Shown here one piece after another: positions 1 through 32,000 of a stretch of DNA of 32,000 nucleotides. Numbering within the stretch: the stretch's first letter is position 1; each line of letters begins with the position of its first letter. The stretch spans positions 60,059 to 92,058 of the forward strand of contig NZ_PGGB02000005.1 in assembly GCF_002803295.2 (NCBI RefSeq). Reading direction: 5' to 3'. This DNA is from Caedibacter taeniospiralis. Its GTDB lineage: Bacteria; Pseudomonadota; Gammaproteobacteria; Francisellales; Francisellaceae. The translations under genes were made by a program, and so were the position numbers. The notes beneath the pieces are model-generated. The model ran no database searches. It was given only the letters and a program-made list of their open reading frames with translations, and was not told the DNA's origin.

Positions 1-1209
1 TATTTGATCGAACAACTTGCTCGTAAAAGTAATAAGGTCGTGATTTTAGTCGATGAGTATGACAAACCCATTTTAGACAATGTTGACAACACCGAGATTG
101 CCAAGGCAATGCGCGGGCGTCTTAGAAATTTTTATAGCGTGATTAAATCCCAGGATGTGAATGTAAAATTTGCGATGCTCACAGGTGTGTCAAGATTTAG
201 TAAAATCAGTATTTTTAGTGAATTGAATAATTTAAAAGATATTACGCTGGATAAACGCTATGCGGATATTTGCGGCTATAACCAGAGTGAGCTAGAGCAT
301 TCATTTAACGCTTATTTGACTGAAGGACAAGTTGATCTTAAGCAACTTAAAAAATGGTATAACGGCTACAACTTCACAGGCATAGAAAGCCAAAAGGTCT
401 ATAACCCATTTGATATTTTGTTATTTATCGATGGCGATTATCAGTACCAGTCCTATTGGTTTGAAACGGCGACACCGACTTTTTTGGTCAAAATGATCGA
501 AAAGAGTCGTTATTTTATCCCAGATCTTGAAGATATTGTTGTCGGTGAGGAGATCTTAAAAACTTTTGATATTGAAACCATGCCGATTGAAACCTTACTG
601 TTTCAGACAGGCTATTTAACGATTAAAGAAATCACGAGCCGTGGTCAGACAATAGCCTATCGCTTAAGCTACCCTAATTATGAAGTCAAATACAGTCTAA
701 ATAATGCATTAGCGGTTATCGCTTCTAATCAAAGCGTTAAAAACATGCTGATTGATCGCATGCTTAATGTATTGGAAGGGGATGATTTTAAGCGTCTTGA
801 GCTGCTGCTAAGTAGCCACTTCGCCTCCATTCCACATGACTGGTATCGCAATAATCAAATTGACCAGTACGAAGGGTTTTATGCGAGCGTTGTGTATAGT
901 TTTCTAACTGCTTTGGGATACGACACGATTCCTGAGGATGTGACCAATCACGGTAAGATTGATTTGACGATTATAATGCACGATAAGATCGTGATTATCG
1001 AATTTAAACTCGCTAAGTTGGGGGATGCTAAAAGTGCTATTCAGCAGATTAAAGACAAAAAATATGCGGAAAAATATCTCAGTATCAATAAGCCTATTTA
1101 TCTCATCGGTATGAGTTTTGATCCGATTGAACGCAATGTTATGGGTCTTGCGGTTGAGCACTTTATAGCTAAAAATACAATGAAATATAAGGATTGTGAT
1201 GGAAGTTAA
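1..1209 (+). CDS. AAA-ATPase-like / PD-(D/E)XK nuclease family protein, 5' end cut by window edge
   Basis: The frame is open from base 1 (track ORF 4..1209). VVILVDEYDKPI and LTGVSRFSKISIFSELNNL resemble the predicted AAA-ATPase family (PF09820-type). The C-terminal YEGFY...GKIDLTI...IIEFKL resembles a PD-(D/E)XK core (PF08011-type). Confidence 0.7.
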   Translation, partial: YLIEQLARKSNKVVILVDEYDKPILDNVDNTEIAKAMRGRLRNFYSVIKSQDVNVKFAMLTGVSRFSKISIFSELNNLKDITLDKRYADICGYNQSELEHSFNAYLTEGQVDLKQLKKWYNGYNFTGIESQKVYNPFDILLFIDGDYQYQSYWFETATPTFLVKMIEKSRYFIPDLEDIVVGEEILKTFDIETMPIETLLFQTGYLTIKEITSRGQTIAYRLSYPNYEVKYSLNNALAVIASNQSVKNMLIDRMLNVLEGDDFKRLELLLSSHFASIPHDWYRNNQIDQYEGFYASVVYSFLTALGYDTIPEDVTNHGKIDLTIIMHDKIVIIEFKLAKLGDAKSAIQQIKDKKYAEKYLSINKPIYLIGMSFDPIERNVMGLAVEHFIAKNTMKYKDCDGS

Positions 1210-1256
1210 GCGAGGTGGTTTAACCCGAATGAAAGTTGCTGGGTTTAAGTCAATAA

Positions 1257-2144
1257 ATGTCTAATTTTTGTGAAATTATTGACCAGTTTATTGATGATAT
1301 TTGGCTTTCCGAAGGCTTAAGCCAAAATACTTTGTCCGCCTATAAAACGGATTTAAATCATTTGGCAAAAGCCTATCCAAAGAGAGATTTAGTCAAGCTT
1401 TCCTTGCAGGATTTACAAACCTTCCTGACCAGGCGCTTAAGCTTGGGATTAAGTGCGCGCTCTAATGCGCGTATGATTTCAACGCTACATAAGTTTTATC
1501 AGTGGTGTTATGCACAAGAGAAAATCAGCATAGATCCAACACAAAAATTGACTCTGCCAAAATTACCTAAATATTTGCCTCAGGATTTATCTGAGGAGGA
1601 CGTCGAAAAACTGCTTGCCGCACCAGATTTAAATAGTGACCTTGGCATAAGGGACAAAGCGTTATTGGAGCTTATCTATGCAACAGGTTTACGTGTCAGC
1701 GAACTTGTCGGTTTAACTTTGGATGATGTTAATCTGCGCCAAGGGGTGGTGCGTGTGATGGGAAAAGGTTCAAAAGAGCGCCTGGTGCCAACGGGTGAAT
1801 ATGCCCTAGATTATTTAAACAAATATATCAACGAAGTGCGTGAAGAATGGTTGCAAGGGTTGAAGCTTGATAAGCTGTTTGTGTCACATCATCGAAAAGG
1901 TATTACTCGACAAACCTTTTGGCATAGAATCAAGTATTATGCTGAACTGGCAGGGATCAATAAAGAGATTTCGCCACACACCTTGCGTCATGCCTTTGCG
2001 ACACATTTGCTTAATCACGGTGCAGATTTGCGTTCTGTACAAATGTTATTAGGGCACAGCAGTGTCTCAACGACAACGATTTACACGCATGTTTCCCAAG
2101 TGCGTTTGTTGCAGTTATATAAAATTCACCATCCACGGGCTTAG
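1257..2144 (+). CDS. xerD: site-specific tyrosine recombinase XerD
   Basis: 295 aa with an N-terminal SAM-like domain. Catalytic-region motifs are ATGLRVSEL, HTLRHAFATHLL and LLGHSSVSTTTIYTHV. The C-terminal HHPRA is typical of XerD. Confidence 0.9.
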   Translation: MSNFCEIIDQFIDDIWLSEGLSQNTLSAYKTDLNHLAKAYPKRDLVKLSLQDLQTFLTRRLSLGLSARSNARMISTLHKFYQWCYAQEKISIDPTQKLTLPKLPKYLPQDLSEEDVEKLLAAPDLNSDLGIRDKALLELIYATGLRVSELVGLTLDDVNLRQGVVRVMGKGSKERLVPTGEYALDYLNKYINEVREEWLQGLKLDKLFVSHHRKGITRQTFWHRIKYYAELAGINKEISPHTLRHAFATHLLNHGADLRSVQMLLGHSSVSTTTIYTHVSQVRLLQLYKIHHPRA

Positions 2145-2620
2145 GCTTTATTTTCACTACTTTCCAGAAGCTTGCGCACTTTCACGACTTTAATCCAGTA
2201 GATAATGTAGATGACAATACACGCGATAGAAGCAAACGGTGAAATAATGGGAACAAAGGTGACAATAGGTAAAATTACCAGGGCAAGACCCAGAATAAAC
2301 AGGGTGTCACCGCGAAGTTTAATCGCCATATCCTGATATTTTTTAAGGGCATTGCCAACGCCAAATGGTAAGACAATCCACTGAAAAACATAGCCAACAA
2401 CAGGTACAAGAAATAACCAGGCAAACCATGGTTTACTGATTTGCTTATCATTGTCGATGACTTTTAAGAGTTTGTAAACGCTCCATGAAAATAGAATGGA
2501 GAAGAGATAAAAAACAACGATCATTATTAAAAGTGCAATTCCAACACCCATGATGGAATAGGGATCAGTTGAAGTTGTCGTGCTTTGGATGCTGATGTTG
2601 GTGACGGTTTCCTGATTCAT
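2141..2620 (-). CDS. hypothetical small integral membrane protein
   Basis: 159-aa ORF with several long hydrophobic segments and no family I recognise. It lies downstream of lpxH on the same strand. Its stop overlaps the xerD stop by 4 nt, with the two genes convergent. Confidence 0.5.
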   Translation of the reverse strand: MNQETVTNISIQSTTTSTDPYSIMGVGIALLIMIVVFYLFSILFSWSVYKLLKVIDNDKQISKPWFAWLFLVPVVGYVFQWIVLPFGVGNALKKYQDMAIKLRGDTLFILGLALVILPIVTFVPIISPFASIACIVIYIIYWIKVVKVRKLLESSENKA

Positions 2621-2712
2621 GGGTTTAGGCTCCTTATTTTAACCTCAATAAATGTGTGCTAAGTATGGCAAAATCCTGCTGATTTTAAAACTATGATAAC
2701 GACCAAATGAGA

Positions 2713-3423
2713 TTAAACAGTTAAGCTTACCAGGGAAATATTTTCATTCGTGTCAATATGAATATAACTTCCGCTGTTAAACCAGTCCCCCAGCACATAA
2801 CGGGTATACCCTTTTTCATAATGTACATTCAACATGTGTGTGTGCCCATGAATAAGGGTTTGATACTGATTCAGGTATTTTTGAATGCCTTTTTCGGTGA
2901 CATCAATGACTTTATATTGAGCATTTTTGTGTTTGCTTTGTCTGCGAATTTTCTGCGCAATTTTTTGCCTTAATGGGCGAGGTAATGCCAGGTAAAGCTT
3001 TTGAATGAGTCTGCTTCTGACAAATTGACGAAAAATCTGGTAGCTTTTGTCATCGGTGCAAAGCAGATCGCCGTGCATAAGCAAAATGGCTTTATGCTCA
3101 AGGTTTAATACATAGGGATCAGGAATAAGTTCGAGCTTAGCCTTCCTGGCAAATGTTTTTCCAATGAGAAAGTCGCGATTGCCGTGCATAAAGTAGACCT
3201 GTAATCCTTGATCATGCGCGTTGGACAGCAGTTTAATAATATGTTGCTGGAAATCACTGATAACATCATCACCTACCCAATAGTCAAAGAAGTCTCCTAA
3301 TATAAACAGTGTATTATCCGTGATGCTGATTTGTGATAGAAACTCTGCAAATAAGGAAGTCGCTTCAGGGCGGGCTTCACTTAAATGCAAATCTGCGATG
3401 ATGTAATAGTTTTGATAACTCAT
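2713..3423 (-). CDS. lpxH: UDP-2,3-diacylglucosamine diphosphatase
   Basis: 236 aa with calcineurin-like metallophosphoesterase motifs in LpxH order: ADLHLS, GDFFDYWVGDD, HGNRDF, MHGD, GHTH. Confidence 0.9.
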   Translation of the reverse strand: MSYQNYYIIADLHLSEARPEATSLFAEFLSQISITDNTLFILGDFFDYWVGDDVISDFQQHIIKLLSNAHDQGLQVYFMHGNRDFLIGKTFARKAKLELIPDPYVLNLEHKAILLMHGDLLCTDDKSYQIFRQFVRSRLIQKLYLALPRPLRQKIAQKIRRQSKHKNAQYKVIDVTEKGIQKYLNQYQTLIHGHTHMLNVHYEKGYTRYVLGDWFNSGSYIHIDTNENISLVSLTV

Positions 3424-3602
3424 TTAGTGTTTTTAGTGCTTTGTTTATTCAATAACGCGTGTTTAGTATAACAAGGATCCCGTCTATGAAAATCATTAAT
3501 TCAGGTCAATTGTGTAATCCATTGACCAGTGGTGGTATCCGCTACAATTTTGGTAGTGTTTGGTGTAGTATTTGGCGCATTGCAAAGAGGGTAAACAGAA
3601 CA

Positions 3603-5021
3603 ATGCAAAGCAATTTACAAAAAGCGCGTGTCTTAGTCGTGGGCGACTTAATGCTGGATCGTTATTACTATGGTGCCACTGAACGTATTTCTCCTGAGGC
3701 ACCCGTGCCTGTGGTACATGTTAAAACGATTCAGGATCGAGCAGGAGGGGCAGGTAACGTCGCACTGAATATTGCTTCACTTGAGGGTAAGGCGGGTATT
3801 TGTGCGATGGTGGGTCAAGATGAACCTGCTCAAATCTTAGAAAAATTTTTCGCTGAGCAATCGATTCAAGCACATTTAATGGGAACACATTTACCAACGA
3901 TCACTAAATTAAGGGTGTTATCACAAAAGCAACAACTTTTGCGTTTGGATTTTGAAGAAGGATTTAGCCAGATTGATGGTGCTTTATTGGCAAAGAATGT
4001 GAGTAAAGTTATCGGGCAGTATAATGTGATGATTTTATCGGATTACGGCAAAGGTACATTACAGGATGCTAGAAGCTTAATTGCCTTGGCAAAGTCACGT
4101 GATATAGCCGTACTTGTTGATCCTAAAGGCAATGATTTTAGTATTTATCAGGGAGCGAGCTTAATTACTCCCAATCGCAAAGAATTTGAAGCAGTTGTGG
4201 GTAAATGCCATGATGAAAAAGAGCTCGTTGAGAAAGCCAGAGGGCTCATTAGAGCATGTCAATTGGGTGGCTTATTGATTACACGCAGTGAAGAGGGGAT
4301 GACACTTGTGTTAAACACAGGTGAGCTCACAACGATCCCCACTGTTGCCAAAGAAGTGTTTGATGTAACTGGTGCGGGAGATACCGTGATTGCCGTGATG
4401 GCGATGGCTATCTCTTGTGGTTATGATCTAATTTCAGCGATGCGCTTAGCTAATGCTGCTGCGGGCGTTGTCGTGGGTAAAGTGGGAACTGCGACGCTTA
4501 ATGCTCAGGAACTGCACGATGCACTTCATGCGCAAACAAGGGTTGATAAAGGAATTTTAAGTGAGAGTGCACTAAAAAAAGCCATGAATGAAGTGCGTCT
4601 TCAAGGTGAAAAGGTGGTAATGACCAATGGATGTTTTGATATTTTGCATGCAGGACACGTGGAATATTTACAAAAAGCACGTGCACTGGGAGATCGGCTT
4701 ATCGTTGCTGTCAATACGGATGAATCAGTAAAGCGCATTAAAGGGAATACACGTCCTTATGTGGGTTTACAGTCAAGGATGGAGGTTTTAGCGGCGCTAT
4801 CTTGCGTTGATTGGGTGGTCGCATTTGATGAAGACACCCCTAAACGGATTATATCTGAGATTTTACCCGATATTTTAGTCAAGGGTGCTGACTATGAGAT
4901 CGATCAGATTGCGGGTGCCAGGGAGGTCATGGCAGCAGGGGGAGAGGTTAAAACCATCACCTTAAAACCAGATCACTCCAGCACATCAATTATTGAAAAA
5001 ATTAAGACAACAATAAACTGA
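3603..5021 (+). CDS. hldE: bifunctional D-beta-D-heptose 7-phosphate kinase / D-beta-D-heptose 1-phosphate adenylyltransferase
   Basis: The N-terminal half is PfkB-like (VLVVGDLMLDRYYYG, DVTGAGDTVIA). The C-terminal half is a cytidylyltransferase (TNGCFDILHAGHVEYL). I chose the ATG at 3603 (MQSNLQKARVLVVGD) over the track start at 3459, because the upstream 48 codons show no homology and overlap the divergent promoter region. Confidence 0.9.
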   Translation: MQSNLQKARVLVVGDLMLDRYYYGATERISPEAPVPVVHVKTIQDRAGGAGNVALNIASLEGKAGICAMVGQDEPAQILEKFFAEQSIQAHLMGTHLPTITKLRVLSQKQQLLRLDFEEGFSQIDGALLAKNVSKVIGQYNVMILSDYGKGTLQDARSLIALAKSRDIAVLVDPKGNDFSIYQGASLITPNRKEFEAVVGKCHDEKELVEKARGLIRACQLGGLLITRSEEGMTLVLNTGELTTIPTVAKEVFDVTGAGDTVIAVMAMAISCGYDLISAMRLANAAAGVVVGKVGTATLNAQELHDALHAQTRVDKGILSESALKKAMNEVRLQGEKVVMTNGCFDILHAGHVEYLQKARALGDRLIVAVNTDESVKRIKGNTRPYVGLQSRMEVLAALSCVDWVVAFDEDTPKRIISEILPDILVKGADYEIDQIAGAREVMAAGGEVKTITLKPDHSSTSIIEKIKTTIN

Positions 5022-5056
5022 CATTTACACAAGTTTTATAAAGGGTATTAAACGAT

Positions 5057-6433
5057 ATGAAGCATGTTCATATACTGGGTATTTGCGGCACATTTATGGG
5101 TGCGCTTGCTATTTTGGCGCGTGAAAAGGGCTATAAAGTCACAGGAAGTGACCAGAATGTTTATCCACCTATGAGTACGTACCTAAATAACCAGGGGATT
5201 GAATTAATTGAGGGTTATGACTATGACCTTTTAGCGCTTAAGCCTGACCAGGTTGTTGTTGGTAATACCATGCGTCGTGGCATGCCGATCATTGAGGATT
5301 TATTAAATAGTGATCAAGTGTATTTTTCAGCACCTCACTGGCTTTATGAAGAAGTTCTAAAAGATAAAAGGGTGATTGCCATTGCTGGAACTCATGGCAA
5401 AACTACAACGACCTCATTGGTGATTAAGCTATTAGAAGATGCAAGTCTAAATCCAGGTTTTTTAGTGGGCGGAATCAGCCAGGATTTTGGCATTTCTTCT
5501 CGCTTAACGGATTCCCCCTATTTTGTTATTGAAGCGGATGAGTATGATACGGCGTTTTTTGATAAAAGATCGAAATTCATGCACTATCACCCATGGATTT
5601 TAGTGATTAATAATTTAGAGTTTGATCATGCCGATATCTTTAACAGCATGGATGACATTTATCGTCAATTTCATCATTTACTAAGAACGATGCCTGGAAA
5701 ATCGATGGTTATTTATCCAGAAGACGACCAGAATATCCTGCATCTCTTGAATATGGGGTGCTGGTCAAAGCGTATTACAGTTAGGACAAAGTCACTCGAC
5801 ATTTCCTCCGCCAAAGCAGATTTTAGCGAGTTTTTCCTCATTGATGAAGATAAAACGGAGCTTGTACAATGGTCAATGCTGGGGGAGTATAATGCGAGAA
5901 ATGCGTTATCTGCCTATGCGGTTGCCAAAGTGCTTGGATTGTCGCTGACTGATGTGGTGCCAGGTTTCACCCATTTTAAAGGAGTAAAGCGGCGTTTAGA
6001 GTGTATTTTTCACCATGATAATTGTGCCATTTATGATGATTTTGCGCATCATCCAACGGCGGTAAGAGAAACCTTAATGGCGATGAAAGCAAAAGCTCAA
6101 ACTCAAGAAAAAGTCGTGGCGATCCTGGAACCTCGATCAAACACCATGAAAATGGGGGCGCAAGAAAGTGAGCTCATCAAGGCGCTTGGCATCGCAGATG
6201 AGGTGTGGTTTTATCAAAATGGTACGATGCAGTGGCAGGCAAAGATCCACCAAAAAGAACATTTTTTAGTCTTTGATTGTGTTGATGACATTGTTGCATA
6301 CTTTACTAAGCATTCAAAAGAAGACGTATTTACGCATTATGTGTTGATGAGTAATGGCTCTTTTGACGGCTTGCATCAAAAGCTGGTCAATGCAAAACAG
6401 TGGCTAATAGAAAATAGCAGAGCAGGAAAATAA
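5057..6433 (+). CDS. mpl: UDP-N-acetylmuramate:L-alanyl-gamma-D-glutamyl-meso-diaminopimelate ligase
   Basis: 458 aa of the Mur ligase family. It starts MKHVHILGICGTFMG, carries the ATP-binding GTHGKTTT motif, and matches Mpl in length and layout. Confidence 0.9.
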   Translation: MKHVHILGICGTFMGALAILAREKGYKVTGSDQNVYPPMSTYLNNQGIELIEGYDYDLLALKPDQVVVGNTMRRGMPIIEDLLNSDQVYFSAPHWLYEEVLKDKRVIAIAGTHGKTTTTSLVIKLLEDASLNPGFLVGGISQDFGISSRLTDSPYFVIEADEYDTAFFDKRSKFMHYHPWILVINNLEFDHADIFNSMDDIYRQFHHLLRTMPGKSMVIYPEDDQNILHLLNMGCWSKRITVRTKSLDISSAKADFSEFFLIDEDKTELVQWSMLGEYNARNALSAYAVAKVLGLSLTDVVPGFTHFKGVKRRLECIFHHDNCAIYDDFAHHPTAVRETLMAMKAKAQTQEKVVAILEPRSNTMKMGAQESELIKALGIADEVWFYQNGTMQWQAKIHQKEHFLVFDCVDDIVAYFTKHSKEDVFTHYVLMSNGSFDGLHQKLVNAKQWLIENSRAGK

Positions 6434-7640
6434 GGCTAAGCAGCGATCCTATCAGGAAGAATGAGCAAAAGCGAAAGGCAAAAATCTTCATTTTTTCAGC
6501 GTATTGGAAGATAATGACATTACTTGCAGCTCCAAGCATACTTAAATTTCCTGCCAGCGTACTGCCAATACTCAAAGCAATGAGTAGCTCCGTTGAGTGG
6601 CTATTGTACTGATTAAGGACAGGCAAAAGAAGCATTACCGCAGGAACGTTGGATAAAATCTGGCTAAGCACAAAACCAATAATCACAAGGCTTAGTGGAT
6701 GAATAAGCCAGTGTTGGTGTATATCCAAAAACGCCTGGGTTATCCCCGTGAGCCACACAGCGTGCATAAAAATAAACATCGCAATAAAGAAGAGTAAACT
6801 ATACCAGTCAACACCTTTGATGACCCTAAAGCGCCTAGGGTAGAATAACAAAATAGGCAGACAAGCCAGCAAGGCAATCATGCTAAGCGACAGGAAAAAA
6901 TGTAGATCAAGCACGGCAAACAGTATTTTTAAAATGATTAAAGAAATAAAGATTGTCATGGCTAAATAGATAGGGACAATTTTTCGTGTTTCAAACTTGG
7001 GTGTTTCAATGGCTGATTTTTCGATAGCTATGGGGTTTTGCAACTGCTTGTGGTAGATAAAAGTGATAATTTTATAGCAGGCATATAGGCTGATAAGACT
7101 GGGAATAATCAAATGGGTAAAAAAGCTGATAAAAGGCGAGTCAAGATATTGTGCAATTAATAAATTCTGTGGGTTGCCAACTGGGCTAAATGCGCTGCCG
7201 ATTGTCATGCTAAAAGCCAGTGTGTACAAATAGGGTTGAGGCGTGAGATTAAACCGTCTGATAAGACTAATCACCGTCCCAATGCCGATGATGGCAATGG
7301 TATCGTTAAGGAGTAATGCAGAGAGTAGACCACTGCTAAAGCAGAGGACAAAAAGGAGTTTCTGTTGTGATATTTGATGGGATAAATAGTTAAACAGCAG
7401 GGTTTCAAGTAGTTTGCTGTCGTGAAGAGCGCTACCTATAAAAAATACAGCCAATAGATAGAAAATCGTTGCAAAATTAATGGCATTAAAAGCCTGCTTC
7501 AGTGTAATGTTTCCACTGATCAAAACCGCTAATGCACAGGCAGACATCACAAGCCAGATAGGTAATGAGAACTGCCCAATTTTTCGCATCGAAGCGCCTA
7601 TGAGAACAAATAAAAGTAAAATGAGTGGGAAGTATTGCAA
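6387..7640 (-). CDS. ArsB/NhaD/CitMHS-superfamily anion permease (SLC13-like)
   Basis: 417-aa polytopic membrane protein with a two-half repeat architecture typical of this superfamily. It appears to start at TTG. Its 3' end overlaps the mpl 3' end. Confidence 0.6.
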   Translation of the reverse strand: MQYFPLILLLFVLIGASMRKIGQFSLPIWLVMSACALAVLISGNITLKQAFNAINFATIFYLLAVFFIGSALHDSKLLETLLFNYLSHQISQQKLLFVLCFSSGLLSALLLNDTIAIIGIGTVISLIRRFNLTPQPYLYTLAFSMTIGSAFSPVGNPQNLLIAQYLDSPFISFFTHLIIPSLISLYACYKIITFIYHKQLQNPIAIEKSAIETPKFETRKIVPIYLAMTIFISLIILKILFAVLDLHFFLSLSMIALLACLPILLFYPRRFRVIKGVDWYSLLFFIAMFIFMHAVWLTGITQAFLDIHQHWLIHPLSLVIIGFVLSQILSNVPAVMLLLPVLNQYNSHSTELLIALSIGSTLAGNLSMLGAASNVIIFQYAEKMKIFAFRFCSFFLIGSLLSLIFLLCYFLLATVLH

Positions 7641-7728
7641 TTAAGACTCGAATCGCTCTGTTATAAAGTTTTGGGATTATATATCAGCTATGAACTATTT
7701 TGCAGAGATTTCACTGCTATCTTCCAGG

Positions 7729-7776
7729 GTCATATACTACCCCAAACTGTCAAGACAGTTTGGGGTAGTATATGAC
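7729..7776. repeat. perfect 48-bp palindrome (23-nt arms, 2-nt centre)
   Basis: GTCATATACTACCCCAAACTGTC-AA-GACAGTTTGGGGTAGTATATGAC, located in the divergent permease/malQ intergenic region. Confidence 0.95.
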
Positions 7777-7984
7777 AGCAACTATGCTTTTTGTGTGCCA
7801 TTATGAAAACCTTTTTGGCGGCGAGCAGCCTTGCTTGCTTGTGGAGTCAGCTGCTCGCGTCAAAAGTTTTCGTATAACAATTAAAATCCCTTGCAAAAGG
7901 GAGAAAGTCCATATATGGTCAGACCTGCGAGGCGAGGTAGTGCAGCAAAAATGCGTAACGCCCATCAATAAACAGGGACAAAGG

Positions 7985-9367
7985 ATGAATCAACAACGAA
8001 AAGCGGGGGTTTTGTTACACCCTACCTCGTTACCAAATGGTGTATTGGATCAACATGCTTATAAATTTATAGACTGGTTGAGTGAGTCTGATTTGGGTAT
8101 ATGGCAAATGTTACCTCTGACGCCACCTGTTGATGGTATCTCTCCTTATCACAGCGACTCAGCCTTTGCATTGAATACGGCGTTGTTACCAGACGACTGG
8201 CAGGTGCATTTTGATCATAAAAAATTTCAGCAATATCTTCAAAATCCCCCAGAATGGCTAGAGGATTATGTACTTTTTCAGATATTAAAAAATAAATACC
8301 ATACACCTTGGTCAAAGTGGCCCCATGAATATTGCTTTAGAGACTCAAAAGCGCTGCTAAGTTTAAACATGACATTTGCAGCCGAAATATTGCAGCATAA
8401 AAAGCAGCAATTTGCGATCTTTGACGTATGGCAAAAAGTTAAGCGCTATGCAAACCAGAAGGGTATTCAGCTTTTTGGTGATATTCCCATATTTATTACC
8501 TACAATAGCGTCGATGTGTGGGCAAATTTATCTCAATTTAAGCTCGATCAGAATCTTCAGCCACTGGTGGTCACAGGAGTCCCTCCTGATTATTTTTCTG
8601 AAGAAGGGCAGTTATGGGGAAATCCTCACTACGACTGGGGCAGGATGGAAGAAAATGGCTTTAGATGGTGGGTGAGCCGAATTGAAGAGGCATTCAAATA
8701 TTTTGACCTGTTGCGTATTGATCACTTTAGGGGGCTTCAGGCGGTATGGGAAATTCCAGCAGATTCTCATACTGCAAGAAATGGACAGTGGCATAAGGTG
8801 CCTGGCAGTGCGCTATTAGATAAACTCCAGCAAAAATTCCCGGAAATGCCGTTTATCGCAGAGGATCTTGGGTTTATTACACCAGAGGTTGTGGCGTTAA
8901 AAAACAAATATGACTTGCTGGGAATGTCTGTTTTGCAGTTTGGGTTTAATGGACATGCGAACAACCCTCATGCCCTGTATAATCAGAGTGCAAATGCGGT
9001 GGTATATACAGGAACACATGATAATGACACCTCCCTTGGCTGGTTTAATAGTTTAGATGAACCAACCCAAAAAATAGTGCTTGATCAGCTATCAGCAAAA
9101 GAAACACCTATGCCTTGGCCTTTGATTGATGCAGCACTGGCTTCACCTGCTAGGTTATCGATTATCCCTATGCAAGACTGGCTTGGCTTTGGAACTTCGA
9201 CCAGAATGAATACGCCAGGAACGATTTCAAATAATTGGAGTTGGCGGTTTCAATGGCATGATGTACCCGAACAATTAAGCAATAAAATAAAGGCATTAGT
9301 TGAAAAGACACAAAGATCAGAAAGTGTGATGGCTAATGCAGGTAATGAAGGGTTTCCTCATGGATAA
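7985..9367 (+). CDS. malQ: 4-alpha-glucanotransferase (amylomaltase)
   Basis: GH77 motifs: AGVLLHPTSLP at the N-terminus, LLRIDHFRG, and GTHDNDT. I chose the ATG at 7985 with an AAGGA Shine-Dalgarno sequence upstream. The track extension back to 7772 crosses structured non-coding sequence. Confidence 0.85.
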   Translation: MNQQRKAGVLLHPTSLPNGVLDQHAYKFIDWLSESDLGIWQMLPLTPPVDGISPYHSDSAFALNTALLPDDWQVHFDHKKFQQYLQNPPEWLEDYVLFQILKNKYHTPWSKWPHEYCFRDSKALLSLNMTFAAEILQHKKQQFAIFDVWQKVKRYANQKGIQLFGDIPIFITYNSVDVWANLSQFKLDQNLQPLVVTGVPPDYFSEEGQLWGNPHYDWGRMEENGFRWWVSRIEEAFKYFDLLRIDHFRGLQAVWEIPADSHTARNGQWHKVPGSALLDKLQQKFPEMPFIAEDLGFITPEVVALKNKYDLLGMSVLQFGFNGHANNPHALYNQSANAVVYTGTHDNDTSLGWFNSLDEPTQKIVLDQLSAKETPMPWPLIDAALASPARLSIIPMQDWLGFGTSTRMNTPGTISNNWSWRFQWHDVPEQLSNKIKALVEKTQRSESVMANAGNEGFPHG

Positions 9368-9396
9368 AATGGAGCAATGTATACAGCAGTTACAAA

Positions 9397-11304
9397 ATGG
9401 CAGTTATCATGATTATACTCCCCCCCCCTGTTTTAGGTGATTTAGATCTGCACTTATTTGGTGAAGGGAAACATTGGCGTATTTATCGTAAGATGGGTGC
9501 TCATTGCATGAGCATCAATGCAATAGAAGGAGTGTACTTTTGTGTGTGGGCTCCCTCAGCAAAAAGAGTTTCTGTGGTTGGAAGCTTTAATAACTGGAAT
9601 GGTCTGCGGCATTTAATGCGTGGTCTTGGCAACTCTGGTGTCTGGGAAATATTTATCCCCGAAGTGCAAGCGGGAGATGCGTATAAGTACGAAATTTTAA
9701 CGCAAAAAGATCAGTGTCTGATCAAAACTGACCCGTATGCAATGTCTATGGAGCTTAGACCCTCGAGCAATTCTATTGTCAGCACGTCTGGGTATTTATG
9801 GAAAGATAAGCATTGGCTACGTGCTCGCAAACAATTTCAGTGGCAACATGAGCCGATCAATATCTATGAGGTGCATTTAGGCTCCTGGCAACGTGAGAGT
9901 GATGGTCGGTTTTTAAATTATAAAGTGTTAGCACATAAATTGGTTGAGTACCTTAAATGGATGGCGTACACCCACATTGAATTGCTGCCAATTATGGAAC
10001 ATCCTCTTGATGAATCCTGGGGATATCAGGTCTCAGGATACTATGCTCCCACCAGTCGTTTCGGAACTCCTGATGATTTTCGCTATTTTGTCGATTATTG
10101 TCATCAAAATAATATTGGGGTATTTTTAGACTGGGTGCCTGCCCATTTCCCAAAAGATATATTTGCCTTAGGCAGATTTGATGGCACGGCGTTATATGAG
10201 CACGCCGATCCCCGTCAAGGTGAGCACCAGGATTGGGGGACCTATATTTTTAATTATAATCGCAATGAAGTCCGTAATTTTCTGATTGCAAATGCCTTAT
10301 ATTGGATTGATGAGTTCCACATAGATGGGCTGCGTGTTGATGCGGTAGCCTCAATGCTTTATTTAAATTACTCGCGCAAAGAAGGTCAGTGGATTCCCAA
10401 TGAATTTGGTGGGCATGAAAACCTTGAAGCCATTGAGTTTTTAAAAACTTTAAATATTGAAGTTCACTCTCAGCATCCAGGTGTGGTGATGATGGCAGAG
10501 GAATCGACCTCGTGGCCTATGGTCTCTAAACCAACGAGTATGGGAGGTATTGGTTTTTCGATGAAATGGAATATGGGCTGGATGAATGATACATTGAAGT
10601 ATTTCCAATATGATCCCATTTATCGCCAGTTTCACCACAATGAATTAACGTTTTCTCAAACCTATGCCTATAGCGAAAATTTCGTTTTACCGCTTTCTCA
10701 TGACGAGGTCGTTCATCTAAAGCATGCCCTGATCAATAAAATGCCAGGTGATGACTGGCAAAAAATGGCAAATCTTCGTTTGTTGTTTGGATATCAACAG
10801 CTGACACCTGGTAAGAAGCTATTGTTCATGGGCGCTGAGTTTGCACAATGGAATGAATGGAGTGAAAAAAAAGCCCTTGACTGGTATTTATGTGAACATC
10901 CCTCTCACCGAGGAATTATGCGTTTGGTTCGCGATCTAAATCACTTATATCGACAGGAGAAAGCATTGCATCAGTATGATTTTGAACAACGGGGATTTAG
11001 GTGGATAGACTGTAATGATCACAGCCAGTCTATTCTAAGTTTCATACGCCAAACAGAAAATGCACAATTAGTTTGTGTGTTTAATTTTACGCCAGTTAAA
11101 CGCGCTTCCTATCGAATTGGTTTGCCTGAGCCTGGTCTTTACAAAGAATTACTCAATTCGGACTCCACTTACTATGGAGGCTCAAATATTGGTTGTTTTG
11201 GGCAAGTCCATTCAGTAAACATTCCTTGTATGGGTTGCCAAGATTCTGTTGAGATTGTGATCCCTCCATTAGCATTTATCGTATTAAAGAAAATGGCTGA
11301 GTGA
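9397..11304 (+). CDS. glgB: 1,4-alpha-glucan branching enzyme (short form)
   Basis: CBM48 plus GH13 layout with motifs VWAPSAKRVSVVGSFNNWNG, DWVPAHF, GLRVDAVASMLY, MAEEST and SHDEV. The 5' end is uncertain because of a C9 tract (see findings). Confidence 0.9.
   Translation: MAVIMIILPPPVLGDLDLHLFGEGKHWRIYRKMGAHCMSINAIEGVYFCVWAPSAKRVSVVGSFNNWNGLRHLMRGLGNSGVWEIFIPEVQAGDAYKYEILTQKDQCLIKTDPYAMSMELRPSSNSIVSTSGYLWKDKHWLRARKQFQWQHEPINIYEVHLGSWQRESDGRFLNYKVLAHKLVEYLKWMAYTHIELLPIMEHPLDESWGYQVSGYYAPTSRFGTPDDFRYFVDYCHQNNIGVFLDWVPAHFPKDIFALGRFDGTALYEHADPRQGEHQDWGTYIFNYNRNEVRNFLIANALYWIDEFHIDGLRVDAVASMLYLNYSRKEGQWIPNEFGGHENLEAIEFLKTLNIEVHSQHPGVVMMAEESTSWPMVSKPTSMGGIGFSMKWNMGWMNDTLKYFQYDPIYRQFHHNELTFSQTYAYSENFVLPLSHDEVVHLKHALINKMPGDDWQKMANLRLLFGYQQLTPGKKLLFMGAEFAQWNEWSEKKALDWYLCEHPSHRGIMRLVRDLNHLYRQEKALHQYDFEQRGFRWIDCNDHSQSILSFIRQTENAQLVCVFNFTPVKRASYRIGLPEPGLYKELLNSDSTYYGGSNIGCFGQVHSVNIPCMGCQDSVEIVIPPLAFIVLKKMAE
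9420..9428 (+). repeat. C9 homopolymer inside the first codons of glgB
   Basis: Nine consecutive C read directly from the sequence, which is unusual in this AT-rich context. Confidence 0.95.
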
Positions 11305-11391
11305 TAAGGGATATCAAGTTTAATAAGATACCCATTTGACGGTAGTAGTAGGGTGGAGATCCCTAAACTTATGGGCTTTACGTCATTGTGA

Positions 11392-11413
11392 GCGAGGATA
11401 TTGTCCCAATGCC
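11392..11413 (+). repeat. short dispersed intergenic repeat, copy 1 (GCGAGGATATTGTCCCAATGCC)
   Basis: Matches 17725-17745 with one mismatch and one 1-nt indel. Both copies are intergenic. Confidence 0.75.
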
Positions 11414-11482
11414 AAAAAGTCTGCAAAATAGTTTACGATGAGTATATAATGCGGATCATTGAATTATCGATCAACCATCAAC

Positions 11483-12967
11483 ATGCCTAAGTGTTTAAAT
11501 ATTCTGTTTGCTTCATCTGAAGCGGTGCCTTTTATAAAAACGGGGGGCTTGGCAGATGTAAGCGGTAGTTTGCCAAAAGCGTTAAGTCACTTGGGTCTCG
11601 CGGTATCTGTTATTATTCCTGCGTATCGCGAGGTATTAGCAAGTGTGGTTGATGCAAAAGTGGTGAGTCAATTTAGCGTTTTTGGGTTTGGCAAAATCTA
11701 TTACGTCAAACTGATTGAAGCACGAGTTCCAATTCCAAGCACGTCGCTTACATTCTGGTTTATTGATATCCCAGAGCTATTTGATCGTCCCCATGGTATC
11801 TACTTAGCAGAGGATGGTAAAGACTGGTGGGATAATGGCGAACGTTTTGCCATATTTTCTAAAGCGGTTACTGAAGTCGCCATGAATAGAGTCAAGCTGG
11901 ATTGGAAAGCAGATGTTGTGCATAGTAACGACTGGCAAACGGGAGTAATATCAGTTTTTCTTAAACTAGAAAAAAATTGCGCTAAAACCGTCTTTACGAT
12001 TCATAACATGGCATATCAAGGCAGTTTTCCGTATGAAGTATTTAAAGCCATGAACCTGCCAGAGCACTGGTGGCATAAGGATGGATTGGAATTTTATGGT
12101 AATTTTTCCATGCTCAAAGCAGGAATTTTATTTTCAGATATTGTCACAACGGTCAGTCCAACCTATGCAAAAGAAATATGTACGCCCAGGTTTGCTTATG
12201 GTCTTGAAGGGGTAATGCGTCGGTGTCAGCTTGAAGGTAAACTATTTGGGATTTTAAATGGAATAGATCAAGCCCATTGGAATCCGCAAAAGGATACACT
12301 CATTCCCTATCGGTATTCTGCAAGCTATCGATTGATGGCAAATAAATTTAAAAATAAACAGGCTTTACTGTCAGCACTAGGTGTCGGTGGTGGTATTGTA
12401 AACCTTGAAGCGCCACTATTTGGGTTAGTTGGCAGGTTAATTGAGCAAAAGGGCATCGATTTAATTCTGAGTGTTGTGCCTGATTTACTGACCTACAGCA
12501 ATGCAAATTTTGTGTTTCTTGGATCAGGTGATCATCATTTCGAGCACGCTATTAAGTTATTTGCAGAGCATTACCCTGATAGGGTTTTAGTACGCATTGG
12601 CTACGCTGAAAAGTTGGCACATATGATTGAAGCAGGGGCTGATCTGTTTTTGATGCCATCTCGTTTTGAACCCTGTGGACTCAACCAGCTCTATAGTTTG
12701 GCTTATGGCACGCTACCGATCGTTCACCACACAGGCGGCTTGGCAGATACGGTTGTAAATGCAAGCACAGAAAATATAGCAAGAGGTACCGCAACTGGTT
12801 TTGTTTTTTATGAGCCTACCGCGTATGCACTCAAAGAAACCATGTATTATGCTATCAGCCTTTTTGCTCAGAAAGAACGATGGAAGGGGATACAAAGAAC
12901 GGCAATGGCTCAAAATTTGAGCTGGGAAAACAGTGCTAAAGCGTATTTGGATTTATATTGTTTGTAA
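11483..12967 (+). CDS. glgA: glycogen synthase (GT5)
   Basis: The N-terminus ILFASSEAVPFIKTGGLADV matches the KTGGL signature. The C-terminal region reads PSRFEPCGLNQLY...GGLADTV. The ATG at 11483 is preferred over the TTG at 11459. Confidence 0.9.
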   Translation: MPKCLNILFASSEAVPFIKTGGLADVSGSLPKALSHLGLAVSVIIPAYREVLASVVDAKVVSQFSVFGFGKIYYVKLIEARVPIPSTSLTFWFIDIPELFDRPHGIYLAEDGKDWWDNGERFAIFSKAVTEVAMNRVKLDWKADVVHSNDWQTGVISVFLKLEKNCAKTVFTIHNMAYQGSFPYEVFKAMNLPEHWWHKDGLEFYGNFSMLKAGILFSDIVTTVSPTYAKEICTPRFAYGLEGVMRRCQLEGKLFGILNGIDQAHWNPQKDTLIPYRYSASYRLMANKFKNKQALLSALGVGGGIVNLEAPLFGLVGRLIEQKGIDLILSVVPDLLTYSNANFVFLGSGDHHFEHAIKLFAEHYPDRVLVRIGYAEKLAHMIEAGADLFLMPSRFEPCGLNQLYSLAYGTLPIVHHTGGLADTVVNASTENIARGTATGFVFYEPTAYALKETMYYAISLFAQKERWKGIQRTAMAQNLSWENSAKAYLDLYCL

Positions 12968-12985
12968 ACCTGACTATTCCAGAGT

Positions 12986-13010
12986 AGTCAGGTAAACCTG
13001 ACTTATTTTT
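12986..13010 (+). terminator. putative intrinsic terminator after glgA
   Basis: AGTCAGG-TAAA-CCTGACT stem-loop followed by TATTTTT. A competing upstream hairpin exists (see findings). Confidence 0.45.
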
Positions 13011-13055
13011 CAATAGTCACTAAGGTTAATGGAGTTTTTATTAGAGGTAAAAAAT

Positions 13056-15551
13056 ATGGTAAAAAATACAGAAAAAGCTTCTCAGATCATGGCACAGGTT
13101 GAGAGCGAAGTTGATAGTAATAAAGAGCAAATTGCAAAAAGCTTTATCCATTACTTATACAATTCACTGGGTCGAGAAATCGATTCTAAGGCACATTATC
13201 TGGAGCATGCGCTTGTTTATACCATTCGCGATCGACTGATGATTAATTGGAAAAAAACAGAACAAAGATACGCTATCAAAAATTTGAGGAAAGGATACTA
13301 TCTTTCCATGGAGTTTCTGATAGGACGTTCTTTGACCAATAGTCTGATCAATCTAGGATTGAAAGATATTACGCTTGCCGCCTTATATGATTTGGGTCTC
13401 AACTTTGAAGAAATTGAAGAGGCTGAGCATGATGCAGGGTTAGGCAATGGCGGTTTAGGAAGATTGGCCGCCTGCTTTATGGATAGTTGTGCCACATTGG
13501 CTTTGCCGGTTATGGGGTACGGATTGCGCTACGAATATGGAATGTTTAGGCAGCATATAAAAAATGGTTACCAGGTAGAAGAGCCTGATCAGTGGTTGCG
13601 CCATGGTTACTACCCCTGGGGATTAATGCGTAGAGAATATACCAGGGTGGTTAAGTTTGGAGGTAGAACCGTTAAATCAGTTCACCCTGACACAGGACGG
13701 CTCATGGTGAAATGGGAAGATACTTGCCCCGTATTGGCTGTGCCATTTGATGTTCCTGTACCTGGATTTAGCAATAATGTTGTCAATACCTTAAGATTAT
13801 GGTCAGCGGCAGCCGTTGAAGCGTTTAATCTCAATGCGTTTAACGCAGGCTCATATGCCTCTTCGGTGGCAGAAAAAAATAATGCAGAAAGTATCACAAT
13901 GGTACTTTATCCAAATGATGCAAGTGAAAATGGTAAGGAATTACGTCTTAAACAGCAGTATTTCCTGGTGTCAGCAAGTCTTCAGGATATTGTTGTGCAA
14001 TGGGCAGAGAAAAATAATAATGATTTTACTCAATTTGCTGAAAACAATACCTTTCAACTAAATGATACCCACCCAAGTCTTGCAATTGCAGAGTTAATGC
14101 GACTTTTAATGGATGAGTATGAGTTAGAATGGCAGGATGCCTGGGAGATAACGAGCAAAACCATGGCGTATACTAACCATACTTTATTGCCTGAAGCATT
14201 AGAAAAGTGGCATGTTTCACTCTTTGAGCGCCTATTGCCACGCCTGTTGGAAGTTATTTATGAGATCAATAAGCGGTTTTTAAATGTCATTGAGCAGAAA
14301 TGGTCAGACGATATCAGTAAACAGCGCGAGCTATCTATCATTGACGAAGATAATATGGTGCGCATGGCACATTTAGCCATCGTAGGCAGTTATTCGGTAA
14401 ATGGTGTCGCAGAGCTACATTCTCAGCTGTTAAAAGAGAGTTTGTTTAAAACGTTTTATGATTTATGGCCACAAAAATTTAATAACAAAACCAATGGCGT
14501 GACCCAAAGGCGCTGGCTGGCGGTTTGTAATCCTGAGCTTAAACAGTTATTGGAGGATAAAATTGGAGGGGATTGGATTGTAAATCTTGATGAGTTAAAA
14601 AAAATAGAAGCATTTGCAGAGGAGAGTGCATTTTGCGAGCGCTGGGAGAAAGTCAGACTTGCTAATAAAAAACGTTTAGCTAATTACATTAAAAAAGAAA
14701 CCGGAGTGGAGTTTGATCCCAGTGCGTTATTTGATGTTCAGGTAAAACGGATTCACGAATATAAGCGCCAGCTGTTAAATATTCTGCATGTTATTCATCT
14801 TTATAACAGGATTAAAAGAGGGCAAACTCAACATTGGACTAATCGCTGTGTGATTATTGGCGGCAAAGCAGCGCCAGGTTATTACATGGCAAAGCTTATT
14901 ATTAAGTTGATCAATAATGTGGCAGATAGGATTAACCATGATTTAGAAGTTGGGGATAAGCTTAAGGTTGTTTTTCTGCCAAATTACAGCGTTTCAGCAA
15001 TGGAAGTGATTTGTGCAGGAACAGATTTATCCGAGCAAATTTCTACAGCAGGCAAAGAAGCTTCAGGCACGGGTAATATGAAGTTTATGATGAATGGTGC
15101 GATCACCATTGGCACGCTCGATGGTGCTAATGTTGAAATATTAGAGGAAGTGGGTAACGAGAATTTTTTTCTCTTTGGATTAAAAACAGCTGAGGTTTCT
15201 GCGCTGCGCAAACATTACAACCCTGAGCACTTTATCCAAAATAATAACGACCTTAAACAAGTGATGGATAGGCTTGAGTCTGGATTTTTTAATGAAGAAG
15301 AACCGAATATTTTTGACAGCATCATAGGTTCATTAAAAAGCCCGTATGATCCCTGGATGACTTTAGCAGATTTTGCAGACTATCTACAGGCACAACAGCG
15401 GGCAGCGAATACCTTTCAAAATAAGGCGGGTTGGATAAAAATGAGCATCATAAACTGTGCGCGAAGCGGTCGTTTTTCATCAGATCGCACGATACGTCAA
15501 TACAATGATGAAATATGGAAGCTAAGCCCCGTGGGTATAGACAAAACGTAG
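13056..15551 (+). CDS. glgP: glycogen/maltodextrin phosphorylase (GT35)
   Basis: Contains the PLP-lysine motif EASGTGNMKFMMNGA, plus GLGNGGLGRLAACF and NDTHP. The ATG at 13056 has a GAGGT Shine-Dalgarno sequence 7 nt upstream. The ATG at 13029 is an alternative. Confidence 0.9.
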   Translation: MVKNTEKASQIMAQVESEVDSNKEQIAKSFIHYLYNSLGREIDSKAHYLEHALVYTIRDRLMINWKKTEQRYAIKNLRKGYYLSMEFLIGRSLTNSLINLGLKDITLAALYDLGLNFEEIEEAEHDAGLGNGGLGRLAACFMDSCATLALPVMGYGLRYEYGMFRQHIKNGYQVEEPDQWLRHGYYPWGLMRREYTRVVKFGGRTVKSVHPDTGRLMVKWEDTCPVLAVPFDVPVPGFSNNVVNTLRLWSAAAVEAFNLNAFNAGSYASSVAEKNNAESITMVLYPNDASENGKELRLKQQYFLVSASLQDIVVQWAEKNNNDFTQFAENNTFQLNDTHPSLAIAELMRLLMDEYELEWQDAWEITSKTMAYTNHTLLPEALEKWHVSLFERLLPRLLEVIYEINKRFLNVIEQKWSDDISKQRELSIIDEDNMVRMAHLAIVGSYSVNGVAELHSQLLKESLFKTFYDLWPQKFNNKTNGVTQRRWLAVCNPELKQLLEDKIGGDWIVNLDELKKIEAFAEESAFCERWEKVRLANKKRLANYIKKETGVEFDPSALFDVQVKRIHEYKRQLLNILHVIHLYNRIKRGQTQHWTNRCVIIGGKAAPGYYMAKLIIKLINNVADRINHDLEVGDKLKVVFLPNYSVSAMEVICAGTDLSEQISTAGKEASGTGNMKFMMNGAITIGTLDGANVEILEEVGNENFFLFGLKTAEVSALRKHYNPEHFIQNNNDLKQVMDRLESGFFNEEEPNIFDSIIGSLKSPYDPWMTLADFADYLQAQQRAANTFQNKAGWIKMSIINCARSGRFSSDRTIRQYNDEIWKLSPVGIDKT

Positions 15552-15810
15552 CTACCCAGCAGGTCTAAAAATAAGCAGAAAATCGGATTTAAATCTGAAT
15601 AACTTTGTTTGAAAAGCAGCTTCACAAAAGAGAATTGACTTATTTGTGAACATGATTGACTTTAAAACACTCTATTTCATGAGCATTTATCATGCTGCTA
15701 GGTAGTTACCAAAGAAGGTACTATCGGAGTTAAAAACCAGGTGCAAAAAGCATTGCAGGTGGCGTAAGGTGAATAGGAATAAGAGTTCTTAAAAAAACTT
15801 TCTTGGCAAC

Positions 15811-15822
15811 TTGGGGTAGTAT
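15811..15822 (+). repeat. isolated copy of the palindrome arm core TTGGGGTAGTAT
   Basis: Exact 12-mer match to the right arm of the 7729-7776 palindrome. It lies in the glgP / GT39 convergent spacer. Confidence 0.8.
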
Positions 15823-15855
15823 CTCTCAGAAATCAGCAAAAGGATGTAACTCGAG

Positions 15856-17586
15856 CTATTGAGTAAGTGCTGCTTCTGCCACAGAGTGATTTGTCAATAA
15901 GTAGCGTTTAGGCGTTTGTGCTAATAGATATCCTTGGTAAGGTTTACCCTGTTTAAAATACGTATCATAGTTATCGTCATCGGTCATTACAAACACACGC
16001 TGATCACTTTGCCAGATAGGCCAAAATTGCGCAGCGGTTCTTAAAGTTTTATCCGCCCCTGAGTCTGGCATTTTCGCTGTATTGGCCAGCTCTCCCTCAT
16101 TGGCAACAATCCAGGTTAAACGATTTAAATAAAACTGAGCGTCATAATAATAACCACCATAGTTGGCAACGATGGCATTTGGATAGGTTTTTAACAATAA
16201 CGCAACAATGTTTGTTAATGGCTTTACCGTTTTTTGGGCAAAATACTGCGAGCCAGACCAGCCTAAATTTAAAATAATCATCATCGCAAACACAAAGCAC
16301 AACATCATTGCTTTGAGGTTGTTTTTTCTTAAGTAACCAAATCCAACAATCGTTGTGACCAGAGCCACTATTGCCCCTGGCCAATAGAATGCTGCAATTT
16401 CACTAAAGAACATGGAAAAGTTTGAAATAAATGGCAACACCACAAAGGCAATGGCAATGATCAGGAAAAAAAACAGTGTGATTGCAACACTTGCCTTCGT
16501 CGATTTGCGCATTTCAGGTTCATTGAGAAGCTTATCAACGCGGCGTGCGATCAAGATGGCAAATGGCGTAATGATTGGAATTAAATAACCCATGAGTATT
16601 GATTTTGAGAAAGCAAAAAACAATAAAATCGCCATACCCCAAATAAATAAAAACCATTCATTTTCATGTTTTTTACGGTTTTCCCATTTCAGTAACACCG
16701 ATGTGAATGCCTGTGGTAAAAAGCCAAACCAAGGGAAAAAGCCGATGATAAAAATTCCAGCATAGACAAACTTACTCATCTGTCGCCCCTGCTCATCGGT
16801 GGCATAGCGCAAAATCTGTTGCACGATCACGTAGTAATAGAAAAACTCAGGATGCTGGTTATTCACTGCAATAACCCATGGTGCTGAAATTATTGTAACA
16901 ATAACCAAACCAAGGTAAAGACGGTAATCAAGTAACAGCCTATATTTTCCAACAACGATTGCCCATAGCCCAATAATCATCATTGGAAATACAATACCAA
17001 TAAGACCTTTGGTCATTACTGCAAGCCCAGAAAAAATAAAGGCATTCAATAACCAAAGATGTGCTTGCCAGCTCTTTTGAGCATATTGTCTTGATGCCCA
17101 GAAGGACAGCATTGTGATCGTCAGAAAAAATGCAATGCCGGCATCCAGATTGAGATAGCGACCACCACCTAAATATAAAATTGAGGTTCCCGTAATCAAA
17201 GCCGCCCAGAATGACACACGCCTTTTTTGGTAGACGATGCGGCAAACAATATAAACAAACCACACCCCAATAATCGATAACACAGGATTTGGCAGTCTTG
17301 CTGCCCAGATATTAAAACCAAAAATTTTTAAGGACAACGCCGTCAACCAGTAGATCATTGGCGGTTTTTCAAAATAAATAACCCCATCCAGGTGCGGCAC
17401 GATGTATTCGTGATTGACAAGCATCTCACGTGCGATTTCAGCATAACGCCCTTCATCCGGGGTAAACAGCACGGGTACGCCATAAAGGCATAAAGCAATT
17501 GCCATGATAATAGTCACTATTAATAAATCACACCAAAATATTCGATCCATTTGCCAACGAAGGCGACTCATCTTTTTTTCCATCAT
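15856..17586 (-). CDS. glycosyltransferase family 39 (ArnT/PMT-like, undecaprenyl-phosphate-sugar dependent)
   Basis: Polytopic membrane protein with an N-terminal DEGRYAEIAREM loop motif typical of the ArnT/PMT_2 family. The start is uncertain (ATG at 17586, 17583 or 17571). The track TTG at 17649 is unlikely. Confidence 0.75.
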   Translation of the reverse strand: MMEKKMSRLRWQMDRIFWCDLLIVTIIMAIALCLYGVPVLFTPDEGRYAEIAREMLVNHEYIVPHLDGVIYFEKPPMIYWLTALSLKIFGFNIWAARLPNPVLSIIGVWFVYIVCRIVYQKRRVSFWAALITGTSILYLGGGRYLNLDAGIAFFLTITMLSFWASRQYAQKSWQAHLWLLNAFIFSGLAVMTKGLIGIVFPMMIIGLWAIVVGKYRLLLDYRLYLGLVIVTIISAPWVIAVNNQHPEFFYYYVIVQQILRYATDEQGRQMSKFVYAGIFIIGFFPWFGFLPQAFTSVLLKWENRKKHENEWFLFIWGMAILLFFAFSKSILMGYLIPIITPFAILIARRVDKLLNEPEMRKSTKASVAITLFFFLIIAIAFVVLPFISNFSMFFSEIAAFYWPGAIVALVTTIVGFGYLRKNNLKAMMLCFVFAMMIILNLGWSGSQYFAQKTVKPLTNIVALLLKTYPNAIVANYGGYYYDAQFYLNRLTWIVANEGELANTAKMPDSGADKTLRTAAQFWPIWQSDQRVFVMTDDDNYDTYFKQGKPYQGYLLAQTPKRYLLTNHSVAEAALTQ

Positions 17587-17683
17587 ATCTACGACCAATG
17601 TTTTAAGCTGGCAAGAGTATACCATCAGTGTGCCATTTTGCAGATTCAATCATCAGGAAATAAGTTACCGCCTACTTTTACAA

Positions 17684-17703
17684 GGGCGTATTGCAATACG
17701 CCC
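17684..17703. repeat. perfect 20-bp GC-rich palindrome GGGCGTATTGCAATACGCCC
   Basis: Read directly from the sequence, in the glnA / GT39 spacer. Confidence 0.9.
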
Positions 17704-17724
17704 CTACGCCATCTACCATCATCA

Positions 17725-17745
17725 GCGAAGATATTGTCCCATGCC
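17725..17745 (+). repeat. short dispersed intergenic repeat, copy 2 (GCGAAGATATTGTCCCATGCC)
   Basis: See copy 1. It sits between two GC-rich hairpins in the glnA / GT39 spacer. Confidence 0.75.
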
Positions 17746-17801
17746 TGAAATTTCAAGTGGCGAGTACATGAGCAGTTTATGCTCTCCAAGACAGGCTTCG
17801 C

Positions 17802-17821
17802 CCCCTTCACAAGTGAAGGGG
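17802..17821 (-). terminator. GC-rich hairpin 33 nt downstream of the glnA stop (possible terminator, no U-tract)
   Basis: CCCCTTCAC-AA-GTGAAGGGG, a 9-bp perfect stem. No T-run follows on either strand, so terminator function is uncertain. Confidence 0.35.
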
Positions 17822-17853
17822 AATTTAGCGCCCACGAATTTGGAATGGGTCCG

Positions 17854-19266
17854 TTACAGGCTATAATACATCTGAAACTCAATTGGATGCGGCGCCATAT
17901 TTAACTTCTGGACTTCCTCCATTTTAAGATCTATATAAGCATCAATAATATCATCAGAAAACACGCCACTTGCCGTTAAAAATTCACGATCCTGATCAAG
18001 CGCAGTTAGCGCTTCCTCAAGGGAGCCTGCTACGGTTGGAATATCATACAACTCCTCAGGTGGCAAGTTGTATAAGTTTTTATCCATTGCCTCGCCTGGA
18101 TGAATTTTATTTTTGATCCCATCAAGCCCTGCCATCACCATGGCTGAAAACGCTAAGTATGGGTTTGCCATTGGATCGACGAAACGCACTTCTATACGAC
18201 GCGCTTTTTCACTATTAACAAAAGGGATACGAATAGATGCCGAGCGATTGCGTGCGGAATAAGCAAGTAATACAGGTGCTTCAAATCCAGGAACCAGGCG
18301 CTTGTAACTATTGGTCGATGGATTACAGAATGCGTTTAATGCCTTTGCGTGTTTGATAATACCGCCTATGTAGTAAAGTGCTTCTTCTGAGAGTCCAGCG
18401 TAACCATTACCTGCAAACAGATTCTTGCCATTTTTTGATAAGGATTGGTGCACGTGCATCCCAGAGCCGTTATCTCCTGGAATAGGTTTTGGCATAAAAG
18501 TTGCACTCTTGCCGTAAGCATTAGCCACATTGTGCACTACGTATTTGAATACCTGCGTCTGATCTGCTTTATCGACCAGCGTTGAAAACTTGGTTCCAAT
18601 TTCACACTGCCCCGCTGTCGCTACTTCATGATGGTGAACCTCAACCTTCTGTCCAAGCTCTTCTAAAACTGAGCACATTTCTGAGCGAATATCTTGCAAT
18701 GAATCCACTGGCGGCACGGGGAAATAACCGCCTTTAACACCTGGTTTATGTCCATTGTTAAGACCATTGGCAAAATCATTTGTGCTCCATGCAGCTTCAT
18801 GACTCCTGATTTTGTATTCAGAGCCTTCCATATCTGATTTATAAGTGACATTGTCAAAAATGAAAAACTCAGGCTCTGGACCAAAAAATGCCGTGTCGGC
18901 AATCCCTGTTGATTTAATATAGGTTTCACATCTTTTTGCAATCGAACGCGGATCGCGATCATAAGCCTGCATCGTTGCGGGCTCCAGAATGTTGCAGCGA
19001 ATGATCAAAGTCGGCGCGTCAAAAAATGGATCGACAAGCATCGCTGAAGCATCAGGCATTAAAATCATATCCGACTCATTTATCCCTTTCCAGCCTTCAA
19101 TTGATGAGCCATCAAACATTTTGCCATCATTGAAAAAATCGTCATCCACAGCATGCACGGGAATGGTGACGTGTTGTTCCTTACCTTTAGTATCTGTGAA
19201 TCGAAGATCGACAAACTCGATTCCATATTCACTCACCATGGCTTGATAATGTGTAAAGTCAGACAT
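17854..19266 (-). CDS. glnA: glutamine synthetase type I
   Basis: 470 aa with a full-length GSI pattern, including the adenylylation-loop sequence [10 protein letters not shown] and the motifs GSGMHVHQS and NPYLAFSAM. Confidence 0.95.
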
Positions 19267-19411
19267 ACTGATAACGCTCCTTGAGATTTTGGTTAATGGT
19301 TTTGCCGCGTTCTATTCTATCAGAGTTTTTTTGCAAAATTTAGCAAGATTTTCAAGGAAAAGTTATCTCCTTTACGGTATGCTAAACGGCAGAATGGTAC
19401 TAGGTTTGGAA

Positions 19412-19906
19412 ATGATCGTGATAGATCAAGAAGGTTTCAGAGCAAATGTGGCGATCATCATTCTAAATGATCAAAACAAAGTGTTCTGGGGTCGTCGTGT
19501 AAACCAAAGTTCATGGCAATTTCCACAAGGAGGATTGAACTCCGGCGAAACGCCAATTGAAGCAATGTATCGCGAACTCAAAGAGGAGGTTGGTTTGATG
19601 CCTTATGATGTCGAGGTCATTGCTGCAACAAGAACATGGTTGCGATATCGACTTCCCAGATTTTTAATTAGAAGAAATTGTCCTTTGTGTATTGGTCAAA
19701 AACAGAAATGGTTTCTGCTCAGACTTAAATCACCCGAGAGTGCTATTAATCTTAATGCAAACATCAAACCCGAGTTTGATGAGTGGCGTTGGGTAAACTA
19801 TTGGTATCCAACAGGCAAAGTTGTCGCTTTTAAGCGTCATGTCTACCAAAAGGCGCTGGAGCATTTTTTCCCAGTGCTTAAAAATTTTTCACAAGAGCAA
19901 GAGTAA
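19412..19906 (+). CDS. rppH: RNA pyrophosphohydrolase (Nudix)
   Basis: The N-terminus [19 protein letters not shown] parallels enterobacterial RppH. The Nudix box is [24 protein letters not shown] chose the internal ATG at 19412 over the track start at 19289. Confidence 0.9.
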
Positions 19907-19912
19907 GCTAAG

Positions 19913-22171
19913 ATGTTTTGGCAGGCACTAGTAAAAATCATCGAACTTAAGCAGGATCTTGATGTTGTTCTGTCAATGTTTGCTAAAGATACATGCAAGC
20001 TTTTGAATATTGATGCGTGCAGTGTATTTATCCTGGATGACACTGAACACATCTACACGTTAAGCGCCTCCACCTTAGTGCCGACACTAAGATCGGGGAT
20101 GATCTATATTAACGCCAGGGACGACTTACTTGGCAAAGTCGCCTTGCGTGAAGAAGCACTTGTGGTTGCTGATATGTCTAAAGCGCCAAGCTATAGTGTC
20201 CTGCAAACGCTGTCGCGTAACAAACTTCAGTCACTCTTGGCAGCTCCCGTTGTTCATAAGGGAGAAGTGATCGCCATAATCGCTTTTCAGTTGAGTGACA
20301 AAGACAAAATTACCGAGAACTTACAGACCGATGTCGCGACCCTTTGCGCTAACCTTTCGTTGCCACTTAATCGTGCGATTCACATTGAGGATATTTCTGA
20401 GCAGATTGAAGACCAGCCTCAAAGCCCGTTGTTCTTTGATGGGATCAGTGCTAATGAAGGCGTGCAAAAGGGGGTTGCTGTTGGTCGCTATAACATCACT
20501 GATATTGAGGAAATTCCCGATAAATTAACTCAGTCTGAGGATGAAGAAAACTTATTTATTGCTGCAGTAAAAGAAGTCAAAGCTTCGCTAAAAGAAATGC
20601 TACAACGCATAAACTTGCTGGTTGGTAATAGCGAGGCTTCTTTATTTGAAGCTTATTTGCAAATGATTGACAGCAGTCGTTTTTATGATGCCATTATTCA
20701 TTACATTCGCCAGGGAATCTGGCTGCAAAGTGCGATTAAACGCGTGGTATTAGAGCAGGTTGCTATTTTTGAACAGATGGATGAGACGTATTTTGCTGAG
20801 CGCGCGAGTGACATTCGTGATTTAGGCAAGCGTGTTTTACTGGTGCTTGAAAATAAGATTTTGAAAAAGAGTCACTATGCGGTTGACACCGTGCTTGTTG
20901 CCAGTGAAGTAACGGCATCGATGATTGCTGAAGTTCCCAAGGGGCGCCTAAAAGCAATTATCTCCGAACATGGCTCCTCGTACTCTCATGCGGCTATCTT
21001 AGCCAAAGCATTATCCATTCCCTTTGTCACTGGCATTAAAGCCTTACCTGTTAGTTTTATTGATGGCAAAGAGGTGATTGTCGATGCCTATGTTGGACGC
21101 ATTTATATTCAACCCACGAAAGGGCTTAAAACTGCTTATGAGAGATTAATCAAGCATGAAAGCCAAAAAGCGGTTGAGCTGCAAGCGATAAAAGAACTCC
21201 CTAGCGAAACACTGGATGGGCATGCTATTGAGCTTAAGGCAAATGTTGGCTTGATTGCAGATCTGGATAGAGCTGTCACCCAAGGGGCTGAAAGCGTTGG
21301 TCTTTACCGCTCTGAAATCCCATTTATGATCCGTGAGCGTTTTCCCAGCGAGGATGAACAGCGGATTATCTACCAGCAAATTTTATCCACATTTCCCAAC
21401 AAACCCGTTGTACTGCGTATTTTAGATGTGGGTGCTGATAAGACCTTACCTTATTTTTATGAAGAGGAGCAAAACCCTGCATTGGGCTGGCGCGGTATCC
21501 GCATGATGCTGGATCAATCCAATTTGTTTTTAATGCAAATCAGAGCAATGCTCAAGGCAAGCCTGCACCATAATAACCTGCGCATTTTACTACCAATGAT
21601 CACCACGATTGAAGAGGTTAAAGAAGCAAAGAAACTGATTCGCCAGGCCTACAAAGAAGTCGTTGAAGAGGGTTTTGACATTGAGCTTCCTGCGATTGGT
21701 GTCATGATTGAAGTGCCAGCAGCAGCCATTCTTATTGATCGCATCATCGGTTTAGTTGATTTTGTCTCCATCGGTTCAAACGATTTAGCGCAATATATTT
21801 TAGCAGTTGATCGCACTAACGAAAAAGTTGCTTCGTTGTACGACCAGCTACATCCTGCGATGATTAGAGTACTTTATCACTTAGTTAAAACCACAAAAAA
21901 ACACAACGCAGAAATTTCTTTATGTGGTGAGCTTGGTGGCAATCCTCTGGCAACTGCTTTGCTTGTTGGCATGGGCTTTGATAGCTTAAGCATGAATGCC
22001 GCTGTACTTCTTAAGGTGAAACATGTTTTAAGAAATGTTTCCTACAAACAGTGTCGGAATGTCTTAAAACACGTACTCAAACTAGCAACCACTGAAGAGG
22101 TGCACACTTATTTAGAGAATTTTCTCGTTGAGAATGACTTAGGCGGACTGATTCGCGCGGGGATTAGCTAA
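19913..22171 (+). CDS. ptsP: phosphoenolpyruvate-protein phosphotransferase PtsP (EI-Ntr) with N-terminal GAF domain
   Basis: 752 aa with an N-terminal GAF domain. The phospho-His region reads GSSYSHAAILAKALSIP and the PEP-utilising TIM barrel carries GSNDLAQY. The conserved rppH-ptsP adjacency is present. Confidence 0.9.
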   Translation: MFWQALVKIIELKQDLDVVLSMFAKDTCKLLNIDACSVFILDDTEHIYTLSASTLVPTLRSGMIYINARDDLLGKVALREEALVVADMSKAPSYSVLQTLSRNKLQSLLAAPVVHKGEVIAIIAFQLSDKDKITENLQTDVATLCANLSLPLNRAIHIEDISEQIEDQPQSPLFFDGISANEGVQKGVAVGRYNITDIEEIPDKLTQSEDEENLFIAAVKEVKASLKEMLQRINLLVGNSEASLFEAYLQMIDSSRFYDAIIHYIRQGIWLQSAIKRVVLEQVAIFEQMDETYFAERASDIRDLGKRVLLVLENKILKKSHYAVDTVLVASEVTASMIAEVPKGRLKAIISEHGSSYSHAAILAKALSIPFVTGIKALPVSFIDGKEVIVDAYVGRIYIQPTKGLKTAYERLIKHESQKAVELQAIKELPSETLDGHAIELKANVGLIADLDRAVTQGAESVGLYRSEIPFMIRERFPSEDEQRIIYQQILSTFPNKPVVLRILDVGADKTLPYFYEEEQNPALGWRGIRMMLDQSNLFLMQIRAMLKASLHHNNLRILLPMITTIEEVKEAKKLIRQAYKEVVEEGFDIELPAIGVMIEVPAAAILIDRIIGLVDFVSIGSNDLAQYILAVDRTNEKVASLYDQLHPAMIRVLYHLVKTTKKHNAEISLCGELGGNPLATALLVGMGFDSLSMNAAVLLKVKHVLRNVSYKQCRNVLKHVLKLATTEEVHTYLENFLVENDLGGLIRAGIS

Positions 22172-22233
22172 CTCCAATAACTAATTTGAAAATCGCGCTT
22201 TGACAAAAATAAGAATTTAGAAAAGGAAAGAGG

Positions 22234-23088
22234 ATGATAAAAGGGTATGGTTTTGGTTTTCTCTATGTTTTTCTTGTCGCTGCTTCGACCATTTGGCTAA
22301 ACAGTCTGGGTCAAGGCATAACCATTCCTATCCTTTTATTTTATACCTCGCTGACCTCAATATTGATTTTCAATTTGGTGAATATTAATCGGTTTAAGCA
22401 AAACCATGCGCTAATTTTGAGTTCCAAGAAAAATTGGCTTTATATGTCAATTTGCCTAATCTTCGTCTGGTATTTTACCTACTATGCAACAATTCACAGT
22501 TCTGCTGAATTTTTCATTGCGACAGCGTTTTTGACGGCAGCATTTATTTCTTCAGGGCTTGCCAAGAAATATTTTAAAACCTTGGCTTGTGTGTTCTCTT
22601 TGGGGTTGGTTTATTTTTATTCTTCTATCGATTCGCCTATCACTTTAGGGACCGCCATGCTTGCAGGGGCAGCAACTTATGCCTATTACCGAAGTTCTTA
22701 TCAATTTAGCCAAGAAACAAAAATGAGTGCGTTGGCAATTCTCTCCATTCGATTTTATCTGGTTTTGCTTTTTGCAGTGCTTTACATTGTGGCTTCAGGC
22801 GAGCTCATTCATCTAAAAATTTCGATTGATGAAATCGCGGTAATTGTCTTATTTGCATTGGTGAACATGGTAATGCCCGCTTATTTGTCGCAAACCTCTT
22901 TGCATGCTATCGGTGTCAGTAAGTTTACTTTTTTAAACACGCTCATCCCTGCTTTAACCTTCTTTTTGGATGCCATTTTTAATCATACTTGGCATATTCA
23001 AATGCTTGTTGCTTGTCTTTGTGCTACGCTGACCCTGAATGTAGATCAATGGGGACGGGCATTTAGCGCCCGCCAGCAACGTCAATAA
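22234..23088 (+). CDS. polytopic membrane protein, DMT/EamA-like permease (tentative)
   Basis: 284 aa with about 10 hydrophobic segments and a strong Shine-Dalgarno sequence (AAGGAAAGAGG). The family call rests only on size and topology. Confidence 0.45.
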   Translation: MIKGYGFGFLYVFLVAASTIWLNSLGQGITIPILLFYTSLTSILIFNLVNINRFKQNHALILSSKKNWLYMSICLIFVWYFTYYATIHSSAEFFIATAFLTAAFISSGLAKKYFKTLACVFSLGLVYFYSSIDSPITLGTAMLAGAATYAYYRSSYQFSQETKMSALAILSIRFYLVLLFAVLYIVASGELIHLKISIDEIAVIVLFALVNMVMPAYLSQTSLHAIGVSKFTFLNTLIPALTFFLDAIFNHTWHIQMLVACLCATLTLNVDQWGRAFSARQQRQ

Positions 23089-23809
23089 AACTTCCTGTGA
23101 CATACGAGGCTTCATCGGACAACAACCAAAGAATGGCATTTGCTACTTCACCTGGCTCACCACCTCTTTGCATCGGTAAGGAATCTTTGATGCGATCAAC
23201 CCGATTAGGCTCACCACCGCTGGCATGGATATCAGTATAAATGAATCCAGGTCTGACACAGTTCACACGAATTCCCTCATTTGCCACTTCTCGTGATAGG
23301 CCTATGGTTAAAGTATCGATTGCTCCTTTTGAGGCGGCATAGTCCACATATTCTCCAGAGGAACCTAAGCGTGATGCGGCAGAGGAAACATTAACAATCG
23401 CACCTCCACTTCCCCCTTGTTTCGTAGACATGCGTTTCACAGCCTCACGTGCGCATAAGAAATGGCTTGTGATGTTGGTCGTGAAAATTCGGTTGAGTCG
23501 GGCCATATCCATTTGATCAACACGCATTTTTTGCTCTAGGATTCCCACATTGTTGACTAAGGCTGTTAGGAGACCTAGTTCTTTGTCTACCGTTTTAAAG
23601 AGCTTTTCAACAACGGATTCTTGGCTAACATCCCCTTCAATAGCAATTGCTATCCCGCCAGTTTTTTGGATTTGAGCAACCAAATTCTGAGCTGACTGTT
23701 GCTTACGAAGGTAGTTAATACATACAGCGTAACCTTGTGCTACCGCTTTTAATGCAGTTTCAGCACCAATTCCACGGCTTGCACCTGTGATCAACATTAC
23801 TTTTTGCAT
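23063..23809 (-). CDS. short-chain dehydrogenase/reductase (classical SDR)
   Basis: TGASRGIG cofactor motif, NNVG, and the catalytic YAASK motif. 248 aa with an AAAGGA Shine-Dalgarno sequence. Confidence 0.85.
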   Translation of the reverse strand: MQKVMLITGASRGIGAETALKAVAQGYAVCINYLRKQQSAQNLVAQIQKTGGIAIAIEGDVSQESVVEKLFKTVDKELGLLTALVNNVGILEQKMRVDQMDMARLNRIFTTNITSHFLCAREAVKRMSTKQGGSGGAIVNVSSAASRLGSSGEYVDYAASKGAIDTLTIGLSREVANEGIRVNCVRPGFIYTDIHASGGEPNRVDRIKDSLPMQRGGEPGEVANAILWLLSDEASYVTGSFIDVAGGR

Positions 23810-23844
23810 GTGGTAGTCCTTTCTCGGTCTGGCACCTCATTATT

Positions 23845-24534
23845 CTAGTCAATATTGGACTTACTGATAATGTGCGTACTCCATTTTTTCTTGAGCAGCA
23901 GGCATTTTTTGTTGAGGTAGTTTAACGGAAAGGGCATGGGGCGCATAATATCAACCATCAAGATAACGCGAATGCTGTCGCTGTGATTCGTGACTTCATG
24001 GTCATAGCGATCATCAATGATAATGCTTTCACCCATTTTCCAAGTATAGGTCTTGTCAGATACCCTAATAAAAGGAGGGTTGTTTTTGGGGATCGTAATT
24101 CCAAGGTGATACCTCAGTATGCCTGCATAAGGGCCCTGATGTGCTGCAAGGCAGACGCCAGGCTCCAGCACAGCGATCGTTACATTAATCGGATCGGGCA
24201 TGCCTTTGATAAGCTCAAGTAGTTTAGGGCAATCTTTTTGGGCATGGGGGTTGATTTGCCACATGAAAGACACATAGTAGAGTTTCCAGTTTTCAGAAAC
24301 CTCTTTGGCTCGAATGGGATCAATATCTTTGTAGGCAGTCAAATTTCTGGTTGAGACTAGCTGATCAATTTCTTCTTTAATTTCATCAAAGTGGTCTTCT
24401 AATATTTTTGAGTCTGGAAAAACCTTTTTTGAATCCAAAAAAGGCGGGCGCCTGTCCCAGCCTGCATAAGTTAAAAAAAGAGCATTTAAGAGGCTTCTGA
24501 AAAAAGCGCTATTCTTACTGATTGATCCCTTCAT
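23845..24534 (-). CDS. aspartyl/asparaginyl beta-hydroxylase-family Fe(II)/2OG oxygenase (soluble, LpxO/AspH-like fold)
   Basis: HQGPYAGILRYHLGITIP ... IIIDDRYDHEVTNHS ... RVILMVDIMRP matches the family core (PF05118-type). It lacks the obvious membrane anchors of LpxO. Confidence 0.7.
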   Translation of the reverse strand: MKGSISKNSAFFRSLLNALFLTYAGWDRRPPFLDSKKVFPDSKILEDHFDEIKEEIDQLVSTRNLTAYKDIDPIRAKEVSENWKLYYVSFMWQINPHAQKDCPKLLELIKGMPDPINVTIAVLEPGVCLAAHQGPYAGILRYHLGITIPKNNPPFIRVSDKTYTWKMGESIIIDDRYDHEVTNHSDSIRVILMVDIMRPMPFPLNYLNKKCLLLKKKWSTHIISKSNID

Positions 24535-24545
24535 TTTTCCCTCTC

Positions 24546-25379
24546 TTAATTTCTAGGTTTTCTGGCAATGATATAGCAGAACTGGCCTATTTTTTGTCTG
24601 AGTTTATCCCTGGACTGAATATAGTCATGAATTTTCCCACTTTCTTTTAAAGAGGTTAATTTATTCAGTACCCCATTGAGCTCATCTGGGGTTAATAAGG
24701 AAAAATGCGAGTCGCCATCCCTGAATTCTTTCTTATAAAGAGAGTCAGCATCGAAATATCCATTGTGTTGGATGATGGTAGAAGTGGGTACGATTTTTTC
24801 TGGGGTGGCATAGCCAAACGTATTGAGTATTTCTACCAATTGATCATCAGATAAAAAGCGTTTTTTCATTCTATCTACGGCAGGCTTAATCAATTCACCC
24901 CACCACACGCCATCATCCAATTGTTCGTGAGTGATGGTGTTGATGATCAATCTCCCATTGGGTTTTAAAGCCTTAAGCGCATATTCAAAAAAGCGTCTGT
25001 GATTTTTAAAGTTTGTGTCTACTTCATCTATGTGATGAAGCGACTGGTTGCACATAATAGCATCGAATGTATTTTCTTTAAATGGAAGCTCAGAAATATC
25101 ACATCGAATTAGGTCATCATTTTTCAGGTCTTTTTCTGTATATTTTTCTTTTGCTTTGGCAAGCATTCCCTGGCTAAAATCTGCGGAAATCACATTTGGA
25201 ATGAATTTTTTTAAAGGGACTGCATAGTTACCTGTACCACACCCTGCATCCAGAACCTTAATATTTTCCAGTTTCTCCTGTATCGTTAGAATGTAGCCAA
25301 GGACAATTTCAATACCGACTGCGCTTCTGGTTTTATCATAATTTTTGCTGGTTTCGTCATAGCGCTCATACTTACTCAT
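24546..25379 (-). CDS. class I SAM-dependent methyltransferase
   Basis: Motif I VLDAGCGTGNYA, followed by post-I and motif II spacing typical of the Methyltransf_11/25 type. Its start overlaps the stop of the upstream Trm112-like gene (ATGA). Confidence 0.85.
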   Translation of the reverse strand: MSKYERYDETSKNYDKTRSAVGIEIVLGYILTIQEKLENIKVLDAGCGTGNYAVPLKKFIPNVISADFSQGMLAKAKEKYTEKDLKNDDLIRCDISELPFKENTFDAIMCNQSLHHIDEVDTNFKNHRRFFEYALKALKPNGRLIINTITHEQLDDGVWWGELIKPAVDRMKKRFLSDDQLVEILNTFGYATPEKIVPTSTIIQHNGYFDADSLYKKEFRDGDSHFSLLTPDELNGVLNKLTSLKESGKIHDYIQSRDKLRQKIGQFCYIIARKPRN

Positions 25380-25561
25380 TTGCTTAACTCCTTGTCGCTG
25401 ATTTTGATTGCTTCACTGCTGATTAAATTGGGTATGCCATCCTTGATGAGATAGGCGACACCGATCTCTTTTGAGATTAAGCGGTTATTTGCCTCATCAT
25501 AAATTAGAGGTTGCCTGGTGGTTGGGCAAACAAGATAATTGAGTAGTTCCTTGTTAAACAT
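25376..25561 (-). CDS. Trm112p-like / UPF0434 (YcaR-like) small protein
   Basis: The 61-aa MFNKELLNYLVCPTTRQPLIYDE...AYLIKDGIPNLISSEA aligns with the YcaR/Trm112 pattern (LL..L.CP...L.......L.......YP..DGIP.L). I chose the internal ATG at 25561. The zinc-knuckle cysteines are mostly absent. Confidence 0.7.
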   Translation of the reverse strand: MFNKELLNYLVCPTTRQPLIYDEANNRLISKEIGVAYLIKDGIPNLISSEAIKISDKELSK

Positions 25562-26603
25562 TTTTAGCGTTCTCCGTTGCTGAGTTGAAGTTAATGATAG
25601 ATTGTAAAGGTACTGGGGAAAAGCCAAGGCGTTCTTTTATAGCCTGTGTTGTGCGTCCTGCCTCAATGATCTTGTAATTATGTTGTAGGGCATATTGATA
25701 CAAATTGACATACAACATGGTGTAAGGGCTGTATTCAGTTAAGGAGTAATCCACCCCAAGCGCCCAAAAATGCAGCGTGTCATGGTCTAAAAATACGATA
25801 CCAGCAGCGACTCGCTGCTCGCCATGCTTGATCTCAAGTACCGTTGCAATGGCATCGCAGCTTTTTAGAAAATTGTACATCGGGCCTTTCGGATAGTAAG
25901 CCCCTGTCCCATATTTGTCAGTGGTCTGATGAATCAAATCGACAACCGCTTCTAAATCAGCATCCCGAATGTTGTACCACTTTGCAGAGGAGTCGGTTGC
26001 ATTGTATTTTCGTATTTGCCTATTTACTTCTTGTCGCCCATGTCTAGGTAGCTTTGCAATAATTTCATCTAAACTGGAGTGTGGAGCTATCTCTGTCCTA
26101 AAACGATTCCACATAGGATTGATTTTGTACTCATGCTTGCTAAAAATATCCAAGGGATAGCTTAAGGAATGAGTATCAATATTTAAAACACCGCAGCATT
26201 CTATTTGTTCTTTTTGGCGGATTGCTTTCAAAGAGCTCAAGATTTTTTCAATTACGATGTTTTCATGGCCTTTGGCCGCCAAAATTCTTGAATCGCTAAC
26301 GTGCATAATATGAGAGAAGAGCGCTTTGGTATCAGCAGAAAAATCATAGTTAGTGCTTTGGCTTAGCACTTTGAAGGTGTCTACATTTTTTTGTAGGTAT
26401 AAAGGGAGAAAGCCAACAATATCATCCTTGTGTTTAACAACGATGTAGAATGTTTTTAAGGTAGGAAGCAACGGAAATTGCTCAACAGCATTTAAAAGTT
26501 CCCAGCTATAAAATACAGATGCCCCCACAGATTTTTGAAATTTTTCGTATGGAGCGTGTTCAATGCTCTTAAGACCTTCAAAAACAGAAACTTCAAAACT
26601 CAA
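25554..26603 (-). CDS. FemAB-like / GNAT-fold acyltransferase family protein (PF04339 / PF13480-like)
   Basis: 349 aa. The C-terminal LHFWALGVDYS...SPYTMLYVNLYQYALQHNYKIIEAGRTTQAIKERLGFSPVP resembles the conserved end of the FemAB-like family. It starts at TTG, preceded by an AGGGGG Shine-Dalgarno sequence. Confidence 0.55.
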   Translation of the reverse strand: MSFEVSVFEGLKSIEHAPYEKFQKSVGASVFYSWELLNAVEQFPLLPTLKTFYIVVKHKDDIVGFLPLYLQKNVDTFKVLSQSTNYDFSADTKALFSHIMHVSDSRILAAKGHENIVIEKILSSLKAIRQKEQIECCGVLNIDTHSLSYPLDIFSKHEYKINPMWNRFRTEIAPHSSLDEIIAKLPRHGRQEVNRQIRKYNATDSSAKWYNIRDADLEAVVDLIHQTTDKYGTGAYYPKGPMYNFLKSCDAIATVLEIKHGEQRVAAGIVFLDHDTLHFWALGVDYSLTEYSPYTMLYVNLYQYALQHNYKIIEAGRTTQAIKERLGFSPVPLQSIINFNSATENAKNV

Positions 26604-26625
26604 GATCGCCCCCTAGCTAATTTAT

Positions 26626-26655
26626 ATTCTATGGTGTCGTGATTTAATAAATCAA
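26626..26655 (-). promoter_or_regulatory. candidate sigma70 promoter for the minus-strand 5-gene operon
   Basis: On the minus strand: TTGATT, an 18-nt spacer, then TAGAAT, about 20 nt upstream of the TTG start. This is pattern matching only. Confidence 0.3.
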
Positions 26656-26982
26656 TGGCACTACCTCAAGCAAGCACAGGTAAGTAACCACAAGATTTTA
26701 ATCTCTTCGGGATATATTTCCCGCTGCTTGCGGCAGGGAGTTTCATTTGAGCCCAGTTTTCAAATTTATTATGATTTTTTGCAAAAAAGCAATCAAATGG
26801 AAATGAAACTTAGGAGCGAATTCTAGCGTAAAACGTAAGGCAATACAAAACAAAAATTAGGTTTTTGCTATTTCAGGGAAGTGTAAGAAAAAGTGATGAA
26901 GGTGTTGTTTAATTCCTGTAAATATTGTAATTTTATGGCAGTTCGCACAAACTTGGCATAGCTCAGGTAAAGAGATAACGAA

Positions 26983-27372
26983 GTGATTAAGATTCAACTT
27001 AATTAGGGAAGCACAATGCTGTGAAAATGTGCGTAAATTACGTTGGTCAAAGGGCGTGATCTGTGCCCATATTGCCAAGCCCTGTCAGAAGAGATTATGA
27101 AGAGAAGGAGAGTGGGGAAAAGCATGTTCTGTCCACGTTATCGTTGCGAACGATGTCATCAGGACTTTGATGACTTAACTAATAGCATTTTCACAGCGTG
27201 CCATCAACCCCTGAGGGTGTGGATTTTACGCCTTTATTTTATGGGTTTAAAGTTATCCAATGAGCAGATTGCAAAGAAGTTTGTGTATAATGCAAGAAAA
27301 AAGAGAAAGGTCTTACCTGACCACTCTTTAGAGGCTTTTTTATGTAGAAAACCAACATTGGAGAAAGCATGA
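26983..27372 (+). pseudogene. IS1595-family transposase remnant (N-terminal zinc-ribbon/HTH part only, frameshifted, DDE domain missing)
   Basis: One frame reads LIREAQCCENVRKLRWSKGVIC. It continues in another frame as CPYCQ...YRCERCHQDFDDLTNSIF...PLRVWILRLYFMGLKLSNEQIAKKF. This matches the transposase zinc-ribbon N-terminus of IS1595/ISXO2-like elements. No catalytic domain follows. Confidence 0.55.
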
Positions 27373-28268
27373 CCATCACCTCCCTGAAACACCAAAAGAA
27401 CCATCTAAAAAATTAAAGGAACTGCTTTACAGCTCGGAATTAAAATTTTTTATGGAGTCTCATAGTGCATTAAGTGCCAAAATTGCAGAGGATGCAGGAT
27501 TTGAGGCTTTATGGGCCTCACGTCTCTCCATTTCTGCTTCAATGGGGTTAAGTGATAGAAACGAAGCCTCTTGGACACAGGTTCTAGAGGTAGTTGAGTT
27601 TATGGCTGACCATACTAAAGTTCCTATTTTAATGGATGGCGACACTGGCTTTGGCAACTTCAATAATGTGCGCCGTTTAGTGAAAAAGCTCTCCCAAAAA
27701 GGAGTGGCTGGGGTATGCCTGGAAGATAAGCTATTTCCAAAGCTTAATTCTTTCTTAGGGGATGGTCAGGAATTAGCAGATATTGAAGAGTTCAGTGGAA
27801 AAATTAAAGCTGCCAAAGATAGCCAACTGCATGATGATTTTTGTGTGGTAGCACGTACTGAAGCGCTTGTTGCAGGTCATGGCATGGACGAAGCTTTGAA
27901 GCGTGCAGATCGTTTTCATGCTGCTGGTGCAGATGCCATCTTGATTCATTCTAAAAAAGATACGGGAGACGAGGTGCTAGAATTTTGTAAACGGTGGGAG
28001 AATCGTTGCCCTGTCGTGATCGTGCCGACAAAATACTACAAAACTCCCACCACCACTTATCGGGAAGCTGGCGTGTCAACTGTAATTTGGGCTAACCATA
28101 GCTTGCGTGCGTCTATTGCAGCGATGAAGCGTGTAACTTCTCTGAATTAAAAAAGAAGAAGCTGTTTCTGGTATTGAGCATGAAATTGCCTCTCTTCACG
28201 ATGTGTTCTCATTAACAAATGAATTTGAAGTGCAGGAAGCTGAAAGAAAATACGGTATGCCATCATGA
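27369..28268 (+). pseudogene. pepM: phosphoenolpyruvate mutase (PepM), reading frame broken twice (segments 27369-27416, core 27452-28150, tail 28146-28268)
   Basis: The core carries the PepM-specific EDKX5NS motif ([10 protein letters not shown], 27722-27751), [11 protein letters not shown] and [10 protein letters not shown]. The N-terminal 15 codons follow a GGAGA Shine-Dalgarno sequence. The C-terminal 40 codons ([21 protein letters not shown]...AERKYGMPS) are homologous to PepM ends. Both end segments sit in a different frame from the core. Confidence 0.8.
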
Positions 28269-29377
28269 TTTGTCCAGAATATTTTACCAATGCTCTCATT
28301 GATCGTGGCGTGCAATTTTTCACAGGGGTGCCTTGCTCCTATTTAACCCCATTGATCAATGAGGTCATCGCTACCGAGGTCACGGATTACGTGATTGCTT
28401 CAAGCGAAGGAGATGCCCTTGCTATGGCTTCAGGAGCATGGCTCGCTGGCAAATTAGGATTGGTGATGTGTCAAAATTCAGGACTTGGCAACATGATTAA
28501 TCCTTTAACATCATTAAATGCCCCTTTTAACATTCCCGTTTTGCTATTGATCACGTGGAGAGGCAAGCCTGGTGAGCCCGATGAGCCTCAGCATGAGGTA
28601 ATGGGGAAAATTACAACAGGTCTTTTAGATTTAATGGGGATTCAATGGAGCTATTTTCCCGAGACTGAAGCCGAGGTTTTGGCATCCTTGGATAAAGCCA
28701 TGTCAGTCATGGGCAATGCCCATTGTCCTTATGCCCTCATTTTACAAAAGGACAGTTTCAAAACAGGAAAGCCAGCGCCTAAAGTGGTTGAAGATGCGCA
28801 CTTGCCAACTCGTGAGGAAGTATTGAGCACTTTCTTAAAATCTTTGCCCGATGAGGTCTCTGTGATTGCAACCACAGGAAAAACAGGACGGGAGCTATAC
28901 ACGTTGCAAGATCATTCAAAGCATTTCTACTGCGTAGGCTCAATGGGCTATGCTAATGCTTTAGCTCATGGAGTGGCCTTAAATAGCAAAAAACCAGTGT
29001 TTGTGATTGATGGTGATGGAGCAGCGATTATGCATCTTGGAAATCTCACCAGTATTGGTGCCAGTGCGCCGAGTAATTTAGTACATGTTATTTTAGATAA
29101 TGGAACGTATGATTCTACAGGGGCTCAAGCTACCGTTTCGGAGTACGTCGATTTTGCAGCATTAGCCAAAAGTTTGGGCTATAAAAAACAATTTCGCTGC
29201 TCTTCGCTAAGGGATTTTTCAAATGCTTTGAAAACCGTAGATTCTGGTGGACCTGCATTAATTCATTTGAAAATAAAAAGCGGTTCAATGAAAAATTTAG
29301 GGCGTCCAGCGGTTAAGCCGCATGAAATTGCTCGTCGGTTACGTCAACACATTCAGAAAATGGAACAAGGGGAATAG
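28265..29377 (+). CDS. ppd: phosphonopyruvate decarboxylase (ThDP-dependent)
   Basis: 370-aa fused alpha/beta ThDP enzyme with FFTGVPCSYL at the N-terminus and the ThDP motif GDGAAIMHLGNL...LDNGTYDSTG. Its ATG overlaps the stop of the PepM tail frame (ATGA). Confidence 0.85.
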   Translation: MICPEYFTNALIDRGVQFFTGVPCSYLTPLINEVIATEVTDYVIASSEGDALAMASGAWLAGKLGLVMCQNSGLGNMINPLTSLNAPFNIPVLLLITWRGKPGEPDEPQHEVMGKITTGLLDLMGIQWSYFPETEAEVLASLDKAMSVMGNAHCPYALILQKDSFKTGKPAPKVVEDAHLPTREEVLSTFLKSLPDEVSVIATTGKTGRELYTLQDHSKHFYCVGSMGYANALAHGVALNSKKPVFVIDGDGAAIMHLGNLTSIGASAPSNLVHVILDNGTYDSTGAQATVSEYVDFAALAKSLGYKKQFRCSSLRDFSNALKTVDSGGPALIHLKIKSGSMKNLGRPAVKPHEIARRLRQHIQKMEQGE

Positions 29378-29380
29378 TTT

Positions 29381-30613
29381 ATGCCAGAAATGATTAAAAA
29401 AGCCAAGCTCAATCCAAGCTTGTTAAACCTACAAATTTACGCTTCTAAAGCTATTTCCTTAGAGGTCAAAAAGAACCCTGACATAGTGGGGCTAAGCTTT
29501 GGTGAGCCAGAGTTTGGTCCCCCCCCTTATGCCCTAAAAGACATTGAAGATAAAGACCTTTCTATCGGCAACTTTTTAAACGCGGTAAAGCGCTATGAGG
29601 ACCCGAAAGGATCATTAGAGCTTAGGCAGGCTATCGCTGCTTGGTATAAGCAGCGTTACAATTTAGATGTGAACCCTGAGAAAGAAATTATGGTGACACA
29701 CGGAGGGGTTGAGGCCATTACCCTAGCCATTTTGTCTACCAGTGAAGTGGGTGATATCATTGCGGTGACGGACCCCTCTTACATGCTTTATTCTCGAACG
29801 ATTACAACCCTAGAGCGTAAGTGCCATACGATTCATCGTCCAGTAGGCGGGTATGAATATAAGAAAATTCTGGAAGATAAAGCTATTCTGCAGTCAGACT
29901 TTGCCAAAGCAAAAACGATCATTATTAATTCACCAGAAAATCCTTCTGGGTATGTGGTTGATCCTACTGAATGGGAAATGATTGCCGATTACTCCAAAAA
30001 AATGGGGCTATGGGTCATTCATGATGAGGTTTACGATACAATGGCGTTCGAGCGAAAGCACATTCCATTTCGAGCTAGTTGTTCTTTGCCACCCTATTCA
30101 ATTATGATCAACAGCTTTTCTAAAAAATTTGGTATTCCAGGCTTACGTATTGGCTGGATAGTCGCAAATGAAGAGGTAATTAATTTAGCGAGCAAGATTC
30201 ATGACTATATGTATCTTGGGGTCAATATTCAGTATGAAAAAATTGCAACTCGCTTACTGTCTGACCAAAGAAATATGGAATGGCTGGCAGGCATTACTCA
30301 GAAAATAAAGCAACGCGCAGAAAAAGCAATGCACGTTCTGGGTGAACAGCAAGGGTTTTCCTGGCCTCGTCTGCCTCTTGGCGCAATGTTTCTTTTCCCG
30401 AATGTGCGTGCTTTGTATGATAAAATGCCTGAAGCCTATCGGTCAAAAGGTGTAGTTGTAGGGGATGCTGTAGCACAATATTTGATGAAAGAGAAAAAAG
30501 TGGCTGTCGTGCCTGGTTCAGTGTACGGTTCGGAAAGCAGTGAGCATGTACGCCTGGTATTGTGTACAACTGATAAAGAGTTTGATCTTGCGCTTGACCG
30601 CCTTCAAGCTTAA
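29381..30613 (+). CDS. PLP-dependent aminotransferase, class I/II (AspC-like fold)
   Basis: NSPENPSG, the PLP-lysine motif NSFSKKFGIPGLRIGW, and C-terminal VRL. 410 aa, starting 3 nt after ppd. Confidence 0.85.
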   Translation: MPEMIKKAKLNPSLLNLQIYASKAISLEVKKNPDIVGLSFGEPEFGPPPYALKDIEDKDLSIGNFLNAVKRYEDPKGSLELRQAIAAWYKQRYNLDVNPEKEIMVTHGGVEAITLAILSTSEVGDIIAVTDPSYMLYSRTITTLERKCHTIHRPVGGYEYKKILEDKAILQSDFAKAKTIIINSPENPSGYVVDPTEWEMIADYSKKMGLWVIHDEVYDTMAFERKHIPFRASCSLPPYSIMINSFSKKFGIPGLRIGWIVANEEVINLASKIHDYMYLGVNIQYEKIATRLLSDQRNMEWLAGITQKIKQRAEKAMHVLGEQQGFSWPRLPLGAMFLFPNVRALYDKMPEAYRSKGVVVGDAVAQYLMKEKKVAVVPGSVYGSESSEHVRLVLCTTDKEFDLALDRLQA

Positions 30614-30624
30614 GGGCGTCAATC

Positions 30625-31446
30625 ATGAAAACTGAAAAAAATTCCTTGATCGAACAAGGATTTGCTCATTTTAAAAACGCGCTGCATCCTTCTGCATTTT
30701 CTGCTTTGAGTGAGGAATATGAACGTCTGGTTGTAAGAGCGCGAGAAATTATAGCTCACACTAAGAAAGAAAATATCAGTTTGGGAGATTATTACCAGCA
30801 GCATGATGGCGAAATTATTGTTGTACCTGAAGCGGAGCAACCGACCGAGCCTTGCCGTTTTGAATATATTGCGCATTGTTCAAAGCGTTTAAATGATGAG
30901 GTTGTTCAGTATGTGAAAGATTTAATTGAAACGCTAACTGGCGAGTCATTTGTACTGTTTAAAGATAAGTGCAATCTTAAAAATCCAGGAGGCGGTGCTT
31001 TTCCTCCACACCAGGATATTACTGCATATCGCCATTTCAAGCCAAAGTTCCATATTACTGCGGCAGTCATGCTGGATGACTCAACCGTAGAAAATGGTTG
31101 TTTGGAAATGGCAAGTAATTATCACCAAAGTCTTGGGACTCAAGCATTAGGCATTCTGGATTTTTATGAGGGAGGTCCTCGCAATGGAGACATTAAGGAT
31201 GAGATTAGTCAGCAATTTGATTGGAGGTCTATTCCAGCGGCGCCTGGTGATGTAGTGCTTTTTAATTCCTTTGTGCCACATCGATCAGCAAAGAATACTT
31301 CGCAAAAGAGTCGACGGAATTTCTTTTTTACTTTTAATGTGGCTCGAGAAGGCAACTGGTATGAGCATTATTATGCTGCAAAAAAGCTGGACTTTAATAA
31401 TCCGATGTTTCATGTTTCGACCCCAACGCAGCATCGAGGCAAGTAA
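30625..31446 (+). CDS. PhyH-family Fe(II)/2-oxoglutarate dioxygenase (PhnY-like candidate)
   Basis: 273 aa with the facial triad candidates HQD (PPHQDITAY) and distal His (FVPHRSAKN), followed by an Arg-rich 2OG-binding region. The context is a phosphonate operon. Confidence 0.75.
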   Translation: MKTEKNSLIEQGFAHFKNALHPSAFSALSEEYERLVVRAREIIAHTKKENISLGDYYQQHDGEIIVVPEAEQPTEPCRFEYIAHCSKRLNDEVVQYVKDLIETLTGESFVLFKDKCNLKNPGGGAFPPHQDITAYRHFKPKFHITAAVMLDDSTVENGCLEMASNYHQSLGTQALGILDFYEGGPRNGDIKDEISQQFDWRSIPAAPGDVVLFNSFVPHRSAKNTSQKSRRNFFFTFNVAREGNWYEHYYAAKKLDFNNPMFHVSTPTQHRGK

Positions 31447-32000
31447 ATGAGTAAACAGGCACGTTTATTTACCCCAGGACCTTTAAATACTTCACAACAG
31501 GTTAAGGCATCGATGCAGATTGACCTTGGAAGCCGTACCGAGACACTTGCCGATTTGACTCAGAATATTCGGAATGAGCTTGAGTCTATTGCTGAATGCG
31601 GGAAAGAGTGTACCTCTGTTCTGTTGCAGGGAAGCGGCACTTTTGCTGTGGAGGCAATGCTAAGTACGTTGATTCAGGCAGATGATTGTGTATTGGTCAT
31701 ATCTAATGGTGTATATGGTGACCGGATGGCTAAAATATGCCAGATACATGGACTGCCTTTTTTTGTCTTGCAGCAGGACCCAGCGGCTCCGATTCAGCTT
31801 GATGAGGTTGAGAAATTTCTCAAAAATGAGCCATGCATCACACACATTGGGGTGGTTCAATTTGAGACTGCTGTAGGGATATTGAATAATATCGACGCTT
31901 TACTAGTTTTAGCTGAGCAGCATGCTTGCAAAGTTTTGGTGGATGCAATGAGTTCCTTTGGAGCATTACCATTGCCCTATCAAAGTACTGCTTTGGTTGC
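31447..32000 (+). CDS. phnW: 2-aminoethylphosphonate:pyruvate aminotransferase, 3' end beyond window
   Basis: This ORF is absent from the track because no stop is reached. My own translation is MSKQARLFTPGPLNTSQQVKASMQIDLGSRTE...VLLQGSGTFAVEAMLSTL...ISNGVYGDRM...VDAMSSFGALP. That is the class V aminotransferase pattern of PhnW. The ATG immediately follows the dioxygenase stop. Confidence 0.85.
   Translation, partial: MSKQARLFTPGPLNTSQQVKASMQIDLGSRTETLADLTQNIRNELESIAECGKECTSVLLQGSGTFAVEAMLSTLIQADDCVLVISNGVYGDRMAKICQIHGLPFFVLQQDPAAPIQLDEVEKFLKNEPCITHIGVVQFETAVGILNNIDALLVLAEQHACKVLVDAMSSFGALPLPYQSTALV

Follow-up and report, generated by a model that had tools for sequence, protein, structure and literature searches.

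Does the compact operon that runs off the end of this stretch of DNA from the Paramecium endosymbiont Caedibacter taeniospiralis 51K (32,000 nucleotides, hereafter the window) specify a working phosphonate pathway, and what would such a pathway make? The first-pass annotation had proposed a five-gene operon for C-P bond formation in a Legionellales-type intracellular bacterium. The organism, recognised by exact matches to RefSeq proteins of C. taeniospiralis, belongs instead to the Thiotrichales (Fastidiosibacteraceae). The cluster type is not special to intracellular bacteria; it is common in free-living Proteobacteria and is included in a published inventory (PMC8942020). We consider it probable that this chromosomal locus belongs to a widespread type of phosphonate cluster, about 12 genes in size and chemically uncharacterised, and that here an inversion has split the cluster and pepM, encoding PEP phosphomutase, has been inactivated.

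The core operon

The packing of the five genes (Table 1) is as first described, with junctions of -4, +3, +11 and 0 nt. The stop codon of pepM (TGA, 28266-28268) and the start codon of ppd (ATG, from 28265) share bases in an ATGA arrangement, a 3-nt gap precedes the gene for a class I/II aminotransferase (AT1), 11 nt separate this from the PhyH gene and the phnW-like ORF follows directly. The proposed core route, from PEP via phosphonopyruvate and phosphonoacetaldehyde to 2-aminoethylphosphonate (AEP), is correct; PepM, Ppd and PhnW all give equivalog-level matches to NCBIfam models. The EDKX5NS motif of PepM is present at nt 27722-27751 and the frame-corrected translation scores 369.7 bits against TIGR02320 (cut-off 319.55). 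The values for phosphonopyruvate hydrolase (215 bits), methylisocitrate lyase (145 bits) and isocitrate lyase (28 bits) are all far lower.

Ppd is an exact match to WP_100551360.1, carries the ThDP motif GDG...NG at residues 250-280 and displays no singleton deviations at invariant columns. The 184-residue piece of PhnW in the window scores 193 bits against TIGR03301, and the full-length protein, which a sister contig of 99.9% identity (L009) supplies, scores 397.8 bits (cut-off 360.8). Judged by that contig, phnW ends at approximately 32538 and another class V aminotransferase gene follows at approximately 32528-33580.

The two genes between ppd and phnW, which had been thought to signal a product beyond AEP, are conserved with the pathway, the order pepM-ppd-AT-PhyH-phnW recurring in related loci L012, L005, L001 and L013. 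AT1 has its PLP lysine in an SFSK sequence (residues 245-248) and its best NCBIfam match is GntC, at 223 bits against a cut-off of 415. Members of the subfamily often, though not always, adjoin PepM, with homologues on the same contig in many Proteobacteria. Fusion proteins join AT1 to Ppd in Serratia (806 aa) and to PhyH in homologue P0178 (693 aa), and suggest that Ppd, AT1 and PhyH are functionally linked. Its substrate could be either phosphonopyruvate, giving phosphonoalanine, or phosphonoacetaldehyde, giving AEP; the former is suggested for PF00155 enzymes by Li & Horsman (PMC8942020). The PhyH protein retains the triad H129-x-D131...H219. In NCBIfam it matches nothing but the model for PhnY*-type methylphosphonate hydroxylase, at 124 bits against a cut-off of 500, and by homology it probably hydroxylates the phosphonate alpha-carbon.

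Table 1. Features of the phosphonate locus within the window
Feature	Coordinates	Strand	Length (aa)	Basis or remark
Conserved polytopic membrane protein	22234..23088	+	284	Homologues in same clusters; multiple hydrophobic segments
Short-chain dehydrogenase/reductase (SDR)	23063..23809	-	248	NCBIfam PRK06123, 428 bits
Asp/Asn beta-hydroxylase-family 2OG oxygenase (AspH-like), soluble	23845..24534	-	229	Pfam PF05118, 124 bits
Class I SAM-dependent methyltransferase	24546..25379	-	277	Generic Pfam/NCBIfam methyltransferase matches
Trm112-like small zinc-ribbon protein	25376..25561	-	61	ATG 25561; Pfam PF03966, 41.6 bits
Fem-type transferase, tandem-GNAT	25554..26603	-	349	Pfam FemAB_like, 39.8 bits; Acetyltransf_6, 39.8 bits
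Divergent intergenic region between cluster halves	26604..27042	.		Holds deletion breakpoint 27007/27008
Cys-rich, zinc-ribbon-like ORF	27043..27372	+		ORF translation; ends on pepM start codon
pepM pseudogene (PEP phosphomutase)	27369..28268 (conceptual)	+		Three lesions; TIGR02320 match on corrected translation
ppd, phosphonopyruvate decarboxylase, intact	28265..29377	+	370	TIGR03297, 424.6 bits (cut-off 312.5)
AT1, class I/II PLP enzyme	29381..30613	+	410	Pfam PF00155, 189.8 bits
PhyH-family Fe(II)/2OG dioxygenase	30625..31446	+	273	Pfam PF05721, 89 bits
phnW, AEP transaminase PhnW/AepZ	31447..32000, runs off edge	+		First 184 of 363 codons in window

Inactivation of pepM

The annotation had spoken of expressing a repaired operon. 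Repair is indeed needed, but the two frame corrections that pepM requires had been left undescribed. The longest intact ORF (27452..28150) encodes 232 residues; it appears among the listed PepM homologues as entry P0021, the only shortened one. Alignment by tblastn with an intact homologue (P0018, 86% identical) locates three lesions. The first is the loss of one nucleotide near the start, such that the frame opened by ATG 27369 ends at TAA 27414-27416 while the conserved body lies in the -1 frame, where ATG 27452 is the first start codon. The second is CGT (Arg) at 27521-27523 in place of a near-invariant glycine, which we take, from the Mytilus PepM structures, to be an active-site residue; the position is Gly in 117 of 119 homologues and Arg in none of them. 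The third is an extra A at 28145/28146 that creates TAA 28148-28150, after which the last 40 codons run on in the next frame. This insertion falls within an AA dinucleotide rather than a long homopolymer. All 119 other homologues in the list can be read without frame correction.

The lesions are not assembly artefacts, because the assembly of the 51K genome rests on Illumina MiSeq 2x300 reads, ONT data having served only to join contigs (PMC5773718, PMC7297999), and an independent Logan contig (L010, from run ERR3813248) is 100% identical over 26948-28350, both indels included. Given two frameshifts and the Gly to Arg change, de novo C-P bond formation has very probably been lost from this genome. 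The other genes of the cluster keep their catalytic motifs and are not enriched in singleton changes at columns that are otherwise invariant; since they still look intact we suggest that pepM was inactivated recently.

A second C. taeniospiralis population, represented by the sister contig recovered in five samples, has gone further in decay than 51K: pepM, ppd and most of AT1 are deleted and an IS fragment stands in their place. The contig matches window positions 26565-27007, diverges at 27007/27008 and is joined through approximately 660 bp of a DDE_5 transposase fragment to 30303-32000. AT1 is thereby shortened to 94 residues; the ORFs for PhyH, PhnW and the additional class V aminotransferase are intact. 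With pepM carrying three lesions in one population and deleted in another, the working C-P pathway first envisaged is unlikely, and the cluster looks like a pathway under loss.

An upstream block completes the cluster

The first-pass annotation saw neither a cytidylyltransferase nor a LicD-like gene, and our survey agrees: the window cluster, L012 and L001 all lack nucleotidyl, LicD and CDP-alcohol transferases. It had further supposed that a missing transferase might lie beyond base 32000. The transferase is found instead in an upstream, mainly minus-strand block (22234-26603) that is collinear with the operon in relatives. The cluster thus extends from 22234 to approximately 33580 and has about 12 genes, around twice the size first described. 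In L012 the order along a single stretch is pepM-ppd-AT1-PhyH-phnW-AT(V)-Fem-MT-AspH-SDR, together with a membrane ORF on the reverse strand, where AT(V) is the class V aminotransferase and MT the methyltransferase, and large parts of this order are kept in L001, L005 and L013.

The Fem-like protein gives a confident AF2 model (pLDDT 92.1). The best Foldseek match in the PDB is FemX (TM 0.65-0.68, E 5e-14), with the aminoacyl-tRNA-dependent peptide synthases Sbb17/Sba18 and the MprF/aminoacyl-phosphatidylglycerol synthases among the further best matches. On the strength of this modelled fold, the enzyme probably aminoacylates an amine, with aminoacyl-tRNA as the donor. The methyltransferase is closest in the PDB to generic methyltransferases and phosphoethanolamine N-methyltransferases (E ~1e-8) and shares 76-79% identity with counterparts in L018/L019/L020 and 52-55% with those in L012/L001. 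The adjacent Trm112-like protein, encoded at the same position in L017-L020 and with a homologous stretch there in L001, is presumed to be its partner. The AspH-like oxygenase (81% identity to L018/L019, 51-54% to L012/L001) matches OlsC at 131 bits (cut-off 450) and LpxO at 125 bits (cut-off 500), and has no hydrophobic anchor (maximum KD 1.16). The SDR is 75% identical to that ending the L012 cluster and 57-60% to those of L017/L019. The genes for the membrane protein and the SDR are convergent and share 26 nt, an arrangement also seen in L012, and the membrane protein has homologues in L012 (57% identity), L005 and L013 (31%). An EamA match of 21.9 bits, seen in this member only and below the 28.2 cut-off, makes a DMT/EamA-type exporter possible; the single-sequence AF2 model (pLDDT 50) is too poor for use.

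At the junction of the two halves, promoter-like sites in the divergent intergenic region are no commoner than in shuffled sequences. The Cys-rich ORF that follows has no Pfam or NCBIfam match; from its CxxC...CxxC pattern and position at a rearrangement junction it looks like the remnant of a transposase (IS) N-terminus. Relative to the collinear form, a single inversion would have split the cluster into two divergent operons, leaving this transposase-like remnant between them.

The cluster family is widespread, with representatives in Serratia, Roseateles, Ramlibacter and Burkholderia, the Burkholderia version having pepM-AT1-PhyH-phnW without ppd. It was already part of the 2022 inventory (PMC8942020), and we found no characterised product for it. 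Four loci of low GC content (29-32%; L017-L020) hold AT1-PhyH-AT(V)-Fem-Trm112-MT-AspH-SDR but lack pepM, ppd and phnW in the vicinity, so that the tailoring module may not be strictly phosphonate-specific. Two MFS transporters, absent from the versions with pepM, accompany these loci.

Alternative explanations

Might the tailoring genes still be at work on AEP salvaged from the host ciliate, making pepM and ppd dispensable? AEP-phosphonolipids abound in the membranes of the cilia in Paramecium and Tetrahymena (PMC9222137), every gene but pepM looks intact, pepM-less modules with transporters exist and the second population retains three of the downstream genes. However the truncation of AT1 indicates that the module is also being dismantled, at least in that population, the Caedibacter cluster shows no obvious importer and a recent inactivation explains the intactness of the remaining genes equally well. 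We regard salvage as unlikely.

Somewhat less likely again is that the pathway served to decorate the envelope with a phosphono-aminolipid or a modified lipid or glycan, rather than to make a soluble metabolite. Most known bacterial AEP clusters do so (PMC8942020), the closest named relatives of the AspH-like protein, OlsC and LpxO, are acyl-chain hydroxylases and the Fem fold is common to MprF/aminoacyl-phosphatidylglycerol synthases. Against this, the OlsC and LpxO scores are far under their cut-offs, the AspH-like and Fem-like proteins are soluble, without membrane domains, and a PntC-type cytidylyltransferase, LicD, CDP-alcohol phosphatidyltransferase and acyltransferase are absent from the cluster and its syntenic relatives. 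Related clusters hold transporter genes, and one has NRPS and ATP-grasp genes.

That the operon is fully functional, its frameshifts being sequencing errors or bypassed by slippage or recoding such that AEP or hydroxy-AEP is made de novo, is highly improbable: the coupled ATGA overlap and a corrected PepM with only one deviation among columns at least 95% conserved are in its favour, but the read data, the dinucleotide context, the intact frames of all other listed homologues, an Arg substitution that is independent of frame and the outright deletion elsewhere oppose it.

The likely ancestral product and comparison with known systems

We return to a decaying copy of a larger cluster. In the ancestor PepM, Ppd and PhnW would have led from PEP to AEP, as their equivalog matches indicate. 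The PhnY*-like PhyH may have hydroxylated next to phosphorus in close cooperation with AT1, as homology and the Ppd-AT1 and AT1-PhyH fusions suggest; the FemX-fold enzyme could then place an amino acid from aminoacyl-tRNA on the amine, to judge by its fold. Methylation (methyltransferase/Trm112), further hydroxylation (AspH-like), redox adjustment (SDR) and export (membrane protein) would follow. We infer every step after AEP. The product was likely an exported, aminoacylated, methylated (hydroxy)AEP derivative, which would make it small and phosphonopeptide-like, not a group decorating lipids or glycans.

The canonical AEP core of Bacteroides fragilis and Tetrahymena has the same three enzymes in the same logical order, with EDKX5NS. 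In Caedibacter pepM is a pseudogene, AT1 and PhyH are intercalated, the cluster has seven additional genes for tailoring or transport and there is no cytidylyltransferase or lipid/glycan transferase. PhyH recalls the PhnY* of PhnY*/PhnZ oxidative AEP catabolism and the FzmG-type alpha-hydroxylases, with PhnY* its sole named match and the iron-binding triad conserved. The score is however well short of the cut-off, the context is biosynthetic, and a PhnZ (HD-domain) partner, a phosphonatase and a C-P lyase are all absent.

Dehydrophos, from Streptomyces luridus, is a PepM/Ppd-derived phosphonate whose pathway employs a 2OG dioxygenase, a PLP aminotransferase, a SAM methyltransferase and GNAT/Fem-type, aminoacyl-tRNA-dependent peptide-bond formation. 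The enzyme classes are those of the Caedibacter cluster, a resemblance of logic and not of membership: AEP is formed here via PhnW, hydroxyethylphosphonate there, and no dehydrophos enzyme is among the nearest PDB relatives of the methyltransferase.

The Burkholderiales 'CDP-OH' phosphonolipid clusters, with 1-hydroxy-AEP lipids as predicted products, likewise combine the AEP core with a 2OG oxygenase, there predicted to form 1-hydroxy-AEP (PMC8942020, section 13), but they carry two PntC cytidylyltransferases and phospholipid-synthesis genes, of which the Caedibacter cluster has none. Families 864 and 857 of Li & Horsman 2022 (Salmonella enterica 85-0120 and Serratia plymuthica S13) have the AEP core with a PF00155 aminotransferase, an extra enzyme remarked on in section 14 of that inventory (PMC8942020). 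The Serratia plymuthica loci L013/L014, which we equate with family 857 by species and gene content rather than by strain or accession, have counterparts, 31-73% identical, of the window's pepM, ppd, AT1, PhyH, phnW, Fem-like gene and membrane ORF. The Serratia loci differ in the fusion of Ppd with AT1 and in having other genes in place of those for the methyltransferase, Trm112-like protein, AspH-like oxygenase and SDR; the Caedibacter copy is rearranged and decaying.

Core operon and gene assignments

The source organism is Caedibacter taeniospiralis, a member of the Thiotrichales (Fastidiosibacteraceae) and not the Legionellales-type bacterium envisaged in the first-pass annotation. Ppd, PhyH, AT1, XerD and one hypothetical protein are exact matches to RefSeq proteins of this species. 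It lives as an obligate endosymbiont in Paramecium tetraurelia, is a 'killer' with R-bodies, and has a 1.32-Mb genome of 41.3% GC (PMC7297999). Five genes are packed on the forward strand from 27369 to the window edge and the tight junctions first proposed for them agree with the ORF coordinates listed in the table. As a description the earlier account of a phosphonate operon is confirmed; as an interpretation it holds only in part. RefSeq already carries the names phosphonopyruvate decarboxylase, phytanoyl-CoA dioxygenase family protein and PLP-dependent aminotransferase.

Junctions within the core operon and positions of the upstream cluster genes
Feature	Position	Strand	Basis
pepM/ppd junction	pepM TGA 28266-28268 overlaps ppd ATG 28265	+	ORF reading
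ppd/AT1 junction	ppd end 29377, AT1 start 29381	+	ORF reading
AT1/PhyH junction	AT1 end 30613, PhyH start 30625	+	ORF reading
PhyH/phnW junction	PhyH end 31446, last ORF start 31447	+	ORF reading
Fem-like gene	25554-26603	-	homologue in L012 cluster
Trm112-like gene	25376-25561	-	cluster homologue
Methyltransferase	24546-25379	-	homologue in L012 cluster
AspH-like gene	23845-24534	-	homologue in L012 cluster
SDR	23063-23809	-	homologue in L012 cluster
Membrane ORF	22234-23088	+	homologue in L012 cluster

The EDKX5NS motif that had marked the first gene as pepM, encoding phosphoenolpyruvate (PEP) phosphomutase, is present at nt 27722-27751. A frame-corrected conceptual translation scores 369.7 bits on TIGR02320 (equivalog cut-off 319.55), well above the 215 bits of the next-best family among the sisters phosphonopyruvate hydrolase, methylisocitrate lyase and isocitrate lyase. 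The concern that the protein might belong with the lyases therefore does not hold. The assignment of Ppd, phosphonopyruvate decarboxylase, is likewise secure at 424.6 bits on TIGR03297 (equivalog cut-off 312.5); the ORF is full-length (370 aa, the same as in L012, the closest collinear cluster) with the ThDP-binding GDG...N motif at aa 250-280. The window holds half of PhnW, the 2-aminoethylphosphonate (AEP) transaminase, which alone gives 193 bits; the full-length protein, taken from L009, a Logan contig of C. taeniospiralis with DNA 99.9% identical, gives 397.8 bits on TIGR03301 (equivalog cut-off 360.8) and upholds the PhnW/AepZ identity.

The two genes between ppd and phnW are less specifically assigned. 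AT1 is a class I/II fold PLP enzyme (PF00155, 189.8 bits) with a best NCBIfam match, GntC at 223 bits, that lies under the cut-off. For a function as phosphonoalanine-forming aminotransferase (PalB/PnaA type), this fold membership is what the sequence offers. Its neighbour is a PhyH-family Fe(II)/2-oxoglutarate (2OG) dioxygenase (PF05721, 89.1 bits; gathering threshold 22) with the iron triad HxD...H in place as H129, D131 and H219. The sole NCBIfam match of PhyH is to the PhnY*-type phosphonate alpha-hydroxylase model NF052437, at 124.3 bits against an equivalog cut-off of 500, and the protein is a homologue, not an equivalog, of that hydroxylase. In a scan of species-representative genomes the best relative is 52% identical. 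A further homologue, 44% identical, occurs in Bowmanella pacifica (locus L004, 4090-12181) in between genes for a TonB-dependent receptor, an NPP-type phosphodiesterase, a ureidoglycolate-lyase-like protein, a HAD hydrolase and DUF5690. That locus looks like one for phosphorus scavenging and may represent an uncharacterised catabolic route for phosphonates or phosphodiesters.

Natural fusions of Ppd with AT1 in Serratia (806 aa; L013, 10918-13338) and of AT1 with PhyH (P0178, 693 aa) argue, at the level of sequence, for a phosphonate substrate of AT1. Homologues of AT1 also occur on PepM-encoding contigs of Dickeya, Aeromonas, Xenorhabdus, Buttiauxella, Spartinivicinus, Azospirillum and Pseudomonas.

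A larger, rearranged cluster

The cluster comprises more than the five genes first recognised, as homologues of the L012 tailoring genes lie upstream in the window. In L012, PepM, Ppd and AT1 share 80%, 69% and 73% identity with the window proteins, and pepM, ppd, AT1, PhyH, phnW, a second class V aminotransferase gene (AT(V)), a FemAB-like gene, methyltransferase, Asp_Arg_Hydrox and a short-chain dehydrogenase/reductase (SDR) gene follow one another on one strand, with a 293-aa ORF converging on the SDR gene. The convergent overlap of SDR gene and membrane ORF is 26 nt in the window and the same in L012. A Ramlibacter metagenome-assembled genome (MAG, L001) has ppd-AT1-PhyH-phnW-AT(V)-Fem-Trm112-methyltransferase-AspH contiguously, and the combination pepM-ppd-AT1-PhyH-phnW-Fem-membrane ORF is common to Roseateles (L005) and Serratia plymuthica (L013/L014). 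The L012 contig (36% GC) carries in addition a phage-type integrase and a mitochondrial carrier family gene at the cluster flanks (17224-17520, 4436-5698); since that carrier family is unusual in bacteria, its presence hints at an intracellular or host-associated organism.

We infer that the divergent layout in the window arose by one inversion of the block from pepM to AT(V) relative to the L012 order. Exactly at the inferred junction lies a Cys-rich ORF of 109 codons (27043-27372, forward strand; CxxC...CxxC) that resembles a transposase N-terminus and ends on the pepM ATG; it has no Pfam or NCBIfam match. The window holds no tRNA gene or integrase that would mark the cluster as an island.

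The genes do not share a single closest relative. The nearest counterparts of PepM, Ppd, AT1, PhyH, PhnW, AT(V), SDR and the membrane ORF are those of L012, and Fem (61-65%), Trm112 (62-66%), methyltransferase (76-79%) and AspH (81%) are closest to four other loci (L017-L020), being only 36-52% identical to their L012 counterparts. Such a mosaic of sequence identities points to recombination as having replaced part of the cluster. Among the best 120 PepM relatives those with a named source come from Enterobacterales, Burkholderiales, Pseudomonas, Aeromonas and others, with none from Fastidiosibacteraceae, a distribution that fits horizontal acquisition of the cluster and is not proof of it.

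The remainder of the window is ordinary chromosome, with xerD, lpxH, hldE, mpl, malQ-glgB-glgA-glgP, an ArnT-like gene, glnA, rppH and ptsP. The complete glycogen set malQ, glgB, glgA and glgP (7772-15551) is kept in this 1.3-Mb genome of an obligate endosymbiont; GlgB in the protein collection varies in length from 603 to 655 aa, with one 389-aa fragment. Adjoining xerD, a 401-aa ORF (4-1209, forward strand) combines the last 65 positions of an AAA-ATPase_like model with a PD-(D/E)XK nuclease domain; it is probably a mobile or defence-related gene that has been truncated.

Inactivation of pepM

The pepM gene is a pseudogene with three lesions, two of them frameshifts. Its longest ORF, 232 aa compared with 286-300 aa in homologues, lacks 40 residues at the C-terminus as well as some of the first strand, and no uninterrupted frame runs from the N-terminal strand through to the C-terminal swapped helix. 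The sole start with a Shine-Dalgarno-like sequence (GGAGA) is ATG 27369, the frame of which ends at TAA 27414-27416, while the conserved N-terminal segment carries on in the -1 frame, where no ATG, GTG or TTG precedes ATG 27452. The 5' lesion is the loss of one nucleotide somewhere between about 27372 and 27406. At the 3' end P0018, an intact homologue of 86% identity, has ...TSLIKKEES where the window has ...TSLN-stop and resumes as IKKEEAVSG in the next frame; this frameshift is attributed to an extra A at 28145/28146 (CTG-A-ATT). The third lesion alters the W-x-S-G-L segment, LWASRLS replacing LWASGLS (CGT at 27521-27523). The position of this Arg is Gly in 117 of 119 homologues and Arg in none, and is the sole PepM column conserved at 95% or more from which the window deviates. 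From structures of Mytilus PepM, we take the altered Gly to sit in the substrate-binding segment.

It is unlikely that these lesions are artefacts, because the assembly derives from Illumina MiSeq reads, with ONT used for contig joining only (PMC5773718, PMC7297999), the stretch 26948-28350 recurs with 100% identity in an independent Logan contig (run ERR3813248), and the 3' indel lies outside any long homopolymer.

A second population of C. taeniospiralis has lost the gene altogether. The L009 contig (run SRR28719869), recovered in five samples, matches window 26565-27007, continues with about 660 bp of other sequence and then matches 30303-32000 with two mismatches. The insert (475-1140) encodes a truncated DDE_5 transposase and replaces window 27008-30302, so that the transposase-like remnant, pepM, ppd and all of AT1 except the last 94 codons are gone from that population. 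The DDE_5 fragment is of a different IS type from the remnant in the window, which implies two different mobile-element scars at the same spot. Beyond the window edge L009 gives phnW complete (363 aa, ending at about 32538), followed by AT(V) of 350 aa, for which the best NCBIfam match is the aspartate-glyoxylate aminotransferase BhcA, under the cut-off.

State of the remaining genes

Catalytic motifs are intact in Ppd, AT1, PhyH and PhnW, and in the window copies of ppd, AT1, PhyH, phnW, AT(V), Fem, methyltransferase and AspH singleton changes at invariant columns are no commoner than in orthologues. This leaves two possibilities, a very recent inactivation of pepM or continuing selection on the other genes.

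Continued selection leads to the idea of salvage. AEP-phosphonolipids are abundant in the cilia of Paramecium (PMC9222137), so a symbiont living in the cytoplasm might draw on host AEP, with the intact tailoring genes acting on this in place of its own product. We consider this improbable since AT1 is truncated in the second population. Similarly improbable is the fuller version, in which the symbiont is shifting from making its own C-P bond to the abundant AEP of its ciliate host, and retains PhyH, PhnW, the Fem-like transferase, methyltransferase/Trm112, hydroxylase, SDR and membrane protein to make an aminoacylated phosphonate for symbiosis; such a compound could conceivably have a role in the killer toxin or immunity system. 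Were this so, the pepM-less, low-GC clusters of L017-L020 would show where that transition ends in other bacteria. Strain 51K is the killer stock, with a toxin that awaits identification (PMC5773718); as pepM is broken in this stock, killing can do without de novo phosphonate synthesis. A catabolic reading, with PhnW working alongside a PhnY*-like enzyme, is rejected because genes for PhnX, PhnZ, PhnA and C-P lyase are absent and both Ppd and PepM are biosynthetic. We favour a rearranged and decaying biosynthetic cluster.

Tailoring and transport genes

With the Fem-like protein as query, sequence and profile searches of the PDB gave no match, the predicted structure alone being informative. 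Best matched by the AF2 model (pLDDT 92.1) among PDB entries are Weissella FemX (TM 0.65-0.68), Sbb17/Sba18, which are peptide synthases dependent on aminoacyl-tRNA (TM(target) 0.76-0.78), and MprF with the aminoacyl-phosphatidylglycerol synthases. Acetyl-CoA-dependent tandem GNATs match at lower TM, 0.38-0.57, and Pfam FemAB_like scores 39.8 bits (threshold 27). The model thus indicates the tandem-GNAT fold of FemX-type aminoacyl-tRNA-dependent enzymes.

By sequence the methyltransferase is a class I enzyme of generic type, and a Trm112-like protein is its presumed partner; PDB sequence searches do not support a DhpI-like phosphonate O-methyltransferase. The AspH-like protein, of the Asp/Asn beta-hydroxylase family of 2OG oxygenases, is soluble with no hydrophobic segment. 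It falls far short of the models for the lipid acyl-chain hydroxylases OlsC (130.7 bits, cut-off 450) and LpxO (125.2 bits, cut-off 500), the latter an enzyme that carries a membrane anchor missing here. For the membrane ORF an EamA match under threshold, present in one of four orthologues, leaves a DMT transporter as an unconfirmed candidate, and the single-sequence structure model has a pLDDT of 50.

The first-pass annotation had seen no gene for attaching AEP to lipid or glycan, and the same is true of the enlarged cluster: a PntC/LicC-type cytidylyltransferase, LicD and CDP-alcohol phosphotransferase are absent from the window cluster genes and from the syntenic L012 and L001. The window's sole cytidylyltransferase-like domain is in HldE (3459-5021). 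A system for phosphonolipid or phosphonoglycan decoration is unlikely, there being no cytidylyltransferase or LicD/CDP-alcohol transferase in the cluster.

Related clusters and significance

The tailoring genes also occur in other company. Four loci of 29-32% GC, L017-L020, have AT1-PhyH-AT(V)-Fem-Trm112-methyltransferase-AspH, the L020 contig ending in the methyltransferase gene; where the contig is long enough they also carry two MFS genes and an SDR gene (both in L017 and L019, one MFS gene in L018). No pepM, ppd or phnW lies near these clusters, and in L007 the AT1-PhyH pair adjoins NRPS and ATP-grasp genes. The tailoring module therefore does not strictly require a C-P synthase next to it. 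A Burkholderia version, pepM-AT1-PhyH-phnW, is without ppd. In L017, a 'Burkholderiales bacterium' MAG of 29% GC, the pepM-less cluster shows erosion of its own: AT1 has broken up into ORFs of 117 and 294 aa (1162-2377) and the AspH-like protein is cut to 140 aa (6655-7077), both being intact in L018.

Among phosphonate clusters of AEP type this one belongs to an uncharacterised variant, of which it is a rearranged copy in decay. It goes unmentioned in the Caedibacter genome papers and in the Dual-Seq paper with its supplement, and literature searches covering Caedibacter phosphonates, pepM with FemAB, phosphonates of Serratia plymuthica and phosphonopeptides dependent on tRNA turned up no product characterised for the family. 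What emerges is a widespread cluster family defined by an AEP core, the AT1-PhyH pair and a Fem-fold transferase, to which methyltransferase/Trm112, an SDR and an AspH-like oxygenase are often added. For natural-product work, carriers that can be cultured, for example Serratia plymuthica (locus in CP012096.1 and CP006250.1), are better targets than Caedibacter, where the cluster mainly informs on gene loss in a young endosymbiont. It offers a dated view of a pathway being lost from a bacterium that became restricted to its host only recently, by frameshifted pepM in one population as against an IS-associated deletion in another, within a host itself rich in the pathway's intermediate.

Proposed pathway and comparison with dehydrophos

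Homology at the equivalog level supports the originally suggested PepM/Ppd/PhnW route, which would run from PEP through phosphonopyruvate and phosphonoacetaldehyde to AEP. PhyH may hydroxylate the carbon adjoining phosphorus; in homologues of PhnY*/FzmG, hydroxylation next to phosphorus is the usual reaction (Li & Horsman, PMC8942020). AT1 would work directly before or after PhyH, and the two fusions, as Rosetta-stone evidence, tie three steps together and constrain their order. The Fem-fold enzyme could then put an amino acid from aminoacyl-tRNA on the amine, the methyltransferase/Trm112 pair, AspH-like oxygenase and SDR may tailor the product and the membrane protein may export it. The enzyme classes of dehydrophos biosynthesis parallel those of this cluster, a likeness at the level of enzyme class.

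Follow-up and report, generated by a model that had tools for sequence, protein, structure and literature searches.

Phosphoenolpyruvate mutase gene pepM of Caedibacter taeniospiralis 51K is very probably a young pseudogene carrying three independent lesions

The phosphoenolpyruvate (PEP) mutases (PepM/AepX; TIGR02320; PDB 1m1b and 1pym) are encoded by single uninterrupted ORFs, which take in the barrel together with helix 8 and the C-terminal helices, and they share with the rest of the isocitrate lyase/PEP mutase superfamily an invariant Ser-Gly after strand β-2, in the substrate-binding loop. Three kinds of described systems are relevant to a pepM that departs from this layout. Programmed frameshift genes shift the ribosome by −1 (dnaX, IS3-type) or by +1 (prfB-type), whereas in Buchnera and Blochmannia frameshifted genes are rescued when transcription slips on long poly(A) tracts, and young pseudogenes of recently host-restricted bacteria carry 1-bp indels and IS-mediated rearrangements. 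C. taeniospiralis, an obligate Paramecium symbiont with a genome of 1.32 Mb vs 2.1–3.2 Mb in free-living relatives, has a broken pepM, which was analyzed here in a stretch of 32,000 nucleotides (the window). We regard it as very probable that the gene is a young pseudogene with three independent lesions, and it is like the young pseudogenes of host-restricted bacteria in its single-base indels, in the decayed IS at an adjoining inversion junction, in belonging to an obligate symbiont with a smaller genome, and in being otherwise little diverged. Nothing essential sets it apart from them, except that in Caedibacter the damage is confined to the pathway's first gene and the ten partners are intact.

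On the forward strand of the window, pepM homology begins at 27404, stays in one frame up to a premature TAA at 28148–28150, and continues in another frame, one base later, at 28146–28268. A tblastn search with the PepM of a related locus (L013) places its residues 10–256 at 27404–28144 with 81% identity, the alignment breaking between 28144 and 28146. An earlier sequence-only reading of this DNA had described pepM as split over three frames; the split is real, but it comprises three segments in only two reading frames (start positions modulo 3 of 0, 2, and 0). The artificially repaired 299-aa sequence, to which alone the score applies, reaches 373.7 bits on TIGR02320 PEP_mutase (cutoff 319.55) and aligns with residues 14–295 of the mussel PEP mutase 1m1b in a single stretch, which together indicate, far beyond chance, that the pieces belong to one pepM. 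It is PEP mutase-like from end to end, being 75–86% identical to its closest intact homologues, keeping the metal-binding and catalytic residues, and having ppd next to it with an ATGA overlap. It is unlike a PEP mutase in that the gene has no in-frame start, a stop inside helix 8, a tail that is out of frame, and an arginine in the place of Gly47, and no uninterrupted ORF extends from the barrel through helix 8 to the C-terminal helices. In the core frame (27404–28150, defined by tblastn with the L013 PepM), the ORF list shows no ATG, GTG, or TTG upstream of 27452, and the ORF from this first ATG (27452–28150) encodes 232 aa. The RefSeq model WP_267901799.1, named phosphoenolpyruvate mutase, is instead 242 aa long and takes a CTG start at 27422, beginning with MLYSSELK.

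The 3′ lesion is located in AATT at 28145–28148 (forward strand), where a 1-nt insertion has turned ATT into AATT at the codon of an invariant isoleucine (I251 in alignment A1, within helix H235–254 of the structural model), changing the ancestral CTG ATT AAA AAA GAA to AAT TAA. The relatives read TTG ATT AAG AAA GAA, TTA ATC AAA, or ATC ATT AAA at this site. Translation consequently ends in the last turn of helix 8, three conserved C-terminal helices are lost, and the ATGA coupling to ppd is broken. The sequence-only reading had placed the core stop at 28148–28150 and proposed that removal of one base from AATT would restore the tail, and both points were reproduced: with one base deleted the frame continues as IKKEEAVSG...YGMPS, and full-length decoding would give the junction VTSL(I/N)KKEEAVSGIEHEIASLHDVFSLTNEFEVQEAER. 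The tail itself (28146–28268, forward strand; IKKEEAVSG...ERKYGMPS), which lies in the ancestral frame and is untranslatable, was also rightly recognized as a PepM C-terminus, being identical to the relatives at 26–28 of 36 positions and keeping 9 of 9 invariant or near-invariant residues. Its TGA at 28266–28268 overlaps the ATG of ppd at 28265, and this 4-nt ATGA overlap between pepM and ppd is present in all relatives with an assembled downstream gene. A stand-alone C-terminal peptide was considered and rejected, the tail frame having no start codon before its penultimate residues.

The third lesion escaped the sequence-only reading, which had listed the two breaks. The CGT codon at 27521–27523 (forward strand) encodes Arg52, where the active site otherwise has an invariant glycine (Gly47 in mussel numbering). 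Of 122 homologues, 119 have Gly in the Gly47 column, 2 have Ser, and only the Caedibacter pepM itself has Arg; the position corresponds to the invariant G43 of alignment A1, and it is occupied by Gly in all solved superfamily members aligned, which comprise PEP mutases, phosphonopyruvate hydrolase, and CPEP mutase. In the structural model Arg52 is the first residue after strand β-2, at a helix N-terminus, and the Ser-Gly of the superfamily is missing from the Caedibacter protein. The backbone amide of the Gly47 loop presumably has a role in binding, and the exchange of this glycine for arginine would be expected to harm the active site. The residues which we take to be catalytic or metal-binding (Asp58, Asp85, Asp87, Glu114, Lys120, Asn122, Arg159, and His190 in mussel numbering) all have conserved equivalents in the alignment to 1m1b, and the D58A entry 1s2u, which appears in that alignment output as well, confirms the position of Asp58.

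The preservation of these residues in the core could be taken to mean that the shortened protein, either the 232 aa that begin at ATG 27452 or the 242-aa RefSeq model with its start at CTG 27422, is a working enzyme, as the RefSeq name implies, and a natural relative (P0003) does start only four residues before the CTG position. We nevertheless hold this to be very unlikely. ATG 27452 falls in the middle of strand β-1, while initiation at CTG is very poor, with only one base between this codon and the preceding AAGGA. The lost tail contains three invariant and six near-invariant residues in three helices, none of the best 120 homologues is shorter than 274 aa, and either short protein would carry Gly47Arg. 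In the solved PEP mutase, helix 8 and the C-terminus are said to be swapped between subunits (Huang et al., 1999). The sequence-only reading, which doubted that the 232-aa core could be active by itself, is thus upheld on this point, as this core begins within strand β-1 and lacks the end of helix 8 together with the three conserved C-terminal helices.

No in-frame ATG, GTG, or TTG is available to the conserved N-terminal helix at the 5′ end. The sole Shine–Dalgarno sequence and ATG upstream are one base out of frame and appear to sit in the right end of an internally deleted IS1595 element at an inversion breakpoint. They open a mini-ORF of 15 codons at 27369–27416 (forward strand; GGAGA at 27360–27364, TAA at 27414–27416), whose coordinates and translation, as given by the sequence-only reading, were reproduced. 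Near its end lies an A6 run (27407–27412, forward strand), which encodes KK in the core frame and forms part of A_AAA_AAT in the mini-ORF frame. It had been proposed that one extra A in this run would yield a canonical PepM N-terminus, and this did not hold up: PepM homology starts at KKLKELLY (27404/27407), and the 12 residues before it bear no resemblance to the N-terminus of any relative and most of their codons fall within 27377–27397, a candidate terminal inverted repeat belonging to the IS remnant. The A6 run can therefore not be named as the site of a 5′ frameshift, and the 5′ defect may be no frameshift at all. The closest relative (L012) has an in-frame CCA AAA AAA TTA (KK) at the A6 position, with its start just four codons upstream. 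Since ATG 27369 lies within the decayed IS1595 end at the inversion junction, it is unlikely to be a former pepM start; the original start was most likely lost in the rearrangement, the alternative being a 1-nt deletion that reduced A7 to A6.

The IS1595-family transposase remnant occupies 26996–27372 on the forward strand, is frameshifted near 27064, lacks the DDE domain, and ends at a TGA at 27370–27372. Residues 11–33 of an Acaryochloris IS1595 transposase match by tblastn at 26996–27064 and residues 33–106 at 27064–27291 in a different frame, and its last 22 residues give a weak match at 27277–27342 (E = 0.045); the DDE part was not found anywhere in the window. The N-termini of annotated IS1595 transposases match the fragment at about 1e-14 to 1e-21, and while the 109 aa of the fragment have no Pfam match at E ≤ 0.01 and no NCBIfam match themselves, the homologues carry PF12760, the zinc-ribbon domain found at the N-terminus of such transposases. 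A search for the ends of the IS relative to full-length elements returned only four homologues, short and distant, and no DNA match of the remnant was found in plasmids. As candidate terminal inverted repeats of this decayed element, 26863–26883 on the left pairs at 18 of 21 positions with 27377–27397 on the right (both given on the forward strand), the latter lying inside the mini-ORF, 5 nt past the transposase stop codon. This pairing is the best in 26600–27470, yet 5% of dinucleotide shuffles score equally, and the repeat is a candidate only. Its marginal significance in those shuffles is a point against the pseudogene reading. The flanking IS1595-family element is a dead remnant, and tblastn of the L013 proteins shows the second half of the phosphonate cluster to be inverted relative to L013, with the remnant at the inversion junction.

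It has to be considered whether the breaks belong to the sequence data rather than to the genome, as the sequence-only reading allowed in its option of two assembly errors, with a real pepM that is intact, having A7 at the first site and lacking one base at the second, and homopolymer miscalls or Nanopore-derived joins near the IS repeat responsible. The genome of C. taeniospiralis 51K was assembled from Illumina MiSeq reads (PMC5773718, PMC7297999), and for the second draft genome Illumina contigs were joined by Nanopore/Canu contigs (PMC7297999). Such joining, the proximity of an IS remnant, which is a typical place for contig breaks, and the position of both breaks within A/T-rich runs could all speak for an artefact. 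A separate Logan assembly of run ERR3813248 alone (L011), however, matches the window over 1403 bases (26948–28350), including both break sites, with 100% identity, although it is perhaps not independent of the reads behind the genome assembly. Noisy long reads could not have produced such a contig, and its exact agreement makes an assembly error unlikely. Across ~29 kb, 79 homopolymer runs of 6–9 bases, 20 of them of at least 7 bases, lie inside intact ORFs, no further frame break occurs either in the 740 bases between the two sites or in the surrounding ~29 kb, and each of the window's 15 large ORFs besides pepM matches its own family essentially over the full length. The second lesion, moreover, is not a frame-restoring change of homopolymer length, as a shorter A6 run would still keep the TAA, and the Gly-to-Arg change is a substitution and no indel. 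The artefact, and with it the option of two assembly errors, is therefore considered very improbable. The run ERR3813248 is probably RNA-seq, given that the Dual-Seq paper reports only RNA reads as its ENA deposit (PRJEB36201), and if so the locus may still be transcribed. A full-text literature search for the accession gave no match, exact look-ups of ppd, the aminotransferase, and GlnA in the run returned no records, and the supplement of the Dual-Seq paper contains nothing about pepM, phosphonates, or pseudogenes.

Taken at face value, the frames at the two sites invite a different model, in which translation starts at ATG 27369, slips by −1 on A_AAA_AAT, and shifts by +1 at AAT_TAA to give the 299-aa PepM, or in which slippage of the RNA polymerase achieves the same. 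The sequence-only reading had named both features, and they are there: the heptamer stands in the mini-ORF frame as CT[A AAA AAT] TAA, an X_XXY_YYZ motif with a stop directly after it, and the second site reads CUG AAU UAA A, with the stop in the A site and a +1 shift needed. The two shifts would cancel, the core and the tail are well preserved, and the ATGA overlap at the end of the tail is the ancestral one. In these respects the locus resembles the dnaX, IS3-type, and prfB-type genes, but it differs from them in having no stimulatory structure or Shine–Dalgarno element, in shifts that are not conserved, and in poor +1 re-pairing. Folds after either site are not stable (z = +0.76, +0.40, −0.01, and −1.38), those of 27414–27460 and 27414–27500 (z = +0.40 and +0.76, respectively) being no better than shuffles; no Rfam family was found in 26000–29000, and no Shine–Dalgarno-like motif in 27369–27406 or 28116–28147, upstream of the two sites. 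A programmed −1 site would thus have its slippery heptamer here without stimulator or conservation, the gene being unbroken in the six closest relatives, and the mini-ORF is in any case probably IS-derived. As to a prfB-type +1 event, UAA-A is not a weak stop, tRNA-Asn moving from AAU to AUU would face a mismatch at the central position, and no Shine–Dalgarno sequence lies 3 nt upstream. The slippage seen in Buchnera and Blochmannia has in common with this locus an endosymbiont and a frameshift touching an A run, but useful transcriptional slippage is known from tracts of about 9 or more A. The Caedibacter runs are only A6, the second lesion is not repairable by run length because the TAA precedes and overlaps the run, and the consensus of ERR3813248, probably from RNA, is uncorrected; poly(A) rescue is thus at odds with the locus. 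Two inefficient events would moreover multiply, and the product would still have Gly47Arg. We regard programmed recoding as extremely unlikely, and it is just as hard to believe that some full-length PepM is still made by ribosomes that first slip by −1 at A_AAA_AAT-TAA and then shift by +1 at AAT-TAA. If it were true, double recoding would mean two opposite events in one metabolic gene and would explain the conserved tail and the ten downstream genes.

The same A runs could suggest a phase-variable contingency gene, in which slipped-strand mispairing switches pepM and with it a surface phosphonate decoration on or off among the cells of a population, as both sites touch A6 runs and the cluster resembles a pathway for surface modification or for a natural product. 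Runs of A6, however, are too short to slip at high frequency, expression would require two independent switches to be "on" at once, the site of the second lesion is AATT and not the run length, both available assemblies are in the same "off/off" state, and Gly47Arg is irreversible by slippage. On these grounds phase variation was rejected, with a probability close to nil.

The pseudogene reading gains from the comparison with related genomes that the sequence-only reading had advised. The six closest PepM relatives, 75–86% identical, are single intact, unshifted ORFs of 286–323 aa, and the breaks are private to the Caedibacter genome. Among about 15 billion proteins no intact near-identical pepM was found, a genome-contig scan for another Caedibacter strain or closer relative yielded only relatives of at most 75% identity and did not recover the source genome itself, and DNA-pattern scans of metagenomes gave no match. 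The only private change at near-invariant columns of 122 sequences is G52R, pepM shows no rate acceleration relative to P0001, and neither the 232-codon core nor the 40-codon tail has an internal stop. An excess of missense decay, which had been expected, was not found in the first two of these comparisons and, together with a core and tail otherwise as conserved as in the relatives, its lack suggests that the inactivation is recent. The want of any decay beyond the three lesions fits a very recent loss, and it also fits continued translation, and to that extent speaks against a pseudogene. The option of a decaying pseudogene, which the sequence-only reading had listed beside assembly error and recoding, is the one borne out, by private breaks, an additional lesion at an invariant catalytic-site glycine, and a decayed IS remnant abutting the 5′ end. 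Standard decoding of the locus yields no active PEP mutase; the output would be at most a 15-residue peptide and perhaps, by reinitiation, a truncated mutant core.

The pathway around the gene is otherwise complete. Of the 11 genes in the phosphonate cluster, the ten neighbors of pepM are intact. As expected from the genomic coupling of pepM to phosphonopyruvate decarboxylase, ppd (28265–29377, forward strand) is directly downstream; it scores 424.6 bits on TIGR03297 (cutoff 312.5) over positions 1–360 of the 360-position profile and has 0 private changes at 73 columns invariant among relatives. The remainder of the forward block (29381–32000) is intact and collinear with L013, and contains a class I/II aminotransferase (29381–30613), a PhyH-family dioxygenase (30625–31446), and a class V aminotransferase (from 31447 up to the end of the window), each on the forward strand. 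The inverted second half (22234–26603, reverse strand), identified by tblastn of the L013 proteins and by Pfam matches, is likewise intact, with genes for a FemAB-like protein (25554–26603), a Trm112-like protein (25376–25627), a methyltransferase (24546–25379), an Asp/Arg hydroxylase (23845–24534), and an SDR (23063–23809) on the reverse strand and an EamA-like protein (22234–23088) on the forward strand. Ten intact neighbors and a fully conserved ppd would be odd if their substrate is no longer made, which is a further observation against a pseudogene.

Read in this way, the broken pepM is the ordinary gene decay expected of a shrinking obligate-endosymbiont genome. WP_267901799.1 deserves a pseudogene flag in RefSeq, and metabolic reconstructions of Caedibacter should not assume de novo phosphonate synthesis. 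Ten intact partners without their entry enzyme would mean either that the decay of the cluster has only just begun or that precursors are drawn from a ciliate host rich in phosphonolipids, aminoethylphosphonate lipids being abundant in Paramecium membranes (PMC9222137). The rest of the cluster may have been retained after the death of pepM since the Paramecium host supplies a phosphonate precursor, an explanation less exotic than double recoding. Such host supply, if true, would be a modest and testable case of metabolic complementation between host and symbiont.

The features described in the sequence-only reading, namely a GGAGA (27360-27364) and ATG 27369, an A6 run, a 232-aa core, and a tail ending in an ATGA overlap, were all recovered, although the three pepM segments occupy two reading frames (start positions modulo 3 of 0, 2, and 0) and not three. 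On the forward strand, the mini-ORF extends from ATG 27369 to a TAA at 27414-27416 (15 codons) and crosses the A6 run (27407-27412), the core ORF from ATG 27452 to a TAA at 28148-28150 (232 codons), and the tail, reading IKKEEAVSG...ERKYGMPS, from 28146 to the overlap with the next gene, which starts at ATG 28265. Adding a base to the A run and removing one from AATT gives an artificially repaired pepM whose 299-aa product exceeds the TIGR02320 PEP_mutase cut-off (373.7 bits vs 319.55) and aligns to the solved mussel PEP mutase 1m1b in a single alignment (residues 14-295) with its catalytic residues conserved, other than the equivalent of Gly47. Downstream lie ppd, a full-length match to TIGR03297 phosphonopyruvate decarboxylase (424.6 bits), and then genes for a class I/II aminotransferase and a PhyH-family dioxygenase. 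Among the three options that had been left undecided, i.e. a pseudogene, an assembly error, and recoding, the first is very probably correct: the split pepM is a real but ordinary feature, in all likelihood a young pseudogene.

At the 3′ end, the PepM of L013 (Logan SRR13608714), an uncultured relative with the cluster, matches by tblastn with residues 10-256 at 27404-28144 and with residues 257-294 at 28146-28259, in a different frame. The Leu-Ile-Lys region is encoded as TTG ATT AAG, TTA ATC AAA, or ATC ATT AAA in relatives and reads CTG AAT TAA AAA in the window; the lesion is a one-base insertion in the Ile codon, which ends pepM early. Loss of bases from the A6 next to this site leaves the TAA in place. 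The disrupted residue is I251 of the intact homologue P0001, invariant in a 36-sequence alignment, and a confident AlphaFold model of P0001 (pLDDT 91.8) puts it in the final turn of helix 8 (H235-254), ahead of three more helices (258-263, 267-273, and 276-286). The premature stop cuts off three invariant and six near-invariant residues of that alignment, all nine of which are still encoded in the untranslatable tail.

At the 5′ end, PepM homology begins at KKLKELLY (27404/27407) in the core frame, which has no ATG, GTG, or TTG from the upstream stop to 27452, and the ATG at 27452 maps to the middle of strand β1 of the model. Against the canonical N-terminus proposed earlier, the 12 residues before the A run are unlike the N-terminus of any relative. 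The closest relative starts ATG TCC AAG CCA AAA AAA TTA, with the in-frame AAA AAA present and the start four codons upstream of it. Directly upstream of the homology lies an internally deleted, frameshifted IS1595-family remnant (26863-27397, approximately 535 bp). Transposase homology in it covers residues 11-33 at 26996-27064 and, after a change of frame, residues 33-106 at 27064-27291; the remnant lacks the DDE domain, and the 22 C-terminal residues of the ORF (stop at 27370-27372) weakly match a natural transposase C-terminus (E=0.045). No close relative of this remnant turned up in any collection searched. It is flanked by the best inverted repeat of the region (26863-26883 with 27377-27397, 18/21), the right arm of which falls within the mini-ORF; alone this repeat is marginally significant, being equaled by 5% of shuffles, and its 21-nt arms are candidate terminal inverted repeats.

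The 11-gene phosphonate cluster (window 22234-32000, L013 6633-17104) comprises pepM, ppd, aminotransferase, PhyH dioxygenase, class V aminotransferase(s), FemAB-like, methyltransferase, Asp/Arg hydroxylase, SDR, and EamA genes. It is contiguous in L013 (pepM-ppd-AT-PhyH-AT5-AT5-FemAB-MT-hydroxylase-SDR-EamA), whereas an inversion of the FemAB-to-EamA block has split it in Caedibacter; the inverted block adjoins the pepM 5′ end, and the junction between them is precisely where the IS remnant lies. An IS-mediated rearrangement at this junction is the somewhat favored account of how the original start was lost; the ATG and Shine-Dalgarno sequence at 27360-27371 would then derive from the IS, their frame differing from that of pepM by chance. 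The A7-to-A6 deletion suggested by the sequence-only reading is kept as a possible alternative. A Trm112-like small ORF (25376-25627, minus strand; PF03966, E=1e-10) lies between the methyltransferase and FemAB-like genes; it has no counterpart at this position in L013 and may be an activator partner of the cluster methyltransferase. In L013 a phage-type integrase gene and a gene for a eukaryote-like mitochondrial carrier flank the cluster (4436-5698, 17224-17520), which points to a mobile island carried by a second intracellular bacterium.

A third lesion is an active-site missense substitution. Residue 52 of the repaired PepM is Arg (CGT, 27521-27523) in a column with 119 Gly and 2 Ser among homologues, invariantly Gly in the 36-sequence alignment and Gly in both solved PEP mutases, phosphonopyruvate hydrolase, and CPEP mutase. 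By alignment and model it is equivalent to mussel Gly47, immediately past strand β2 at a helix N-terminus. Backbone amides at that position bind the substrate.

The genome of C. taeniospiralis 51K, an obligate cytoplasmic symbiont of Paramecium tetraurelia, was assembled with ABySS from Illumina MiSeq 2x300 reads, and its contigs were later joined by Nanopore data (PMC5773718, PMC7297999). Assembly error at the pepM breaks is nevertheless unlikely, because L011, a Logan contig of 1403 bases from run ERR3813248 alone, is 100% identical to window 26948-28350 and covers both sites, and because 79 homopolymers of 6-9 bases lie within intact ORFs, all other large ORFs of the window (XerD, LpxH, HldE, Mpl, MalQ, GlgB, GlgA, GlgP, GlnA, PtsP, and others) matching their families essentially full length, which argues against homopolymer miscalls. 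The longest homopolymers, C9 (9420-9428, eight codons into glgB, encoding PPP) and C8 (29519-29526, in the phosphonate-cluster aminotransferase, GPPP), are both in frame and could be slippage-prone. ORFs 4-1209 (401 aa) and 2141-2620 (159 aa) had no NCBIfam match at E 1e-10 or better.

Rescue of full-length PepM by frameshifting or transcriptional slippage is not supported. The A_AAA_AAT heptamer, proposed as a -1 slip site, does lie in the correct frame; however, neither break is followed by structure (z = +0.76, +0.40, -0.01, and -1.38 vs shuffles) or preceded by an SD-like element, the locus matches no Rfam family, the shifts are not common to relatives, and a rescued protein would keep Arg52. 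The +1 shift proposed for the second site would in addition require tRNA-Asn to re-pair from AAU to AUU. Transcriptional slippage of useful efficiency would need a run longer than A6. The consensus of ERR3813248 is uncorrected, and this is probably an RNA run, since RNA-seq (PRJEB36201) comprises the only reads that the Dual-Seq paper reports depositing at ENA. L011 runs from within the IS remnant (window 26948) into ppd; provided that ERR3813248 is RNA-seq, transcription of the pepM pseudogene and of ppd may begin inside the remnant.

The nearest PepM homologues (86, 82, 81, 80, 79, and 75% identity) are each a single ORF of 286-323 aa, with a four-base overlap of pepM stop and ppd start wherever the next gene is assembled. 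Because these are unbroken, no intact near-identical copy occurs in the protein collection searched, and genome and metagenome scans returned no second Caedibacter strain, the breaks are, as far as present data show, private to this genome. The 232-aa core is already recorded (P0004) and clusters with RefSeq WP_267901799.1, a 242-aa C. taeniospiralis "phosphoenolpyruvate mutase" with CTG at 27422 as its first codon (window 27422-28150). This looks like a mis-annotation, by which RefSeq lists the pepM pseudogene as a functional enzyme.

On comparative grounds the inactivation is recent, because the gene is otherwise undegraded, with one private change at near-invariant columns of 122 sequences (the other sequences have 0-3), four private changes in a smaller 12-sequence set, and a distance to outgroups equal to that of P0001, and because ppd has 0 private changes at 73 invariant columns and none of the ten remaining cluster genes is shortened. 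The genome measures 1.32 Mb, vs 2.1-3.2 Mb in free-living relatives. The rest of the pathway may be intact because decay has yet to occur; it is also conceivable, as speculation, that it is kept because the host supplies phosphonate precursors, given the enrichment of phosphonolipids in the ciliary membranes of Paramecium (PMC9222137).
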